Below are positions 1 through 64,000 of a DNA stretch of 64,000 bases, in pieces (positions within the stretch are counted from its first letter, which is position 1; every line of letters starts with the position of its first letter). The stretch is taken from contig DAOVIO010000001.1 in NCBI GenBank assembly GCA_030673645.1, forward strand, positions 35,507 to 99,506, written 5' to 3'. The position numbers and the translations under genes were made by a program. Origin of the DNA: Bacteroidales bacterium. Lineage in GTDB: Bacteria; Bacteroidota; Bacteroidia; Bacteroidales; GCA-2748055. The notes beneath the pieces are model-generated. The model did not search any database and had not been told where the DNA came from. It saw only the letters and a program-made list of their open reading frames with translations.

Positions 1-336
1 AACTCAAATCTTCACTCAAGTCAAGCTCCCATTTATAATAGCATGGAAATAGGGAAGTGGAAATGAAATAGTGAATAACTAATATATTATGCAATAAATC
101 GCAATTTAAAAACGATAGCTTAAAGGTAATTAGGATTATAGATTCCAAAGCAATGAGGTATGGCGAAATATAGTATTAACCGGAGCACATTATGAAAGTG
201 TCTTAAAGTATAATCTGATTGGGAAGTATATATTTATTTTAAGTAAAGATTTCTAATAACTTTTTGTCAAAATGCCCTTAATTTGTTAAAAAGGTATGGT
301 TCTACTTTGATATATTTTTCATAAATTGGCCGGAAT

Positions 337-1338
337 ATGAATGAAGACATTTTATTAGGAAATGAGAAATTAAAGGCCATTGATATAAATACTCATCGTC
401 CGGGAGTAAATATATGGATTGACTTTATGCATATATACCAATTTAAACCATCAGAGGAGTTTTCGGTCCACGCGCATGAGAATTTAGAGTTTCATTATAT
501 TGCCAGCGGGGAAGGAGAAGTAGGTTTCTTGAAGAAAGGTTTTAACAAAGATAACGTTGTTAAATTGCCAGCCGTTGTTAAAAGTCAGAATAAACCATTT
601 CTTAAAGAGTTTCGGCTAAGTCAGCTTATTACTGAAAATAAAGAGTACATAATATACAAAATAAAGGCAGGTGATGCATTCCTAAACCCTCCGGGCCAAT
701 TTTGCTGGCAGAAGTCATCTCAGGAGAATCCATTGGTAGAATATGCCCTCAGGTTTTCTTTTGAAGAAGTCGAAGGAGATACCAGTACCGGTAAATATTT
801 TAAAAAGGAAAACAATATCATTAAAAAATTAATTTGTCAGGATATCATTCAGGTTACTAATGGGAACGAACAGTTAAAAAAAGTATTTGAGTCAGTTTTT
901 CTGGAAGCCAGATATGAAATGCCTGGATATATTACCAAGATTAAAAATGAAATTTATAATCTGATAATAATTATTGCCCGCGCTGCATGGAATAAGCGAC
1001 GTTTAAAATACTTCATTCCTGTAATTGATATTACACAGAAGAGATTAAAACTCATCGAAGATTATATCCAAGCCAACATCACTAATAATATTAAAATTGA
1101 AAATCTGGCTAAGAATGTGAATATGAGTGAGCGCAATCTTTCCCGGTTTGTAAAGGAAATCAAAGGCGTATCTGTACATAAATATATCATCCAAATAAAA
1201 GTTAAAATCGCGGTAGAACTTATATCAACCACGTCTAAGCCATTAGTCGAAATTGCCGTGCTTACAGGCTTTTCTTCTCCTTATCACCTGAGTAGTACTA
1301 TAAAGAGAATTATTGGCAAGAATCCATCCGAATTATAA
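337..1338 (+). CDS. AraC/XylS-family transcriptional regulator (N-terminal cupin-like sensor, C-terminal double HTH)
   Basis: The N-terminus has 'HAHENLEFHYIASGEGEV', which is cupin-like. The C-terminus has 'IENLAKNVNMSERNLSRFVKEIKGVSVHKYI...GFSSPYHLSSTIKRIIGKNPSE', a typical AraC HTH_18 signature. Confidence 0.85.
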   Translation: MNEDILLGNEKLKAIDINTHRPGVNIWIDFMHIYQFKPSEEFSVHAHENLEFHYIASGEGEVGFLKKGFNKDNVVKLPAVVKSQNKPFLKEFRLSQLITENKEYIIYKIKAGDAFLNPPGQFCWQKSSQENPLVEYALRFSFEEVEGDTSTGKYFKKENNIIKKLICQDIIQVTNGNEQLKKVFESVFLEARYEMPGYITKIKNEIYNLIIIIARAAWNKRRLKYFIPVIDITQKRLKLIEDYIQANITNNIKIENLAKNVNMSERNLSRFVKEIKGVSVHKYIIQIKVKIAVELISTTSKPLVEIAVLTGFSSPYHLSSTIKRIIGKNPSEL

Positions 1339-1635
1339 TTTTTGGCAAACTTATGTAAAACCTACTGTTTTTATTTCTGCTATTATTGCAACAATAGATT
1401 TTATGTAAATTGTCATTGACAAATCATGAATTTATTCTTGATGAAGTAGAATTTATATTTTTAAGGTAAACTCAATTTTGCTACTAGCAGTATTCTGATA
1501 GATAGCAATTGAAATATCAGGGCAACCCAATTTTGTTTGAAGAATGTTAATGAACTCCAATTGATTCTAGTGGTAGAAGGCTTTGATTTTAAAGATATTG
1601 AATATTAATAAGTAATATTTCTAATATAACTTATA

Positions 1636-3234
1636 ATGAGTAATATAGTTTATGACATGTTGGTGGTGCTTCTTTATTTTACAGTTATTATCGTAGCTGG
1701 GTATTTAGTAAGTAGAAAACATCGCAGTGACAGTGCCAGTGACTTTCTTACCGGGGGCCATACACTAAATTGGTTTAAAACCGGATTAACCCTTATTGCA
1801 ATGTCTATCGACACTGGGATTATGGGAGTAGCCGGAATCGGTTTTGTATGGGGGCTTGCCATTCAACCAAACGCCTTGAATTTGTGGATTGCCGCTCCTT
1901 TGGCAGCAATGTTTCTTATTCCCATCTATTGGAGGTCTAAAATTGTTACTACTCCCGAATTATTGGAAAAACGGTTTAATGTATACAGCCGGTCATTGTT
2001 TTCCGGATTGATGACGCTTTATAATATTATTGTTCTGGGAACCTCTATTTATTTAGGAGGGTTGATCCTTCAGACCATTTTTGATTGGAATTTACTTATT
2101 TCCTGTTCGGTCATCATGGTAGTGGTCGCAATTTATGTTATGATGGGTGGAATGAAAGCCGTTCTTACCATTAATATTTACCAGGCAGTATTTATAACAT
2201 TAACACTCATGACCGTTGGGATCACTTGTATTGTGAAGGTTGGTGGTCTTTCAGAATTGTTTAATAGTGATGTTCTTAGTGCTTCCGGGGCTCCACTGGC
2301 AAGCACTATGCTTCCTTTCGATTTAAGTTTAAAAAGTAAAATGTGGTATGCCATGCCATCCGGATTAATATGGGGCGCATTGGCTGGCACAGCTTGGATT
2401 GCCTGCAATTTTGGAATGGTGCAACGTCTATTAGCTGCAAAGGATGAAAAGAGTGCCCAGAAAGCAATTCTTTTTACCGGAGCCGGCCATGTGTTTACAT
2501 TCTTTTTCGCGTATGCCGTAGGTGTAAGTATCCATTTATTACAACCAGAACTTGCAAAAGCAGATGAATCATACATGTTTGCAATAATGAACTTTTTTCC
2601 TGTGGGTATAAGAGGTTTATTGATCGCGGGTTTAATCGCTTCATTAATATCAACCATCGATGGATTATTGACCTCATCAGGAACACTTATAACTACGGAT
2701 ATCTTTCTCAGATTTTTCAAGCCAAAAGCAGACGATAAGACTATTAAACGATTCGCCAGAATTGTACAGGCTGTTGTTCTATTAATAGCCTTTTTTATCA
2801 TTCCGGTTGCGGCTAAAGAGCAAACAGTTACCCGACTAATTCAGGACTTGATATCAATACCCCTGGGAGTTATGATTGCACTCTACCTTATTGGTGTTTT
2901 CAGTACAAGGGCTACACCATGGGCTGCATTTATTGGCGCCTTAACAGGAACTGTTGTTGCCATTTCAATTTATTTCTTTTTGCCTGAAATTAACTTTTTA
3001 AACAGGGGATTCTTTGGTTTCATAACCGTTGTTATAACGACTATTAGTCTTAGCTTTTTTGAAAAAAGACAAAGTATTGAAAGTCTTGAGAACCTTACCG
3101 TATTTACACTTTCAGATGTAAAAGGTCCCTGGGTGGGACAGGGGGCTTGGAGCAATCTATGGAAATGGATACTTGGGATCATTGTGGGTTGGTTTGTTTT
3201 AACTACCATATGGGAATTGCTAGTATCTCATTAA
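1636..3234 (+). CDS. Sodium:solute symporter (SSF) family sugar transporter
   Basis: 532 aa, very hydrophobic, roughly 13-14 predicted TM helices. The overall layout matches SSF/SGLT-type permeases and it sits next to a cytoplasmic GH130. Confidence 0.75.
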   Translation: MSNIVYDMLVVLLYFTVIIVAGYLVSRKHRSDSASDFLTGGHTLNWFKTGLTLIAMSIDTGIMGVAGIGFVWGLAIQPNALNLWIAAPLAAMFLIPIYWRSKIVTTPELLEKRFNVYSRSLFSGLMTLYNIIVLGTSIYLGGLILQTIFDWNLLISCSVIMVVVAIYVMMGGMKAVLTINIYQAVFITLTLMTVGITCIVKVGGLSELFNSDVLSASGAPLASTMLPFDLSLKSKMWYAMPSGLIWGALAGTAWIACNFGMVQRLLAAKDEKSAQKAILFTGAGHVFTFFFAYAVGVSIHLLQPELAKADESYMFAIMNFFPVGIRGLLIAGLIASLISTIDGLLTSSGTLITTDIFLRFFKPKADDKTIKRFARIVQAVVLLIAFFIIPVAAKEQTVTRLIQDLISIPLGVMIALYLIGVFSTRATPWAAFIGALTGTVVAISIYFFLPEINFLNRGFFGFITVVITTISLSFFEKRQSIESLENLTVFTLSDVKGPWVGQGAWSNLWKWILGIIVGWFVLTTIWELLVSH

Positions 3235-3526
3235 TTTATTGAGATGTTTTGAAAGTATCAGAAAATTTCATTTCAAAATCAGTTTATTAACTAAGTTTTT
3301 TTTAATTCACTTTTTTGGCAGCATTATATATTTTTAGGAATTAAGAAGTTTTAATATTTGCAAGTAGAAAATATACACCTATCAACTGTCGGTTTTTTTT
3401 TGTAAAATTCAAAAAAGGTACTTTCGATTTCGATAGGGTTTTATAATTCAGAAGCATTAGGATTGGAAAATTTTAGACCAAAAATTGCTTCAGAAAATCT
3501 TCCAATAGATAATAAAATTGAAATTG

Positions 3527-4531
3527 ATGAGTACTCAGCATGAAATAAAAGTGTCGAAAGACATAAATGGCCTTGAAAAAAGAGACGCTACGAAAATATT
3601 AAGCAGACATCCGCAAAATCCTTTATTGCATATTAGTGATTTTCCGGGATGTGCCCAGTTATACAATCCTTCACCCGTAATGTTTGGTGATGAAACGATA
3701 CTCTTAGTTTCTGTTGTCGATCACGCCGCTACCGATGGCTTTGGCAGAGATGTTGGACAGACACGAGTTGCTCGTAGTATGGATGGCGTCAATTTTACCC
3801 TTTCTGAAAAGAATTTTATCGAACTCCAAAGTGATGAATATCCTTATCCCCTCTATCATCACTTCATCGACAATCGGGTTACAAAAATTGATGACTGGTA
3901 TTATATCATTACACCTGTAATGGTGAAAGGATTCGATTCCCCTGTGGGAATGCTGGGGCGGACAAAAGATTTTGAATCTTACGAACGTATCGATATTATT
4001 ACCCAGCCTAAAAACCGGGGAGCATCTCTCTTTCCTGTAAAAATTAATGGCAAGTACTATAAATTAGATCGTCCTGGTGGCGGTGATGGTGGAGATGGTG
4101 ACATATGGATAAGTGCCTCAACAGATTTAGTACACTGGGGAGAGTTTAAACCGGTAATTGCAGCAGGATATCGTTTCTGGAATGTTCAAAAAATAGGACC
4201 AACTCCACCGATAAAGACGAAGGACGGTTGGCTGGATATTATCCACGGTGTATTCTCTCCGGCCGGAGGAACCTACTATTATATTGGTGCAATTTTGCTT
4301 GATCTTGAAGAACCCTGGAAAGTTATCGGTAAAACGAACAGCTATCTGATGATGCCACAGGAGGAGTATGAAAAACATGGAAATTGCGACAATACAATTT
4401 TTCCCTGTGGAGCCATTCCAAAATACGACATTGATGAACTATGGCTGTACTATGGTGCAACAGATTTCTCAATTTGTCTGGCAACAGGTTCCTTAAGTGG
4501 TATTGTTGATGCTTGTAAAAAAGGCCTGTAA
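3527..4531 (+). CDS. GH130 family beta-mannoside phosphorylase-like enzyme, cytoplasmic (no signal peptide)
   Basis: GH130 blocks are present: 'FIDNRVTKIDDWYYI' (EDPR-like block with the catalytic Asp), 'KNRGASLFPVKINGKYYKLDRP' (both phosphate-site Arg residues retained), 'DGWLDIIHGV' and 'LWLYYGATD'. The ORF track starts at a TTG (3518); the first ATG is at 3527. Confidence 0.72.
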   Translation: MSTQHEIKVSKDINGLEKRDATKILSRHPQNPLLHISDFPGCAQLYNPSPVMFGDETILLVSVVDHAATDGFGRDVGQTRVARSMDGVNFTLSEKNFIELQSDEYPYPLYHHFIDNRVTKIDDWYYIITPVMVKGFDSPVGMLGRTKDFESYERIDIITQPKNRGASLFPVKINGKYYKLDRPGGGDGGDGDIWISASTDLVHWGEFKPVIAAGYRFWNVQKIGPTPPIKTKDGWLDIIHGVFSPAGGTYYYIGAILLDLEEPWKVIGKTNSYLMMPQEEYEKHGNCDNTIFPCGAIPKYDIDELWLYYGATDFSICLATGSLSGIVDACKKGL

Positions 4532-4620
4532 CATTCGGGCTTAATATTCATCCTTTAAAAAAGTTCAAAGCTATCTATCCCATTTTGGATAAAAATGAAA
4601 TCTCAACAAATCCTGAAATT

Positions 4621-6426
4621 ATGCCAAAAATCACCCAAGTAAAATGGATCTCAATTCTAATCCTGTTTTCAATATTGATTGCTTCATGTGGGGAAAAGGA
4701 AATACCTGAAAATAAATTTATTTACGCTAAAGATGGTCGCTTGTTTTTTCCTGATGGCAAGGAATTGTCCCTTTGGGGCGTAAACCTGCAACCTTGCTTG
4801 TCCTGGGAGTACAATAGCTTGTTTAAATTAATTGGAGTTCCATTAAGAGCAGATAGTCTTAAACTGGCAACCGATAATGCCCTGGATGAGATCCAAAAAA
4901 TGAACTGTGATTTAATCCGTTGTCATCTGACACCTTCCGACTTTACCGATAACGAGGGAAATCTGGTTGAAACGGTTTATCTTGACATCCTTGACTATAT
5001 GGTTGCTGAAGCTTCTAATAGAGGAATTTACTCTTACATTACCTTTCTAAATACGAATATGGGTTTCGATATTGATGTTGATGAACCCAAAGATCATACC
5101 CCAAATTTTGTCGAAAATTCCTTTGGAGGTAAACTGGACCGTAAGCATCTTATTGAAAATGAGGACATAGTTAATAAATCAAAAAATTATATAAGCCAAC
5201 TTTTAAACCGGGTAAATCCTTATTTAAAAACAAGCTACAAAAATACTCCAGCCATTGCTGTCTGGGAAATTAGCAATGAGCCTACCTATTACTCCTATAA
5301 GCAAGTGAAAGAAACTCCCTATTATGAGGAGTTTAAATCGTGGGCATTAGGACAGGGATTGGAAGATACTGAAGAGGATTACGCCTCATATCGATATGAT
5401 CTTGTATTGAACTACATCAATGATATGTATGATGTAATACGCGAGACGGGAGCGGTACAGCCTATTGTTTGGAATTGTAACTGGAATAAAATGATCAATG
5501 GTCACGAAGAAATTTTTGATGCCATTGGGATCTCTAAAGTTGAGGTCGTGTCATTTTGTAACTATCCCGGACAAAGTGTTTGTAAAAAACCATATACCAA
5601 AAATCCTGTTGACCTTTCAGGTTACGACTTTTCATCCTTTTTAAAGAATTCATATACCAAAGAAGATTGGTATGGTTGGGCATTGCGGCCCGACTTTATG
5701 AAAAAGGCTAAGGTCGCCTATGAGTTTGAGATTTTCTACAATCAGAGTGCCTATTTATACCCTGCACAAGCATCATTCTTCAGGGCAATGGGTGTGCAAA
5801 TGGCAAGTATGTGGCATTATAGTATGCCAAGGTACGCACCTTACAGAAATGGTTCACATCATTTAAGTCTGACCAGTACACCCCCAAAAGCAGCTTCTTA
5901 TGCTGTTGCCGGAGAGTTATTTAGGTCCTTACCATTGTATCACGAATATGATACCGTTTCAACTACAGAAAAAGTGACTGAAAATTATATGTATTCCTAT
6001 GAAAAGAATATTAGCATTTATAGCTCAGATGAAATGTATATCCATTCTGGGCCTGTTGATGATAATGAGTTGCCTGAGCCTTCCGGGAATGTAAAAAAAG
6101 TGATTGGCTTCGGAAACTCTCCCCTTGCTAAATACGATGGGAATGGTATTTATACTATAAATATTCAGGATAATTCGATTGAAATTGAAATAGAACCGAA
6201 TACAGAACAATTAAAACCTCTTTGGGGAAAGGACTTTCTTGTTGGTCTCGTAACTCAACTAGATTATCTGACTCATCATTCATTTGAATTAAATCTTAAG
6301 GGCTGGGATGCTTCCAATTCTGTTATTTATCGATTGGAGAATGATGTTAAAACCAAAATAGAAGTTCTGGATAATTCACTCCTTTCATTTCAGGCTATTC
6401 CAGGAAAATATCTTATTGAAAAATAA
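4621..6426 (+). CDS. Lipoprotein, unassigned clan GH-A-like (beta/alpha)8 glycoside hydrolase plus C-terminal beta-sandwich; paralogue A of a three-member family
   Basis: The lipobox 'LIASCG' follows the ATG at 4621 (the track starts at TTG 4585). It carries 'DLIRCHLTPSDF', 'VWEISNEP' (NEP acid/base-type motif), 'KVEVVSFCNYPGQSV' and 'AKVAYEFEIFYNQS' (candidate nucleophile Glu). It is collinear with 10007.. and 30996... Confidence 0.6.
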   Translation: MPKITQVKWISILILFSILIASCGEKEIPENKFIYAKDGRLFFPDGKELSLWGVNLQPCLSWEYNSLFKLIGVPLRADSLKLATDNALDEIQKMNCDLIRCHLTPSDFTDNEGNLVETVYLDILDYMVAEASNRGIYSYITFLNTNMGFDIDVDEPKDHTPNFVENSFGGKLDRKHLIENEDIVNKSKNYISQLLNRVNPYLKTSYKNTPAIAVWEISNEPTYYSYKQVKETPYYEEFKSWALGQGLEDTEEDYASYRYDLVLNYINDMYDVIRETGAVQPIVWNCNWNKMINGHEEIFDAIGISKVEVVSFCNYPGQSVCKKPYTKNPVDLSGYDFSSFLKNSYTKEDWYGWALRPDFMKKAKVAYEFEIFYNQSAYLYPAQASFFRAMGVQMASMWHYSMPRYAPYRNGSHHLSLTSTPPKAASYAVAGELFRSLPLYHEYDTVSTTEKVTENYMYSYEKNISIYSSDEMYIHSGPVDDNELPEPSGNVKKVIGFGNSPLAKYDGNGIYTINIQDNSIEIEIEPNTEQLKPLWGKDFLVGLVTQLDYLTHHSFELNLKGWDASNSVIYRLENDVKTKIEVLDNSLLSFQAIPGKYLIEK

Positions 6427-6451
6427 TTAAGTTTTATCATAATTCTGAGCT

Positions 6452-8050
6452 ATGTCAGTGCGTAAACAAGTAATCAGTATCCTTCCTGTAATTTTTCTTT
6501 CAACAGGATGTAGTGAATCAATTAAACAAGACCTCAAACCCAATGTGGTAGTTATGTATATCGATGATTTGGATTTTGATGAACTAGGCTATTATGGTTC
6601 GATAAATCTAACTCCGAATATTGATAAGCTTGCCAGTGAAGGAATGAATTTCACACGTGCATATGTTACATCTACTGTATGCACACCCAGTCGGTATGGT
6701 CTTGTAACCGGTAATTATGCATCCCGGTCGATAGCCATTCAGGAAAATCCAGCATCCACTTGGCGAAATCGACTTTATCCGCCCGGAACCGATGCAAATG
6801 TTCATTTTAATTGTATTCTGACTCCTGGAGAAAAGACCTTTGGTAATTATATGCATGAAGCGGGTTATGTGACTGGTATGGTTGGGAAATGGCATATGGG
6901 CGGTAGCGCAAAAGGAGAATATATCTATAAAGATAGTGACGGCAATTTTACAAAGCCTAAAATACCCTTGAATAAGGAAGAAAGTTATGACAGTCCCTAC
7001 AACCAACAGTCTATTAAAGAGCATTACAAAACCATAACCAATTATATTAAAGAAAATTTCGGATTCGATTTTGTTGATGGTTTTTTTGAACAGAATGCTT
7101 CTGGTCTGCGGCAATCAGGATATCCGGAAATTTATCAAAAACATAATCTGGAATGGATAACCGCCAACGGACAGAAATTTATTAGAGAAAACAAGGATAT
7201 ACCATTCTTTCTATATTATGCTTTAACCCTGCCACACGGCGAACAAGGTGGGTTTAAAGAAAATATTGAGTCCTCCGAATTGACAATTACTCCTGGTGGA
7301 AGAATTGATAAAATGCCTGAAACCGGTATGCCTGATAGAAACAAGCTATCTGAACGCTGCAAAGCAGCAGACTTAAAACCGGCATCGATGGCCATGATGT
7401 ATGTGGATGATGCAGTGGGAGCACTTTTAAATACCTTAAAAGAAGAGGGACTGGAAGAAAATACGATTGTAATGTTTATCAGCGATCATGGAAATTATGC
7501 AAAACTGGCACTTTTTGAAGGTGGGGTCAGGGTACCATTTATTGTTAAATGGCCGGGGATTGTAAAAGCCGGATCATCAAATGACCAGATTATTGCAAAT
7601 ATTGATGTTACTCCAACCATTTTAGAAATTTCTGAGTCTAATAAAGAAATTAGTTTTGATGGAATTAGTTTTTTATCACTTCTAAAAGGAAGCAAGGAAT
7701 CCATACGTGAAGCCCTGTTAATTGAAGTAGGGTATGCAAAGGCAATAGTCACGAAAGAATCCAAGCTTACCTACATCCGGTTTCCTGAAGAAGAAAAGGA
7801 AACTATTGAAGGTCATGGAGGAATAGACGGTATCAATTACAATGCCTCAAACGCAACATTTGCAAAACGTCAAAAATCCAATTATCCTGGTTATTGGGAT
7901 TTAAACCAACTATATGATCTGGTAAACGATTCTGCAGAGCAGAAAAATATTTATTCCGATAACCCTGAAAAGCTTGAGGGATTGGAAGAACTTATGAAAA
8001 GGGAGCTAGATAAATTGCCTCATACTTTTGGCGAAATAAAAGTAAAATAG
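6452..8050 (+). CDS. S1-family formylglycine-dependent sulfatase (Cys-type), lipoprotein
   Basis: Carries 'VVMYIDDLDFDE', the FGly motif 'CTPSRYGLVTGNY', 'GKWHMG' and 'FISDHGN', plus the lipobox 'LSTGC'. Confidence 0.9.
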   Translation: MSVRKQVISILPVIFLSTGCSESIKQDLKPNVVVMYIDDLDFDELGYYGSINLTPNIDKLASEGMNFTRAYVTSTVCTPSRYGLVTGNYASRSIAIQENPASTWRNRLYPPGTDANVHFNCILTPGEKTFGNYMHEAGYVTGMVGKWHMGGSAKGEYIYKDSDGNFTKPKIPLNKEESYDSPYNQQSIKEHYKTITNYIKENFGFDFVDGFFEQNASGLRQSGYPEIYQKHNLEWITANGQKFIRENKDIPFFLYYALTLPHGEQGGFKENIESSELTITPGGRIDKMPETGMPDRNKLSERCKAADLKPASMAMMYVDDAVGALLNTLKEEGLEENTIVMFISDHGNYAKLALFEGGVRVPFIVKWPGIVKAGSSNDQIIANIDVTPTILEISESNKEISFDGISFLSLLKGSKESIREALLIEVGYAKAIVTKESKLTYIRFPEEEKETIEGHGGIDGINYNASNATFAKRQKSNYPGYWDLNQLYDLVNDSAEQKNIYSDNPEKLEGLEELMKRELDKLPHTFGEIKVK

Positions 8051-8054
8051 TATT

Positions 8055-9434
8055 ATGAATTCAGCTAAGATTTTTATATTCTTAACGATATCTTTCTCCA
8101 ATCTTTTGTGCTTTGGGCAGGATGGCTCGTACGATTTTTTCGACGGAACCGATATACAGACATATTGCATTATGACTTATGCAGAGGATCAAATAAAGGA
8201 TGTACGAAAAAGTGATTTTTTGCTGACTATTCATGATGAAAATGGAAACTCAATAAACGATTCGGTAAATATTGAACTGGTTTCACATGAATTTGATTTT
8301 GGAACCGATTTATTTAATTTTCATAAACTTGATAATTCCGATCCGGCACTGATTACTTCCCTAAAAGTTATCGACACCCTTTTTAATTCTGTAATTATTT
8401 GTGATTACTGGGGTACTAACCAGAATCAACTAAATGGACCCTTTAATTGGGATTCACCCGATTATGGCTTTCAGATTGCCGAAGATTACAAGAAAAGAGG
8501 GCGTTATCATGCTTTGATTTTTGGCTTTCCAAGGTGGTTGCATTATTTCGATACCGAAGAAAAGCAATGGGAAGTAATCGAACAACGATTTATGAATGTA
8601 GCAGGCAGGTATGGCGATTTGATTACGGAGATTGATGTTATCAATGAGTTTGTCAATTACCAATATTGGGATCAAAATGCCCATGCTCTGTATTTAAAAA
8701 CTACTACTTTTCCTGATTTTGCGAAACCCGAGAACGGTCTTAGGGTGTTGAAGCTTGCAAAAAAACATTTTCCAAATGCCAGACTGGTAGTACTGGAAAC
8801 CGGGATATGGAGTATGAAAAATCCTGTTTTTCATGAAATTTACGATTACCATAAATATCTCATAGATCATAATGCCCCAGATTATTTTATTGGATACCAG
8901 GCACATTATTATTCTGATGGATTACCTTTCCAGGAGGGTTCCAGAAAATATGGCCCCAGAACTTTTATGATGGATGATATCAACAGCGCCATTGAACATA
9001 TGGGTTCTCTTGGCAAGCCTATGACTATTACAGAGTTTAATCCGCCTTCAAGAAATAATCAAAACACCGACCCGGATCAACCCAGAATAAGTGACGAAGA
9101 AATTGCTGCCTGGGAAACCAACTTCTATACACTGATGTTTTCCAAACCCTATGTGTATGGACTTTCCAGATGGTTTACAGTTGATAACCTGGGTGGCAAA
9201 GGCATGGATGCAGGCGTGGTAACCGAAGAAGGAGAATTGAAACCAAATTATTTTGCATTAAAGAAGCTGATTAAAGAGAAATGGCATACAAGATGGGAAG
9301 GGAATGCAAATCAAACCATTTCTTTGAATGGATTTTACGGTACTTACAAAGTAAATATTGATGGGTTTGAAGAAGAAATAGTTGAACTAACCCAATTGAA
9401 TACCTTACAAACAATTATACTCCGAAAGAAATAA
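8055..9434 (+). CDS. Secreted clan GH-A glycoside hydrolase, distantly GH10-like
   Basis: It has a signal peptide. Four blocks parallel the GH10 signature order: 'RGRYHALIFGFPRWL', 'ITEIDVINEF' (compare WDVVNE), 'FIGYQAHYY' and 'PMTITEFNPP' (compare ITELD). The sequence is divergent, so family assignment is tentative. Confidence 0.5.
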   Translation: MNSAKIFIFLTISFSNLLCFGQDGSYDFFDGTDIQTYCIMTYAEDQIKDVRKSDFLLTIHDENGNSINDSVNIELVSHEFDFGTDLFNFHKLDNSDPALITSLKVIDTLFNSVIICDYWGTNQNQLNGPFNWDSPDYGFQIAEDYKKRGRYHALIFGFPRWLHYFDTEEKQWEVIEQRFMNVAGRYGDLITEIDVINEFVNYQYWDQNAHALYLKTTTFPDFAKPENGLRVLKLAKKHFPNARLVVLETGIWSMKNPVFHEIYDYHKYLIDHNAPDYFIGYQAHYYSDGLPFQEGSRKYGPRTFMMDDINSAIEHMGSLGKPMTITEFNPPSRNNQNTDPDQPRISDEEIAAWETNFYTLMFSKPYVYGLSRWFTVDNLGGKGMDAGVVTEEGELKPNYFALKKLIKEKWHTRWEGNANQTISLNGFYGTYKVNIDGFEEEIVELTQLNTLQTIILRKK

Positions 9435-9568
9435 AAAAAATGAATATATGCTTAGAATATTTTCAATACATTCCTTGTTATTTCGCAAGGACATTAATGC
9501 ATTCATTTGCTTATAACAGAATTATGAAACAGAAGCATATTTTATCAATTTAAATTCTAATTATCTGA

Positions 9569-9805
9569 ATCTCGGTAAATCCACTATTTTCACAGGAAGT
9601 TACAGGTGAATTGAAAAAATGGCATAAGGTCACAATTAAATTTAACGGTTCTTTAACCAGTGAGACAAAAACCGATAATCCATTTTTGAATTCTGGCACA
9701 ATCGGCTGGGAACAAATCTTTGGCGAGATTTTATATTCTCAAATGGTGCTATTTTTAAGGACTTTTCAAAATACTGCTATTATAAGTCTTCTTTTGCTAA
9801 TATAA
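9569..9805 (+). pseudogene. Relic of a DUF5060-type N-terminal domain (gene fragment); the 64-aa ORF at 9611..9805 is probably not a real gene
   Basis: The in-frame read-through 'SVNPLFSQEVTGELKKWHKVTIKFNGSLTSETKTDNPFLN' resembles the conserved start of DUF5060 domains (GH140-type proteins). A stop lies immediately upstream, and similarity is lost after 'PFLN', giving way to low-complexity sequence. Confidence 0.35.
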
Positions 9806-10006
9806 ACACCTCAGCTATTTAATGGACTGTATTTTTACCAATTATCGACTCTTCGAGCATAATTAAAATTGGCTGTTTTTTAAATCTCATTGTAATACCA
9901 AATTACTAATTTTATGAAATTCGATAAGGTCTGAGTTTTTACCATAGAAAATATTTCTTTGGTTCATACTGGATTTGAATTTTAAAAGGAGTTAACAATT
10001 AGTGAT

Positions 10007-13000
10007 ATGAACTCAATTTTCAAGACTTGTAGAAAATTTAATAAAGTAATTTATAATGGGATTAATCCTAAATACCTATTTGTTACCATAATACTGGTCC
10101 TGGCATCTAATTTATTTGCACAAGATGATTTTGTATATGTTCAGGATGGAAGATTGCTCTATCCCAATGGAGAGGAGGTAGCTCTCATGGGGGTAAATCT
10201 CCAAACTATGATTTCCTGGGAGTACAATGCGAAATTGAAGGATGCAGGAATTCCTAAGGATGCGGAAGTCTGGAAAAGAATGGCTGATAAAAGCCTGGAT
10301 GAGCTTGAAATAATGGGTGCCAATTATATACGTGTACATCTTACACCCTCTGATTTTACCGATGCCAATGGAGGCCTGATAGAAACAATTTATCTCGATT
10401 TGTTAGATTATACGACTGCAGAAGCAGCCAAACGTGGCATCCGTTTGTGCTATGCATTCATGAATTATATGGGTGGCTATGAAGTTGCTTCTTCCTTTAT
10501 GAGAACCTCTTATCTGGAAGCAAAATCTATATCTTCAGCAGATGAAAAATATTATCATAAGGCTTTGTTGATGTTTGATAATGATTATCTGGCTGCATCT
10601 AAAAACTATATACGAAACTTATTAAACAGGGAGAACCCTTATAGCAATAAGGCATACAAGTCGGATACCAACATTATTGTTTGGGGTATTCAAAACGAAC
10701 CAACGTATTTGGATTACAATCAGCTAAAATTATACACAGAAGAATATTCCAGATTTCAGATCTGGCTGACCGATAATGGTCTGACTGAAAATAATGGTGC
10801 TAACTATCCCTCCTATCGCAAACAAAGGGTGAAGGGATACATAAATGAAATTCATGACGAGATAAGAAGTGCCGGATCTGTTCAGCCTGTGGAATGGAGC
10901 CTGAACTGGCACAGATTCCGTAATGGTCGTGAAGATGTATTTACAGCGGTAGCAGAATCAAAAGTTGAGGTGGTATCGTTCTGTACCTATCCAGGTCAAA
11001 GTGTTGCCACACAGTTAGGTGGGGGGAGCTATTTGAATTTCGATGGTGATCTTTCTACCTACGACTTTAGCGATTGGTTTAAAAGCGGCTACAATGAATT
11101 ATCATGGTATGGCTGGCTTCTTACTAATGATTTTAGCTCCAAGGCAAAAATTGTATATGAGTTTGAAAGTTTTTATAACCAGAGTTCATATATATATCCT
11201 GCTATTGCTGATCTACAGCGTTCTTTAGGGGCACAGGCAGCTGCCATGTGGCACTATAGTCAACCTGATTATGCTCAGTACAACAGTGGATCGCATATTT
11301 TGAATCTTAAATGTACCCCCAATAAAGCTGCAGCCTTTGCGGTGGCTTCGAAAATATACCAGAATACCCAGACAGAACAAGCTTATCATCCAAACTCAAC
11401 AACCGAGTGGCAAACAGATAATTATATGTATTCATTCTCTAATGATATTGCCATTTATAGCGATGATGAATCATACTGCTATTCGGCAAGTGTAAGTCCG
11501 GGACAATTACCATCACCTCCCATCAATCCGAAATATATAATGGGTATTGGTAATTCAGAGCTGGTGGAATACTCAGGAAACGGGAACTACCTAATAGAAT
11601 TAGTTGGCGATACACTGGACCTAAATATCCAACCTGATGTCAGTTATAACTACTCGCTATCCTCAAGAGAAGATGCCTTAATAACTAATTTGCATTATGA
11701 CACTATCCATGATCTTAAGTTAAAATTCTGGGAAAAGTACGGAAAGTATGAAATTTTCTCGGTTGAAGAAGGCAAGTATGAACTGGTATCTACCGCTTTT
11801 TATTTAGACAGTTTGAGTGTCAAACCGGGAAAATACAAAATTTTTATTGCCGACACTTTATATTCAGCAGAAAGTGAAGCTCCTACTTCTCCGGCAAATT
11901 TAGCTGTTGGAAATGTAAAGCCAACCAAAGTAGATCTTAGCTGGGAAGCTTCCTCAAACGCTTATATTGAGAAATATATTGTATTTGTGGATGGTGTAGA
12001 AGACATAGCTGTTTTTGCGCCAGCAACGAGCGTTACCATCGATGGTCTGACATGTGGAAATTCCCATAACTTAAGTGTGAAAGCCGTTAGTGGTGCTGGA
12101 AATGAATCACCGCTTAGTGCAATTGAAACTGTTACAACCGATATTTGCGATATTATTGCTCCCACGAAGCCCACTAATCTCGTTTCTTCTAACATTACAC
12201 CCAACAGTATTAAGCTTTCCTGGCAACAGTCAAGTGACAATATTGAAGTATGGGAATATGAAGTTTATATAAACGGTAAAAAAAAACTTGAGGTTCTTTA
12301 CCCCGATACAAGCATTAATATAAGTGGATTATACTGTGAAACCGACTATGAACTGTCCGTAAAGGCAAAAGATGAGGCAGGTAATTTATCACCTGCCAGT
12401 GAGATTCTGGCTGTCAGTACTATTGCATGCTCAGGATTAATTAGCTATCAGGAATGGAGAGGTATTGAAGGCTGGGAATTATCAGATTTAACATCTCATC
12501 CTGATTATCCTGAAAATCCTGACACCACCGGATATGTAACTTCCCTCCAAATCCCGACTAACTATGGATATAATTACGGCCAGAGGTTTTTGGGAAGTAT
12601 AATCGCACCCGAAACAGGGACCTATTATTTCTGGATTGCATCGGATAATGCTGGTCAGCTATGGCTAAGCCCTGATAATACATATGATAATAAATTATTG
12701 ATCGCTTATAACAATAGCTGGACCAATTACCAGGAATGGAATAAATTCTCATCTCAAAAGTCGGCAGGAAAAAACCTTATCAAGGACCAAAAATATTATG
12801 TTGAAGTTATAATGAAGGCTGCTGCCGGTGGAGACCACCTAACTGTAGGCTGGAGAAAGCCATCAGATGGTATAGGTACTGAACCCTTTGAAATAATTTC
12901 TGGAAGAGTATTAGGTCCTTACCAGGACCATAGGGCTCCTACAATTCCTGTAAATCTCCTTGCGTCCAACATTACAGAAACCAGTCTGGATTTAAATTGG

Positions 13001-14257
13001 GATAGTTCAACAGACGATTCCGGGCTGGCCGGATATTATATTCTCCAAAATGATGAACTTATCGATACTCTTTTAACTACATCCATTTCCATTACTGGTC
13101 TTACAAGCGGTTTATCCTATGACTTTGCTATTAAAGCTTTTGATATATATGGCAATGTATCAAAATCAAGCATGGTTGAGACTGTGGTGACAACTGACAA
13201 TGAGGAACCATCAGCACCCGGAAACCTTGTTGCAACGGAAATTACAGGAAATAGTTGCAAACTAAGCTGGGATTCCTCAACAGATAATGCAGCAATTGAA
13301 GCTTATGATATCTATGAAAATGCTGTGCTTAAAAGCTCGGTAACAGATACTTTTTCTGTCATAACTGGTTTAGAAATGGTTGTTTCTTATACTTTTACAG
13401 TAAAGGCCAGGGATGCAGCCGGAAATAGTTCCAATGAAAGTAGTGTGGTGGTTCTTACCCCGGATACAGAAGCGCCATCTACTCCTTCCAACCTAACTTC
13501 ATCGAATATTACAGGGAATAGCTGCTCACTTAGCTGGCAAGCATCAAATGATAATATTGATGTCGCAGAATATGAGGTATTCAAAGATGGTGAACTGGAA
13601 AAAAGCGTTTATTTTACTTATACTGATATATCTGAATTAACAAATGCCATCTCGTACACCTTTACCGTCCGGGCGAAAGATGTAGCCGGAAATGTTTCAG
13701 AAGAAAGTAATGCCATTATTGTAAATACTCTTGATACTGAAGCCCCAACAACTCCAGTAAATCTTAGGGCTTCAAATATATCACTGTCTGGTGTGGATCT
13801 AAGCTGGGAAGCTTCAACCGATAATCTGGGAGTAACTGCCTATGAGGTTTTCAAAAATAATGAGTTTGAAACATTAGTAAGCAATACTAATATATCTATT
13901 ACAGGATTGCAGGTAAAAACAAATTACGAATTCCAGGTAAAGGCATTGGATGCTGCCGGAAATATTTCTATTGCAAGTAATTCTGTCAGCGTTTTTATAG
14001 ATAATACCTCAGCGTCATTCCTTCAGGCTTCCGATAATAATATCCTACTCTATCCCAATCCAGCCAAGGATTTTGCCTACATAAAGAATGCTTTAGAAGG
14101 AATTGTTTCGGTATTGTCAGTGGATGGAAGAATTATGTTGAGTAAAGATTATAAAAGAGGCGATTTAATTGATTTAAGTTCGCTTACACCTGGTTTTTAT
14201 ATCTTAAGATTATCGGGAAATGGAATGATTAACTTGTGTTTTTCAATTGAAAGATAA
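10007..14257 (+). CDS. T9SS-secreted modular enzyme: GH-A-like catalytic module (paralogue B) - FN3 x2 - PA14 - FN3 x4 - T9SS C-terminal domain
   Basis: The N-terminal ~620 aa are collinear with 4621.. and 30996.. ('YIRVHLTPSDF', 'VWGIQNEP', 'KVEVVSFCTYPGQSV', 'AKIVYEFESFYNQS'). There are six FN3 units ('AP..P.NL....IT..S..LSW..S.DN....YE'). The PA14-like block is 'GYNYGQRFLGSIIAPETGTYYFWIASDNAGQLWLS...YYVEVIMKAAAGGDHLTVGWRKP'. The CTD is 'LLYPNPAKDFAYIKN...GFYILRL'. Confidence 0.75.
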   Translation: MNSIFKTCRKFNKVIYNGINPKYLFVTIILVLASNLFAQDDFVYVQDGRLLYPNGEEVALMGVNLQTMISWEYNAKLKDAGIPKDAEVWKRMADKSLDELEIMGANYIRVHLTPSDFTDANGGLIETIYLDLLDYTTAEAAKRGIRLCYAFMNYMGGYEVASSFMRTSYLEAKSISSADEKYYHKALLMFDNDYLAASKNYIRNLLNRENPYSNKAYKSDTNIIVWGIQNEPTYLDYNQLKLYTEEYSRFQIWLTDNGLTENNGANYPSYRKQRVKGYINEIHDEIRSAGSVQPVEWSLNWHRFRNGREDVFTAVAESKVEVVSFCTYPGQSVATQLGGGSYLNFDGDLSTYDFSDWFKSGYNELSWYGWLLTNDFSSKAKIVYEFESFYNQSSYIYPAIADLQRSLGAQAAAMWHYSQPDYAQYNSGSHILNLKCTPNKAAAFAVASKIYQNTQTEQAYHPNSTTEWQTDNYMYSFSNDIAIYSDDESYCYSASVSPGQLPSPPINPKYIMGIGNSELVEYSGNGNYLIELVGDTLDLNIQPDVSYNYSLSSREDALITNLHYDTIHDLKLKFWEKYGKYEIFSVEEGKYELVSTAFYLDSLSVKPGKYKIFIADTLYSAESEAPTSPANLAVGNVKPTKVDLSWEASSNAYIEKYIVFVDGVEDIAVFAPATSVTIDGLTCGNSHNLSVKAVSGAGNESPLSAIETVTTDICDIIAPTKPTNLVSSNITPNSIKLSWQQSSDNIEVWEYEVYINGKKKLEVLYPDTSINISGLYCETDYELSVKAKDEAGNLSPASEILAVSTIACSGLISYQEWRGIEGWELSDLTSHPDYPENPDTTGYVTSLQIPTNYGYNYGQRFLGSIIAPETGTYYFWIASDNAGQLWLSPDNTYDNKLLIAYNNSWTNYQEWNKFSSQKSAGKNLIKDQKYYVEVIMKAAAGGDHLTVGWRKPSDGIGTEPFEIISGRVLGPYQDHRAPTIPVNLLASNITETSLDLNWDSSTDDSGLAGYYILQNDELIDTLLTTSISITGLTSGLSYDFAIKAFDIYGNVSKSSMVETVVTTDNEEPSAPGNLVATEITGNSCKLSWDSSTDNAAIEAYDIYENAVLKSSVTDTFSVITGLEMVVSYTFTVKARDAAGNSSNESSVVVLTPDTEAPSTPSNLTSSNITGNSCSLSWQASNDNIDVAEYEVFKDGELEKSVYFTYTDISELTNAISYTFTVRAKDVAGNVSEESNAIIVNTLDTEAPTTPVNLRASNISLSGVDLSWEASTDNLGVTAYEVFKNNEFETLVSNTNISITGLQVKTNYEFQVKALDAAGNISIASNSVSVFIDNTSASFLQASDNNILLYPNPAKDFAYIKNALEGIVSVLSVDGRIMLSKDYKRGDLIDLSSLTPGFYILRLSGNGMINLCFSIER
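11876..12423 (+). repeat. Intragenic tandem FN3-encoding repeats (2 units, ~270 bp each)
   Basis: Units begin 'EAPTSPANLAVGNVKPTKVDLSWEAS' and 'IIAPTKPTNLVSSNITPNSIKLSWQQS'. Confidence 0.7.
12929..14000 (+). repeat. Intragenic tandem FN3-encoding repeats (4 units, ~270 bp each)
   Basis: Units begin 'HRAPTIPVNLLASNITETSLDLNW', 'EEPSAPGNLVATEITGNSCKLSW', 'TEAPSTPSNLTSSNITGNSCSLSW' and 'TEAPTTPVNLRASNISLSGVDLSW'. Each ends '...F.VKA.D.AGN.S..S'. Confidence 0.75.
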
Positions 14258-14271
14258 AACTTGATAAAATA

Positions 14272-16971
14272 ATGATTAATACTAAATCAATACCAACTTT
14301 TAAAACAGGAATAAGTTGTTTGGTTCTTCTGCAAGGAGTTTCTCAAATGTCAATAAAAGCAGCAGCTCCTCCCACCGAGAAACCTAACATCATAATTATT
14401 TATGCCGATGATCTGGATGCAGACGAACTTAATCACACAGTTAATGATATTGATATATGGCCAACATTTAACGGTGTTAAAAGTCTTGGCATTGACAGCT
14501 ATAACAAAACTTTTAGCCCATTGCTTTTGACTCCCAATATCGATTCACTGGCAAACGGAGGTATGATGTTTACGCATTTCTATGTTAATGCTACAGTTTG
14601 TACCCCTAGTCGCTATAGCTTACTAACCGGACGTTATGCAACAACTGGAGAGGAATTACTCGACCAGTATCCAGCCGGTACACATGCCACACTCGATTGG
14701 AGTCCTGCTATTATCAGAAGTGAAAGCCTCCTGCCAAAAGAACTTAAAAAAGCAGGATACCGTACGGGTATTGTTGGCAAGTGGCATAATACTCCTGATG
14801 AGGCAAATTTGCCCGTCTCATCATCAAAAATTGAGAAAAACTCTCATCCAAGCTATGAAGAAGCGCTGGAAGAGGATGCCTTTCTCAAAAATCATCAGCA
14901 AACAGGAGTCAACTATTTAAGTGAAGGTTTTGGATGGGATGTGGTCGAACGAATGGAGTGGGGAAATTCAATTGTAAACCTGGACTGGATGTGTGAAGGG
15001 GCGCTTAATTTTATCGAAGAGAGTAAGGATACTTCCTTTTTCCTTTATTTATCCTTACCGGTGCCCCATGGTCAATATCAATACATTTACAATTCTTTAG
15101 ATGTCCTGGATAGAAGGGTTTGTGCAAATGGAATCCTGCCGGATAATTATTCCATATTGCCCTCAGATAGTGATGTATACAGAAGAATCGATTCAGCAGG
15201 TGTCCCCAGAGAAAACGCTATGGCTACACATATGGACGATTATGTAGGTGCGGTTATGAATAAACTGGAGGAACTTGGAATAGGGGAGAATACCCTTATT
15301 ATTTTTACAAGCGATCACGGCAACCGTGGAAAAAATAGTTGTTATGAAGGAGGAGCCAGGATCCCTATGTTTATTTACTGGCCCGGTAAGATTGATCCAG
15401 GTACAACAAACAGTAGCCTGATTGGCAATATCGATATTTCAGCAACCTTACTGGATCTGGTAAGGATCACGCCTCCCGAGGATATGTCGCGCGACAACCT
15501 TAGCTTTTTACCTCAATTATTAGGAGATCCCGAACCTCTGGATTGGAGGAAAAGTATGATGATTGAAGCAGGGAATTCAAAAGCCATTGTTACAAAAGAA
15601 TACAAGTATATCGCCAACAGGGTCACTCCCGAAATTGCGCAAAGTATGGCTGAACAACCGAAAGTGGTATATTGGTCGGGGGTTGATCACCACAATTACA
15701 ACACCGAATTCATGTATAAAGGCTATTGGGATGCAGATCAACTATATGATCTGGAGAATGACCTTTACGAACAAAAAAACCTTATGGGCAATCAGGGATA
15801 CAAAGATATGCTGATAGAAATGAAATCGGAGCTTGCCAGTTATGTTTCAAAACTGCCTCATTCATTTGGCGAGTTTAGCGAAGGGGGCTCAGTTCTTTCC
15901 GCTTTTAATGCTCCGACAAATCTTATTGCTTTGAATATTACTCCTACTAATCTTGATTTAAAATGGGATGCATCAAGCCATGACATTGGTTTGGTGGGAT
16001 ACGAAGTATATAAAGACGATGTTTTAGAGACCTTCGCTACAGGAACATTTGTATCCATTACGGGATTAGCTCTGGATTCAACTTACAAATTTAAGCTAAA
16101 AGCCCTTGATGTAACAGGCACATATTCATCAGAAAGCAATGAGGTGACCATTAAAACACGATATCCGGATGAGGAAAGTCCGTCAGCTCCTTCCAATCTT
16201 ATTGCTACTGAAATTACAGCTACTGGATGTGAACTATCCTGGGAGCCTTCAAACGACAATATAGGTGTTATCGCTTACGAGGTTTATAAAGATGGTGAGT
16301 TTTTGACCACAACTTCAGGAACATCCATTTCAATTAGTGGTTTGGAGAGTTTCCAAACTTACATTTTTACAGTTAAGGCAAAGGATTTTGATGGTAATAT
16401 TTCCACGGAAAGTAACAGGTTTACAATAATAACTTCTGATAATATTCCTCCAACAGCGCCGTCTAATTTTACTGTCTCAAATATTACCGGAAACTCTTGC
16501 GGACTTGGTTGGTCGGCTTCCACTGATAATGTGGGTATAGAAGAATACGAAATTTACAGGGATGGTGTTCTAGATACTATCGTTTACTTCCCCCATGTCA
16601 CAATTAGTGGTTTAAGTAATTCCACAACCTATGTTTTCACGGTTAAGGCAAAGGATGTAGCCGGAAATCTTTCAGAAGAAAGTAGTGAATTAATTGTGAC
16701 TACCCTTGATTCGGTAATTATTGGAACTCAAAAAATTATTGTACAGGATGGAATAGAAATATACCCAAATCCAGTGGGAAGTATGCTATATATCTCAAAT
16801 CTTGAAAGTGGTTTGCTCAGTATTCATTCTTTCGATGGCAGGCAGGTGTTAAGTGCTGATCACAGGCCTGGTCTGGCAGTTGATGTATCCTCATTGTCGT
16901 CGGGAGTTTATATTCTTGAGATTTCAGCTAACAGGAAAAACTACTTATTGATAAAAAGTGGAGCAGAATAG
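14272..16971 (+). CDS. T9SS-secreted S1 sulfatase (Cys-type) fused to FN3 x3 and a T9SS C-terminal domain
   Basis: The sulfatase core has 'IIIYADDLDADE', 'CTPSRYSLLTGRY', 'GKWHN' and 'FTSDHGN'. It ends 'KLPHSFGEF', like 6452..8050. Three FN3 units and the CTD 'IEIYPNPVGSMLYISN...GVYILEIS' follow. Confidence 0.85.
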   Translation: MINTKSIPTFKTGISCLVLLQGVSQMSIKAAAPPTEKPNIIIIYADDLDADELNHTVNDIDIWPTFNGVKSLGIDSYNKTFSPLLLTPNIDSLANGGMMFTHFYVNATVCTPSRYSLLTGRYATTGEELLDQYPAGTHATLDWSPAIIRSESLLPKELKKAGYRTGIVGKWHNTPDEANLPVSSSKIEKNSHPSYEEALEEDAFLKNHQQTGVNYLSEGFGWDVVERMEWGNSIVNLDWMCEGALNFIEESKDTSFFLYLSLPVPHGQYQYIYNSLDVLDRRVCANGILPDNYSILPSDSDVYRRIDSAGVPRENAMATHMDDYVGAVMNKLEELGIGENTLIIFTSDHGNRGKNSCYEGGARIPMFIYWPGKIDPGTTNSSLIGNIDISATLLDLVRITPPEDMSRDNLSFLPQLLGDPEPLDWRKSMMIEAGNSKAIVTKEYKYIANRVTPEIAQSMAEQPKVVYWSGVDHHNYNTEFMYKGYWDADQLYDLENDLYEQKNLMGNQGYKDMLIEMKSELASYVSKLPHSFGEFSEGGSVLSAFNAPTNLIALNITPTNLDLKWDASSHDIGLVGYEVYKDDVLETFATGTFVSITGLALDSTYKFKLKALDVTGTYSSESNEVTIKTRYPDEESPSAPSNLIATEITATGCELSWEPSNDNIGVIAYEVYKDGEFLTTTSGTSISISGLESFQTYIFTVKAKDFDGNISTESNRFTIITSDNIPPTAPSNFTVSNITGNSCGLGWSASTDNVGIEEYEIYRDGVLDTIVYFPHVTISGLSNSTTYVFTVKAKDVAGNLSEESSELIVTTLDSVIIGTQKIIVQDGIEIYPNPVGSMLYISNLESGLLSIHSFDGRQVLSADHRPGLAVDVSSLSSGVYILEISANRKNYLLIKSGAE
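15901..16710 (+). repeat. Intragenic tandem FN3-encoding repeats (3 units), same repeat family as in the upstream gene
   Basis: Contains 'ESPSAPSNLIATEITATGCELSW' and 'IPPTAPSNFTVSNITGNSCGLGW...FTVKAKDVAGNLSEES'. Counted by eye, the last unit is roughly 55-60% identical to FN3 unit 5 of 10007..14257. Confidence 0.7.
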
Positions 16972-17040
16972 TTAAATCGCCCCTTATTAGTTTGAATTTG
17001 AAATGAAGAATTAGTGTTAACTCAAAAAAAAGCTATAAGA

Positions 17041-17910
17041 ATGAAAAGATTATTGTTGATAGCACTGTTAATACGATATGGAATTGGATCCTTTGCTCAA
17101 TCCGGGAACAAATCCTTGAATTCCTGCAGACATCCTGAAAATTTCAAAAAAGAAAACCTGGTGGTCTGGTGTATAGTTCCTTTTGATGCTGTGAATCGTT
17201 CGCCTGAAGAACGTGCTGAAATGCTGGTCGAATTGGGATTAAAACATGTTGCATACGACTGGCGGGAAAGGCACGTTGCTGAGTTTGAGGAAGAAATTAT
17301 TCAATACCAGAAACATGATCTGGATTATTTTGCCTTTTGGGGTTCGCATGATAAGGCTTTCGAATTGTTTAAACAATACCAAATTCATCCTCAGATCTGG
17401 ATTACAAATCCTTCCCAAAAAACCGGAACTCAAGAAGAGAAAATCGAGCAGGTTGCTGAGATTTTGATTCCTTTGGCAAAAAAAGCTTCCGCCATTGGAT
17501 CTAAACTGGGACTTTATAATCATGGAGGATGGGGAGGAGAACCGGAGAATCTGGTTGCCGTGTGCAAGTACCTTAAATCAAAAGGGCACGAAAACGTAGG
17601 CATCGTGTATAATTTTCATCATGCGCATGAAAATATAAAGACTTTCAAAAAGGATTTTGAACAGATGAAACCCTTTCTTTTATGTCTCAATCTGAATGGA
17701 ATGGCAGATCCGGAGTTGGTGAACGAAGAGACACATGAAAATATGATACTTCCGCTTGGTACAGGAAAGAATGAGGCTGAGATGATTCGGATTGTCATTG
17801 AGAGCGGCTATGACGGACCTGTAGGAATAATTGGACACATTGAAACTCAGGATGTAGCATTAAGTCTGACCAACAATCTTAACGGACTTAAAAAGATACT
17901 GGAGAAATAA
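17041..17910 (+). CDS. Signal-peptide-bearing xylose-isomerase-like TIM-barrel protein (sugar phosphate isomerase/epimerase superfamily)
   Basis: 'MKRLLLIALLIRYGIGSFAQ' is a signal peptide. 'LGLYNHGGW', 'NFHHAHEN', 'LCLNLNGM' and 'YDGPVGIIGH' are typical of the AP_endonuc_2 / xylose isomerase-like fold. The track starts at 17014; the first ATG is at 17041. Confidence 0.6.
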   Translation: MKRLLLIALLIRYGIGSFAQSGNKSLNSCRHPENFKKENLVVWCIVPFDAVNRSPEERAEMLVELGLKHVAYDWRERHVAEFEEEIIQYQKHDLDYFAFWGSHDKAFELFKQYQIHPQIWITNPSQKTGTQEEKIEQVAEILIPLAKKASAIGSKLGLYNHGGWGGEPENLVAVCKYLKSKGHENVGIVYNFHHAHENIKTFKKDFEQMKPFLLCLNLNGMADPELVNEETHENMILPLGTGKNEAEMIRIVIESGYDGPVGIIGHIETQDVALSLTNNLNGLKKILEK

Positions 17911-17971
17911 ATAATATTGCCAGTGAACCTGTAAATATTTGATATAGTAAATAACTAAAGATACTAAAAGT

Positions 17972-19435
17972 ATGTATAAAATGCTTTCACTCGCTGCTTT
18001 AACATTCAGCTATTCTCATCCGGTTGAAGTTCCGGATACGGTCGAGAAAAAACCTCATATATTGTTTATCGCGATCGACGATTTACGTCCCGATTTAGGA
18101 TGTTATGGAAACACTGAGGTAAAAAGTCCAAACATCGACCAGTTGGCCAGTGAAGGCACTTCTTTTATGCGAGCATTTTGTCAGCAAGCTGTTTGTGGTC
18201 CTTCCCGTATAAGTCTCATGACCGGTATTCATCCTGATGGACTCGGATTGTGGGGTATGAGCGGAAGTCATTTAATCGAATGGCGGGAAACACGTACCGG
18301 GATAACCAGTTTATCGGAGCAGTTCCGTAAAAATGGATACAAAGCTTATGGCTATGGAAAAATTTATGACCATCGTTTGGGTTTGGATATTGAGCACTCG
18401 TGGGACGAGTATAAGGGAGGAAAAACTTCATACAACCTAAAAAAGCACAACAGGGAAGGACGTTCGATAAATGGTAGTTCTCCATTAAAACCTGCATTTT
18501 TTGCGGTGGATGCAGTGGATGCAGAATTATCGGATGGCTACGTTGCCAATCTGGCCATCGAAAAACTTAAAGCATACGATACAAGTCAACCACTGTTTCT
18601 TGCAGTTGGGTTCCAAAAACCGCATCTGCCTTTTGTTGCTCCTAAAAAGTATTTTGACCTTTATGAGACTGAAAAACTTACATTGGCAGAGCGTAGATGT
18701 CCACCCGAATGGCATACCGAGTTCATGTTCTCGTGGTACAAAGAAATAAACAGTTATGACGTTCCATATCCTATCCCTGAAGATATGCAGCGTCAGCTCA
18801 TCGAGGGCTATTATGCCTGTGTTAGTTATGTAGATGCACAAATTGGTAAAATCATTGTCACCCTGAAGGAAAAAGGAATGTATGACAATACTATGATTGT
18901 ACTCTGGGGCGACCATGGATTCAAACTGGGAGAGCATGGGGAATGGGCCAAACATACAAATACCGAACATGATGCAAGGGTTCCGTTTATAATTGCTGCT
19001 CCCGGGAATTATGAAAAGAATGCAAAGACAAAAGCCCTGGTCGAACTGGTGGATTTATTCCCGACTATGTGTGAGCTTGCAGGTATTCCGGTTCCGGATC
19101 ATACTGAGGGACACAGCCTGGTTCCGATAATGAAGGATAAAGATGCTAACGTCCGGAAATTTGCACTAACCCAATATCCAATGGTTAGGTCCACTATGAG
19201 CTATTCTATACGAACAGATGACTGGAGATATGTCGAGACACGTAGCGACATAACAGGTGAACCTATTGCCGCTGAACTTTACGATTTACGCAGTAATTCA
19301 ATAGAAATAAAGAATAATTTGAATGATTATCCGGAAGTGGCAAAAGAACATGCAGCCATGTTGGATAAATATTTAAAAAGTGCTAAAAAATGGACGGGCG
19401 GTCATATGATAAGCTCCTGGGGTCCGGTCGAATAG
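17972..19435 (+). CDS. S1 sulfatase (Cys-type), iduronate-2-sulfatase-like; paralogue of 21454..22908
   Basis: Carries 'ILFIAIDDLRPDLGCYG', 'CGPSRISLMTGIHPDG', 'GFQKPHLPFVAPKKYFDLY' and 'WGDHGFKLGEHGEW'. Confidence 0.9.
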   Translation: MYKMLSLAALTFSYSHPVEVPDTVEKKPHILFIAIDDLRPDLGCYGNTEVKSPNIDQLASEGTSFMRAFCQQAVCGPSRISLMTGIHPDGLGLWGMSGSHLIEWRETRTGITSLSEQFRKNGYKAYGYGKIYDHRLGLDIEHSWDEYKGGKTSYNLKKHNREGRSINGSSPLKPAFFAVDAVDAELSDGYVANLAIEKLKAYDTSQPLFLAVGFQKPHLPFVAPKKYFDLYETEKLTLAERRCPPEWHTEFMFSWYKEINSYDVPYPIPEDMQRQLIEGYYACVSYVDAQIGKIIVTLKEKGMYDNTMIVLWGDHGFKLGEHGEWAKHTNTEHDARVPFIIAAPGNYEKNAKTKALVELVDLFPTMCELAGIPVPDHTEGHSLVPIMKDKDANVRKFALTQYPMVRSTMSYSIRTDDWRYVETRSDITGEPIAAELYDLRSNSIEIKNNLNDYPEVAKEHAAMLDKYLKSAKKWTGGHMISSWGPVE

Positions 19436-19630
19436 AGATGATAATTCCGATGAATCGCTTAGCCAAGTATTATTATTAAGTTATTGAGATTTGAATCTTA
19501 TGCAAAAGAGAAAAAATGAAGAATTAATTAATAGTATAGACTACCGGGGATAAGATAAAATCCTATTCAATAAATACCCAAATCCATAACATTTGGCTAA
19601 TTTATATAAACAGAAATATCTCGACGGGGC

Positions 19631-19638
19631 TACTTTTG
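19631..19638 (+). promoter_or_regulatory. Candidate Bacteroidota -7 promoter box (TAnnTTTG) inside the sulfatase battery
   Basis: 'TACTTTTG' sits 65 nt upstream of the ATG at 19703, in a 267-bp intergenic gap. I saw no convincing -33 TTTG. Confidence 0.2.
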
Positions 19639-19702
19639 TATATTGAGTATCTTGTGAAGTGGATTTTTTGTTTTTTACCTCCACAAATAAAACATAAAAA
19701 AT

Positions 19703-21214
19703 ATGAATAGTATTTTAAAGACTCTAGGCTATACCGCCCTGATTTCTATCGAAACAGCCATTGTTCCGAAAATAAATGCTCAGGAAAAACCAAATATTCT
19801 AATGTTTTGTGTTGATGATATGAATGATTGGGTAGGCTTCCTCGGTGGGCATCCCCAGACAATAACACCCAATATGGATAGGCTGGCATCCAAAGGAGTG
19901 AATTTTACCAATGCTCATTGTCCGGCTCCAGGTTGTTCTCCCAGCCGGAACTCACTTATATTTGGGATTGAGCCACACAATTCGGGCCTGTATCCCTTTT
20001 ATAATATCAATAATATCGAAGCCGGGGTAATAGACAGCTACTATCCCCTGCCATTGCTATTTAGAAATAACGGATACTATACCAAAGGAATTACAAAGGT
20101 TTGGCATAATCCGGATAACGCATATTTGCAAGACAGTACCTGGGATGAGTACAGTTCACATGGAGATAGTAACATTCAACTTATTAAGGAAGAGGGGTAT
20201 TATCCTGATCCCTACGTAAAACGATTGGTTGCCTGTCCGGGCAGCAATCCCCTGGAGGATTTCATGGATTACAAAAATGCTATGCAGGCAGTCGATTTTT
20301 TGGATAAATCACATGAGGATCCTTTCTTCCTGGCAATCGGATTTATACGTCCTCATACACCCTTTATTGTACCCAAAGAAAATTATGACCGCTTCCAGGT
20401 ACCCATTCAGGAACCGCCTATTAAGGCAGATGACCTGGTAGATATTCCTATTGCCGGACAAAGCAATGCACAAATCTATGTCGAGATACCCATGAGAAGA
20501 GACGGGGCCTGGGAAAAACTACGAAGAGGTTACCTGGCTAGCATTAACTTTATCGATGACAATGTAGGACGGGTTATGGATGCTCTGGATAAAAGTCCGT
20601 ATGCTGATAATACAATTATTGTATTGTGGTCAGATCATGGATTCCATCTGGGTGAAAAAAGAACCTATAGCAAGTTCTCTCTATGGAATGAGGCCACACG
20701 TACGCCTTTTATCATTTATGATCCAAGAGGGCAAAACGGCAACGGGCTGCAATGCGATGAATCGGTTGGGTTAATAAATATTTATAGAACCCTTTGCGAT
20801 ATGACCGGAATAGAGGTCCCTGAATATGTGGATGGCATAAGTCTGACTCCCTGGTTAGACAATCCTAAATTAGAAATGGAAAAACCAGCCATGACCACCT
20901 GGGGGCGGGGAAATTATACCCTACGTTCCAAAGAATGGCGTTATACCCGGTATTTCGATGGTTCAGAAGAGCTCTATTCCGAGACCTGTGATCCGAATGA
21001 GTGGGTCAATCTGGCAAATAATGAAAGGTTTGATTCAATCAAGGATGAATTCTCGAAATGGCTTCCTAAAACCGAAGCTCCGCAGGTATCTTCTGGTTTA
21101 GAGCTTTATAATGTGGCAGATGCTGACAGCCCGATCCTAAATATTAATTCCTTTCTGAACAATGTAAGCAAGTATAATGCTGAAGGTTTGCAACCACCCT
21201 TGTATATAAAATAA
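19703..21214 (+). CDS. S1 sulfatase (Cys-type)
   Basis: Has a signal peptide, 'ILMFCVDDMNDW', 'CSPSRNSLIFG', 'IRPHTPF' and 'WSDHGFHLGEK'. Confidence 0.9.
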   Translation: MNSILKTLGYTALISIETAIVPKINAQEKPNILMFCVDDMNDWVGFLGGHPQTITPNMDRLASKGVNFTNAHCPAPGCSPSRNSLIFGIEPHNSGLYPFYNINNIEAGVIDSYYPLPLLFRNNGYYTKGITKVWHNPDNAYLQDSTWDEYSSHGDSNIQLIKEEGYYPDPYVKRLVACPGSNPLEDFMDYKNAMQAVDFLDKSHEDPFFLAIGFIRPHTPFIVPKENYDRFQVPIQEPPIKADDLVDIPIAGQSNAQIYVEIPMRRDGAWEKLRRGYLASINFIDDNVGRVMDALDKSPYADNTIIVLWSDHGFHLGEKRTYSKFSLWNEATRTPFIIYDPRGQNGNGLQCDESVGLINIYRTLCDMTGIEVPEYVDGISLTPWLDNPKLEMEKPAMTTWGRGNYTLRSKEWRYTRYFDGSEELYSETCDPNEWVNLANNERFDSIKDEFSKWLPKTEAPQVSSGLELYNVADADSPILNINSFLNNVSKYNAEGLQPPLYIK

Positions 21215-21453
21215 ATATTACTTAGTTTAGGGCCTCCAATCCCAGAGCCTAACTCATTAATGGCAAGAATATGTAAAGCTAAATGAAAGAACTTCTATAA
21301 TTTTAACTAACAGGAAAATTGGATTCTGTTCTTTTTGTGAAGGATATTGAGGGAAGATTGGGTGTATATGACCCATTATATGAAAAGCATTGGCTGGCTA
21401 ATTGGTGAATTCAATGATAAAAAAAGCATCTGATACAGATAAATTTTTAATAT

Positions 21454-22908
21454 ATGAAAAAGTTCCTGTTAAAAGCAATCGCAGTCTCTTTTACAAGCAG
21501 TCTCTTTGCGCAAAACGATAAACCCAACGTATTGTTTATTGCCATCGATGATATGCGTCCGGAACTCAATTGTTACGGCGAATCTCAGATCATCAGTCCG
21601 AATATGGACCGCCTGGCAAACGAGGGGATAACATTTACACGAGCTTATTGCCAGCAAGCCCTTTGCGGGCCTTCACGTTTAAGTCTGATGACAGGTATGC
21701 ACCCCGATGGAATTGGAAATTACGGAATGAATAGTTCCAATAAAATAGAATGGCGTGATTACCGACCAGGTGTAACAAGTTTACCGGAACAATTCAGAAA
21801 CAATGGTTATTATGCTGAAGGTTTTGGAAAGATTTATGATAACCGATTAGGCATTGATGAAGGATATTCCTGGGATAAGTTTACACAAGGATGGAAGGGC
21901 GCATACAGTTCTCCACGGGCTCAGGAAATACTGGCCACAGCAGATTCTTTGATCGCCATAGGCGAGGAACCGGATATTATCCGGCCAGCAGTTGATTTTT
22001 GGGATACAACAGACGAAACTTATACCGACGGCAGCAATACAAAACTAGCTGTCGAATTCCTTCAAAACTACATCAAGGATGAACCTTTTTTCTTGGCAGT
22101 GGGTTTTTCAAAACCGCATCTTCCTTTTGTAGCACCAAAAAAATATTGGGATTTATATGATCGCAATAGCATAAAACTTCCACAATATGCCAATGTTGCC
22201 CCGGGCTTTACGGAATACACTTTGTCGCCATATAAAGAAATTGAGTCCTATATAAGCAGGTCCATTATTGATGAGGACAAAACCAAAGAACTTCGTCATG
22301 GTTATTACGCCTGTATAAGTTATGTAGATGCACAGATTGGTAAAATTCTGCAAGCCCTGGAGGATAAAGGCGAGCTCCAGAACACCATTATTGTTTTATG
22401 GGGTGATCATGGATTTAAGCTCGGTGATTTTGGTGAATGGGCAAAAGCTACCAACCTTGAAATAGATACACGGGTGCCTTTCATCATCCGCTTCCCGAAA
22501 AAAAGTATGGCAGGTACAAAGATAGCTACCCCGATAGAATTAACCGACATTATGCCTACACTGTGCGATTTTGCCAACATTGAAACCCCTTCAAATGCAG
22601 AGGGGAAAAGTCTTCTTCCATTACTTTGCGACCAAAACGCTGAATTAAGGCCCTTTGCATTAACCCAATATCCTAGAAATGGTATGGCATACTCAATTCG
22701 AACCCAAAAGTGGCGCTATACAGAATATGTCGATAAAAATACTTTCGAAACACGGGAACAGGAACTTTACCTGATACGTGATGAAATCCTAATGGAGGAA
22801 GAAAATGTTGAAGATCTGTACCCGGAAGAGGTAGCACGATTGTCGAAAATGCTGCATGATTATCTGGAAACAGCTCCAAGGTGGGATGGTCCGGCTATAC
22901 CCTATTAG
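21454..22908 (+). CDS. S1 sulfatase (Cys-type), iduronate-2-sulfatase-like; paralogue of 17972..19435
   Basis: Carries 'VLFIAIDDMRPELNCYG', 'CGPSRLSLMTGMHPDG', 'GFSKPHLPFVAPKKYWDLY' and 'WGDHGFKLGDFGEW'. Confidence 0.9.
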   Translation: MKKFLLKAIAVSFTSSLFAQNDKPNVLFIAIDDMRPELNCYGESQIISPNMDRLANEGITFTRAYCQQALCGPSRLSLMTGMHPDGIGNYGMNSSNKIEWRDYRPGVTSLPEQFRNNGYYAEGFGKIYDNRLGIDEGYSWDKFTQGWKGAYSSPRAQEILATADSLIAIGEEPDIIRPAVDFWDTTDETYTDGSNTKLAVEFLQNYIKDEPFFLAVGFSKPHLPFVAPKKYWDLYDRNSIKLPQYANVAPGFTEYTLSPYKEIESYISRSIIDEDKTKELRHGYYACISYVDAQIGKILQALEDKGELQNTIIVLWGDHGFKLGDFGEWAKATNLEIDTRVPFIIRFPKKSMAGTKIATPIELTDIMPTLCDFANIETPSNAEGKSLLPLLCDQNAELRPFALTQYPRNGMAYSIRTQKWRYTEYVDKNTFETREQELYLIRDEILMEEENVEDLYPEEVARLSKMLHDYLETAPRWDGPAIPY

Positions 22909-22952
22909 GATAAAACAAAACCAATTAATTTTCAGAAACAGTTTGACAACAA

Positions 22953-24392
22953 ATGAAAAAGGGATTATTGCTAATTGCACCTGTAATTTTAGGAATTGGC
23001 TGTAGTATTGCTGAAAATAAGGCAGAACAAAAACCTAACATTATTTATATTCTTGCCGATGATCTCGGATACGGGGATTTAAGCTGCTTAGGTCAGGAAA
23101 CATTATACACACCTAACATTGACAAACTGGCTAAGGAAGGGATGATCTTTACCCAGCATTATGCCGGATCTCCAGTTTGTGGTCCCTCAAGAGCAGTATT
23201 AATGACAGGCCAGCATACAGGACATGCTATCATCCGCGGAAATAAAGCATTTCAAGGTATTGGGGTAGCTCCCCTTGAACCACAGATAGTTACATTACCC
23301 GAAGCACTAAAGAATAACACGTCTTATACTACCGCAATGTGTGGAAGGTGGCACCTCGGGGGTGAGTTATCGGATCAGACACCTTACCATCGGGGATTCG
23401 ATTACCATTTTGGGAAGCTAAGTTCAGATTATGGCAATAGGTTTGGTGTTATGATTGATACCCTTTGGGATGAAACCGGCAATCATATCCCTTACCAAAG
23501 CTATTCGAAATTACAGGTAGAACCCATGTATGAAAACGGAAAGTTGTTTAATCTTTCTGAAGTCGAGATGGCTATGAGACCAATCAATATGGATGAGTTA
23601 GTCACCGACAAAGCGGTCCGCTATATAGAAACAGACAGGAAGTATCCCTTTTTTTTATACATAGCATATAGTCTGGTTCATGCTCCTATGGAGTACCATA
23701 AGAAATACCCGGTAAGCAATACAGATTGGCCGGAAGAGGAAAGGGCCTTTGCAAGCATGCTAACAGCTCTGGATGATTATGTGGGTAAAATACTGAAAGC
23801 TCTGGATGATGCCGGGCTCACAGACAATACCATTGTAATCTTTTCCAGTGATAATGGCGCACACAGCGAGCAACACGATTATCGCTTCTTTAATTCAAGT
23901 GGGAAGTTTAAAGAATACAAACGTTCATTTCATGAGGGCGGATTCCGGGAACCCTTGATCGTGCGATGGCCGGGTGTGGTTGATGCAGGAAGTCATTCCG
24001 ATCATATTTCAGCATTTTGGGATATTATGCCAACCTTATGCGATATTGCAGGAGCTCCTGTTCCTGAACAAAGCGATGGAATTTCATTTTTGCCAGGCAT
24101 TAAAGGTGAAAAACAAACAGAACACGAATACCTCTACTGGGAATTCAATGAAGATATTTACAAAAAGAAAGGGAATTACAAACAAGCAGTGCGCCTCGAT
24201 GATTGGAAAGGGATCTATTATATCAATGATGACATTTTTGAATTATACAATCTTAAGGAGGATATTTCAGAAGAGAATAACATTGCAGAGGAGTATCCTG
24301 ACATAGTTGAAAAGATTAGAGAAATAATGAAGGAAGCACATACTCCAAATGAACGTTTTCCATTGCTGAAGGAAGAAAGGGCTATGAACTAA
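22953..24392 (+). CDS. S1 sulfatase (Cys-type), arylsulfatase A/GALNS-like, lipoprotein
   Basis: Has the lipobox 'LGIGC', 'IIYILADDLGYGDLSC', 'CGPSRAVLMTGQH', 'GRWHLG' and 'FSSDNGA'. Confidence 0.9.
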   Translation: MKKGLLLIAPVILGIGCSIAENKAEQKPNIIYILADDLGYGDLSCLGQETLYTPNIDKLAKEGMIFTQHYAGSPVCGPSRAVLMTGQHTGHAIIRGNKAFQGIGVAPLEPQIVTLPEALKNNTSYTTAMCGRWHLGGELSDQTPYHRGFDYHFGKLSSDYGNRFGVMIDTLWDETGNHIPYQSYSKLQVEPMYENGKLFNLSEVEMAMRPINMDELVTDKAVRYIETDRKYPFFLYIAYSLVHAPMEYHKKYPVSNTDWPEEERAFASMLTALDDYVGKILKALDDAGLTDNTIVIFSSDNGAHSEQHDYRFFNSSGKFKEYKRSFHEGGFREPLIVRWPGVVDAGSHSDHISAFWDIMPTLCDIAGAPVPEQSDGISFLPGIKGEKQTEHEYLYWEFNEDIYKKKGNYKQAVRLDDWKGIYYINDDIFELYNLKEDISEENNIAEEYPDIVEKIREIMKEAHTPNERFPLLKEERAMN

Positions 24393-24614
24393 GCTCGCGA
24401 GCTCACGAAATAATTTAGGTATGGTAAGCAAAACAAATCAGAATTAATTTTATTGAAGATCAATCTGGCCATTAAAATATGCTACAAGCAGATGAATCTG
24501 AATAACAAAATAAGAAGCAATTCGATAAAAGCCCTTCAAGAATGCAGAGGGCAAATATGAGCTGCATTATGATCTTTTTAATTGTATAAAAATTAAGTTT
24601 TAAATCACTTCTTT

Positions 24615-26297
24615 ATGAAGACAAAACTGGCAACTGCCTTATTCCTTGGGGACCTATTATTATTGACAGCTTGTGGAACTCAACCGGAAGAAAAGGGGCA
24701 AAAACAACCAAATATCTTATTCATCCTAACTGATGATCAGTCCATGGATCAATTTAATTTCCTCCCGGAAGGAAAAAATGAAGACGGTACTTTTATGAAC
24801 CTGACTCCAACAATTGATACACTGGCCAGCCAGGGGGTGATTCTCGACGGACTTTATTGTCCGAGCCCCTTAAGCGTTCCGAGTCGGTTTAATTATCTAA
24901 CCGGAATGTATGCCTCCCGGGCAACCAATCAGTGGATGCAGGATTTACATCGCATCCATAAACATACCTTTATAGCTCAGGAACCGGAAATAACCCCCGA
25001 AACACCTACTCTTGCCAGACAATTAAAGGAATTGGGCTATGTTACAGGTTTTATTGGTAAAAACCATAGTGTGGAGCAAAGTGAATGGACAAAACTGCCG
25101 GTTGATGCCGATGTTACTACTGAAGAATCAAAACAATATTTGCAGGCTCAGCAAAAGCTGATAAAACAGGCCATTGAAAACGTTGGATTTGATTATGCAG
25201 ACAGAATCTACCATACCAATCCCTGGGCTCACGGACCAAAAGCTATTTCAGTTCATAATCTTGAGTGGCTGACAGAAGGAGCATTGGGCTTCATAGATAA
25301 AAATGCAGACAAACCCTTTTATCTTTATTTTGCCGTAACCATTCCTCATTCTCCAAAAAATGGATGGAAATCGGATCCAAAGGCCACACCCGCAGGGATT
25401 TTAGATTCTTCTCCAGAGATTGGAACTGACCGGAAGAGCATTCCGAAACGTCTGAAAGAAAAAAATCTCGAAATGTCAAGAGGGGATATGTTATGGCTGG
25501 ACGATAATATTGGAGCTTTGATTAAAAAACTGGAAGAGAAAGAAATTCTGGACAATACCATCATAGTTTATGTTAGCGATCACGGCGTGGAAAGCGGAAA
25601 AACCACTGCCTACCAAGGTGGTATGAAAACCAAAGGATTTATCTGGGCGAAAAATCTGGCCGGAGAGAAAGTCAATCATAGTCTCTGCAGTACAGTAGAT
25701 TTAGTGCCCACTTTAATGGATATGGCAGGTGGAAAGCTTGCTGATTATCCATACGACGGTGTGAGTCTTAAACCCATTTTAACCGGAGAGAAGGACGAGG
25801 TTCGCAATTCGGTTTATGGCGAAATGGGACATTCCAGGGCAGTGATAAAAGGAAAGTATAAGTATATAGCATTGCGCTATTCAGATTATACTTTAAATAT
25901 GTCAAAAAGCGAAAGAGAAGCCTGGATGGAAGCAATGGGAATATATATGAGAGCAATAGGCAGACCACCTTTCGATAACGATCTGAATGGACCCTTTGGT
26001 CATTCAGGACAAATACCCGGGGGATGGGACAATGAATGGAAAGCCATGAAAAAATACCCTGCCTATTTCGATGCGGATCAGCTTTATAATCTGGAAGAAG
26101 ATCCCAACGAACAAAATAACCTGGCAGCTATTCCTGAATACCTGGATATTATGAATGAGATGAAAGAGGAGCTTCAGATATATATCGATAAACTACCAGG
26201 TGGATTTGCTGAGTTTAAGGAGGATGAATTTGAGAGCTTTCCGCAGGATAGTATTCTGGAACGTGCAGCCCGATTAAGAAAAAGTGTCTTTCATTAA
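24615..26297 (+). CDS. S1 sulfatase with a Ser-type maturation motif (S-V-P-S-R), lipoprotein
   Basis: Has the lipobox 'LLTAC', 'ILFILTDDQS', 'SPLSVPSRFNYLTGMY' (codons agc gtt ccg agt cgg at 24873-24887), 'GKNH' and 'YVSDHG'. It ends 'KLPGGFAEF'. Confidence 0.8.
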   Translation: MKTKLATALFLGDLLLLTACGTQPEEKGQKQPNILFILTDDQSMDQFNFLPEGKNEDGTFMNLTPTIDTLASQGVILDGLYCPSPLSVPSRFNYLTGMYASRATNQWMQDLHRIHKHTFIAQEPEITPETPTLARQLKELGYVTGFIGKNHSVEQSEWTKLPVDADVTTEESKQYLQAQQKLIKQAIENVGFDYADRIYHTNPWAHGPKAISVHNLEWLTEGALGFIDKNADKPFYLYFAVTIPHSPKNGWKSDPKATPAGILDSSPEIGTDRKSIPKRLKEKNLEMSRGDMLWLDDNIGALIKKLEEKEILDNTIIVYVSDHGVESGKTTAYQGGMKTKGFIWAKNLAGEKVNHSLCSTVDLVPTLMDMAGGKLADYPYDGVSLKPILTGEKDEVRNSVYGEMGHSRAVIKGKYKYIALRYSDYTLNMSKSEREAWMEAMGIYMRAIGRPPFDNDLNGPFGHSGQIPGGWDNEWKAMKKYPAYFDADQLYNLEEDPNEQNNLAAIPEYLDIMNEMKEELQIYIDKLPGGFAEFKEDEFESFPQDSILERAARLRKSVFH

Positions 26298-26315
26298 TTC
26301 TAAAAACATAAAATT

Positions 26316-28082
26316 ATGGTCTATATCCTTTTTCTAATCCTGATATCCAGCCTTTTTGTGGCGGGATGTAAATCTTCAGAAGAAACAAAACAAATACCTA
26401 ATGTAATCATCATCCTGAGCGACGATCAGGGTTGGGGTGATCTAAGTATGAATGGTAATACAAACCTAAATACCCCAAACATTGATGGAATAGCCAGGGA
26501 CGGAGTAACTTTTAATAATTTTTATGTTTGTGCGGTCTGCTCGCCCACCAGGGCCGAATTATTGACAGGACGATACAATTTTCGAGGTGGAATATACAGT
26601 ACAGGAGGTGGTGGTGAACGTCTGGATATTGACGAAACTACTATAGCCGAAGTGTTCAAAGATGCCGGTTATCAAACGGCTGCCTATGGAAAATGGCACA
26701 ACGGCATGCAATATCCCTATCATCCAAACGCCAGGGGATTTGATGATTTCTATGGTTTCTGCTCTGGACATTGGGGAAATTACTTCTCACCAATGCTTGA
26801 GCATAATGGGAAAATTGTTAAGGGAAATGGATTTATAATCGACGACTTCACCGATCACGGACTTGCTTTTATGGAGAAAAACAAGGACAAAGCCTTTTTT
26901 CTCTACCTTCCTTTCAATACTCCCCATACCCCATTTCAGGCTCCTGCTAAAAATTGGGATAACTTCAAAGACAAGGAAATAAAACTGCTGGATTATACAG
27001 GTAAGGAAGATCTGGTGGAAACCCGGGCAGCTCTGGCGATGTGCCAGAACATTGATGAAAATGTGGGTCGTATTATTGCCAAAACAGAAGAACTAGGGAT
27101 AGATGGCAATACCATTGTGCTTTATTTTAGCGATAATGGTCCGGCCAGAAAAAGATGGAATGGAGGTATGTTGGATAGAAAAGGTAGCACTAATGAAGGA
27201 GGAGTGAGATCCCCTCTCGTTATGAAATGGCCTTCAGGAATTGAGGCGGGAATAAAAACTGACCGCCTGGTCTCGGTTACAGACTTGCTGCCAACCTTAA
27301 GCGATATGTGCAATATCCCTTTGCAAACCAACAAAGCTCTTGACGGGATAAGCGTGAAAAGCACAATCGTTGATGGTGAAACAGATTGGGCAGACCGCTT
27401 TGTATTGAATAACTGGAAGGAAAAAATAAGTATCAGATGTCAACAGTACAGGTTATCACAAGATGAGAAGCTTTATGATATCTCAACTGACAGGGGGCAG
27501 AAAAAAGATCTAAGCGCTGAGCTTCCTGAAATCAAAGCAGAAATGATGAAAGTTGCACAGGAATTCCTGAAACAAAAAGAAGAGGAGCTTCCGAAGGAGG
27601 ATGATCGTCCCTTTTACTTAGGGCATCCTGCTATGAAGTATACTCAGATACCGGCCCGGGATGGAACAGCTTATGGTAATGTCAAACGGTCCAACCAATG
27701 GCCGAATTGCTCCTTCTTCACAAATTGGATAAGCATAGAAGATAGCATCACATGGAAGGTAAATGTCCCAGAAGACGGGAAATTCAATCTTACACTATAT
27801 TACACATGTCCTGAAGGGGATCAGGGATCCACTATTCAATTATCAGTGGGTGGAAACAAATTACAAGCTAAAATCCTTGAAGCATATGATCCACCGCTTC
27901 GGGGAATGGATGAAGATTTGTCGCCACGAATAGAATCCTATGTAAAAGATTGGAAAGTTATTGAAATTGGTGCAATTAATTTGGAAAAAGGAGAGTCTGA
28001 TATGTGTATAAAAGCACTTGAGATGCCAGGAAGAAGTGTAATGGATTTTCGTTTACTTTTGTTTGAAAGAATTGATATCTAA
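26316..28082 (+). CDS. S1 sulfatase (Cys-type) with an extra ~150-aa C-terminal beta-sandwich (CBM-like) domain, lipoprotein
   Basis: Has the lipobox 'FVAGC', 'IIILSDDQGWGDLS', 'CSPTRAELLTGRY', 'GKWHNG' and 'YFSDNGP'. The C-terminal tail is 'ITWKVNVPEDGKFNLTLYYTCPEGDQGSTIQLSVGGNKL...MDFRLLLFERI'. Confidence 0.85.
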   Translation: MVYILFLILISSLFVAGCKSSEETKQIPNVIIILSDDQGWGDLSMNGNTNLNTPNIDGIARDGVTFNNFYVCAVCSPTRAELLTGRYNFRGGIYSTGGGGERLDIDETTIAEVFKDAGYQTAAYGKWHNGMQYPYHPNARGFDDFYGFCSGHWGNYFSPMLEHNGKIVKGNGFIIDDFTDHGLAFMEKNKDKAFFLYLPFNTPHTPFQAPAKNWDNFKDKEIKLLDYTGKEDLVETRAALAMCQNIDENVGRIIAKTEELGIDGNTIVLYFSDNGPARKRWNGGMLDRKGSTNEGGVRSPLVMKWPSGIEAGIKTDRLVSVTDLLPTLSDMCNIPLQTNKALDGISVKSTIVDGETDWADRFVLNNWKEKISIRCQQYRLSQDEKLYDISTDRGQKKDLSAELPEIKAEMMKVAQEFLKQKEEELPKEDDRPFYLGHPAMKYTQIPARDGTAYGNVKRSNQWPNCSFFTNWISIEDSITWKVNVPEDGKFNLTLYYTCPEGDQGSTIQLSVGGNKLQAKILEAYDPPLRGMDEDLSPRIESYVKDWKVIEIGAINLEKGESDMCIKALEMPGRSVMDFRLLLFERIDI

Positions 28083-28154
28083 AAGGGAAGTTGGCGATTA
28101 GATGGCTATGATATAATTTTGCGGGAAAAGATATCAGTATTAATAACAAGAAAA

Positions 28155-30977
28155 ATGCCTAATAATCTCTTAGAAATCATTAGTTGGAATAAAGTTTTAT
28201 TCTTCCATCTAACTTTTCTTATGTGTTTTACGGATCCGATTATCCAGGCACAGGAAACTTATACCCCATACACCATTCGAATTGATATATCAAGAATAAG
28301 CAATCCAGATTGGTTTAATACCATGTATATTGCTGAAAGCACAATTACCAACTGGCAGTTTAAAGCCATGAATCAGGAATCAGAAAATGTTTATTATTAC
28401 TCTGATACTATATTGGAAGGAACTACAATCCGGCCAACGTTCTCTTACTCTGAAGGCTGGGGGACATCTGAAAGGGCACCAATTTGTGCCCAGGAGGGGA
28501 ATAGTTCGAGAACACAAACCATTACATCCGCAAATAATGATTTCACCTTTTTCTGGGATGAATATGATTGTGAAGATCAGGTTGAATTGGATATTCTGAA
28601 TGCAAAACCAACAGCAAATATCTTATTCTCAAAGGATAATCTGCTTGGAACAGTGGAACGCGAAGTATTGGGTCAGGGTCTTATCTACGACAAAGAACCT
28701 GATTCTCTTTGGTCAGCCCCAGAAGGGTTATTGTTCAAAGAAGTCAAAAACTTGTCGTCGGGTATTTTAAGATATCCTGGTGGTGTTGGAACCAATTACT
28801 ATCACTGGAATAATCCTACCGGAACCTATAAAGACGATAACTGGAATCCAAATTATAATACGAGCAATAATATTGATCCGGATTACTGGATGAGCGTGGA
28901 TGAGTATTTGTCTCTTTGCACCGAAATGGGAACAATTCCATTGCTGGGAGTTAATATTGAATCCGGCCTGGTTTATAATCGTGAACAAGATGGAATAGAT
29001 GAGGCGGTTTCCCTCGTGGAACATACAAAAGACTTAGGATTTGAAGGCGCATATTATTACCTTGGCAATGAGCCCTATGTTCTTGATAACAACGAGGTTG
29101 ATTTGTCAGCTACAGAATATGCCAATCGATTCTTAAGTTATGCAATTGCAATAAAAAATGCTGATCCGACTGCCAAAACCATCTTAAACTGGCATCGCTA
29201 TATCGCTGAGAAAACAGAAGAGCTCCATGAAATTTTTCAAATCGCTGGAGAATATATTGATGTGGTGGATTTTCACTGGTACTGGGAAAATGGAACGACA
29301 TCCTTTGCTGAGTGGCGCAACCAGCAGGGAATGAGAACCTCAGTCAGTAGTTTGGGTTATATAGGTGGAACCTATGAAGAAGATGCCAAAGCCTTTAAGG
29401 ATACCATGTCAGCGTGGGGTTATGAGGATGTGAAACTCGCTTCGTTGGAATACAATATTGGTAAAGGAAATTCATTCAATTATCCTTCAGAATCTGAAGT
29501 CTCCCTTATGGTAGGCGAGATGCTTCTTCAATTCATAAACGGTAGTGTTGATATAGCTTGCCTGTGGCCTATGCATTTCCCATTTCAATATTATTCTGAA
29601 TATAACAACGCAAGGACCTTATTTGCTGAAAACCGTGCTTTGGATAAAAACGCACTGTATGATGTTTTCCATTTCCTGAAAGATGTTCCGGGAAGGAAAT
29701 TAATTGGTTCATATTCCAACAATGAATGGGTATACGGTTTGGCTGTAGTAGATTCAGTAAGCGGGGAAGTTGAGTTATATCTACTGAATCGGGCAGATTC
29801 TCCTATTTCAGGTATTCTTCCACTTACTGCCGACTTGTTTGAACCCGGGAACCTGGAATTGAGCTCCATTCTTTCTTTTGTCGAAGGAGAGAACTATAGA
29901 GCTGATACCAGTGAAGGATTCTTTAACCTATCCAATGGGGATGTAAGTGTAGAACTTCCGGCCTTTTCAATAACAAGAATAGCACTTCCTCCAACAGACT
30001 CTTTGTACAAGAAGCAATCATATAATGTAGAGTTCGAAATTCTTGATAAAGAGAATGGACTGCCGGTTTCCAATTGTACGCTCGATTTTAACGGTATGCA
30101 GCTGATTACTGATGATCAGGGCAAAGCGAATCTTGTAAATCTGGATTATGGTGAATACTCCCTGTCACTTTTGGCAAATGGCTATGGCACCAGAACAATT
30201 AACAGGATTGAGATCATATCCGACTCAAGTTTTACATTCTATATGACTGAAGAAAATAATGAGTTTTCAGTCACCCTCAAAGTTCTTGACCGGGCATCAG
30301 GGATTCCTGTGAACAGGGCGATAGTAAATTTTAACAATGAACTCGGGAATACAAATAGTTCTGGTGAATTATTTATTGATAAGATGGAAATGTGTGAAAT
30401 GATCTATAGTATAGAACACTCTGACTATTTTGTCTTTACCAGCTCCTCTGTAATTGCAAGCGATACAATTTTGATCATAGAGTTGACAAGGAAGCTGGCA
30501 GACATCCAGTTTGAAGTCAGTAATTCAGAAGGTCCAATTAGTAATGCGTCTGTAAAAATTAATGATTATTCAATATCTACGGATTTCCTGGGAGTTGTTT
30601 TTATGGATAAACAACCTGCCCGAGTGGAATATCGCTATAGCATACAGGAATCAGGATATAAGTTTGTTGAGGATACTTTCTTCCTGGAGATTGATACTAT
30701 TATAAAGGTATTGCTTGAACCAGCGACAGGATTAGATAACGAGCCCTTAGGACAGCTAAAAATTTATCCAAATCCTGTATCTGATATATTATACATAAAA
30801 TCTACTTACTTAGAAGCCCAGGTAAGCCTGATAAGTTTGGATGGTAAAACTGTACTGAAGAAATTACTAAATGAAAATGGAAGTATTGACATATCCGGAA
30901 TCTCTGAAGGATATTACTTTTTGAAAGTGCAGACAAAATCTATTAGTAAATCATTTAAAATGTTAATTATCAGATAA
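28155..30977 (+). CDS. T9SS-secreted clan GH-A-like glycoside hydrolase (GH51/GH79/GH39-like motifs) with ~3 CarboxypepD_reg-like domains and a T9SS CTD
   Basis: Carries 'GILRYPGGVGTNYYHWNNP' (LRxPGG block), 'YYYLGNEPY' (acid/base-type NEP) and 'LASLEYNIG' (candidate nucleophile). The repeated modules are 'FEILDKENGLPVSNCTLDFNG...', 'LKVLDRASGIPVNRAIVNFN...' and 'FEVSNSEGPISNASVKIND...'. The CTD is 'LKIYPNPVSDILYIKS...GYYFLKV'. The track starts at TTG 28119; the ATG is at 28155. Confidence 0.55.
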   Translation: MPNNLLEIISWNKVLFFHLTFLMCFTDPIIQAQETYTPYTIRIDISRISNPDWFNTMYIAESTITNWQFKAMNQESENVYYYSDTILEGTTIRPTFSYSEGWGTSERAPICAQEGNSSRTQTITSANNDFTFFWDEYDCEDQVELDILNAKPTANILFSKDNLLGTVEREVLGQGLIYDKEPDSLWSAPEGLLFKEVKNLSSGILRYPGGVGTNYYHWNNPTGTYKDDNWNPNYNTSNNIDPDYWMSVDEYLSLCTEMGTIPLLGVNIESGLVYNREQDGIDEAVSLVEHTKDLGFEGAYYYLGNEPYVLDNNEVDLSATEYANRFLSYAIAIKNADPTAKTILNWHRYIAEKTEELHEIFQIAGEYIDVVDFHWYWENGTTSFAEWRNQQGMRTSVSSLGYIGGTYEEDAKAFKDTMSAWGYEDVKLASLEYNIGKGNSFNYPSESEVSLMVGEMLLQFINGSVDIACLWPMHFPFQYYSEYNNARTLFAENRALDKNALYDVFHFLKDVPGRKLIGSYSNNEWVYGLAVVDSVSGEVELYLLNRADSPISGILPLTADLFEPGNLELSSILSFVEGENYRADTSEGFFNLSNGDVSVELPAFSITRIALPPTDSLYKKQSYNVEFEILDKENGLPVSNCTLDFNGMQLITDDQGKANLVNLDYGEYSLSLLANGYGTRTINRIEIISDSSFTFYMTEENNEFSVTLKVLDRASGIPVNRAIVNFNNELGNTNSSGELFIDKMEMCEMIYSIEHSDYFVFTSSSVIASDTILIIELTRKLADIQFEVSNSEGPISNASVKINDYSISTDFLGVVFMDKQPARVEYRYSIQESGYKFVEDTFFLEIDTIIKVLLEPATGLDNEPLGQLKIYPNPVSDILYIKSTYLEAQVSLISLDGKTVLKKLLNENGSIDISGISEGYYFLKVQTKSISKSFKMLIIR

Positions 30978-30995
30978 TTTAAAAAGCCGAAAATT

Positions 30996-32741
30996 ATGAA
31001 AAAAGGGATATCAATAACGGTCATTTTATTATTTATAATTAGCCAGGTGGTTTTCAACCAGGATAATTTTATTTATAATGAAAATGGAAGATTATATCAT
31101 CCAAATGGAGAAGAAGTTGCTCTTTGGGGAGTTAACCTTCAGCCAATGCTTTCATGGGAATACAGGCTTTTAAAAGGAGCAGGTGTACAGAAAGATGCTG
31201 AGTCAATTAACAGGGCCACCGATGAAAGTCTTGATGAACTTGAACTCTTAGGTTGCAGACTAATTCGCTGTCATCTCACCCCGGCAGATTTTACAGACGA
31301 TAAAGGCAATCTGGTTGAGACAGTATTTCTGGATGCTTTGGATTATATGGTAGCTGAAGCTGCCAAAAGAAACATCTATCTGTACATTACTTTTATAAAC
31401 CATATGGGAAGTGGAGAAGTGAAAAATTCATTTATGCAGGGGTATAAAAAAGACCGGGTCAAGTGGATTGCAGATAAAGAATTCGTAAAAAAATCAAAAA
31501 ACTATGTTACGCAACTTCTCAACAGGGAAAACAAGTATTCAAAATTCCAGTACAAAGCAGATTCTGCTGTCGCTGTATGGGAAATTATCAATGAACCTGA
31601 CTATTTAAAATACGACACCATTCTAAGTGGTCCATATGCAAAGCAATACAAAAAATGGCTTAAGCGAAATAAGTTAAAGGATGGTAAATTCACATTTTTT
31701 AAATACAGGCAGGAAATGGTATTAAACTATATCAATGAAATGTATAATGTGGTGCGCAAAACAGGTGCCAAACAACCCGTTTCCTGGTGCTGCAATTGGC
31801 ACAGAATGATCATTGGTCATGAAGATGTCTTTGATGCCATTTCACAATCAAAGGTGGAGGCTGTATCATTCTGTAATTATCCCGGACAAAGCGTTTGCAA
31901 ACATCCTTATTATGAAAATCCTCAAGATCTTACAAAATATAATTATTCCGACTGGTATGTAGATTGTTATGAAAAGGAAGAGTATTATGGATGGACGTTG
32001 AAACCGGAATTTCAAAGCAAAGCTAAACTGGTATATGAATTTGAGACATTTTATAATCAAAGTGCTTATTTATATCCTGTAATGGCCGACTTCTTCAGAT
32101 CTATGGGAGTGCAAATGGCTGCAATGTGGCAATATAGCATGCCTGCATATGCAGAGTACAGGGGAGGTTCTCATGTGCTCAACATCAAGTGTACTCCTGC
32201 CAAGGCTGCATCTTTTGCTGTTGCGGGAAAGATATTTGAAGAAACTTCCCTGCTTCAACCCTATCATATAGAATCAACTACAGAATGGCAGACAAACAAG
32301 TATATGTATTCCTATAAAAAGAATGTGAGTGCCTTCAGTGACGATAATTATTTTTACCATTCTGCGGATATTGATAATGATTTTAAACTTCAAGCTTCTT
32401 CCTCTGTAAAAGAGATCTTTGGATATGGAAATTCACCCCTGGTTAATTATACAGGAACTAGTAATTATATAATTAAAATATCAGATAAAGAATTGGATAT
32501 TACTATTCATCCTGATGTCAGATACCGAAGAGAGCTATGGAAACTTCACAATATGGACTGGGGCCCTGTCACTACTTTGGATAGCAGCGAGAATCGCACC
32601 TTAAAATTGAATCTTAACAACTGGAGTAAAGGAAAGTATACTCTATATGAAATCAAAGATGGTGTGCGTCAGAAAAAAGGTACAATGAATGAACTTACAA
32701 TGTTTTTGAATCCCGGGCACTATCTGGTAGTTAAAGAATAA
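30996..32741 (+). CDS. Secreted unassigned clan GH-A-like (beta/alpha)8 hydrolase plus C-terminal beta-sandwich; paralogue C
   Basis: Has a signal peptide, 'RLIRCHLTPADF', 'VWEIINEP', 'KVEAVSFCNYPGQSV' and 'AKLVYEFETFYNQSAYLYP...MWQYSMPAY'. It is collinear with 4621.. and the N-terminus of 10007... Confidence 0.6.
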   Translation: MKKGISITVILLFIISQVVFNQDNFIYNENGRLYHPNGEEVALWGVNLQPMLSWEYRLLKGAGVQKDAESINRATDESLDELELLGCRLIRCHLTPADFTDDKGNLVETVFLDALDYMVAEAAKRNIYLYITFINHMGSGEVKNSFMQGYKKDRVKWIADKEFVKKSKNYVTQLLNRENKYSKFQYKADSAVAVWEIINEPDYLKYDTILSGPYAKQYKKWLKRNKLKDGKFTFFKYRQEMVLNYINEMYNVVRKTGAKQPVSWCCNWHRMIIGHEDVFDAISQSKVEAVSFCNYPGQSVCKHPYYENPQDLTKYNYSDWYVDCYEKEEYYGWTLKPEFQSKAKLVYEFETFYNQSAYLYPVMADFFRSMGVQMAAMWQYSMPAYAEYRGGSHVLNIKCTPAKAASFAVAGKIFEETSLLQPYHIESTTEWQTNKYMYSYKKNVSAFSDDNYFYHSADIDNDFKLQASSSVKEIFGYGNSPLVNYTGTSNYIIKISDKELDITIHPDVRYRRELWKLHNMDWGPVTTLDSSENRTLKLNLNNWSKGKYTLYEIKDGVRQKKGTMNELTMFLNPGHYLVVKE

Positions 32742-32789
32742 CGAATAAAGCCAGGTTTTGAATATAAATTTTTAAAGAATTCTTGAAAT

Positions 32790-34184
32790 ATGAAAAATAG
32801 AACCATTCTTAATCATTGTTTACTCGGATTTGCTGTGTTATCCTCTTCATGCTTGTCAAAAAAAGATAACAAAAAAGAAGTTCCGGAAAGGCCCAATGTG
32901 GTAATAATCTTTTTAGACGATTCCGGATTTTCAGATTTTGAACCTTTCCAGGGGTCTGAAAACATAACTCCAAATGTTAGCAAACTAGCGAAAGAGGGAA
33001 CTGTTTTTACCAACTTCAGGGTTCCACAGGCCATTTGTTCTGCCTCCCGGGCAGCATTAATGACCGGGTGCTATCCAGGAAGGACTAAAGTATTTGGAGC
33101 ACATGCACCAAGAGAGAAGGGTTTGGATCCTGAATTTGCTATCCTCTCAGAACAATTGAAGCTAAATGGCTATGCCACAGGATTCTATGGCAAATGGCAC
33201 TTGGGAGATCAACCTGAAACCAGGCCTCATAATCGGGGATTTGATAAATCGGCCGGGTTAATGTATTCTAACGATATGTGGAAACATCATCCTTCAGATC
33301 CGGAATTTTGGGGTAAATACCCACTCTCGTATTGGGAAAACGGAGAAATTAGTATTGAAGATGTTGATTCCTCAAAGCAAAAAATGCTTAGCAAATGGAG
33401 CACCGAATTTTCCTTAAATTTTATAGAAGAACACAAAGATGAACCCTTTTTTCTCTACCTGGCCTATTCAATGCCCCATGTACCCATCTTTTGTAGCGAT
33501 GAATTTGAAGGAAAGTCGGGAAAAGGACTATACGGAGATGTGATTATGGAACTTGATGACGGAATAGGCAGACTATTGCACAAGTTGAAAGACTTAGGTT
33601 TGGATGAAAATACTATGATCGTTTTTACCTCCGATAATGGTCCCTGGTCCGTATATGGAAACCATGCCGGCCGAACACCTTTTAAAGAAGCCAAAGCAAC
33701 AAGCTTCGATGGGGGTTTAAAATCAGCACTGATTGTAAAGTTTCCCGGCAGGATACCGAAAGGAGAAACATCAGATAAATTTCTGTACTCCATAGATTTA
33801 TTTCCAACAATTTGTGCTCTGACAAATAGTCCCCTTCCTGAAAATGAAATTGATGGCGAAAATATAGATAGTATCCTGACCGGAGAATCCGATATGTCCT
33901 ATAAAAGACCATATTATGCGTTTTCTACCGGAACTACTTTCGAAGGAGTTTTCTCTTCGGATGGACGATGGAAGTTGCATCTTCCTCACGGATACCGTTC
34001 AGTCAGGGAGTTCGGAAATGATGGCAAGCCCGGTAAGTATGATCAGAAAAATATTGAGTTAACACTTTATGATTTACAAAATGATCCTTATGAAACCATA
34101 GATGTAAAAGATAAATATCCTGAAATATTAGAAAACCTGTTGAAAAATGCAGAATTGCACAAATCCAGATTTTATTCCAATTGA
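32790..34184 (+). CDS. S1 sulfatase with variant C-S-A-S-R maturation motif, lipoprotein
   Basis: Has the lipobox 'LSSSC', 'VVIIFLDDSGFSD', 'CSASRAALMTGCYP' (33036-33050; Ala replaces the usual Pro), 'GKWHLG' and 'FTSDNGP'. Confidence 0.85.
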   Translation: MKNRTILNHCLLGFAVLSSSCLSKKDNKKEVPERPNVVIIFLDDSGFSDFEPFQGSENITPNVSKLAKEGTVFTNFRVPQAICSASRAALMTGCYPGRTKVFGAHAPREKGLDPEFAILSEQLKLNGYATGFYGKWHLGDQPETRPHNRGFDKSAGLMYSNDMWKHHPSDPEFWGKYPLSYWENGEISIEDVDSSKQKMLSKWSTEFSLNFIEEHKDEPFFLYLAYSMPHVPIFCSDEFEGKSGKGLYGDVIMELDDGIGRLLHKLKDLGLDENTMIVFTSDNGPWSVYGNHAGRTPFKEAKATSFDGGLKSALIVKFPGRIPKGETSDKFLYSIDLFPTICALTNSPLPENEIDGENIDSILTGESDMSYKRPYYAFSTGTTFEGVFSSDGRWKLHLPHGYRSVREFGNDGKPGKYDQKNIELTLYDLQNDPYETIDVKDKYPEILENLLKNAELHKSRFYSN

Positions 34185-34332
34185 ATTCATTATCATCCTT
34201 CTCCGGAAAATCTACCTAATCTGATAAAAAGTTATTACCAATAATTAGTATTTGGCAAGATTTTAATAGGAATATGCGTACCAGATATATATTTTTGTAA
34301 AATGTCTTAAATAGTTGATAAGTCTGATTATT

Positions 34333-35637
34333 ATGCAAATAAAACTGATTCCCATACTGGTCGTAATGCAACTCATTACGAATTCATCCTATGCTCAGAC
34401 GGACACCATAAGTGAGAATTTTAATAATATTTGCGAGCTAACCAGTACTCCGGGAAGAACATATGCTATTGAATATACAGGTGAGAATGAAATAAATTGG
34501 AGTATTAAAACCCTTTATTCCTCCTCTTCATGGTGGGGTGGTTTAAATGATGATGGGAGTCATATTGATGGGACTATTCATTGTGGAAGCCTTCAATGGG
34601 ATGAAAGTAACTCAGGCTATGCAAGAGCAATTCTTCCGAATGGAATCTCCTCCCTCTCATTCCAGATGGTATATGGGTTTCAATTGGTTGGAGGATATGT
34701 AAAGATAATGATCAATGGGATTGAGATAGGCCGAACTGAAATTCTGGCAGATACAGAAGTGCATACCTACGACTTTCCTGTAAATGCTGCCGGTTCTCTT
34801 GATCTGGAGTTAATACCTGTTGTAGAAAGCTCAATTCCTGGGGGGATTATCGTAGATAACCTGACAATTATAGAATCTGATTTGGAAACTCCGTTTTTTA
34901 GTGTAGAAAAACTGGATGATTTTGATCCATGGATGGACACTCTTAGTAGTTCTTCTGAAAGTGTGCATTTACACTTGTTTGCTGAGCATTGTTTATATGT
35001 AAACGGAGAGTATGTAGAATATTTTGACCTGGCTGATGATGTGGATCTAACGATTGGATCTGTCATAGACCTTATTCCTGGCGATTCGATTAATCTATTC
35101 TACAATGGAACTGTTCTTCCAGGTGTCGGCCATACAACAGGAAAATCTGCCTTCGATCTGTATTTCCCGGCAAATATCAGCACAAATTCAATTGAATATG
35201 ATACTTCTGAGGGTATGGACACCCTGAATGGAGTTGTATCTTTTATTAATGGAAATATAGATTTAGATCTGGTTATATTTAAGATTTCTGATTTGAAAAA
35301 TGAATACCATATTAATTATAATTTTGAATCATTTAAACCAGAACCTATAGATACCGTAGCCACCGGTTTAGAAAAAAGGATTCAAAATCCTATTTCTGCA
35401 GTGAAATTATATCCTAATCCAATACAGAATCACGCCTATTTTGAAACCAGTAAGAATCTGGATTATTTCGAATTATTTGATATGCATGGAAAGCGAATCT
35501 TTATTGAAAGAAATCCACAACTGACCGGAGATGGGCATTACAAGCTGGATATTGAATCATTGGATATAGGTTTGAGTATTATACGTTTCACATATAAGGA
35601 TAACACCTTTGATGCACTGAAGGTGATGGTGCAATAA
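34333..35637 (+). CDS. T9SS cargo protein of unknown function (N-terminal beta-sandwich-like region, C-terminal T9SS CTD)
   Basis: The signal peptide is 'MQIKLIPILVVMQLITNSSYAQ'. The CTD is 'VKLYPNPIQNHAYFETS...FELFDMHGKRIF...LDIGLSIIRF'. I recognise no catalytic motif. The track starts at TTG 34315. Confidence 0.5.
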   Translation: MQIKLIPILVVMQLITNSSYAQTDTISENFNNICELTSTPGRTYAIEYTGENEINWSIKTLYSSSSWWGGLNDDGSHIDGTIHCGSLQWDESNSGYARAILPNGISSLSFQMVYGFQLVGGYVKIMINGIEIGRTEILADTEVHTYDFPVNAAGSLDLELIPVVESSIPGGIIVDNLTIIESDLETPFFSVEKLDDFDPWMDTLSSSSESVHLHLFAEHCLYVNGEYVEYFDLADDVDLTIGSVIDLIPGDSINLFYNGTVLPGVGHTTGKSAFDLYFPANISTNSIEYDTSEGMDTLNGVVSFINGNIDLDLVIFKISDLKNEYHINYNFESFKPEPIDTVATGLEKRIQNPISAVKLYPNPIQNHAYFETSKNLDYFELFDMHGKRIFIERNPQLTGDGHYKLDIESLDIGLSIIRFTYKDNTFDALKVMVQ

Positions 35638-36062
35638 ATTAATCTCTAACATATTAATAGGAAAACCTATGATATATTTTCGTATTGAATCTTTCCCATC
35701 TTTTATCCTCAGCTTTTATTTCCTGCACAACATTCTCATTACATTAAAGAAATAGTTATCAATTATAGATCATTGCTTAGCTTTTAGGAGGGCATCTTGT
35801 ACCCCTGGCTTCCAAGGGCAAGTTGGTTTATAAATAATTCATATCTCACAGCTTCCTATTCTACCAATGTTGAATTTTATTATTAGAAACCTATTGTCTC
35901 CATAACCTGTCAATAGAATCATTTCAATTGCTAACATCTGAGTATATTGTTAGGAATGAAGCTTTGAATATAGCCATTCTGGATTGATTGGAAATATGGA
36001 ACACAATGATAATTAATTCCATATAAATCGGAAGATTAATGAAACTTATTCTTGCCAATGGG

Positions 36063-36099
36063 ATAAAAAAAAGAGGTTGGCCTAATGGTCAACCTCTTT
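36063..36099 (-). terminator. Rho-independent terminator of the 1317-aa minus-strand gene
   Basis: A 10-bp perfect stem pairs 36070-36079 'aaagaggttg' with 36090-36099 'caacctcttt', with two more C:G pairs inside. On the minus strand it is followed by a T-run (36065-36069). It lies 30 nt downstream of the stop at 36129. Confidence 0.65.
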
Positions 36100-36128
36100 A
36101 AAGAAAAAATATTGTTATGAAAAACTTA

Positions 36129-39100
36129 CTATTTTACAATATTCAGTTTGTGTGTAAGAACATCTTGTCCGCAGGTAACAGTTACATAATATAGTCCTGA
36201 ATTAAAACCACTCACATCTATAACTGTTTTGGAATCACCTTTACTATCAAGATATACAATCTTGCCAGTTATATCGATTATTTTAATTATCGGTTGCTTG
36301 CCAGATAAGTTTTCAATATCGATATTCAGCTTGTCATTTGCTGGATTAGGATACATCCTGGATTGCAAGTTGAACTGATTTATTCCAACAGTCGATTTAA
36401 CACTTATTGATACTTCCGCTGTGGCACTTTTTTCAGTGTCGTCTGCGAGAATTTGAAGCTTATAGTTTCCTGTACTGGCAAAAGTTACTTTTGTTGCAAG
36501 TGCAGCTGCATCAGCAAAGCTAACATTTGCTGCAGTTCCTTCAATTACGGACCAGCTGTAGACTAACTCGGATCCAAATGGTAATCCGTCATCGTCAACA
36601 GATGCTTCAACATCAACTTCTAAAATATCAGTAATAGTTTTCTGAGAGAAAGTTACCGTTACAGTTGGAGCCTGGTTGCCATCAGGAATCATCTCAGTTA
36701 AGAAATCCAGATAATAAACTTTGGTAACTGACAGGTCTTCAGAAACAACCGCTAATTTATCGTCGAAGTTCATATAACCTTCCGTTCTTTCAAAACCGGC
36801 TTTATCAACCAATGTAGCTGTAGCTCCTTTAACAACTTCTATATTTCCCCAGAAAAGTTGAGGACTTGATCCCTGAACTAAATTCGAAATGGTATTATTG
36901 TCCTGGTCAACTTCATAAATTGATGAGATAACAAAGGCATCACTCGCAGCAGATGCGGGATCAAACCTATAAGTTACCTTATTGATACCGTTCTGGGAAA
37001 TAACTTCAATATAAATAGAAGCTCCGACTAAAGTCTTAACCATCACCGTATCATAATTGAGTACCTGATAGGGCGCTAATTCTCCGTTTTGATCAATAAT
37101 ACTTGTGTTAGCCAGCGGAGGAGCAACTATATTTGCCATCACATCTTCCAATACAGCACCATAAGTGACTCCTTTAATTAAACCGGTTTCACCGTCAACT
37201 TCAAATGTAATACCTGAATTCTCAAGAGCTGTTAACATAGCATTATCATCCAATGGTAGATCTATAATCGCATACTTGGTCAAGTTCTTTCCATCAGTAG
37301 ATACAACTATAAGGGTATCGTCACCAGCCATATTTGCAGTCAGGTCCTTATCTAATCCACTGCTGCCATCAATTACCGATAAAGTCTGGCCTTCATCTGC
37401 TTTGCTAATATTATCATAGAAGGTTTCAAGTGCTACAGCACTAAGATCTCCCTGAATGCTTTGAATGCCTTGATATCCAACACTTACAAGATATAGTGTG
37501 GATGTAACAGTTGATTTGTGAGCTGTAACAGGATCAAAAGTGTGACTTCCAATCCATTGGTATACGTTTGGATTTTCAGAATCCTGGGGATTTGATACCC
37601 ACTCATCCCTGTTGCTTGTGCTGTCTGCGTCAGTATTTCCAGCAAAAATATTTGGTTTACGGCGCATTGACAAATGATAACCCCAGTCTGTTCTTTGATG
37701 ATCTCCTATCCACATACTCTGCCATGTTGGGATTCCAGCATCTCCAACCATATCAACTAAAGTATAATCTGTAGGATCAGCATTAACCGCTTTGCCTCCG
37801 TCAATAATTGTATCATTATCGATCTTGAATAAGTATAGATTTATCCAATGCATTCCCATTTGCAGATCCTTCGCTAAGTTTTCTACACCCCAGGTATTGA
37901 AGTTTACACCCAACGCACTAATCCAGTCTCTGCCATTATTTGTGATAACATCACTATTTTCTATGGCATCATTTTTAACCCATTTTGTTTTAATCGGATT
38001 TCCAATTACAAATACATCACCCGGGTCAACTATTGGGTTTACTAATGGGTCAAAATAAAGTTTAGCTGGATTAGCAAGCCATTCAAGGGTGTCGTCACTG
38101 AATTTGTATCCTGGAACGTAACCATATTTATATCTGTGTTCAAATCCGCTTTGGGTAATATCGGAACCAATTGCACCAATAGCATTTGCGGGGGTTGCCC
38201 CATCACTTGTCCATGCAAATAAGTAATTCGACATATCAAGGGGTACATCTCCGACATTTACAAATTCATAGTAATGTCTTTTTGCTCCGGTCACTTCAGA
38301 AATGAATGGTTCTGCTACATTTAACTGCAGATCCTGAGGTCTTTTCTCAATTGAAAATAATACCGCATATGATACAACCACTGAACCATCTTCGGACGTT
38401 ACCGTAAAGGTTGTTGTACGTTCCGCCTGGCTACCTGTTAAGCTGGTTGCCCTTTGTACTTCTATTTTAGAGTTAATATCCATTGGAATAGCTGTAAAAG
38501 CCGGAACACTCTTGATTCCATATGGCAGGATAACCTGGTAGGCAGATGAAGTTGGACTGAATTTTGGAATTGTATCTCCCATCCACCCATCTAAATAATA
38601 GGGCTTGTCCGGCCATGTTATGGCGCTCAATGACGCATTCTCTCCCTTTGCTATATCAAGAACAGATATATAATACTTTTTTGTAGATGTTCCATCCTCA
38701 GCAGTAACCATCAATTTATCACCATCCTTAACATCAACCCTTTCCAAATCATCTACATAATCAATAACCCAGTCAGCTTTAGGAGCTTTTTCAAGGTATA
38801 AAAACAGAGTGTCCATTCTGGTGCCAAAAGGAACATTTCCTACGGTATCTATTCCGGGAATATTTTCAGTAACGAAATAAGGTTCCCCGCCCCAAACTTG
38901 CCCGTTAAAATCTTCACTTTCAATTGCTTCATAGCGCATCCTTCTTTTAGGAAAGACGAGGGCCATATCCGTTCCGGGCTCAGCAACCTGGAGTGTGTAA
39001 TCTTTTTCTTCGTAAACATCACCACAAGCCATAAAACGAAGGATGTCTCCATCCCGAACTGTTGAATATGCTGAATCCGCTGATTCAGTATTATCTTCGT

Positions 39101-40082
39101 TATAAATCCATGCCATACCCGGGCCGATATCAAATTCATTAAGAATTGAATCGTGCTTCAGGATTCCCCATGGAACTGTTAGGGTATTATTAATATCATC
39201 GATAGTAATAGTACTTGAATTAAGATTTATGCTATAATTTCCATGAGTACCAACAGTTGTGTAAGGAGTAGATCTGTCAAAACGATTTAATTTGCTATAA
39301 GGAGGTATAGGTATCCATTCTGAGTCTATAAGGTCAATACCTCTTGATTGGTCCCAGTTGGTATTTCCTTTGGTCACGCTTGACTTACGAACAAGAATAT
39401 ATTCATTAGAAGCAGCAGTAACTCCTGCGACATCAGATGGAGTATTATCCAAATTATCGCCAGAAGGATTCTTGGCAAGTCTTACCTGGTCCACCATAAC
39501 AGAGTCGGTTCCACCGGGATAAACATAAAATAATACCGTAGCACCTAAACCGTTCCATAAATTACACATCCAGTCATAATCAACATCTATACTATCAAAT
39601 CCAAACATTTCCAGATCCGGGCGATTCCAGAATTCAGGCTCGCCGCCTTCAGGATAATGTATGGGAATGTAATGTTCATTCTCAAGAAATGCAGCTTTGT
39701 TCCATGTCCATCTTCTCCAATCGAGTTCATTCCCGTCATTTCCGGGAGAGTCCCACACATTATTAACAAGCAGGGTCTGATTAGGTTCTATTTTTACATC
39801 TGGCAGCCGTTTTCCAAACCTTGCATCTGGAAAAATTTTTGGTATTGGATCCGTCCAGTCAAATGTACTGGCATTGACCCAACCCGGGACAACACCTAGC
39901 CAGAAATTTGACAAATTTAAGGCAGTATCACCCTTGTTTGTCAACTCATAATAGGCACTATATGGTTCACGTCCATAATACTCCGTAAATATGAGAGCTG
40001 TAACACTATCTTGCTGGGCCATGACCGGCATGCCCATCAGGAAAATCAATAGTAAGAGAATAATTTTTTTTTTCATCAGCAT
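36129..40082 (-). CDS. Large T9SS-secreted surface protein: two lamin-tail-domain-like modules, cadherin-like beta-sandwich modules, PKD-like domain, T9SS CTD
   Basis: The LTD-like segments are 'ALIFTEYYGREPYSAYYELTNKGDTALNLSNFWLG' and 'PFISEVTGAKRHYYEFVNVGDVPLDMSNYLFA'. The cadherin-like segment is 'NASLSAITW...FSPTSSAYQVILPYGIKSVPAFTAIP...FTVTSEDGSVVVSYAVLF'. The PKD-like segment is 'NQAPTVTVT...VDDDGLP..LVYSWSVIEG'. The CTD is 'MYPNPANDKLNIDI...GLYYVTV'. Confidence 0.6.
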   Translation of the reverse strand: MLMKKKIILLLLIFLMGMPVMAQQDSVTALIFTEYYGREPYSAYYELTNKGDTALNLSNFWLGVVPGWVNASTFDWTDPIPKIFPDARFGKRLPDVKIEPNQTLLVNNVWDSPGNDGNELDWRRWTWNKAAFLENEHYIPIHYPEGGEPEFWNRPDLEMFGFDSIDVDYDWMCNLWNGLGATVLFYVYPGGTDSVMVDQVRLAKNPSGDNLDNTPSDVAGVTAASNEYILVRKSSVTKGNTNWDQSRGIDLIDSEWIPIPPYSKLNRFDRSTPYTTVGTHGNYSINLNSSTITIDDINNTLTVPWGILKHDSILNEFDIGPGMAWIYNEDNTESADSAYSTVRDGDILRFMACGDVYEEKDYTLQVAEPGTDMALVFPKRRMRYEAIESEDFNGQVWGGEPYFVTENIPGIDTVGNVPFGTRMDTLFLYLEKAPKADWVIDYVDDLERVDVKDGDKLMVTAEDGTSTKKYYISVLDIAKGENASLSAITWPDKPYYLDGWMGDTIPKFSPTSSAYQVILPYGIKSVPAFTAIPMDINSKIEVQRATSLTGSQAERTTTFTVTSEDGSVVVSYAVLFSIEKRPQDLQLNVAEPFISEVTGAKRHYYEFVNVGDVPLDMSNYLFAWTSDGATPANAIGAIGSDITQSGFEHRYKYGYVPGYKFSDDTLEWLANPAKLYFDPLVNPIVDPGDVFVIGNPIKTKWVKNDAIENSDVITNNGRDWISALGVNFNTWGVENLAKDLQMGMHWINLYLFKIDNDTIIDGGKAVNADPTDYTLVDMVGDAGIPTWQSMWIGDHQRTDWGYHLSMRRKPNIFAGNTDADSTSNRDEWVSNPQDSENPNVYQWIGSHTFDPVTAHKSTVTSTLYLVSVGYQGIQSIQGDLSAVALETFYDNISKADEGQTLSVIDGSSGLDKDLTANMAGDDTLIVVSTDGKNLTKYAIIDLPLDDNAMLTALENSGITFEVDGETGLIKGVTYGAVLEDVMANIVAPPLANTSIIDQNGELAPYQVLNYDTVMVKTLVGASIYIEVISQNGINKVTYRFDPASAASDAFVISSIYEVDQDNNTISNLVQGSSPQLFWGNIEVVKGATATLVDKAGFERTEGYMNFDDKLAVVSEDLSVTKVYYLDFLTEMIPDGNQAPTVTVTFSQKTITDILEVDVEASVDDDGLPFGSELVYSWSVIEGTAANVSFADAAALATKVTFASTGNYKLQILADDTEKSATAEVSISVKSTVGINQFNLQSRMYPNPANDKLNIDIENLSGKQPIIKIIDITGKIVYLDSKGDSKTVIDVSGFNSGLYYVTVTCGQDVLTHKLNIVK

Positions 40083-41015
40083 AATAGATTAGTTTAATAA
40101 ATAATGTCAACACTAAAATGTTTAATTTTCGGAATCATTAAAAATGCAATTATTAAAACAATGAATACTTTTATAGTATCCACTACAATGTTAAGAAAAA
40201 ATAGTAATTGATGGTTTATATAAATTTGCCATTATTTTCAAGCATATATTAATGAATAGCATTTCTACAACAAAAAAACGAAGGTCAATAATTAAGTTGG
40301 AAACATGCTAAGACAGCATAATATACTTAATTTACTGATGTTAATTGTTTTGAATCATAGAAAGAATGCCTAATTCCAGACACGAATTATTTTGTAAGAT
40401 AAATATCGAATTTGTATAATTCTGCCAAAAATTAGATATCAAATGTTTTTCAACAGATTTTTATCTGCCTTTAGTTCCCTTTTATTTCCTTTGAATTAAA
40501 TAGTCGTTGGTTTTGATATAAATTTCAAGCTGTTTCCGGTAATTTTCTGTGGCAGGTTGATTTCTTCCTCTTTAAAACAGAGCCTTATTAGGCTCAATAT
40601 AACCAATCTAAATATTGCAATTTTCTGAAAAGTGTTAAATTGTTTATACCTTAACTTTGTTATGTATATTTGAGCACATAATATGATGCGAAATCTTATT
40701 TATTGGTTTTTATACATCAGATGAATTGTCAACAATTGAAAGCCTGGATAGCAAGAAAGTAAATGCGCGGAATCTATATTTTGGCTTAAATGAAAATAGA
40801 CGTTTCATTTCTTCCTGCCGGAATTTATTTTTTTGCTCTTTCAATTGGACGCGATCAGCACAGTTGAACGCATGATTATCAGGAGATAGATAAAATATCT
40901 TAAAGTATGTGGCAAGGAACTACGGATTGTGAGAAATGTATAGAAAAAAAGGAAGCGGTAATTGTTAAAATATAATTTGGCAAGTTTATGTAAATTTCAC
41001 TTGCTTAAAAGGCTG

Positions 41016-41023
41016 TAATTTTG
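41016..41023 (+). promoter_or_regulatory. Candidate Bacteroidota -7 promoter box (TAnnTTTG) for the FAS1/SusCD operon
   Basis: 'TAATTTTG' ends 19 nt upstream of the ATG at 41042. I found no clear -33 element, so this is weak. Confidence 0.25.
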
Positions 41024-41041
41024 AAGAACAAAACTACTTGT

Positions 41042-43342
41042 ATGAGAATGAACAGGCTACTGACTTTATTCATCGTTTTTTTAGGGCTGATAATATATGG
41101 TTGTCATGATATTTATGATCAGGATTTATATAAAAGCCCTGACTGGTTGGAAGGAAAATTGTACACCCAGATTCTCGCTCAGGAAAATCTTTCAAAATTT
41201 GCTGAATGCCTGAGGATTGTTGGTTACGACACAATTATTGATAAGTCAGGTTCATATACCGTTTTTGCACCTTCTGATGCCGCATTCACAAACTTTTTAT
41301 TACTTAACAACTATAATAGTCTTACTGATATTCCAAAAGCCGAATTGGAGAAGATTGTTAAGTTCCTTATCATACAAGATGCATGGAGTGAAAATCAACT
41401 TAAAATGCTTGATTCTGATGGTTGGATAGATCCACTTGACCCTGATAGCAAACCAAAAGCATATAAACGTCAGACTCTTTTAAAGAATCCAAACGAAAAG
41501 TATTGGATAACAAGGTATAAGGATGAGTATACCATTTTGCTTGATTCAACCAACGCTAATGACTATAATATGGTATATACGCGTTCGAGAAAATATGTGC
41601 CTATTTTTTTCAATGACTTTTTTGATCTCTATAACCTTAGTTATGAGGATTATGAGTTTTATTTTGACAGACCATTTGAACCTGGTAATATATTTTATGC
41701 AGAGGGTAAAGTAATACAGGCAGAAATTTTTGCAGAAAATGGATTTGTATTTGTAATCGACAGGGTAGTTAAACCAATGCTTAATGCAAAGGAATTATTG
41801 GAAAACAAATATCCAGGAGAGTCCTACACGCGATTTCTTGAGCTTATCTATCAGTTTCCAAAATTTTCGATGAATCTGGTTGAAACATATAAAACCACTG
41901 AAGCCAGAGCTGGTCTTTCTTTTGACACATTGTATGATTTAAGTTATCCAAAGCTTCCCTTTGATCTTCATGAAGAACTTACAGGACCAAGTATAAATGT
42001 CTCAAACTATACCTATTTGTCCCACAATGGAGTATATGTCCCTACAGATGATGCTTTCCAGCAATTCCTCGACGAAATTGTGACTATAAATTCAGGTTAT
42101 CCACATTGGGAAAATTTTGATAGAATTCCCGACGAAGTAAAGCAGATAATCGTAAAATCACATTTCACCACTAAGCCAGTTTATCCTTCTGATATGTTAG
42201 AAGGTTTTGAGGATGGTGAAGGAAACATCATCCATCTCGATGAGAGTATTATTATTCGAAAAGAATTTGGTAGTAATTGTACTTTTTTGGGTTTGAATAC
42301 CACCGTTGTCCCGAGGGCCTTCTCTAGTGTAACCGGCCCCGTTTATCTAAGACCAGGTTATTCACTCTTTATGTATGCAATGCAACTTTCCAAAGTACTT
42401 CCCGCTTTAACAAAAATAAATGCTGAGTACTGCTTTTTCCCAATCCCTGATCAAATTTTAAATCTGGATTCATCTCTTATAATAAACTGGATTGATAAAG
42501 ACTTAAACAGATACAAGTTTTCTGCTTTTAACCGCTTAAATAACGCTATGAGTAATATGTCTGCAGGATTACTATCCAAAAGAATTTTTAATCAGATTGG
42601 CACATCTTTACCTAATTTCAGTGCTAACAAAGAGTTTATTGAAACCCTGGGGGGTAACTACATCATATGGAATAATTCGGATAACACAGTTAGCGGAAGC
42701 AAGCCAAATACCTATGGATACAACGGAGACTCCCTGTTATTTTACAATCCTTTTCCATTTGAAGAACCTGCTGATAACGGAGAAGCTTGGAAAGTCGAAT
42801 CCTGGTTCGATTTTTCAACAACAGAAATCTATGCCATATTCAATTCAAAATTTCGCAATTTCCGGGATCTACTTGAAAAAGCTGGTTTGTATGATCCTGC
42901 GCTATATGACTTCCCTTTTCTGATAAAGGGCGAGTCTTATACCATTTTTGTACCATCGGATGAAGCACTTGCAGAATTTCAGGCAGACACCTTGTCAGAA
43001 GATGACCTTGCAAGTTTGCTACGATATCATTTTATAAAAGGGGAACGAGTATTTACTGATAATAAGATGCCATGGAAGAATTATGAAACAATAAGAAAAG
43101 ATGAATCATCCACCCCATTTTCAAGTTATTTCTCAAGCTTGAATATACGACCGGGATCTGATGTAATCGATATACTTGACAGTGAAGGGAACTTGTATTT
43201 ATCCATCCCGGAGGTGGAAGGAAAAACTAATTTAATGGTCGCATATGATACAGACGAATTAAGTAATGAAGAAGAAGATTTTATTACTACAATCATTGTG
43301 CATGAGATAAGTAAAGTTCTTGATCCAAAAATCCTTAAATAA
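41042..43342 (+). CDS. Fasciclin (FAS1) multi-domain lipoprotein
   Basis: The lipobox is 'LIIYGC'. FAS1 signatures are 'YTVFAPSDAAFTNF', 'GVYVPTDDAFQQFL' and 'YTIFVPSDEALAEF...LLRYHFIKGE'. The track starts at TTG 41021; the ATG is at 41042. Confidence 0.75.
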   Translation: MRMNRLLTLFIVFLGLIIYGCHDIYDQDLYKSPDWLEGKLYTQILAQENLSKFAECLRIVGYDTIIDKSGSYTVFAPSDAAFTNFLLLNNYNSLTDIPKAELEKIVKFLIIQDAWSENQLKMLDSDGWIDPLDPDSKPKAYKRQTLLKNPNEKYWITRYKDEYTILLDSTNANDYNMVYTRSRKYVPIFFNDFFDLYNLSYEDYEFYFDRPFEPGNIFYAEGKVIQAEIFAENGFVFVIDRVVKPMLNAKELLENKYPGESYTRFLELIYQFPKFSMNLVETYKTTEARAGLSFDTLYDLSYPKLPFDLHEELTGPSINVSNYTYLSHNGVYVPTDDAFQQFLDEIVTINSGYPHWENFDRIPDEVKQIIVKSHFTTKPVYPSDMLEGFEDGEGNIIHLDESIIIRKEFGSNCTFLGLNTTVVPRAFSSVTGPVYLRPGYSLFMYAMQLSKVLPALTKINAEYCFFPIPDQILNLDSSLIINWIDKDLNRYKFSAFNRLNNAMSNMSAGLLSKRIFNQIGTSLPNFSANKEFIETLGGNYIIWNNSDNTVSGSKPNTYGYNGDSLLFYNPFPFEEPADNGEAWKVESWFDFSTTEIYAIFNSKFRNFRDLLEKAGLYDPALYDFPFLIKGESYTIFVPSDEALAEFQADTLSEDDLASLLRYHFIKGERVFTDNKMPWKNYETIRKDESSTPFSSYFSSLNIRPGSDVIDILDSEGNLYLSIPEVEGKTNLMVAYDTDELSNEEEDFITTIIVHEISKVLDPKILK

Positions 43343-43358
43343 ATTGCATTCTCAGATT

Positions 43359-46300
43359 ATGAAAATTGCGAATAAAATAGTTATTATCATATGGTTTACT
43401 TTGCTGGGGTTTAATCTTTCTGCACAGAATGGAATCATACTCCGTGGGACGGTTAAAGACAAAACTACAAGTGAGCCTATTATCGGTGCCACCATTATTG
43501 AATATGACAAAGACAAAAGAATCATTACTGGTTCAATTAGTGATATGAATGGGAACTATGTTCTCAGTGCTCATAGTAAGGATGCTATTATTATGTTCAG
43601 TTTTATTGGGTATGTAACTTTTGAAACTCCCTTAAACGGTATTTCAAGGCTTGATGTGGAGCTGGAATTGGATAGCTATAATATGGAAGAAGTGACCGTT
43701 ACAGCAAAAGTTTATAACGATCCACTTACCGGATTAGCTGAGCGGAATATGGCTACTTCAAGAGTTAAAGTTGATTTATCGGAATATATGCAAGACATTT
43801 CCATTTCGGCAGAAGAAGCACTGGTTGGAAAAATTACCGGGCTCGATATCACCTCATTCTCAGGTGATCCTGGTAGTGGATCCTCAATTGTAATAAGAGG
43901 TTTGGGATCACTTGGGAATGCAAGTCCTCTGATTGTTGTTGATGGTATTCCACAGTCTACGGCTTCTTCTGGTTTTGATTTTTCTTCTGCCGATCAGGAA
44001 GATATAGGGGAACTGGTTAATATTGCGCCACAAGATATAAAATCAATTGAAGTATTAAAGGACGCAGGATCAACGGCACAATGGGGCTCCAAAGGTGCTG
44101 ACGGAGTATTGCAGATAGAAACATTCAGAGGAACAAAGGGCCGTACCAAATTTAATTATCAGAATAAATTTACATGGAATTTTCAACCTCCTTCAATTCC
44201 AATGCTTAACGGCGATGAGTATATCATGCTTCAACTAGAAGAATGGCACAATTCAAGTGGAATATATGAAGTTCCTTCAGAGATTGCATACGACATCGAT
44301 TATATTGATTTTTATAATTACAATAAAAATATCGACTGGATAAGAGCCGTTTCTCAAAATAGTTATTTAAGTGAAAATTTCTTTAAACTCTCCGGAGGGG
44401 GTGAAAAAACCCGGTATTATGCCTCTATGAGTAAACATAAAAGCACAGGAACTACTATAAACACAGGGCTTGAAAGGCTATCAACCAGAGTGAACCTGGA
44501 TTATGATGTGTCAAAGAAGCTTCGATTTTCTGTAAACTTTAGTTATACAGACAGTGACGTGGAGAACAATTATATAGTAGGTGGAACCAATATTAGGGAA
44601 ATGGCATATCGCAAAGCCCCGAATATGAGTATATATGAATATGATTTTGATGGAAGGCCAACGGGTGAATATTTTAATCCAATAAATAGTTACCAGGGAT
44701 CTGGTACCCAGTATTTCAATCCTGTGGCAGTTGGAGACCTTAGCACAAATGATATAAGTGAAAAAAGAATCAAGAATGATTTTACACTGCATTATAACAT
44801 CTTGCCCTGGCTACGTTTCCAGGAAATTGTGTCTTTCCAGTATTTGAACCAGAAAAAAAAGCAATTTCTTCCCGCAGATGCTATTGGTGCAGATTGGCTT
44901 AATAGCCTGATAAACCAGTCGTCAGAGGATAATTATAGTAAGGCTCAAATTATCACCCGGTCGCAGTTATTTTTTCTTCCACGGATAAATTCAAACCATG
45001 TCTTCTCTGCCATAGCAATGTTTGAGACTGACCAGCAAGGGGATGAATGGTCAATGCTAAGTGGTAGGAATGGGCCCAGTACTTCACTTCAGGATCCTGC
45101 AGCCAACACCACCCTGAATAATATTAATTCCGGCCATCAGGAAATCCATATTCTTGGTATTCTGGCCTCAGCCAATTATGTAATGATGGATCGTTACGGT
45201 ATAGGCTTGAACTACCGGAGAGACGCAAGTTCCAGATTTGGGAAAAATTACCGATGGGGCTCTTTTCCGAGTTTTGGAATATTCTGGAGGTTCACAAATG
45301 AACCATGGATGGAAAAGTGCAAATTTATTTCACAAGGAAAGGTCAACTATAGTTATGGTATGGCAGGGAAACAGCCTGGGGGCGCTTATGATCGCCATGC
45401 AATTATAAATGAACCTACCAATGGAGGAGCAAACCAATACATTAATGACCCTATTGTGGTTCAACAGCAAGTGCAGCTGTCGAATCTAAAATGGCAGACT
45501 GTTTATTCTCATAATTTGAAGCTTGATCTTGGATTTTTTAAAGACAGGTTAATGTTTACAGGGGAGGTATATAAAAAAATTACGGAAGATCTTTTGTGGA
45601 GAAATTATATGATTCCAAAATCCTCCGGATATACTTCATTGAAATGGTTTAATGGAGGATCTCTGGAGAATAAAGGCTGGGAAATTGTCGTGTCATTAAA
45701 TGCCTTAAAACGAAAAAATACCAGCTTGAATTTCAACTTTAATATTTCACAGAATATAAATTCCTTTATTGAATTTCCTGAGAATTTTAATCCGGAACGG
45801 GATCAGAATATTGGGAATGGTCAGTTTCCCCGTAGGGCAATCGTAGGACAACCAATAGGTTCCTTCTATGGCTTCCGTTACCAGGGCGTTTGGGCTTCAG
45901 ATGAGGATGTATATGCTACAGATCAAAATGGAGAACCATTGATCGATGTCAATGGCAATCATATACCAGTCTCCTACATGAACACCTATAATTTTCAAGG
46001 TGGAGATGCTAAATATGAAGATATCAACCATGATGGTAAGATTGACATCATGGATGCTGTTTACCTTGGGGATTCAAACCCTGATTTTATAGGTGGATTT
46101 GGCGCCACACTGAATTGGAAGGATTTTAGAGTGGCCACCCAATGGCATTACCGTACGGGTTTTCAAATCGTTAATGAGATTGCCATGAATACTCAAGGTA
46201 TGCTCGGAAAAGACAACCAGAGTGTCGCTGTTTTGCATAGGTGGCGTTCTCAGGGGCAAAATGAGGAGAATATGTTGCCTCGTGCCTACTATGGTCATCC

Positions 46301-46583
46301 GGCCAATAATCTGGGCTCTGACAGATATGTGGAAAATGGAGATTTTCTAAGGCTTCTAAACCTAAGTTTTTCATACAAAGTTCCAAAATCCTTATGCGCG
46401 AAAATGAAGGTTAGTTCCTTAAATTTTGGATTATCAATGAGAAGGATACTAACCTTTACGGGTTATTCTGGTCAGGATCCTGAAATTCCGCAGAAAATTG
46501 AAGATCCGTTTTGGTTTGGAACTGATAGGGCCAGAACCCCTCCGCCTCAATCATACTCTATTAACGTAACATTAGGATTTTAA
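43359..46583 (+). CDS. SusC/RagA-family TonB-dependent outer-membrane transporter (pair 1)
   Basis: The N-terminus is CarboxypepD_reg-like ('ILRGTVKDKTTSEPIIGATI'). The plug is 'IVIRGLGSLGNASPLIVVDGIP...IEVLKDAGSTAQWGSKGADGVLQIET'. The protein is ~1070 aa with a C-terminal 'TLGF'. There is no STN domain. The track starts at TTG 43320, overlapping the upstream gene. Confidence 0.9.
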   Translation: MKIANKIVIIIWFTLLGFNLSAQNGIILRGTVKDKTTSEPIIGATIIEYDKDKRIITGSISDMNGNYVLSAHSKDAIIMFSFIGYVTFETPLNGISRLDVELELDSYNMEEVTVTAKVYNDPLTGLAERNMATSRVKVDLSEYMQDISISAEEALVGKITGLDITSFSGDPGSGSSIVIRGLGSLGNASPLIVVDGIPQSTASSGFDFSSADQEDIGELVNIAPQDIKSIEVLKDAGSTAQWGSKGADGVLQIETFRGTKGRTKFNYQNKFTWNFQPPSIPMLNGDEYIMLQLEEWHNSSGIYEVPSEIAYDIDYIDFYNYNKNIDWIRAVSQNSYLSENFFKLSGGGEKTRYYASMSKHKSTGTTINTGLERLSTRVNLDYDVSKKLRFSVNFSYTDSDVENNYIVGGTNIREMAYRKAPNMSIYEYDFDGRPTGEYFNPINSYQGSGTQYFNPVAVGDLSTNDISEKRIKNDFTLHYNILPWLRFQEIVSFQYLNQKKKQFLPADAIGADWLNSLINQSSEDNYSKAQIITRSQLFFLPRINSNHVFSAIAMFETDQQGDEWSMLSGRNGPSTSLQDPAANTTLNNINSGHQEIHILGILASANYVMMDRYGIGLNYRRDASSRFGKNYRWGSFPSFGIFWRFTNEPWMEKCKFISQGKVNYSYGMAGKQPGGAYDRHAIINEPTNGGANQYINDPIVVQQQVQLSNLKWQTVYSHNLKLDLGFFKDRLMFTGEVYKKITEDLLWRNYMIPKSSGYTSLKWFNGGSLENKGWEIVVSLNALKRKNTSLNFNFNISQNINSFIEFPENFNPERDQNIGNGQFPRRAIVGQPIGSFYGFRYQGVWASDEDVYATDQNGEPLIDVNGNHIPVSYMNTYNFQGGDAKYEDINHDGKIDIMDAVYLGDSNPDFIGGFGATLNWKDFRVATQWHYRTGFQIVNEIAMNTQGMLGKDNQSVAVLHRWRSQGQNEENMLPRAYYGHPANNLGSDRYVENGDFLRLLNLSFSYKVPKSLCAKMKVSSLNFGLSMRRILTFTGYSGQDPEIPQKIEDPFWFGTDRARTPPPQSYSINVTLGF

Positions 46584-46586
46584 ATA

Positions 46587-48074
46587 ATGATCAAAATGAA
46601 ATATTTGAAAACAAAATATAAGATTGTTATTGTAAGCTTCTTCATTTTACTGCCGGTATTTTCCTGCAGTGATTGGCTGGATTTGACACCTCCTGATGGC
46701 TTAGTAAAGGAAGAATTCTGGAAAACTAAGGAAGATGTAAAGACAATGCTTATGGGAGCCTATCAAAGGTTTGCCACCCTGGACGAAAAGCTTTTCTTAT
46801 TTGGCGAACTCAGGGCTGATATGATTATCGATGATAATAATACGAATTGGAATCAGCGCCAGATTATGCTAGGGAATATTTATCCTACCAATAGTATGTG
46901 CGATTGGAAAGACTTTTATCTGGTCATTTCTTATTGCAATTTAGTATTGAAATATGGCCCTGTAATTTTGGAAATTGACCCAACTTTTACCGATTACCAG
47001 CAAAAAGGCTACGAGGCTGAAGCAATATACCTACGGAGTCTGGCCTATTTTTATCTGGTGAGAATTTTCAAAGAGGTTCCGCTTGTACTTGAACCTTCAG
47101 AAGATGATGATGCAGATTTCTACCTGGCTAAATCTTCTGATACTACAATTTTGAACTTTATCAAGAATGATCTTAAAGCGGCCAAATTATTTGTAACCGA
47201 TGAATATAAATCACTTGAAGAAAATAAAGGCAGAGCAACCAAAGCAGCAATCCTTTCTCTTCTTGCGGATATAAGTCTTTGGAACTTTGAATATAATAAT
47301 GTAATTGCTTATATCGATGAAATTGAAACGATGGATTTCCTATTACTGCCAGCAGGGAAATGGTTTGAAAATTTCAATCCGGGGAATTCACCCTCAAGCA
47401 TTTTTGAATTTCAGTTTAATAGCAGCCTGGAACAATACAACGATCTTTACTCTTATACATATTTTAATAATAAACGATTTAAGGCAAGTTCCAAAGCTTT
47501 GGAACTACTTTCCCAGGATTCGGAAGGAGGGGATTTGTATCGCGGCAAGGCCTCAATAAGAGAGATAGATGGTTCCATTTGGAAGTATTGTGGCTATTCT
47601 CCTGATGGTCGGACTTTCAGGCCAAGCGATGAACAGTATGACGCGAATTGGATAGTCTACCGTTATGCAGATTTAATGCTGATGAAAGCAGAGGCGCTTT
47701 CACAACTTGCCAGATTTGATGAGGCACAGCAGATTTTGAATACTATCAGAAGCAGAGCATTAGCAAATCCAATCACGGTACCGTATACAGAGGAAGCTTT
47801 TGAGGATGCTATTATGCAGGAAAGAGCAATAGAACTGGCATTTGAAGGGAAGCGATGGTTTGATTTGCTTCGCCTGGGAAGAAGGAATAATTATAAAAGA
47901 AAAAATGACCTAATTCGGATCATTATTGAAAATGTGCCTTCTACCCAAAGGCTCGTTCTGGCATCCAAACTTACAGATCCCTACGGATGGTATTTGCCAA
48001 TACAGGAAAACGAGATTGAAAGGAACGCTTCCCTGGAGCAGAATCCTTATTATGAATCATATACAAATGAGTAA
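46587..48074 (+). CDS. SusD/RagB-family lipoprotein (pair 1)
   Basis: Has the lipobox 'PVFSC' and the C-terminal 'ERAIELAFEGKRWFDLLRLGR'. It lies immediately downstream of the SusC gene. Confidence 0.9.
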   Translation: MIKMKYLKTKYKIVIVSFFILLPVFSCSDWLDLTPPDGLVKEEFWKTKEDVKTMLMGAYQRFATLDEKLFLFGELRADMIIDDNNTNWNQRQIMLGNIYPTNSMCDWKDFYLVISYCNLVLKYGPVILEIDPTFTDYQQKGYEAEAIYLRSLAYFYLVRIFKEVPLVLEPSEDDDADFYLAKSSDTTILNFIKNDLKAAKLFVTDEYKSLEENKGRATKAAILSLLADISLWNFEYNNVIAYIDEIETMDFLLLPAGKWFENFNPGNSPSSIFEFQFNSSLEQYNDLYSYTYFNNKRFKASSKALELLSQDSEGGDLYRGKASIREIDGSIWKYCGYSPDGRTFRPSDEQYDANWIVYRYADLMLMKAEALSQLARFDEAQQILNTIRSRALANPITVPYTEEAFEDAIMQERAIELAFEGKRWFDLLRLGRRNNYKRKNDLIRIIIENVPSTQRLVLASKLTDPYGWYLPIQENEIERNASLEQNPYYESYTNE

Positions 48075-48093
48075 GGAAATTAACATATTAAAT

Positions 48094-49689
48094 ATGACAC
48101 GTGTATTATTGATAAGCATTCTTCTTTCTCTAATAGTATTCTCGTGCAAACCGGAATTTGAAGATCAATCTTTCTATGACGAAAATTATGTAAGTATTGC
48201 TGAATTTATTGAAAGAAATAAAGAAAGCTATTCAACTTTTTACAGAATTGTAGTGGCAGGCGAGCTTTATTCTTCTCTCAGCGCCTATAATCCTTTCGGT
48301 AGTGGATTCACTCTTTTCCTTCCTACTGATGAAGCTTTTGAGCGCTATATTCAAAATAACCCAAAGTACTCCAGTCTGGAGGAAATGTTTCTTGATACTG
48401 ACTTTATCAGAACACTGGGCAGGTACCATCTGGTAAATACTGAATTGAAAACAAACGAATTCCCCTATGGTTCCCTGCCAGATACAACAGCTACGGGAGA
48501 CTTGCTTACCATTGGATTCAGTTCAAATCTGGATTCTACCATATACAAAGTAAACAATATCGCTCCTGTGATTTTGCCTAACCTGGAAATGATTAATGGC
48601 TATGTTCATATAGTATCAGAAGTGCTTAATCCTGTTAATTTTACTGGATTCCAATGGCTTTCAGAAAATTCGGGCTACTCTATTCTGGCCAGTGCTTTGG
48701 AAATAACCGGACTTAAGGATACCCTTGGGTTCTACAGGACAAACTTTTCCGGTCAATTAGTGAAGAATAAATATACCATTCTCGCTGAACATGATTCGAT
48801 TTTTAACAAATTTGGGATTAATACCATCGATGACCTTGTAGGTGAATATGCAACAAATGATGTCGCATTTACTAATCCCAATAATGGTTTATATCAATTT
48901 GTGGCTTACCATATTCTGGAGGGCGAATATTTTCTGTCAGATTTTGATGAAACACGAAATTATAATAGCTATGCATTTGCTCCAGTAAATATTGCTTCCG
49001 ATCTCGAAGTCAGGATCAATCCAGGGACTGATACAATAAGACTTGAAATTTCCAGTCAGGGCGACACAACTGCTATTAAATTTGTGAGTCTGTATTATCA
49101 GGAGAGCAATGTCATTACGAAAAATGGGGCCATACATTTTATCTCAGAAATATTAAATTTTAAAATTCCTTCCAATTCCAGTCGTTCATTTCAGTTTTAT
49201 GAGGAACCGGAAATCGATAAAGTGAGAAACGTTGCTGGAACCTATTATTTTTTGGAGGAAGATCAGGACGAGTTGGAGGTGATAAGCTGGAAAGGAGCTG
49301 ATCAAATAAAATACTTTAAATCTTCCAGCAGTTCTGAAGAAGCCAGCAATACTGATTATTTAGAAATAGATGGGAATTTTATAGTAAACTATACCATTCC
49401 AAAGATACTTCCGGGGAGATACAACTTCTTTATTCGGGCAAATTCATACAATAACAATAACGAACATGCTACTATACTAATTTATATCGATGGTAAGAGA
49501 CTAAAAGGAAATTATAATATGAATTTAGGCGGCACAAGCAGTGATCCGTATACCATAAATAAAAATTGGAACGGTCATGAAATTGGGGTTGTAGAATTTA
49601 GTATTTACCAAGAACATACAATAACTATTGAATCATTTATTCCAGGTAAGTTTATTTGGGATCGAGTTGCTTTTAACTTACCTGATTAA
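48094..49689 (+). CDS. Fasciclin (FAS1 x2) lipoprotein with C-terminal beta-sandwich
   Basis: Has the lipobox 'LIVFSC' and the FAS1 signatures 'FTLFLPTDEAFERY...LGRYHLVN' and 'YTILAEHDSIF...FVAYHILEGE'. An alternative ATG at 48067 overlaps the SusD stop. The track start at 47926 is an overextension. Confidence 0.75.
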   Translation: MTRVLLISILLSLIVFSCKPEFEDQSFYDENYVSIAEFIERNKESYSTFYRIVVAGELYSSLSAYNPFGSGFTLFLPTDEAFERYIQNNPKYSSLEEMFLDTDFIRTLGRYHLVNTELKTNEFPYGSLPDTTATGDLLTIGFSSNLDSTIYKVNNIAPVILPNLEMINGYVHIVSEVLNPVNFTGFQWLSENSGYSILASALEITGLKDTLGFYRTNFSGQLVKNKYTILAEHDSIFNKFGINTIDDLVGEYATNDVAFTNPNNGLYQFVAYHILEGEYFLSDFDETRNYNSYAFAPVNIASDLEVRINPGTDTIRLEISSQGDTTAIKFVSLYYQESNVITKNGAIHFISEILNFKIPSNSSRSFQFYEEPEIDKVRNVAGTYYFLEEDQDELEVISWKGADQIKYFKSSSSSEEASNTDYLEIDGNFIVNYTIPKILPGRYNFFIRANSYNNNNEHATILIYIDGKRLKGNYNMNLGGTSSDPYTINKNWNGHEIGVVEFSIYQEHTITIESFIPGKFIWDRVAFNLPD

Positions 49690-49724
49690 TAGAATTGATC
49701 TATCATAAATGCATAATTAATTTT

Positions 49725-51281
49725 ATGAAAAAACAACGATTTCTCTTTTATTCAATTTTATTGGTTTTCCTGAGCTTCATTATTATTAGCTCTTGTGACG
49801 ACTCCTTGTGGGATGAACACTACAATGGAAATGAAGTAACTGTTGATATGCCACTTTGGGATGCAGTTAAGTCAGATCCTAAATTTTCCACCTTCGTGGA
49901 AATTATGGAAAAATATGGAATGGATACTTTGTTTTATATGGATGTAACATATACGCTTTTTATACCTAATAATGAAGCGTTTAAATCTTTAGATGATACG
50001 GCAGGAATTATGGATAGGGTTCTATCTAATCATATTTTAAATTCAGTTTTTCTTCTTAGAAATGTAGAAGGATCAAAGAAAGTTGAAAATCTTAGTGGCA
50101 AATTTCCAGTTGTTGGATATACACAAGAAGGCTTTAATTATGATGGCATCCCCATTGTCAATACCTATCCTTTGTACCGTGATGGAGTATATTATGAAAT
50201 AGCGCATGTAGCAATGCCTCGTCCAAATCTATATGAATTTACGGAACTGTACAGTCAGATTATTAAGACCTATATTGATCTTAGCGATTCCGTTTACCTA
50301 AATAAGGGAGAAAGCATACCTATTGGCTTTGACTCTCTTGGAAATACAATTTATGATTCTGTGTATAGTTCTGTCAATCGTTTTGAACGTGATTTTTTTC
50401 CTGTAAGTAAAGAATTCAGGAATAAGGCAGCAACATTTGTCCTTTTTACACAGGAGCAATATGATCTTGCGCTTGATGAAATGGCTGACAATCTCGGACC
50501 AGATTATACCGATCATCTTGATATTCCGATGATATGGCAAAATGAGGTGCTTCTACCTTCGGTTCTGGAGAATAGCTTATTTGATAAAGAATTGGAATAC
50601 TCTCAATTTACTGAACTAATGGTCAGTGTGACCGGCGATTCCGTTACTGTTAATCCGGCCAAAATAGACCCTGTTTCTAAATTTTTATGTAGCAATGGGC
50701 TTGTTTACACCTATTTGGACTTTGTAGTGGAAAGCGACTTATATAATAGTAGTTTGAAAATTGAGGGAGAAGACCTTCTGGATTCAGTAGGAATGGACAC
50801 TTATACATGGAAATCGGATGTAACCGTGTTTGGACAATACTTTAATCCCACTGAAGAAGCATCTGTTGAAGCATCTGGAAATGCGATTGCAAACGTCAAT
50901 TTTTCCAGGAATTACACTGGAGAGTGGGGTATCAAAATTATTATTAGAAATGTCTTTCCGAAAAAATACCGTTTGGAATGGAGTGCTAATTTCAGACCTT
51001 CCGGACTCTATAAGGTTTATGTTAACGATCAGATTCTTACATACAAAGATAAATTTGGGGATGTAATGGATGCATTTGATACCTATGATTTACGTTTGGG
51101 TGTATATTCTGTTACGGGTGATATATTTATTCCTAAAGGTTCACTTAATAAGCGGGATTATTGGGTTGAAAACATAACGGAGTTTGGAGATGTGGAAATA
51201 AAAATTGAATATATAGGTTCGGGATCTCAGGAAACCAATGGCTTTAATTTTGATTACATTTCACTAATTCCAGTGGATTAA
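49725..51281 (+). CDS. Fasciclin (FAS1) domain lipoprotein with C-terminal beta-sandwich
   Basis: Has the lipobox 'IIISSC' and the FAS1 signature 'FSTFVEIMEKYGM...YTLFIPNNEAFKSL...LSNHILN'. The C-terminal region loosely resembles that of 48094..49689. Confidence 0.65.
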   Translation: MKKQRFLFYSILLVFLSFIIISSCDDSLWDEHYNGNEVTVDMPLWDAVKSDPKFSTFVEIMEKYGMDTLFYMDVTYTLFIPNNEAFKSLDDTAGIMDRVLSNHILNSVFLLRNVEGSKKVENLSGKFPVVGYTQEGFNYDGIPIVNTYPLYRDGVYYEIAHVAMPRPNLYEFTELYSQIIKTYIDLSDSVYLNKGESIPIGFDSLGNTIYDSVYSSVNRFERDFFPVSKEFRNKAATFVLFTQEQYDLALDEMADNLGPDYTDHLDIPMIWQNEVLLPSVLENSLFDKELEYSQFTELMVSVTGDSVTVNPAKIDPVSKFLCSNGLVYTYLDFVVESDLYNSSLKIEGEDLLDSVGMDTYTWKSDVTVFGQYFNPTEEASVEASGNAIANVNFSRNYTGEWGIKIIIRNVFPKKYRLEWSANFRPSGLYKVYVNDQILTYKDKFGDVMDAFDTYDLRLGVYSVTGDIFIPKGSLNKRDYWVENITEFGDVEIKIEYIGSGSQETNGFNFDYISLIPVD

Positions 51282-51295
51282 AATTATTTTGGATT

Positions 51296-54200
51296 ATGAT
51301 AAATAAAAGACCCATAAATTATGTGATAAGGAATACATTTTTTCTTCTTATATCATTGATTTGGACCAATACTTTGTTCGGACAGGATTCTATATTGGTA
51401 AAGGGGATTATTACAGGAGAGAGCGGTACTCCAGTTTCAGAGGTATCTGTAAGTATTGAAGGAGTACAAGTCATTCCTGCAATTTCAGATACAAGTGGAT
51501 ATTTCGAAATTATTTGTCCTAAGGTCGATTTGTGGTTACTTATTGAGCCAATCTCAGGATATAAAAGCAAAAGGATTTACCTCAACAACAGAAATCAACT
51601 GAAAATCCAACTTAGTCCTGTCGACAGGAAGTCTGGTTACGATGAAGTAGGAAATCTTTTTCGCCCGGAATTAAAGAGAAATATTCTGTCTGCTTCTAAT
51701 GTACCAGACCAGGATCGTTCAGCAAGAATGCCCGTTAAATCGATTGATCAGAGCTTTCAGGGGAGCATCCCTGGGTTATGGGCAACTACCCAAAACGGAA
51801 TGTCTAATTCAGAAACCTCTACTTATATCAGAGGCATACGTTCTATGTATACATCGCACCAACCCCTTTACATAGTTGACGGACAACCTATGGAAGAACC
51901 AGGTATTTTTCAATCCAATATTTCAGGATACGACTATAACCCAATAGCCTCAATTGATCCAATGGATATAACCAATATAACCATTTTGAAGGATTATTTG
52001 GGAGGGGCTATTTATGGAATGAAAGGTTCAAATGGAGTGATTTTAATAGAAACATTGAAACCAAGCGAAGTTCAGACAACTATTGATTTTTCCTATCGAA
52101 TAGGTGTAAGTACACCTCCAACCAATATTCCTCAACTTAATAGTATGCAATATAAAACATTGGCAAATGAGATACTTGCATCTTCAGGTAGATATGAGGA
52201 AGACTATAAAGAAGAGTATTTTCCATTGTTTACTACTGAGAATGATCCTGAATATTATAAATATAATAAGAATACAAATTGGCAGAATGAAATATTTGGA
52301 AATGCCATTATGCATGATTATTATTTGAGAATAAAAGGTGGGGACGAGGTCGCGAGATACGGATTGTCAGTCGGTTATATGAATCATGAAGGAATTGTTA
52401 AAAAAACGAATTTAGATAGGTTTAACGTTCGTTTTGTAGGTTCATTTAATGTAGTTAGATGGTTAAGTATGTACGTAAGTTCAACCCTTATAAGCAGTAC
52501 CTCTAGCCTTAAGGAGTCTGCATTGTCACCAATAACAAGCCCCATTCTTACGTCATTTTTTAAGGCTCCTATTCTATATCCATATCAATATGATGAGAAT
52601 GGAAAGGAACTTAATGATTTGGAAAATGTCAATTCACTGGGTGTTAGTAATCCTCTTGCAGTGATTAATAATTTTGAAGGAGAGCAAAAAAATTATCGCT
52701 TCGCCAATTCCTTAAGGGCTGAGGTAAAGATTTTCCAGGACTACCTTAAATGGACATCCTTGGTTGGGATCACCTTCAATTCTCTACAAGAAAGTGTATT
52801 TATGCCTAATAAAGGGATGGAACTCTATTATGATGAGGAAGTATATAATGTTTCCAAGTCCCTGAAAAATTATCTTAGCACTGTTTATTCAGACAATTAT
52901 CTTAGTTATAAGCAGGAATTTAACAATAAGCATATAATTACCGGAGCTGCCGGTATGAGAGTATACAAGAATATTTTTGAAATAGACTGGGGGATTGGTA
53001 AAAACTCACATATAAGTGATGAGTATAAACAATTGCAGAACGGAGTTAGCTATTTACGTGAAATGGGAGGAGAAAACTCTGCCTGGAATCGCATGGGATT
53101 CTATACCGGAGCGGGATATAGTTTCAGAAACAAATATTACCTGAATGCCAATCTAAGTACCGAATTCTCTTCACGTACCGGTATAAATGCAAAGGATGTT
53201 TTAAAAATCTCAGGATACCCTTTCGGACTGTTTTATTCATTCGGCGCTGCCTGGCGAATTTCAGATGAATCTTTTTTAAAGCATCTGTACTGGTTAGAAG
53301 ATCTGAAGCTTAGAGCCTCATATGGTAAAGTAGGTAATGACGACATTGGTAACCTTTCTGCTATCAATTATTATACAGTAGAACATTACAGGGGTACTTC
53401 AGGAATGATCCCAGGAAATATTTCTGATCAGTCCCTAAAATTTGAGATAAATAGACAATTAAATACTGGTCTGGATTTAAGTATGTTTGGAAATCGTCTA
53501 TTCATTGGACTTGATATTTATTCAACTAAGACAGAAGACATGCTTGTTTTTGAACCCCAACCGACCTATACAGGGGTTTCATTTGTACCAGCTAACAATG
53601 GCGAAATTACTAACAATGGTTGGGAAATTGGATTCAATTCGAGAGTCATTAGTCAAAGAAAATTCAAATGGGATCTTGGGATTAACATTGCGGGTTTAAA
53701 AAATACGGTCAATGTTATTAAGGACGGCGCTGTTGTAACACCGTTTGAAGGAGGCCAGTTTATAACGATGGTTGGAGAACCTGTACTTAATTTTTATGGC
53801 TATCAATTTGAGGGTGTGTTCTCTAGCCGACAGGAAGCTCTTGACGCTGGTCTCGTAAACGAGAGAGGAATTTCTTTTGGTGCAGGAGATGCAAAATACA
53901 CCGATTTTTCAGGGCCGAATGGGACGCCAGACAGTGTCATCAATGAGTATGATATGACAATATTAGGTTCGCCAATACCAAATCTATTTGGAGGCCTGAG
54001 GAACACTTTTAGCTATGGAAGATGGTCTTTGTCAGCTGATTTTCAACTCGTATTGGGAAGGGATGTTTTCAATTATCTGCGCTTTCAAAATGAAAAAATG
54101 ACTGATCTTTCTAACCAGAGTACATCTATTCAAGGCAGATGGACCCATGATGGACAGATTACCGATATACCCAGGGCTCTTTATAATGATCCTATTGGAA

Positions 54201-54466
54201 ATTCTGATTTTTCTTCAAGATGGATAGAAGACGGTTCATATATCAGATTGAAACATCTGACATTAAGTTATACAGTCGCACAAGAAATATGGTTATTCCG
54301 AAATCTTGAAATACTTGTTACGGCCACAAATCTTTATACATGGAGTAAGTATCTGGGCTTTGATCCTGAGTTTAGCTATTCTAATAATACGATGGAAATG
54401 GGTATAGATTATGGTATGGTTCCGCAAACACGAAGATTCCTTCTGGGGTTTAAAGTAGGATTATAA
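51296..54466 (+). CDS. SusC/RagA-family TonB-dependent outer-membrane transporter (pair 2)
   Basis: Has a CarboxypepD_reg-like N-terminus and the plug 'TYIRGIRSMYTSHQPLYIVDGQP...ITILKDYLGGAIYGMKGSNGVILIET'. It is 1056 aa with no STN domain. Confidence 0.85.
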   Translation: MINKRPINYVIRNTFFLLISLIWTNTLFGQDSILVKGIITGESGTPVSEVSVSIEGVQVIPAISDTSGYFEIICPKVDLWLLIEPISGYKSKRIYLNNRNQLKIQLSPVDRKSGYDEVGNLFRPELKRNILSASNVPDQDRSARMPVKSIDQSFQGSIPGLWATTQNGMSNSETSTYIRGIRSMYTSHQPLYIVDGQPMEEPGIFQSNISGYDYNPIASIDPMDITNITILKDYLGGAIYGMKGSNGVILIETLKPSEVQTTIDFSYRIGVSTPPTNIPQLNSMQYKTLANEILASSGRYEEDYKEEYFPLFTTENDPEYYKYNKNTNWQNEIFGNAIMHDYYLRIKGGDEVARYGLSVGYMNHEGIVKKTNLDRFNVRFVGSFNVVRWLSMYVSSTLISSTSSLKESALSPITSPILTSFFKAPILYPYQYDENGKELNDLENVNSLGVSNPLAVINNFEGEQKNYRFANSLRAEVKIFQDYLKWTSLVGITFNSLQESVFMPNKGMELYYDEEVYNVSKSLKNYLSTVYSDNYLSYKQEFNNKHIITGAAGMRVYKNIFEIDWGIGKNSHISDEYKQLQNGVSYLREMGGENSAWNRMGFYTGAGYSFRNKYYLNANLSTEFSSRTGINAKDVLKISGYPFGLFYSFGAAWRISDESFLKHLYWLEDLKLRASYGKVGNDDIGNLSAINYYTVEHYRGTSGMIPGNISDQSLKFEINRQLNTGLDLSMFGNRLFIGLDIYSTKTEDMLVFEPQPTYTGVSFVPANNGEITNNGWEIGFNSRVISQRKFKWDLGINIAGLKNTVNVIKDGAVVTPFEGGQFITMVGEPVLNFYGYQFEGVFSSRQEALDAGLVNERGISFGAGDAKYTDFSGPNGTPDSVINEYDMTILGSPIPNLFGGLRNTFSYGRWSLSADFQLVLGRDVFNYLRFQNEKMTDLSNQSTSIQGRWTHDGQITDIPRALYNDPIGNSDFSSRWIEDGSYIRLKHLTLSYTVAQEIWLFRNLEILVTATNLYTWSKYLGFDPEFSYSNNTMEMGIDYGMVPQTRRFLLGFKVGL

Positions 54467-54491
54467 AAATTAAAGCTAATATTTGAAAAAT

Positions 54492-56342
54492 ATGTTTGAA
54501 AGGACAAGATTATTTTCGTTAGTTCTGTTGCTATTCTCGCTCTTTTTTAGTTCATGCGAGGATTTCTTTGATCCCAGGCAACAGCTGGTTATTGAAACAG
54601 AAGATTTCTTTAAAGACTGGAGTGAGTACCGTTCAGCAGAAATGGGCTTATATGCATTACAGCAGGACTTAGTGGACCAGATCATTGTTCTTGGAGAATT
54701 AAGAGCAGATCTGATGGAAGTCACAGCTAATGCTGACAGAGATATGATAGAAGTAAATAATTTTCAAATTAGCCGGGATAATAAATACGCTTCACCTATA
54801 AATTTCTATGAGTTGATAGGCGCGTGTAATAGCATGATCAATCAATTAGAGACCTATCACAAAGAAATATTTAGTACGGCTGATCCAACCGATTATGACC
54901 GCCTGTACGGGGAAGTTAAATGCATGCGTGCCTGGGCCTATTTCAATGCGGTAAGAATTTATGGCAGGGTTCCCTATATCTGGAAAGGCCTGACTACTGT
55001 GGAGGAAATTGTTGCATACGTTAATACAAGCGGATCTTATATTGATTCTGTAGACATTGTATTTGATCCAGGTGGGTATTATAATGATACAATTAAGAAT
55101 ACCCCCGTTACCCTGGAAAGGCAATTTCTGGATTTGGAAATGGTAATCGATACATTTACTATGGAACTTGAAAATGATATCAAACCAAATGGGGTAGGGG
55201 TGATACATAATAAGGATAATTTTGATCTTACCTGGGATATTACCATCTGGAATAATTATGCATATCGGAGCCTTTTAGGACAAATGTATCTCTATCAGGG
55301 AAATTATGTGAAAGCAGAAGAATATTTTAGAAGCATACTTTATAATTACGATTCTGAAACTTCGAGTGTTAAGTTTGGGCTGGATTGGAAATTTTCCTTT
55401 GGCAAATGGAAAAGCATATTTTCAGGGATTGATGGATACGAACATATTTTTACACTTTGGTTTGGGAAGTCATACCAACAACAGCATAGTCTGCAAAATT
55501 ATTTTTCTAAACAGGCTCCAAATAGATATATGATTAAGCCCACAGCTCTTGCTATTCAGAATTGGGAAAACACTTGGGGAGATGTGCGAATAATAAAAAA
55601 TGATGCTAATCCTGAATTGACATTTATGCGTGAATACGGAATCCCCGGAGACTTATCCAGGGGTTATGGAATTTCTTATGTATATATGAATGGAGATGAG
55701 ATCATGGAACCTGCTGACGTCCATGAAATGCTGCTTTTGAAAAAACGAATGCTTCTAAAGGATGTCGAAGATATTATGTCAGGAGTTGATACCATTCTCT
55801 ATAAATATACCTATGGGAAACAACCCTTTGATCAGGACGCGAATATTATCATCTACCGCGCAGCTTCTATCCATTTGTATTTTGCTGAAATCTATAATCG
55901 ATGGGAATGGGATCATGATGGCGTTGTAATACCCGAATTAAATGAGTCCCTTAAAATTCTGAATAATGGATCATATAACGATAATACTTCGCAAATGGGT
56001 GTACGCGGGCGTGTAGGTTTTGGAGATGGTGATGATGCCATACAAGTAAGCAATATCATTTATATTCATGATCCACTTACTAACGAGATCATTGGTTATG
56101 AAACTTTAGCCGACCTGGATGCAAAGCAAGAATATCTTGAGGATCAGATTATTGAAGAAAGGGCAAGGGAATTGGCCTTCGAGGGAGAACGTTTTTACGA
56201 CTTGGTAAGAATTGCAAAACGCAGAGATGATCCATCCTATCTTGCAGACAAAATAGCAAGAAAGTTTAAAGGCCCAATGAAAGAAGATATCAGGGCATTG
56301 CTAATGAATGAGGAAAACTGGTATGTACCTTTTTATGAATAA
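54492..56342 (+). CDS. SusD/RagB-family lipoprotein (pair 2)
   Basis: Has the lipobox 'FFSSC' and the C-terminal 'ERARELAFEGERFYDLVRIAKR'. The track starts at TTG 54483; the ATG is at 54492. Confidence 0.85.
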   Translation: MFERTRLFSLVLLLFSLFFSSCEDFFDPRQQLVIETEDFFKDWSEYRSAEMGLYALQQDLVDQIIVLGELRADLMEVTANADRDMIEVNNFQISRDNKYASPINFYELIGACNSMINQLETYHKEIFSTADPTDYDRLYGEVKCMRAWAYFNAVRIYGRVPYIWKGLTTVEEIVAYVNTSGSYIDSVDIVFDPGGYYNDTIKNTPVTLERQFLDLEMVIDTFTMELENDIKPNGVGVIHNKDNFDLTWDITIWNNYAYRSLLGQMYLYQGNYVKAEEYFRSILYNYDSETSSVKFGLDWKFSFGKWKSIFSGIDGYEHIFTLWFGKSYQQQHSLQNYFSKQAPNRYMIKPTALAIQNWENTWGDVRIIKNDANPELTFMREYGIPGDLSRGYGISYVYMNGDEIMEPADVHEMLLLKKRMLLKDVEDIMSGVDTILYKYTYGKQPFDQDANIIIYRAASIHLYFAEIYNRWEWDHDGVVIPELNESLKILNNGSYNDNTSQMGVRGRVGFGDGDDAIQVSNIIYIHDPLTNEIIGYETLADLDAKQEYLEDQIIEERARELAFEGERFYDLVRIAKRRDDPSYLADKIARKFKGPMKEDIRALLMNEENWYVPFYE

Positions 56343-56590
56343 TAGGTTTTTTGAGTTTAAAGAGTATCCGAATACATTTTGATCGTAGCTTTAAAAAACC
56401 GGAAAGCAATGTCCCTTTGTATCCATAATGCTGAGTTTAGTTTTGTGCTAAACTAAGAAATAAATGGTTTTACTTCTACAGATGCGACAGAGCCATTAAT
56501 AGGAAATTATTATATTTTTTGGGTTATATAGATCAGGGCCTGATTTGATATAATCCTTATTCATATTGAGAATAAGATGTATATCCGGGA

Positions 56591-57109
56591 TTAATAACCG
56601 GTTCGACTTAGTTCCGGCTCCGGGTACAAAATACAGAGTGAGAGTGAAGAGCGAGAGCGATGAATGACCACTCTGTATTTTTCTTCGCTCTCACTCTGAC
56701 TCTCAAGGCTCTTAAGTTCATTTGAAAAACGACCGTTCATTTTATTAAAATCAATTGTGCTGATTTCATTATCAGCATACTTATTTTCCAGATTTGCTAT
56801 CCTTGTTTTCAGTACTTCAACTTTCTTATTAATACTTTTTTGTTGTGATTTCCGGGAATGACCATTGTTAGTTAAGAAGTCATTTACTACATCTTTATAT
56901 AAATCTTTAAATACTGATTCAACTTTGATTTGGTCAATTATTTTTCCAACAGCATTCTTACTTCTTCGTCCTGCAAGTACCTCTTGAACCCGATAAAATA
57001 AATCAGGAGAAATAATTGATGAATGCATGCCATCTACAATTTGGGCAGGATGTTCACCGTATGCTTTTATTTTACCCATGAAGAGTGGATTTCGAGCAAG
57101 TAAATCCAT
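56591..57109 (-). pseudogene. Truncated large-serine-recombinase fragment (recombinase-domain tail plus coiled coil; no catalytic resolvase domain, no zinc ribbon)
   Basis: 'LARNPLFMGKI...VDGMHSSIISPDLFYRVQEVLAGRRSKN' matches the end of the Recombinase (PF07508-type) domain, and a coiled-coil-like segment follows. A stop lies five codons upstream of the ATG, and the expected N-terminal ~250 aa are absent. The C-terminal tail runs through an inverted repeat. Confidence 0.55.
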
Positions 57110-57303
57110 AAGGGTTTTAAATTATTTTGGAAGGATTTTACTGCTTTTTGGCGATTTCAAGGATTCAGGTATAGAGAGATTTCTCAAATAATCAAACTAG
57201 CTCAGAAGAAGCAAAAGGAGTAAGATTTGGTTTAGTGTTGGGGTGATGGTTGGTTGGTCTTTTAAGCTTCCTAGCTTGCGGTTTTTCAGGAGGAAGGTCA
57301 GCT

Positions 57304-59652
57304 TTATTTTAATTCGTTCAGGAAAGTTATCAATTGCTGGTAATTTGGATCCTTGGGATAATATTCTATCAGTTTAGAAGCGTAATTTTCTGCATCTGCT
57401 CTGTTTTCCTGTTCAATGTTCAGGGTTGTCAGAATGTACAATATTTCGCGGTCGTAGGGATGATCCTTTAATGCTGATACAAGGAAAGCAATAGCCTTAT
57501 CTGGTTGTTGCATGGAGTTCAGGCCTATTCCATATACATAGCTATAATGAGCTTCTTCAGGTGCAAGAATGGCTGCATTTTTGAGATATTTCATGGCTTC
57601 AGTATGTTTCTCCTGTCTGATTTTCAATAATCCGAGAGCGTAATGAATTGCAGCAAGTTCAGGGTATCTTTCAAGGGCGCTTTTCAGAAGTTTTTCCCCC
57701 TCATCATCTTTCTTTAACCTTCGATACAGATCAGCCAGGTTAATATATGCAGTGACCAGTCCCGGTTCAATTCTGATGGCTTCCCGATAGGATGCTTCAG
57801 CTTTTGCAATGTCGCCCAGGTTAAGATAGAGATTCCCGAAGTTAACGTGCGTATTGGGGTGATCCGCATTGATCATCAAAGATTTTTTATACTCATCCAG
57901 ATTCCGCTTATATAACTCTCTCTTATCAGCAGGTATTTCATCCTGGGAAAAACGGGTTAGTGCATATGCCGCCATTATTCTTACAAGACGTATCGGATCA
58001 TCGAGGCTGTTTAGTATCAGCTGAATGGTACTGCTAACTCCAGAATTATGGATTACAGTGAGTGTAGAATGCCTGATAAGTGGATCTTTATCTTTTATTG
58101 TTTTTGTGAATAACTGATCAATTGATTGATCTGTATAGTTGCCAAGAAGTGAAATTGCCGTAGCTCTCACCATAGGCGCATTCTCAATATTATCGGCCAA
58201 CTTAATAAGTTTGGGTAGTGCTTCCGGATAAGCTTTCCGTCCGGCCCAAAAAACTTCACCATAGTGTTCTTTGTTGAAGATCCGGTCTCCATACCATTTA
58301 GTCATATAATCTGCTGACCATTGGTTGCTCGAATCTGTGTGACATTGATTGCAGGCATTGGGTGTGCCGAGCTTGTCGGAGAGATCGGGTCTGGGAATTC
58401 TTATGCTATGATCTCTTCTGGGGTCAAGTATCATGTAAGTTCTTTCATGCATGTGACATTCAGCACAACTTGCTCCTTCTTTAGCCGGATCATGAAAGTG
58501 GTGTTGACGTGTGCCATACTCTGTTGCTATATGACAACGGTAGCACAATGCATTTCCATCAACATATACCTTCCCGCTATGCGGTTCATGACAATCTTTA
58601 CATACCACCCCCGATTGGTACATCTTACTTTGCAAAAATGAACCATATACATACACCTCATCCTGGATTTGTCCATCGGCAAAATATGATCCCTCGTCTA
58701 ACAGTGAGGGCCAGTGAGTTTCAAGTAGAGAGCCTCCGTGGTAATACTCTTCGGTGATAACCGACCGACGTGAATGACACCTGGCACACATCTGTACTAG
58801 TTCATCTGATTCCCTGGGAACGGATCTTCGGGCTGTTGTAGAGTCGGGGTCAAATACCCAGGTGGCATTGTCGGTATCCTTTAACCGTACTACGAGGCCA
58901 AGATCAGGATAGACATCGGGACTGGCACCTTCATCCACTTTATTGGCCCAGTCTACATGTGTCGATCCGGGACCATGACAGGATTCGCAAGAGACATCAA
59001 TTTCATTCCATGTTGTATTGTAACTCCTGGTCTCAAAATCGTAATCTTTTTTTACGTTAGTAGAATGACATTCAGAGCACATATAATTCCAGTTATGTGC
59101 GGTATGGGTCCAGAAGAGGATGTCATCTGAAGGGATTCTTTCATCATTATAGAGATGAAACCATCGCTGACCTCCCTCATCTTTTGGGCGTGTATCCCAT
59201 GCAATAGAAAGACACTGGTAAGCTCCTTTTGGGAATTTAATAAGATATTGTTGTAGTGGTTTGATCCCAAAGGTGTAGGAGATCTCAAATTCTGTCATCT
59301 CTCCATCGGGACCCTCAGTATATACATAATAGCTGTTTTCTTTTTTGTAAAATCTGGAAGTTACACCAAAATGGGTGAAAGAGATATTATTGAAATCACC
59401 CAGAACAGTTGATTCATTTGCCTCATCCATGGCCATATCATGATCAGAATGCTGGAACAGGCTATGCTCCTTCTTATGACATTCGGCACAGTCCTGACGA
59501 CCCACATATTCATGCTTTAATTCAGTCTTTTGCAAACTTATGTCATTGCTGCCATCTTTATTGTTAGTATTACAACTGAATAACAATATTGTTGAGAAAA
59601 GAATTATTATTGAAGAATAGAGAGATATTTTGAGAAATTGTTTCATGATCAT
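57304..59652 (-). CDS. Octahaem c-type cytochrome (cytochrome c554-like multihaem region) fused to HEAT/TPR repeats, lipoprotein
   Basis: The lipobox is 'LLFSC'. Eight CxxCH motifs are present: CAECH, CSECH, CESCH, CARCH, CKDCH, CYRCH, CAECH, CNQCH. The C-terminal half is TPR-like ('AEASYREAIRIEPGLVTAYINLADLY', 'AIHYALGLLK...'). Confidence 0.8.
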   Translation of the reverse strand: MIMKQFLKISLYSSIIILFSTILLFSCNTNNKDGSNDISLQKTELKHEYVGRQDCAECHKKEHSLFQHSDHDMAMDEANESTVLGDFNNISFTHFGVTSRFYKKENSYYVYTEGPDGEMTEFEISYTFGIKPLQQYLIKFPKGAYQCLSIAWDTRPKDEGGQRWFHLYNDERIPSDDILFWTHTAHNWNYMCSECHSTNVKKDYDFETRSYNTTWNEIDVSCESCHGPGSTHVDWANKVDEGASPDVYPDLGLVVRLKDTDNATWVFDPDSTTARRSVPRESDELVQMCARCHSRRSVITEEYYHGGSLLETHWPSLLDEGSYFADGQIQDEVYVYGSFLQSKMYQSGVVCKDCHEPHSGKVYVDGNALCYRCHIATEYGTRQHHFHDPAKEGASCAECHMHERTYMILDPRRDHSIRIPRPDLSDKLGTPNACNQCHTDSSNQWSADYMTKWYGDRIFNKEHYGEVFWAGRKAYPEALPKLIKLADNIENAPMVRATAISLLGNYTDQSIDQLFTKTIKDKDPLIRHSTLTVIHNSGVSSTIQLILNSLDDPIRLVRIMAAYALTRFSQDEIPADKRELYKRNLDEYKKSLMINADHPNTHVNFGNLYLNLGDIAKAEASYREAIRIEPGLVTAYINLADLYRRLKKDDEGEKLLKSALERYPELAAIHYALGLLKIRQEKHTEAMKYLKNAAILAPEEAHYSYVYGIGLNSMQQPDKAIAFLVSALKDHPYDREILYILTTLNIEQENRADAENYASKLIEYYPKDPNYQQLITFLNELK

Positions 59653-59962
59653 TGAAATATTATCAGAATAAAATATCCAACCCCGGCAGGGTAAATGAGT
59701 TTATTTAATGTAAGTTTATAGTTCAGAGCTTCAGTGAACTATATAAAATAGAAAATTATTAATATTCGTAATTTTCACTCCATCCCCTATTTCCCACAGC
59801 CCAAAACCTACATTAATTATCCTGAGTACACTGGTTAAAACTGTTTTTACAATGCCAAATTTATATAAAAATCATAAAATATTCCTCTGAAAGTGGTTAA
59901 TTTAAAAAGAATCTTGATAAATTTATCGATCATAAATCTTCAACATTTTATTGATCTATTTT

Positions 59963-60403
59963 ATGGAGCGCAGAAAGTTTTTTAAAAAATTGTCCATTAT
60001 TCTGGCATCTATTGCAGGAACAGCTGTAGGAGTGAGTTTTGTCAGGATTTTTTTATTCAATGGTATGGGGAGGAGACTGAAAATAAAACTTGGTAAACCT
60101 TCCGAATACCCGGTGGATACATACACGCTGATCAAGGATGAAGATATATTCTTGTACCGGGATCATGAGGGATTGAAGGCTGTTTCATCGGTTTGTACCC
60201 ATTTAGGGTGTACTGTTCACAGAACAGCAGATGGATTTGAATGTCCCTGTCATGGATCCTGTTTTTCAGATAAGGGAGAGGTGTTGTCTGGCCCCGCACC
60301 TCAACCACTAAACTGGTACCAGGTTGAGAAAACTCCGGATGGGAAGGTACAGGTTGATATGAATTCCATCACTGATGCTGATCAAACTTTTTCACTTAGT
60401 TAA
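59963..60403 (+). CDS. Rieske [2Fe-2S] subunit of a Rieske/cytochrome b complex
   Basis: Has the Tat-like motif 'MERRKFFKKL', a TM anchor, and cluster boxes 'CTHLGC' and 'CPCHGS'. The track starts at TTG 59951. Confidence 0.85.
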   Translation: MERRKFFKKLSIILASIAGTAVGVSFVRIFLFNGMGRRLKIKLGKPSEYPVDTYTLIKDEDIFLYRDHEGLKAVSSVCTHLGCTVHRTADGFECPCHGSCFSDKGEVLSGPAPQPLNWYQVEKTPDGKVQVDMNSITDADQTFSLS

Positions 60404-60422
60404 TATCCGATTTTTAAAGTAG

Positions 60423-61793
60423 ATGGAGTTAAAAGAGGAACATACAATTATTAAAAAGGAGAAGGAGAATTACCGTAGAAGAAGAGTAGGTCGTGTAACA
60501 CAAAATTTCTTCCTCCATATTCACTCTGTCAGGGTTCATCCACACTCTTTAAAACCAACTTATACATTTGGATTGGGTGTTATTCTGGGCTTTTTGTTCC
60601 TTATCATGATCTTCTCAGGAGTGATGTTAATGCTCTATTATACTCCATCTGTTGAACATGCATATAATTCAGTAAAAGATATTGTTTACACGGTTCCTGG
60701 GGGGAGGATCCTAAGAAATATGCATCGCTTAGGGGCAAATGGGATGGTAATTGTTGTATTCCTTCATCTCCTGAGGGTGTTTTATACAGGCGCATATCTC
60801 GGAAATCGGAAATTGAATTGGATTATTGGCGTTGTTATGTTTGTGGTTGTTCTGATTATGGGTTTTAGTGGATACCTTTTACCCTGGGATCAACTCTCAT
60901 ACTGGGCAGTTATAATTGGTTCAAATATTGCCGCTTCTGCACGTGAATTGACAGATCTATTGGGTATTACATCATTTTTTGATGTTGGAGGATTTCTGAA
61001 AAGAATATTGATTGGAGGGGAGGATGTCGGACAAGCTGCATTGACCCGGTTTTTTATGTTGCATGTGATCTTTCTGCCTTTATCACTGCTGGTGCTTACT
61101 GCTGTGCATTTATGGCGTATAAGGAAAGATGGAGGGTTAAATCGTCCCGTTGAAGATGAGTCCAGTGGTAAAGCAGATGAGAAAAAATGGTATTCATGGC
61201 CACTGGTTTTTTGGATAGAACTGGCAATCTTACTTGGAGTCATAACATTATTGCTGGCTCTCTCCTTTTTTATTGAAGCACCTTTGCTGGAGCAGGCAAA
61301 TCCTGCTCATCCGGAGAACCCTGCAAAATCACCCTGGTACTTTCTGGGAATACAGGAGCTGGTATCTTATTCCGCTTTTGCCGGAGGACTGTTTGTGCCG
61401 CTTATATTCCTGATCTTCTTATTCTCAATACCATATAAAGACAGAGAAGATCGTTTTGCAGGCAAGTGGTTTTCCAGTGGCAAGGGAGTAAAGATTGCTT
61501 TTTATTCCGGATTGTTATCCATCGGAGTTGTAATTTCACAGGTATTTGTACATGTAAGATTTGGATGGCTAAGGGATTGGTTTCCAGGTATATCGCAATG
61601 GTTTGTAATGTTTATTAATCCTGCTACGCTGACGGTTTTGATATTTATCATATATGCGATCGTGATTAGAAGAAGAACCAATTCAACAAGATTGTCAGCT
61701 ATAGCATTATTCACAGTTTCAATCGTTGCATTAATAATATTTACAGTGATAGGGATCTGGTTCAGGCAAGCGAATTGGGAATTTGTTTTGTAG
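60423..61793 (+). CDS. Cytochrome b (fused b6-like N-terminal part plus subunit-IV-like C-terminal part, extra C-terminal TM helices)
   Basis: The helix-B His pair is 'NMHRLGANGMVIVVFLH' and the helix-D His pair is 'MLHVIFLPLSLLVLTAVH'. It also has 'LPWDQLSYWA' and the Qo-region 'SPWYFLGIQEL'. Confidence 0.85.
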   Translation: MELKEEHTIIKKEKENYRRRRVGRVTQNFFLHIHSVRVHPHSLKPTYTFGLGVILGFLFLIMIFSGVMLMLYYTPSVEHAYNSVKDIVYTVPGGRILRNMHRLGANGMVIVVFLHLLRVFYTGAYLGNRKLNWIIGVVMFVVVLIMGFSGYLLPWDQLSYWAVIIGSNIAASARELTDLLGITSFFDVGGFLKRILIGGEDVGQAALTRFFMLHVIFLPLSLLVLTAVHLWRIRKDGGLNRPVEDESSGKADEKKWYSWPLVFWIELAILLGVITLLLALSFFIEAPLLEQANPAHPENPAKSPWYFLGIQELVSYSAFAGGLFVPLIFLIFLFSIPYKDREDRFAGKWFSSGKGVKIAFYSGLLSIGVVISQVFVHVRFGWLRDWFPGISQWFVMFINPATLTVLIFIIYAIVIRRRTNSTRLSAIALFTVSIVALIIFTVIGIWFRQANWEFVL

Positions 61794-61826
61794 AGACGTA
61801 TACCAGTTTTTTGCAAATAAATATAT

Positions 61827-63869
61827 ATGCAATTAATGAACGAAGGGAAATATATACGGAAGTATCAAATAGCAGTGATCATAGCTTCGTCTCTGCTGAT
61901 TCTCCTATTGTTTTTCGCATGGATAATTTCCGGTCCCGGACTAGAGTGGAGGGGTGTGCAAAAACAGTATATGGAAATAATTGATAGTATGTCAGATTCT
62001 CTTCCAGAAGTTTCTCTTGCCTTACAGGAAAAAGGTATTTATCAATATGAGCTAACAGATCTGGGTCGTAAAGACAGGTGTGTCACTTGTCATATTGGTA
62101 TTGAGAATCCATATATGAAAGATTCTCCTCAGCCGTACAGATCACATCCGGGCAATTACCTGACTGATCATCCGCCTGAAAAATATGGCTGTACAATTTG
62201 TCATGGAGGTCAGGGAAGAGCACTTAAAAAGAAGGATGCATTTGGTCAGGATCCGGAAACTCATTGGAATGAACCTGTACTAACCGATCCCTATCTGGAA
62301 TCATCCTGTGGCAAATGTCATCTCTCAATTTATAATGAGAAGGTAGAACTGGCCGGAACAGATATTTTTCAAAAAGGTCAGGAGATATTTAATAGGGAAG
62401 GATGCCTGGGGTGCCATAAGGCCAGGGGAATGGGAGGGATTGTTGGCCCTGACCTTACCGAGCAGGGAGAAAAAACCAAACACGATTACAGTTTTCAGAA
62501 TATTCAGGGAGATCAAACTATTTCCAACTGGCTGAAAGAGCATTTTAAAGATCCTGAAATGGTCTCTCCCGGATCACAGATGCTAAAAATTGACCTTCCA
62601 GATGAAGATCTTGAGGCCCTGGCCACTTTTGTATTAGGACTGGCAAAGCCAGAGATATCTTTTGAATATTTTTCACTTGAAGCCTTGAGTGAATTCAAAG
62701 GAGAGAGGGATCTGCTTTCTGCTGACCTGTTATTTTCGCTCTCCTGCACCGGTTGTCATGGTAAAGATGGCACAGGTAAAAGTTATGCTGAATATAAAAC
62801 AGGTGTGCCAGCCATTATGAGCCAGGATTTCAGAAGAGTGGCTTCAGAGGATTTTATTCGATTCACCATGCAGAAGGGTAGAAGCAGGAGGCAAATGTCA
62901 TCATGGATGGAGAGTGTATCAGGAATGAAAGAGGAGGAGATAGATGCGTTGGCAAGGATGTTAAATCAAACTCAGGAGGAAGCTGATAAACAGTTTGATC
63001 ACCTTTTATATAACAAGTTGTCTGCTTCATCGGGGGAGAAGATCTTTGAGCAAAATTGTGTCACTTGTCACGGGGAAAAAGGGAGAGGAGGCATTGCACT
63101 TTCATTGAATAGGGTCGATTTACTTTCTTACGCTTCCAATACTTATTTATTTAATACATTGCTTAGAGGAAGAGGAAATACAGGTATGCCTTCATGGACG
63201 ATATTAACCAATGAGGGTATGCTTAGTGTTGTGAAATATATCAGGACCTGGTATCCATATTCACCACAAAATATATCGGTGATTGCTCAGGATTCTGATC
63301 CTGTGGCTGGTGGTCTCAAATACCATTATTTATGCTCCAGATGCCATGGTGAGTCTGGTCAGAGTCAGACCGGTCCAGCTATTATCAATAAAGATTTTAT
63401 GGATGTAGTTGCAGATGCATTTCTATATCAGACCATTGCTAATGGACGGAGTCATACAGCGATGTTTGGCTGGAGTACTGATGTATATAATGATGAGCGA
63501 TTGGAGAGAAATGATATAGGAAACATCATCTCTTTTTTGCGAGCTGAATCAAGCGAAAAACTTGGTTATATTTTTGCCGGAGCGAATCCCGGAAACAAAG
63601 AGGATGGAAGGACTCTTTTTGAGAGGCATTGTTCTGAATGTCATGGGATTGATGGTGAGGGGGTAAAGGCTCCTGCCTTGAATAACCAGGAGTTACTTAG
63701 TGCAGCTTCCAATGGTTATATTCTTGCAACACTTACAATTGGAAGGGAGGGAACGGAAATGCCCCGTTGGGGAAATGAGGAGAAAGGTCATCCGATGCTA
63801 AAAGACAGGGAGCGAGTTGATATTGTCGCTTATGTCAGGTCGTGGCAGAGGATAAGTATTAAGAATTAG
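61827..63869 (+). CDS. Membrane-anchored octahaem c-type cytochrome (N-terminal trihaem module plus five class-I-like monohaem modules)
   Basis: It has an N-terminal TM helix. Eight CxxCH motifs are present: CVTCH, CTICH, CGKCH, CLGCH, CTGCH, CVTCH, CSRCH, CSECH. The last five sit in 'C..CHG..G.G' contexts with downstream Met residues. Confidence 0.8.
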   Translation: MQLMNEGKYIRKYQIAVIIASSLLILLLFFAWIISGPGLEWRGVQKQYMEIIDSMSDSLPEVSLALQEKGIYQYELTDLGRKDRCVTCHIGIENPYMKDSPQPYRSHPGNYLTDHPPEKYGCTICHGGQGRALKKKDAFGQDPETHWNEPVLTDPYLESSCGKCHLSIYNEKVELAGTDIFQKGQEIFNREGCLGCHKARGMGGIVGPDLTEQGEKTKHDYSFQNIQGDQTISNWLKEHFKDPEMVSPGSQMLKIDLPDEDLEALATFVLGLAKPEISFEYFSLEALSEFKGERDLLSADLLFSLSCTGCHGKDGTGKSYAEYKTGVPAIMSQDFRRVASEDFIRFTMQKGRSRRQMSSWMESVSGMKEEEIDALARMLNQTQEEADKQFDHLLYNKLSASSGEKIFEQNCVTCHGEKGRGGIALSLNRVDLLSYASNTYLFNTLLRGRGNTGMPSWTILTNEGMLSVVKYIRTWYPYSPQNISVIAQDSDPVAGGLKYHYLCSRCHGESGQSQTGPAIINKDFMDVVADAFLYQTIANGRSHTAMFGWSTDVYNDERLERNDIGNIISFLRAESSEKLGYIFAGANPGNKEDGRTLFERHCSECHGIDGEGVKAPALNNQELLSAASNGYILATLTIGREGTEMPRWGNEEKGHPMLKDRERVDIVAYVRSWQRISIKN

Positions 63870-64000
63870 TTGGATATTTTAGTTTTTCAATATTTTTTTT
63901 GGCGTTTTATAAAAAGAGTTAAATCTTATGTTGTAAGAACAGTCTTTGTAGCTTTGCCGGGACTTATATTTAGTCTGACCTCCCTGTTCTGTTCTTGTGA

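Follow-up and report, generated by a model that had tools for sequence, protein, structure and literature searches.

The closest described relatives of the gene pair considered here come from the breakdown of sulfated alpha-mannan. OpSulf1 of Ochrovirga pacifica (PDB 9FVT) is an endo-6S-mannan sulfatase of subfamily S1_51; its substrate is alpha-mannan, and it belongs to a PUL for sulfated alpha-1,3-mannan (PMC13063451). The orthologue in Polaribacter, PbSulf1-GH195, is a fusion of the sulfatase with a glycoside hydrolase (GH) and is exported through type IX secretion (T9SS); where the system has been characterised, the GH can do its work only after the homologous sulfatase has acted (PMC13063451). 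A second point of reference is the “hybrid” PUL, a concept summarised in PMC10792170 and exemplified by ChiA from the chitin PUL of Flavobacterium johnsoniae (PMC5127042) and by the cellulases of ‘Ca. Paraporphyromonas polyenzymogenes’ (PMC5831590).

The locus described here lies in a 64-kb stretch of DNA (the window) from an uncultured Bacteroidales bacterium. Two genes on the + strand, separated by 14 nt in the ORF list, are its focus, and we would put at roughly 60% the probability that they are an operon-like pair within a hybrid PUL that works as proposed below. As a case of sulfated-polysaccharide attack outside the cell, the pair is a sound example and not an unprecedented one. Its parts are as follows.

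10007-14257, + strand: gene 1, 1416 aa, with putative signal peptide, GH5-like glycoside hydrolase, two FN3 units, PA14, four FN3 units and a T9SS type-A CTD
10121-11881, + strand: GH5-like catalytic module of gene 1 (aa 39-625), a (beta/alpha)8 barrel with a C-terminal beta-sandwich
11882-12424, + strand: FN3 units A1 (11882-12142) and A2 (12161-12424) of gene 1, Pfam fn3
12539-12865, + strand: PA14 domain of gene 1 (aa 845-953), scoring 34 bits with Pfam PF07691 (cut-off 24)
12938-14002, + strand: FN3 units A3 (12938-13195), A4 (13208-13462), A5 (13475-13732) and A6 (13745-14002) of gene 1
14048-14254, + strand: T9SS type-A CTD of gene 1 (aa 1348-1416), PF18962 and TIGR04183
14272-16971, + strand: gene 2, 899 aa, with putative signal peptide, S1 sulfatase, three FN3 units and a T9SS type-A CTD
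14362-15903, + strand: sulfatase catalytic module of gene 2 (aa 31-544), closest to the S1_51 enzyme OpSulf1
15904-16707, + strand: FN3 units B1 (15904-16161), B2 (16180-16437) and B3 (16450-16707) of gene 2
16759-16968, + strand: T9SS type-A CTD of gene 2 (aa 830-899), PF18962 and TIGR04183

Like PbSulf1-GH195 and the OpSulf1/OpGH195 couple, the two genes bring together an S1 sulfatase of one structural subgroup and an endo-type GH in a Bacteroidota PUL, with a predicted logic of “desulfate, then cleave”. The Polaribacter version shares the T9SS export predicted here, and O. pacifica shares the encoding of the two activities by separate genes. The differences are nonetheless considerable. The partner here is a GH5-like barrel of clan GH-A and not the GH99-like GH195; the window is devoid of GH92; a PA14 domain is present, and each enzyme has an FN3 array and a CTD of its own. 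While the OpSulf1 system is directed at alpha-1,3-mannan, the relatives of the GH130 and GH5 enzymes found here point to beta-mannosides. With the hybrid PULs the locus has in common proteins built of a catalytic module, FN3 or Ig-like units and a type-A CTD, which are encoded in a SusC/D locus and would act extracellularly before import. It departs from the known examples in having a sulfatase among the enzymes predicted to be secreted, and related tails on two adjoining cargo genes.

The domain architecture proposed for the two genes in an initial annotation was borne out by Pfam and NCBIfam scans, with both ORFs beginning and ending exactly as listed. The product of gene 1 falls into one 90%-identity cluster with the public protein MCK4921748.1, annotated only as a “fibronectin type III domain-containing protein”, and gene 2 corresponds to MCK4921749.1, annotated as a “sulfatase-like hydrolase/transferase”. 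The pair is not an assembly chimera, since public assemblies made independently of one another, at least five in number, contain it too.

The sulfatase module of gene 2 is readily recognized. The Pfam Sulfatase model matches aa 38-397 (147.9 bits, 5e-43), together with SGSH_C, and the module has the C/S-x-P-x-R motif and the metal- and sulfate-binding residues of a formylglycine-dependent S1 sulfatase: D46/D47, C110 (in CTPSR), R114, K170, H172, H266, D348 and K354. The C110-T-P-S-R motif and D46/D47, K170, H172, H266, D348 and K354 show no or almost no variation across 36 homologues. By sequence, the best match in the PDB was OpSulf1 (9FVT, 2.6e-58), 27 orders of magnitude ahead of the next (6e-31). 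The AF2 model (pLDDT 92.9) gave the same picture in Foldseek, with a TM of 0.82 to 9fvt_A and about 0.6 to the next structure. Because the identity to OpSulf1 in the structural alignment is just 29%, placing gene 2 in S1_51 and assigning it an endo mode of action are both extrapolations from OpSulf1, and a sister subfamily is possible.

Most characterised carbohydrate sulfatases are exo-acting. This background, together with the modest identity to the endo-acting OpSulf1, favors a different reading, in which the sulfatase is exo-acting or specific for oligosaccharides and, tethered to the surface, works on what the glycanase has released instead of taking sulfate off the intact polymer first. 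However, the TM of 0.82 to OpSulf1 compares with about 0.6 or less to any exo-sulfatase structure, and the requirement that the homologous sulfatase precede the GH (PMC13063451) speaks for early desulfation; we regard the exo-acting alternative as unlikely. The initial annotation also held that the formylglycine must be made before the enzyme crosses the outer membrane. The intact CTPSR site with C110 agrees with the modification itself. The requirement adds no special constraint, however, because maturases modify the sulfatase chain while it is still unfolded, no later than Sec export, and do so for periplasmic sulfatases as well. A formylglycine-generating enzyme was absent from the 64-kb window.

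The GH label of gene 1 took a less direct route. No model in the copy of Pfam scanned, PF00150 included, matched the N-terminal module even at E values up to 1, and precomputed PF00150 or weak PF26410 matches occur only in some of its homologues. The label could nevertheless be confirmed by other means. N230-E231-P232 and Y384-E385-F386 are invariant in an alignment of 44 sequences, with E231 (QNEP) as the predicted acid/base and E385 (YEFE) as the predicted nucleophile. A profile of the module found GH5 mannanases in the PDB at 8e-20; the AF2 model (pLDDT 95) has a barrel fold, and its best Foldseek matches are the GH5 beta-mannanases and mannosidases 8gf3, 1uuq, 4lyr and 3pz9. The barrel, the NEP acid/base Glu on strand 4 and the nucleophile Glu on strand 7 place the module in clan GH-A. 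As the PF00150 match is absent, we call it “GH5-like clan GH-A” and not a member of GH5.

A comparison with GH5 beta-mannanases and mannosidases (BlMan5_7, 8GF3; CmMan5A, 1UUQ; RmMan5B, 4LYR; Pfam PF26410 “GH5_mannosidase”) illustrates the distance. The (beta/alpha)8 fold is common to all, and so are the conserved Arg, His, the Asn-Glu-Pro acid/base and the Glu nucleophile. Although these enzymes are the best profile and fold matches, the identity is only 12-16% and the sequence match is limited to barrel strands 3-4. The module of gene 1 also has an extra C-terminal beta-sandwich of about 190 aa, and it falls below the thresholds of the Pfam Cellulase/GH5 models, the precomputed PF26410 matches being flagged as weak.

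Both proteins end in a CTD at the extreme C-terminus that exceeds the curated cut-offs for T9SS type-A cargo. For gene 1, Por_Secre_tail (PF18962) matches aa 1348-1405 with 30.0 bits (cut-off 27) and TIGR04183 scores 31.1 (cut-off 23); for gene 2 the figures are aa 830-890 with 35.4 bits, and 35.6. A failure of the C-termini against TIGR04183-type models, which would have spoken against the proposed export, was thus not seen. By eye, the N-terminus of gene 1 has a clear h-region followed by …LFA/QD, and that of gene 2 a short hydrophobic h-region, ISCLVLLQGV. Gene 2 was also considered as a lipoprotein with Cys16, and this was rejected by eye, the Cys being too early and the -3 residue a Gly.

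These signals suggest that both proteins are secreted. One could argue instead that the CTDs are non-functional remnants and that the two proteins are periplasmic like ordinary PUL enzymes: the gene 1 CTD is barely over its Pfam cut-off, and no T9SS core genes (PorK/L/M/N, Sov, PorU/V) were seen in the 64-kb window. Against this, each CTD passes two independent curated cut-offs, the window has a cluster of five CTD-bearing proteins, related MAGs conserve CTD-bearing neighbours, and periplasmic enzymes would hardly need long FN3 spacer arrays. We consider the remnant explanation very improbable. Extracellular action of the sulfatase, as first proposed, is further supported by analogy, since OpSulf1 and PbSulf1 are S1_51 endo-acting polymer sulfatases and the Polaribacter enzyme has a T9SS domain. 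An extracellular sulfatase was said to be unusual, and rare it is: only one of 106 sulfatases in related loci is of the T9SS type, and the feature is found in none of the 119 other homologues among the 120 closest database matches listed for gene 2. It is not, however, without precedent (PMC13063451).

The modules between the catalytic domains and the CTDs deserve a closer look. The fn3 stretches number six in gene 1, two before and four after an insert (12425-12937) that separates A2 from A3, and three in gene 2. The PA14 domain sits in this insert and scores above the gathering threshold of PF07691; the carbohydrate-binding role suggested for it is likely. The nine FN3 units belong to the generic, ubiquitous bacterial “chitinase-A1/chitodextrinase” class, and the arrays are spacer modules of this common kind. 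The earlier estimate of 55-60% identity for one pair of units was right: A5 and B3 have a protein identity of 59% and a DNA identity of 64%. The step from there to module exchange between the neighbours fared less well for the set as a whole. Mean identity is 42.5% among the window units, 43.0% across the two genes and 41.6% between unrelated proteins of the class, and in a neighbor-joining (NJ) tree of 308 units the nine form no clade, the smallest split that holds them all comprising 125 units. An exclusive clade of the nine units is ruled out by these results. Failure to cluster in a tree with unrelated FN3 domains had been named beforehand as a refutation of the proposal, and for the set as a whole this is largely what was seen, A5 and B3 being the exception.

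Nor are the units recently exchanged. Long DNA repeats between the two genes were not found, the best being 99 nt at 73%, and identical FN3 residues use the same codon in 26 of 51 cases against 21.0 expected (p about 0.1). Recent gene conversion is ruled out by both comparisons, since synonymous sites are saturated.

What remains to be weighed is an older connection. FN3 and CTD are missing from the orthologues that the nearest MAG and locus L001 carry. Both genes gained their FN3 and CTD tails in this lineage, possibly from one ancestral cassette of three FN3 units and a CTD, and long ago. The best sign of this is the A5/B3 pair: set against 354 other units, each has the other as its nearest neighbour (72% and 46% of bootstraps), and the two are sisters in the NJ tree, where the domains are short and the bootstrap is at most 46%. 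Weaker signs come from the colinear block A3-A5/B1-B3, which is 49% identical as against 41% for the best match spanning three units in an FN3 and CTD database search (a search that missed the query's own protein, so that closer relatives may exist), and from the CTDs of genes 1 and 2, which at 38% are the most alike of the five in the window (others 18-29%). The same data could be explained without any exchange between neighbours, if each gene had acquired its array and CTD independently from a pool circulating among the T9SS cargo genes of Bacteroidota; the likeness of A5 and B3 would then come from both units having converged on the family consensus, or from chance, given how many comparisons were made. 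The absence of a clade and the near equality of the cross-gene and unrelated means agree with independent acquisition, as does the finding that, for seven of the nine units, some other organism has an FN3 that is as close or closer. In the syntenic locus L068, moreover, an FN3 and CTD tail is found on an unrelated BNR/sortilin-like protein. The A5/B3 pairing, the three-unit block and the CTD similarity stand on the other side, and we give independent acquisition somewhat less than even odds.

The surroundings of the pair place it in a larger system, of which the following parts are needed here.

337-4531, + strand: upstream core, with an AraC regulator (337-1338), a Na+/solute symporter (1636-3234) and GH130 (3518-4531)
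4585-8050, + strand: paralogous pair without FN3 or CTD, a GH5-like ORF (4585-6426) and a sulfatase (6452-8050)
30996-34184, + strand: third GH5-like/sulfatase pair, a GH5-like ORF (30996-32741) and then a sulfatase (32790-34184)

The GH130 is closest to beta-1,4-mannoside phosphorylases. In the paralogous pair, the GH5-like ORF is 44% identical to the module of gene 1 and the sulfatase 34% to that of gene 2, and both have lipoprotein-type signal peptides (…LIASC and …LSTGC). The GH5-like ORF of the third pair has 45-50% identity to the other two modules and a plain signal peptide; its sulfatase is of a different subfamily. There are thus three such pairs, with targeting by lipoprotein signal, T9SS or plain signal peptide, in a window with nine sulfatases (six beyond the three pairs) and two SusC/D pairs.

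The core of AraC regulator, transporter, GH130, GH5-like and sulfatase genes is syntenic in L001 and L068. Among the 72 loci with the GH5-like family, it co-occurs with GH130 (68-92% identity) in 17, across phyla, and with an orthologue of the sulfatase (identity of 45% or more) in seven. Members are known from Bacteroidota, Verrucomicrobiota, Kiritimatiellota, Lentisphaerota and Planctomycetota, and the full set of GH130, GH5-like and sulfatase genes in the first three of these. In other members (P0001, P0020 and L017) a CTD is joined on directly. Since the family is also found in gut and rumen Bacteroidales loci that have no sulfatases, its specificity does not have to concern sulfated substrates. 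Two known types of locus were considered for the window as a whole. The published sulfated alpha-mannan PUL was rejected, as the window has neither GH92 nor GH99-like/GH195 and the GH fold family differs; a fucoidan PUL is unsupported, with no GH29/95/107/141/168-type matches in Pfam scans of the window ORFs.

A pathway can be proposed from these parts. Both proteins would be synthesised with an N-terminal Sec signal, a maturase whose gene lies elsewhere would turn Cys110 of the sulfatase into formylglycine, and after folding in the periplasm the type-A CTDs would be recognized by the T9SS. Outside the cell, the S1_51-like sulfatase would strip sulfate within the intact polymer, and the GH5-like retaining glycanase (E231/E385), aided by the PA14 module, would cut the backbone into oligosaccharides; we infer this order of action. 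The two SusC/D pairs would import the oligosaccharides, the lipoprotein and periplasmic paralogue pairs and the six further sulfatases would finish the breakdown, and the symporter and the GH130 phosphorylase would consume the resulting beta-mannosides. The substrate of the PUL is probably a sulfated mannan-type glycan. There is also a tension between the relatives of the two enzymes: OpSulf1 acts on alpha-mannan, whereas the relatives of the GH5-like and GH130 proteins act on beta-mannosides.

Putting everything together, one may read the T9SS pair and the lipoprotein and periplasmic pairs as a three-compartment “desulfate-then-cleave” pathway for an uncharacterised sulfated glycan of beta-mannan or other type. 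The unclassified GH5-like family, spread over at least five phyla, would then be new in its specificity and need a dedicated S1_51-like endo-sulfatase, and the FN3 and CTD tail would have been copied from one gene to its neighbour, so that both first-step enzymes came to lie outside the cell together. This joint reading is tentative, and we give it rather low odds.

For microbes that use sulfated algal glycans, extracellular sulfatases with an endo mode of action are the gatekeepers, and not many of these enzymes have been characterised. The locus is predicted to add a second case, of distinct architecture, in which a sulfatase exported by the T9SS is coupled with a glycanase. It leaves current concepts unchallenged, and its leads include an uncharacterised GH5-like family and a conserved set of GH130, GH5-like and sulfatase genes. 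Its main value is as an enzyme-discovery lead for carbon cycling in marine and sediment environments.

The locus, of Bacteroidota type (window GC about 38%), is by its predicted proteins a hybrid PUL with a putative T9SS-exported glycanase/sulfatase pair, referred to here as the T9SS pair. Its features are listed below in order, ending with those of a respiratory cluster (57304-63869) that is unrelated to the PUL.

First in order: AraC regulator
After AraC: Na+/solute symporter
3518-4531: GH130, closest to the beta-1,4-mannoside phosphorylases TM1225, UhgbMP and RaMP2
4585-8050: GH5-like ORF 4585 and sulfatase 6452
8055-9434: GH10-like protein, 46.5 bits to PF00331, weak matches to PDB xylanases
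10007-16971: T9SS pair, genes 10007 and 14272
10007-14257, + strand: protein 1, 1416 aa, with a GH5-like catalytic module at aa 39-625
14272-16971, + strand: protein 2, 899 aa
After the T9SS pair: xylose-isomerase-like TIM protein
After the TIM protein: six sulfatases
28119-30977: protein of 952 aa with a T9SS type-A C-terminal sorting domain (CTD)
30996-34184: third GH5-like ORF 30996 and sulfatase 32790
After 32790: two further CTD proteins
43320/46587 and 51296/54483: two SusC/D pairs, with fasciclin-domain proteins
57304-59652, - strand: multihaem cytochrome/TPR/HEAT protein (respiratory cluster)
59951, 60423 and 61827, + strand: Rieske protein, cytochrome b and multi-domain cytochrome c (respiratory cluster)

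Pfam and NCBIfam scans bore out the architectures proposed in the initial annotation, GH-FN3x2-PA14-FN3x4-CTD for protein 1 and sulfatase-FN3x3-CTD for protein 2. In protein 1, a PA14 domain (34 bits, cut-off 24) splits six fn3 stretches into two and four; protein 2 combines Sulfatase (147.9 bits), SGSH_C and three fn3 stretches. Both proteins also carry the claimed CTDs, with Por_Secre_tail at 30.0 bits (cut-off 27) and TIGR04183 at 31.1 (cut-off 23) in protein 1, and 35.4 and 35.6 in protein 2. The two genes are separated by 14 nt on the same strand, and this spacing, together with a 572-nt non-coding gap 5' of gene 10007 (9435-10006), is consistent with a T9SS pair that has its own promoter. 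This gene pair is present in at least five independent assemblies and is therefore not a chimera. In the public records of a 'Bacteroidales bacterium' MAG, protein 2 is MCK4921749.1 and protein 1 shares a 90%-identity cluster with MCK4921748.1, both under generic names only.

The catalytic module of protein 1 has no Pfam match, even at E values up to 1. A database search returned 104 homologues, up to 58% identical across the full module; most of them, at about 600 aa, stand alone, and a few have a CTD fused directly or a PF06452 domain at the N-terminus. Across an alignment of 44 members, the N-E-P (E231, full-protein numbering) and Y-E-F (E385) motifs are invariant, as are Arg, His, Tyr and Trp residues that characterise clan GH-A. 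Searched against the PDB, the profile of the module matched GH5 beta-mannanases and mannosidases (best 8GF3, 8e-20) and, beyond these, a single marginal entry at E 0.005. AlphaFold2 models the module (pLDDT 95) as a (beta/alpha)8 barrel that carries a beta-sandwich at its C-terminus, and Foldseek ranks mannan-active enzymes of GH5 highest, with identities of 12-16%. Sequence and model together place the module in clan GH-A; it is called GH5-like here, a name that stops short of GH5 membership.

The sulfatase module of protein 2 keeps its CTPSR motif (C110) and its metal and sulfate ligands intact, and these residues are conserved. Its nearest solved relative is 9FVT (2.6e-58; runner-up 6e-31), and the AF2 model (pLDDT 92.9) gives a TM of 0.82 on 9FVT versus about 0.6 for all other sulfatases. 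This structure, the first from S1_51, is that of OpSulf1 from Ochrovirga pacifica (PMC13063451). With OpSulf1 and PbSulf1 of Polaribacter, the coupling of a glycanase to an exported sulfatase active on the polymer is already on record, so that this kind of system has a published, biochemically characterised precedent (PMC13063451). Extracellular desulfation of the polymer, regarded at the outset as unusual, stands as a reasonable proposal whose novelty is below that supposed. The tailed architecture nevertheless remains rare: of the 120 closest sulfatase homologues listed, none but the window protein carries FN3 or a CTD, and protein 2 is the only one of 106 sulfatase ORFs (1.1 Mb of related loci) with a CTD or more than 700 aa.

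The FN3 units had been read as one family, pointing to module exchange or duplication between neighbours. Nine units were delimited, A1-A6 in protein 1 and B1-B3 in protein 2, with pairwise protein identities of 33-59%. The top pair is A5/B3 (59% protein, 64% DNA), the example quoted in the initial annotation. Of the 51 residues identical in A5 and B3, 26 are written with the same codon, where local codon usage predicts 21.0 (p ~0.1), and no DNA repeat across the two genes is longer than 99 nt (73%); this excludes recent duplication or gene conversion. The nine were compared with 346 outside units, taken from the 120 best database matches to the FN3x3-CTD region ('chitodextrinase', GH18 chitinase and others, from Firmicutes, Bacteroidota and further groups). 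Seven of the nine have a match outside the window at least as close as their best match within it, and as the search missed the query's own protein, closer relatives than those found may exist. Mean identity among window units (42.5%) is not higher than among units of unrelated proteins (41.6%). An NJ tree built from 308 units does not group the nine as a clade, and its smallest split containing all nine holds 125 units; A5 has B3 as its sister (46% bootstrap), and A3 pairs with B1 in 44% of bootstraps. By sequence, the FN3 class is a generic one.

A3-A4-A5 and B1-B2-B3 align colinearly over 267 aa (49% identity), and no match spanning three FN3 units exceeds 41% among the 120 best. The CTDs of the two genes are the most alike of the five in the window (38% vs 18-29%). 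Both FN3 and CTD are absent from the sulfatase orthologue (62%) and the GH5-like proteins (47-48%) of the nearest MAG and a syntenic metagenome contig. Our reading of these alignments is that both genes gained their tails in this lineage in an old event, and the tails possibly derived from one three-FN3 plus CTD cassette. The observation behind the initial annotation is confirmed in its domains and CTDs, and its interpretation is borne out in part; FN3 exchange is ancient at best and weakly supported.

The three GH5-like paralogues are 43-50% identical, each with a sulfatase directly behind it. As read by eye, 4585 and 6452 begin with a lipoprotein signal, 10007 and 14272 with a signal peptide in addition to the T9SS CTD, and 30996 with a plain signal peptide; this differing predicted targeting suggests the same two-step chemistry in several cell compartments. 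Elsewhere in the locus, Pfam shows no catalytic domain in the 952-aa CTD protein, which phmmer matches weakly (1.6e-4, aa 206-389) to GH51 alpha-L-arabinofuranosidases and which has a 67% identical orthologue of 1417 aa in a Bacteroidales MAG (L071). A 1317-aa CTD protein (36129-40082, - strand), with weak LTD and PKD matches and no catalytic domain found, is kept beside GH5-like genes in a Bacteroidales MAG (67%; L005/L071) and a Mariniphaga MAG (32%; L007). A 440-aa protein (34315-35637) has a sub-threshold Por_Secre_tail (23.6 bits vs 27), no other domains, and a 63% identical orthologue in L005/L071. Three fasciclin-domain proteins (41021, 47926, 49695), which may be surface glycan-binding proteins, are interspersed with the SusC/SusD pairs (41021-56342). 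As listed, ORFs 46587-48074 and 47926-49689 share about 150 nt, which probably means that the start of one of them was called wrongly.

A core of AraC, transporter, GH130, GH5-like protein and sulfatase is syntenic in two other contigs, L001 and L068. Scanning one genome per species gave 72 loci of the GH5-like family, in Bacteroidota, Verrucomicrobiota, Kiritimatiellota, Lentisphaerota, Planctomycetota and others. FN3 or PA14 is fused to the GH5-like protein in none of the 72, and a CTD directly in one (L017). Within 8 kb of the GH5-like gene, a sulfatase orthologue occurs at 7 loci and a GH130 of 68-92% identity at 17. Such GH130s (tblastn with 3518-4531; L008, L009, L013, L068, L032, L038 and others) were found in Bacteroidota, Verrucomicrobiota (Puniceicoccaceae, Opitutae) and Kiritimatiellota, an unusually high cross-phylum conservation against 32-50% for the adjoining GH5-like genes. 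The divergent GH10-like protein recurs in syntenic loci of Flammeovirga agarivorans and a Bacteroidales MAG (L003 5658-7010, L068 10057-11463) and appears to be a conserved pathway member. Distant GH5-like members (37-41%) from gut and rumen Alistipes, Rikenellaceae and Bacteroidales MAGs (L014, L015, L020, L024, L027, L030, L033, L035) have no sulfatase or GH130 within 8 kb; the family thus extends beyond sulfated-glycan loci.

Going by what is generally known of T9SS and S1 sulfatases, both proteins would be exported by Sec, with formylglycine maturation of the sulfatase before or during this step. The timing would be that of periplasmic sulfatases, and T9SS export would therefore impose no special constraint. 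The CTDs would then be recognised by the T9SS, leaving the proteins free or surface-anchored, with the FN3 arrays as spacers and PA14, as had been proposed, a likely glycan-binding module. By analogy with OpSulf1/PbSulf1, the sulfatase would desulfate internal polymer residues before the GH5-like enzyme cuts the backbone. By homology, SusC/D would import the oligosaccharides, the paralogue pairs and other sulfatases would process them, and the symporter would bring in the products for phosphorolysis by GH130. All three enzyme types have mannan-related nearest relatives, which suggests a sulfated mannan-type substrate; as to its anomeric configuration, the S1_51 precedent points to alpha-1,3 and the relatives in GH5 and GH130 to beta. 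As leads, the GH5-like family, itself uncharacterised, and its conserved association with GH130 and an S1_51-like sulfatase are the most useful.

Follow-up and report, generated by a model that had tools for sequence, protein, structure and literature searches.

Four genes of the window (the whole 64,000-nucleotide stretch of DNA analysed here) encode a Rieske protein, a cytochrome b and two multihaem cytochromes (Table 1). By ORF coordinates, 19 nt separate the Rieske gene from the cytochrome b gene and 33 nt separate the latter from the gene for a 680-aa octahaem cytochrome, and an octahaem lipoprotein is encoded divergently. ORFs and motif counts confirmed this anatomy, described in an earlier note on this DNA, including the 8 CxxCH motifs in each octahaem protein, a number far above the estimated chance expectation of ~0.001 per protein. 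That note had also reported no cytochrome c1 or cytochrome f here, and none of the four proteins has a Pfam match to either. Since the module is flanked only by housekeeping genes, the four genes (Rieske, cytochrome b, 680-aa octahaem and lipoprotein) are one real respiratory unit. No reductase or acceptor-indicating gene adjoins the module in the window or in the related Bacteroidales loci.

Table 1. Features of the Rieske/cytochrome b locus (positions in the window)
Feature	Position	Strand	Description
Octahaem lipoprotein 'MHC-TPR'	57304-59652	(-)	782 aa ORF; divergent from Rieske gene
Lipoprotein HEAT/TPR region, residues 471-782	57307..58242	(-)	Pfam HEAT_2, TPR families
Lipoprotein haem domain, residues 28-470	58243..59571	(-)	8 haems + beta-rich insert; OcwA/OmhA-like
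Divergent intergenic region	59653..59963	.	311 nt, ends at Rieske ATG 59964
Rieske ORF	59951-60403	(+)	150 aa counted from TTG
Rieske [2Fe-2S] subunit, likely ATG start	59964..60403	(+)	146 aa, MERRKFFKK...
Fused cytochrome b	60423-61793	(+)	456 aa ORF; Pfam Cytochrome_B
Membrane-anchored octahaem cytochrome c	61827-63869	(+)	680 aa ORF; 8 CxxCH

The SusC/SusD pairs and T9SS sorting domains within the window support its origin from Bacteroidota, and the 680-aa octahaem occurs with the same sequence in a 'Bacteroidales bacterium' MAG (GCA_023135955.1), in line with the Bacteroidota-type genome proposed earlier. The genes of the window, among them 11 sulfatases, glycoside hydrolases and the SusC/D pairs, show the host to be a polysaccharide-degrading heterotroph. 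In related loci, the region between the Rieske and lipoprotein genes is typically ~100-150 nt long (a median of ~160 nt lies between the respective tblastn matches in the surveyed loci), and a search of it for a conserved operator found none.

The Rieske protein (Pfam Rieske, E 1e-13) contains the boxes CTHLGC and CPCHGS, the latter extended as CPCHGS-C-F, and its N-terminus has a twin-arginine signal/anchor (RRKFF). The length counted from the ATG is the commonest among its homologues. The best PDB matches were Kuenenia Kuste4569 (9rk4, 82 bits), 8hn2 and then Kustd1480 (9rk3). Box I is invariant in 56/56 homologues, with the signature S-Y in 40 of these and S-F, also found in the window, in 16. 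According to the rule quoted in PMC4122944, S-Y/S-F clusters have a potential of ~260 mV or above, and a potential of +335 mV was measured for the S-F Rieske protein Kustd1480 (PMC12954380). The S-F signature of the window protein predicts a cluster of mid-to-high potential.

The cytochrome b (Pfam Cytochrome_B, E 7e-40) is a fusion of a b6-like N-terminal half, a subunit-IV-like part and a C-terminal extension, with ~9 hydrophobic segments. Because the protein lacks Cys, haem cn is absent. The four b-haem ligands (His101, His115, His214 and His229) are invariant among homologues, as are His32 and His34 near the N-terminus, and the Qo motif is SPWY in 54 of 56 sequences. The best NCBIfam model was ExtP, which matched the N-terminal half with 226 bits (cut-off 290), and residues 265-371 matched ExtQ with 51 bits (cut-off 150); because both scores are below the cut-offs, the protein is not an equivalog. 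Its nearest representatives at 50% identity are nearly all long APWY/APWF forms without CxGG. A Chlorobi-like complex was rejected on the basis of the fused architecture, the ~9 segments, the absence of Cys, the SPWY motif, these APWY-type relatives and the Kuenenia-like, S-F Rieske protein; the Qo motif reported for Chlorobi is PEWY (PMC4122944). Judged by sequence, the pair belongs to the 'APWY-type' lineage of Rieske/cytochrome b complexes and has SPWY as its Qo motif. The affinity to anammox and deltaproteobacterial complexes that the earlier note had suggested agrees with Kuste4569 as the best solved Rieske match, ExtP as the best (though sub-cut-off) NCBIfam model and the APWY-type relatives of cytochrome b.

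The 680-aa octahaem has exactly 8 CxxCH motifs (residues 85, 122, 161, 193, 307, 411, 503 and 602), which account for all of its 16 Cys. An N-terminal transmembrane helix (residues 15-33) is followed by a c7-like trihaem region and five class-I (CcoP/QcrC-like) monohaem domains; Pfam matched 4-5 stretches to Cytochrom_C / Cytochrome_CBB3 and one further stretch is c7-like, and in a PDB search the class-I domains matched CcoP and QcrC. AF2 models of both octahaem proteins were unreliable in the haem regions, and haem ligation was read from the alignment alone. His107/115/146 and Met245/252/357/454/546/645 are invariant in homologues, each class-I domain containing one or two of these Met, suggesting three bis-His haems followed by five His/Met class-I domains as the probable arrangement. 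The protein presumably fills the role of cytochrome c1 or f, as proposed before, given the position of its gene as the third of the trio, its N-terminal anchor and the analogy with known complexes.

In the lipoprotein, the CxxCH motifs are located at residues 55, 192, 222, 289, 351, 370, 396 and 434, and 21 homologues share two further Cys without exception, Cys27 in a lipobox-like LFSC sequence and Cys147. Pfam yielded c554/c7-like matches, HEAT_2 (residues 513-570) and TPR families (580-775). Haems 1 and 2 are separated by a beta-rich insert (approximately residues 80-170), and the AF2 model has beta strands at residues 90-166 (pLDDT ~70-90). The HEAT/TPR region is modelled as helical (pLDDT 70-93), matched only TPR superhelices in Foldseek and is presumed to be a protein-docking module. 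The haem domain is 67-81% identical to the listed full-length homologues. Its profile matched OcwA of Thermincola potens (6I5B, E 4.4e-11) and OmhA of Carboxydothermus ferrireducens (6QVM, E 7.7e-6) (PMC9250108, PMC6703420). The OcwA match is remote, scores 46 bits and is fragmented; haem 1, haems 2-3 and haems 6-8 align, and in it His384/His385 align with the distal His-His pair H380/H381, for whose role in OcwA we refer to PMC9250108. These matches place the haem domain as a distant homologue of these surface reductases, which appears to keep the distal His-His pair and thereby a putative penta-coordinate haem site. Unlike OcwA and OmhA, however, the lipoprotein has 8 haems rather than 9 or 11. 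It further differs in its beta-rich insert, where one Cys is invariant, in its HEAT/TPR tail, in its lipid anchor, in the linkage of its gene to a Rieske/cytochrome b operon and in its diderm host.

Homologues of the 680-aa octahaem are encoded in ~500 species-level genomes, mostly Bacteroidales MAGs, with other carriers in Aminicenantes, KSB1 and Calditrichaceae. The cytochrome b gene is directly upstream in 68/69 loci, and the lipoprotein gene is divergent and adjoins the Rieske gene in 55/61, including two Aminicenantes loci, an adjacency that is kept as other neighbours vary. In the other 6/61 loci, the trio is present and the lipoprotein gene is not adjacent. Median identity to the window proteins is 66% for cytochrome b, 63% for the lipoprotein, 52% for the octahaem and 47% for the Rieske protein; the lipoprotein is thus conserved about as well as cytochrome b and better than the other two. 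The rarity implied by the earlier note is not supported, given these ~500 genomes and the conserved order of the four genes. Among uncultured Bacteroidales and related phyla the gene set is common, but literature searches found no description of the four-gene unit.

Several known systems resemble parts of this module. In Kuenenia stuttgartiensis, a hexa- or octahaem c subunit replaces cytochrome f in Rieske/cytochrome b complexes, one of which also has an HAO-like octahaem enzyme (PMC12954380). The window module shares with Kuste4569-4574 and Kustd1480-1485 the core of Rieske protein and cytochrome b, whose haem-binding half is b6-like, the membrane-anchored multihaem protein in place of cytochrome f and the type of Rieske protein (closest to Kuste4569, with the S-F signature of Kustd1480), and with Kuste4569-4574 an additional octahaem. 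In contrast to Kuenenia, where b6 and subunit IV are separate, the window module has a fused cytochrome b without haem cn and no NAD(P) oxidoreductase subunit; its c subunit has five class-I domains, its additional octahaem carries a TPR tail and a lipid anchor and resembles OcwA rather than HAO, and its host is a heterotrophic Bacteroidales organism without an anammoxosome. The extOPQ genes of the Geobacter sulfurreducens cluster extHIJKLMNOPQS encode a Rieske protein (ExtO), a cytochrome b (ExtP) and ExtQ, whose function is unproven (PMC5877670). Here the likeness extends to a small Rieske protein, the ExtP and ExtQ matches of cytochrome b and multihaem cytochromes in place of c1, whereas the Geobacter cytochrome b is split and its partners are 12-, 10-, 5- and 4-haem proteins, a porin and a rhodanese; no porin is encoded in the window module.

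Among cytochrome b clades, the closest are 'APWY' and 'GPWY' (Kao and Hunte 2014, PMC4122944), which correspond roughly to subfamily G/G'/L in Dibrova et al. 2017 (PMC5600118) and likewise have S-F/S-Y Rieske partners; almost all of the nearest representatives of the window protein are APWY/APWF forms. However, SPWY is outside the six major patterns of 2014, here in a long fused form without CxGG, and the main texts of both papers do not mention Bacteroidetes. In Ignavibacterium album, a GPWY-clade member of the FCB group, cytochrome b is reportedly fused to a c7-type trihaem domain, which is echoed in the c7-like start of the 680-aa octahaem. Another FCB-group Rieske/cytochrome b pair without c1 and with an octahaem encoded alongside is nap-linked Cabys_2558/2557 of Caldithrix abyssi, a proposed electron donor to periplasmic multihaem proteins (PMC5317091). 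Its partners are Nap and epsilon-Hao, whereas the window has no nap gene and octahaems of other types. Calditrichaceae MAGs (loci L059 and L062) carry homologues of the window octahaem. The homologous trio of L059 instead shares its operon with genes for a NapA/Fdh-like molybdoenzyme and NapG/H-like proteins, so the Rieske/cytochrome b/octahaem core can serve other partners; ahead of the Rieske gene there is one for a GltD-like NAD(P)/FeS oxidoreductase.

Alternative complex III, represented by the enzymes of Flavobacterium johnsoniae and Rhodothermus marinus (Bacteroidota, Rhodothermota), is a quinol:cytochrome c oxidoreductase with pentahaem ActA and monohaem c subunits. It is built on molybdopterin-family ActB/ActC and contains neither a Rieske protein nor cytochrome b. 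It has the same physiological niche and also multihaem c subunits, but is evolutionarily unrelated to the window module, and no act genes were found in the window.

We lean, with modest confidence, to a self-contained menaquinol:multihaem oxidoreductase module with the OcwA-like octahaem as the likely terminal module. The fused cytochrome b would take electrons from quinol at its Qo site; the quinol is presumably menaquinol, the general one in Bacteroidota. One electron would pass through haems bL and bH to Q-cycling, without haem cn, and the other to the Tat-exported Rieske cluster of predicted mid-to-high potential and on to the membrane-anchored octahaem in place of c1/f, with its three probable bis-His haems near the membrane and then its five His/Met domains. 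This chain would pass electrons on in the periplasm, and its likeliest dedicated partner is the co-conserved divergent lipoprotein, which may be physically associated with it. With a haem domain from the OcwA/OmhA/c554 branch of the NrfA-HAO superfamily, the distal His-His pair and a HEAT/TPR tail that would dock a partner, the lipoprotein might be a terminal reductase for a high-potential oxidant, be it an N-oxide (nitrite, NO or of the hydroxylamine type) or an Fe(III) or Mn(IV) species. Energy would be conserved through the Q cycle. The earlier suggestion of extracellular electron transfer or an unusual acceptor gains some support from the distant homology to OcwA and OmhA, but nothing in the flanks identifies the acceptor.

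It is possible, although rather unlikely, that the trio is a general quinol:cytochrome c oxidoreductase whose five class-I domains feed terminal enzymes encoded elsewhere (cbb3/caa3 oxidase, NosZ, Nap or cytochrome c peroxidase), the lipoprotein being one of several acceptors or an accessory/assembly factor. CcoP and actinobacterial QcrC, which these domains resemble, connect bc complexes with oxidases; in some loci no lipoprotein gene adjoins the trio, and its L059 operon matches the nap-locus pair of C. abyssi (PMC5317091). However, the divergent lipoprotein gene stays adjacent in most loci, including two of Aminicenantes, as other neighbours change, its product is about as conserved as cytochrome b, and no oxidase or reductase gene was found within 10 kb in any of the Bacteroidales loci.

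A high-potential Rieske protein together with low-potential menaquinol is energetically odd, and for the same mismatch in related clades reverse or bifurcating operation has been proposed (PMC4122944, PMC12954380). In a reverse mode, the lipoprotein would oxidise a periplasmic or extracellular donor (Fe(II), reduced N or S species) and the pmf would drive electrons through a reversed Q cycle to the menaquinone pool. The predicted high potential of the Rieske cluster would fit, and Kao and Hunte suggested that Qo motifs with Pro at position 2 (APWY) mark reverse-running complexes, citing the p-cresol system of Geobacter metallireducens (PMC4122944). Yet this idea is a proposal only, reverse electron flow is of no obvious use to a polysaccharide-degrading heterotroph and the module has no linked genes for carbon fixation or donor oxidation, making this mode improbable. 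More improbable still is an anammox-like bifurcation, in which the large drop from menaquinol to the high-potential Rieske cluster would not power a Q cycle but push the second electron onto a low-potential acceptor at the cytoplasmic face. Such a mechanism was proposed for the Kuenenia complexes, the closest solved Rieske relatives, and the invariant His32/His34 recall His43 of Kuste4571, for which binding of an additional haem b was modelled (PMC12954380); the GltD-like gene of L059 would also fit. However, the extra haem is an AlphaFold inference even in Kuenenia, haem cn is absent, and no NAD(P) oxidoreductase gene was found in or next to the window module or among the recurrent neighbour families inspected in Bacteroidales loci, where flanking ORFs are partly annotated.

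For the preferred menaquinol:multihaem module, it should be noted that metal-oxide reduction by a periplasmic lipoprotein would require a conduit through the outer membrane, for which no gene lies close by; the energetically odd pairing of quinol and Rieske cluster, the remoteness of the OcwA match, the loci with a non-adjacent lipoprotein and the other partners in L059 also count against it. With menaquinol as the likely donor and an N-oxide or metal as the possible acceptor, the four-gene unit is a variant form of an enzyme type that is already known, apparently without earlier study, that is widespread in sediment bacteria.

The respiratory unit consists of four genes, in which those for the Rieske protein, cytochrome b and a 680-aa octahaem cytochrome c (octahaem) are co-directional with spacings of 19 and 33 nt, and that for a 782-aa octahaem-TPR lipoprotein is divergent. 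This is the anatomy that an earlier note had read from the DNA, including eight CxxCH motifs in each multihaem protein, and all of it was recovered. Both the octahaem and the lipoprotein have exactly eight such motifs (the chance expectation is estimated at ~0.001 per protein), and 16/16 Cys residues of the octahaem lie inside them. Pfam and NCBIfam searches of the four proteins returned Rieske, Cytochrome_B, class-I cytochrome c, c7/c554-like stretches and HEAT/TPR repeats, and no match to a c1 or f family was detected in these proteins at E <= 0.01. The Rieske start adopted here yields the commonest length among homologues.

Features of the window that frame or form the respiratory unit
Feature	Position	Strand	Description
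Sulfatase-rich polysaccharide-utilisation region	1-56342		very large
Octahaem-TPR lipoprotein	57304-59652	-	ORF, 782 aa
Rieske protein	59951-60403	+	ORF; first listed start TTG; ATG at 59964 gives 146 aa, MERRKFFKK
Cytochrome b	60423-61793	+	ORF, 456 aa
Octahaem cytochrome	61827-63869	+	ORF, 680 aa

The polysaccharide-utilisation region contains 11 sulfatase genes, GH130, GH10 and GH42-like enzymes, an SSF transporter, an AraC regulator, several giant T9SS-sorted fn3/PA14 proteins and two SusC/SusD pairs, each with fasciclin-domain proteins. This content confirms the Bacteroidota identity and heterotrophic lifestyle of the organism. Between this region and the respiratory unit, a 172-aa ORF (56591-57109, minus strand) with a coiled coil weakly matches the serine-recombinase 'Recombinase' domain, in the C-terminal part of that domain, and is probably a truncated recombinase remnant. 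Past the window end, the source MAG encodes small ORFs, HipBA, VanZ and an ECF sigma factor. No matches were found in tRNA and Rfam scans of the window. The octahaem is identical to a protein of a 'Bacteroidales bacterium' MAG (GCA_023135955.1).

Cytochrome b (Pfam Cytochrome_B, E 7e-40) is a single fused ORF that covers the cytochrome b6 and subunit IV parts in about nine hydrophobic segments. All 56 cytochrome b sequences retain the two ligand pairs of haems bL/bH, His101/His115 and His214/His229 (helices B and D), and the helix D spacing counted from the sequence (His-x14-His) is b6-like. The protein has no Cys and therefore cannot bind haem cn; the segment equivalent to CxGG is F-G-L-G, in which Gly50 and Gly52 do not vary. 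Thus, it differs from the b6f type of cyanobacteria and Firmicutes, in which b6 and subunit IV are split, CxGG binds haem cn/ci and the third redox subunit is cytochrome f or c1, whereas the third gene here encodes the octahaem. Two N-terminal His residues (His32 and His34, in HIHSVRVHPH) are invariant or nearly so in the 56 family members. For the Kuenenia complexes, AlphaFold3 modelling led to the proposal that one N-terminal His per monomer (His43 of Kuste4571) is a ligand of an additional haem b (PMC12954380), and by analogy His32/His34 could have this function.

The Qo motif (residues 303-306) is SPWY in 54/56 family members and APWY in 2/56; it lies in the invariant context NPAK-SPWY-FLG and is a variant of the canonical PxWY-type motif. 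Among the 150 best 50%-identity representatives from an exhaustive HMMER search, readable Qo motifs were nearly all APWY or APWF, without CxGG, and PEWY occurred only far down the list. Names were sparse, and the named nearest cytochromes b outside Bacteroidota were from Acidobacteriota only (Ca. Solibacter, Acidoferrales). By its motifs and nearest representatives, the protein appears to belong to the 'APWY clade' that Kao and Hunte defined, and not to the PEWY clade, which contains Chlorobi. The former includes delta-Proteobacteria, Planctomycetes, Nitrospirales, Chloroflexi and others, and Chlorobi were reported to have PEWY (PMC4122944). Vertical inheritance of a Chlorobi-type complex was rejected, given SPWY in the window, APWY in the nearest representatives and PEWY in Chlorobi (PMC4122944). 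In a rough neighbor-joining tree of the family, which is only indicative, Bacteroidota were paraphyletic and Aminicenantes appeared in two places, suggesting some lateral transfer. The best NCBIfam model for the N-terminal half was ExtP (226.1 bits, cut-off 290), and ExtQ matched residues 265-371 (51.3 bits, cut-off 150); since both scores (NF040969 / NF040970) are below the curated cut-offs, the protein is not an equivalog of the Geobacter proteins.

The Rieske protein (Pfam Rieske, E 1e-13) has the boxes CTHLGC and CPCHGS, corresponding to CxHxGC/CxCH with the disulfide cysteines, and box I is invariant in 56 homologues. Its best matches among solved structures were Kuenenia Kuste4569 (9rk4), 8hn2 and Kuenenia Kustd1480 (9rk3), all before b6f PetC. 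The signature after CxCH is S-F in the window, and the family is divided into 40 S-Y and 16 S-F members; by a published rule both indicate mid+/high potential (PMC4122944), and the S-F Rieske protein Kustd1480 was measured at +335 mV (PMC12954380). The affinity to multihaem-partnered complexes that had been proposed for this unit is thus upheld by Kuste4569 as the best solved match of the Rieske protein, by ExtP as the best model for cytochrome b, though below its cut-off, and by the APWY relatives of cytochrome b.

The octahaem starts with a transmembrane helix, which is followed by three CxxCH motifs and five class-I domains. In the trihaem part, called c7-like by Pfam, the non-motif residues His 107, 115 and 146 are invariant, which fits a predicted bis-His ligation. 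The class-I domains are similar to CcoP and actinobacterial QcrC, and each has an invariant Met in a context of the type G-x-x-M-P/F-x-W, consistent with putative His/Met ligation. A NapC/NirT-type quinol dehydrogenase was considered for this protein and rejected, as only trivial matches were obtained. From the position of its gene, its membrane anchor and the absence of c1/f, and by analogy with the Kuenenia complexes, which have subunits with six or eight haems (PMC12954380), we infer that the octahaem is the c1/f-equivalent subunit.

The lipoprotein has an invariant lipobox Cys27, eight haem motifs, matched in part by Pfam Cytochrome_C554 (E 2e-8), and a HEAT/TPR tail. A profile of its haem domain matched OcwA of Thermincola potens (6i5b) with E 4.4e-11 in four aligned segments, OmhA of Carboxydothermus ferrireducens (6qvm) with E 7.7e-6 and c554 with E 0.27. 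The OcwA/OmhA alignment covers haem 1, haems 2-3 and haems 6-8. Within it, the invariant His384/His385 of the lipoprotein align with a His-His pair of OcwA, which equals H380/H381 under an assumed signal-peptide offset; in OcwA, these two residues are on the distal side of a penta-coordinate haem (PMC9250108). OcwA and OmhA act as terminal reductases of iron, and reduction of nitrite or NO in vitro is also a property of members of this group, including OcwA (PMC9250108). OcwA and OmhA are located at the cell surface and have nine and eleven haems, respectively, compared with eight in the lipoprotein, which shows no clear surface-export signal after the lipobox Cys. In AF2 models of the octahaem and the lipoprotein, pLDDT was below 50 across the multihaem regions, and the octahaem was reliable only in its class-I domains. 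Because these haem regions are unreliable and Foldseek with the lipoprotein model returned TPR proteins only, the relationship to OcwA is one of sequence alone. Haems 1 and 2 of the lipoprotein are separated by a beta-rich insert. It contains a Cys residue outside CxxCH (Cys147, context YQCL; codon at 59212-59214, minus strand), which is invariant in 21/21 aligned homologues and might serve in axial haem ligation, as a redox-active thiol or in cross-linking.

Hundreds of full-length octahaem homologues were found at 53-61% identity, and all named ones are from Bacteroidales or Bacteroidota MAGs; cytochrome b homologues were 65-76% identical, and the lipoprotein haem domain was 67-81% identical to the full-length homologues listed. 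A scan with one genome per GTDB species yielded 500 stretches encoding an octahaem relative. The rarity that the earlier note had implied is therefore contradicted, as ~500 species-level genomes encode an octahaem relative and the four-gene order is conserved. The best 80 of the 500 loci are mainly from Bacteroidales MAGs, with additional ones from Aminicenantes, KSB1, Calditrichaceae and 'Cytophagia' MAGs, and their isolate names point to cold-seep, hydrothermal, sulfidic-spring, lake, soil or sediment surveys. Cytochrome b is immediately upstream of the octahaem in 68/69 informative loci, and in 55/61 the lipoprotein gene is divergent and no more than 1.2 kb away from the Rieske gene. Median identity to the window proteins was 66% for cytochrome b, 63% for the lipoprotein, 52% for the octahaem and 47% for the Rieske protein. 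The other neighbors vary among the 80 loci and are housekeeping genes (peptidase M23, dxr, rseP, tatA, ilvDBNC, sulfatases), and thus the four genes form a self-contained conserved unit. When the flanks of the 80 related loci and the source MAG past the window end were searched for a terminal reductase, none was adjacent and no functional link was detected.

Several individual loci had additional features. One Bacteroidales sub-lineage includes about 12 loci (L014, L015, L021, L023, L025, L030, L033, L041, L055, L063, L064 and L066) in which ACR3-type arsenite efflux genes adjoin the 3' end of the octahaem-TPR gene, and ArsM-like methyltransferase genes are present in approximately half of them. 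All these loci belong to the one sub-lineage and have the same downstream block; the adjacency is probably inherited synteny, and a link to arsenic redox chemistry is less likely. In the MAG 'bin522' (CP070707.1; L058:4947-12019), the octahaem homologue is preceded by a FadL/TodX-like outer-membrane protein and a divergent 5-haem c554-like cytochrome, and neither Rieske nor octahaem-TPR genes were detected in this locus. In a Calditrichaceae MAG (L059:16-13695), an apparent operon starts with a GltD-like NAD(P)/2x[4Fe-4S] oxidoreductase gene overlapping the Rieske start, followed by Rieske, cytochrome b, the octahaem homologue, a 906-aa NapA/Fdh-like molybdoenzyme and alternating NapG-like/NapH-like proteins. 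This operon resembles anammox-type complexes in some features and the Caldithrix nap locus in others, and it echoes the nap-linked Rieske/cytochrome b pair published for Caldithrix (PMC5317091).

The region between the divergent genes contains a 16-bp near-perfect palindrome, TTGATAAATTTATCGA (59914-59929), ~50 nt upstream of the Rieske ATG. An FNR/CRP-like operator at this site was considered and rejected, as it is not conserved in 47 other intergenic regions of related loci. At least 20 related loci share another element, TTCAAATGTATATAAA, located ~70-120 nt before the Rieske start. Its opposite strand contains TACATTTG, matching TAnnTTTG, the Bacteroidetes -7 promoter consensus, and we read TACATTTG as the predicted -7 element of the lipoprotein gene. 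A scan for sigma-70 promoters and terminators gave hits no more numerous than in shuffled sequence.

Rieske/cytochrome b complexes with multihaem partners are known from anammox bacteria (PMC12954380), Geobacter (extOPQ; PMC5877670) and Caldithrix (PMC5317091), and Ignavibacterium has a c7-fused cytochrome b (PMC4122944). The present family differs in its set of subunits, with a fused, Cys-free SPWY cytochrome b, an octahaem of three plus five haems and an OcwA-like octahaem-TPR lipoprotein, and without an NAD(P) oxidoreductase. Full-text literature searches returned no description of the gene set in Bacteroidota or Aminicenantes, and Bacteroidetes are absent from the main text of two evolutionary surveys of cytochrome b. 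As far as we found, the kind of complex is already known, the subunit set is new, and the family is common, conserved and unstudied.

These data best support a chain from menaquinol through Rieske/cytochrome b and the octahaem to the lipoprotein. Menaquinol would be oxidised at the xPWY-type Qo site, with a Q cycle via the two b haems; the Rieske cluster would then reduce the anchored octahaem, and this would pass electrons to the OcwA-like lipoprotein, docked by its repeat domain, which in turn would reduce a high-potential substrate. We infer the partnership between octahaem and lipoprotein because their divergent adjacency is conserved and the lipoprotein itself is strongly conserved. It is possible, and we propose it only tentatively, that the family is a respiratory enzyme widespread among Bacteroidales of anoxic sediments, Aminicenantes and their relatives, and that in this enzyme a high-potential complex is hard-wired via the octahaem to an OcwA-like terminal reductase. 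The NapA/Fdh-like molybdoenzyme of the Calditrichaceae operon indicates that the core can serve other partners, and N-oxides are plausible acceptors for Rieske/cytochrome b complexes of the present type. An alternative reading, less likely than the proposed chain, is a general complex III supplying electrons to oxidases or NosZ; against it, the lipoprotein gene is retained beside the Rieske gene in most loci.

Two further explanations appear improbable. One is operation of the complex in reverse. Anammox-like bifurcation is less probable still: among solved structures the Rieske protein is closest to a Kuenenia subunit, but anammox-type complexes have an NAD(P)-binding FeS oxidoreductase in the operon, which neither the window nor its continuation encodes. 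Such an oxidoreductase was not among the recurrent neighbor families inspected in Bacteroidales loci and was present only in the Calditrichaceae operon. The interpretation in the earlier note, a possible menaquinol:multihaem oxidoreductase, was largely right in anatomy and affinities, but the function is still a prediction.

Models usually treat the Bacteroidales of sediments, cold seeps, sulfidic springs and sludge as fermenters or assign cytochrome bd and fumarate reductase to them, and cultured aerobic Bacteroidota have alternative complex III; no actABCDEF genes were detected within the 64-kb window. An xPWY-type high-potential complex in anaerobic Bacteroidales, with a fixed OcwA-like octahaem pairing, is noteworthy rather than astonishing. 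If the proposed chain is correct, it would represent a new quinol:N-oxide or quinol:metal oxidoreductase supercomplex and a so far unrecognised anaerobic respiration in supposedly fermentative polysaccharide degraders, with a menaquinol-to-Rieske span of ~350-400 mV, similar to the energetics debated for anammox complexes. As of 2014, the xPWY-type complexes were without any characterised member (PMC4122944), and understanding of the anammox complexes is still partial (PMC12954380). The family would be a tractable non-anammox system for the role of Pro-type Qo motifs (xPWY) and high-potential Rieske proteins in menaquinone organisms. With its 16 c-type haems, the unit is predicted to be a proton-pumping quinol oxidase directed toward a high-potential periplasmic acceptor in ~500 species-level genomes, and the identity of this acceptor (nitrite or NO, metal oxides, or oxygen via an oxidase) would alter models of carbon turnover in anoxic sediments. 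It offers a concrete and widespread target for working out the role of such complexes.
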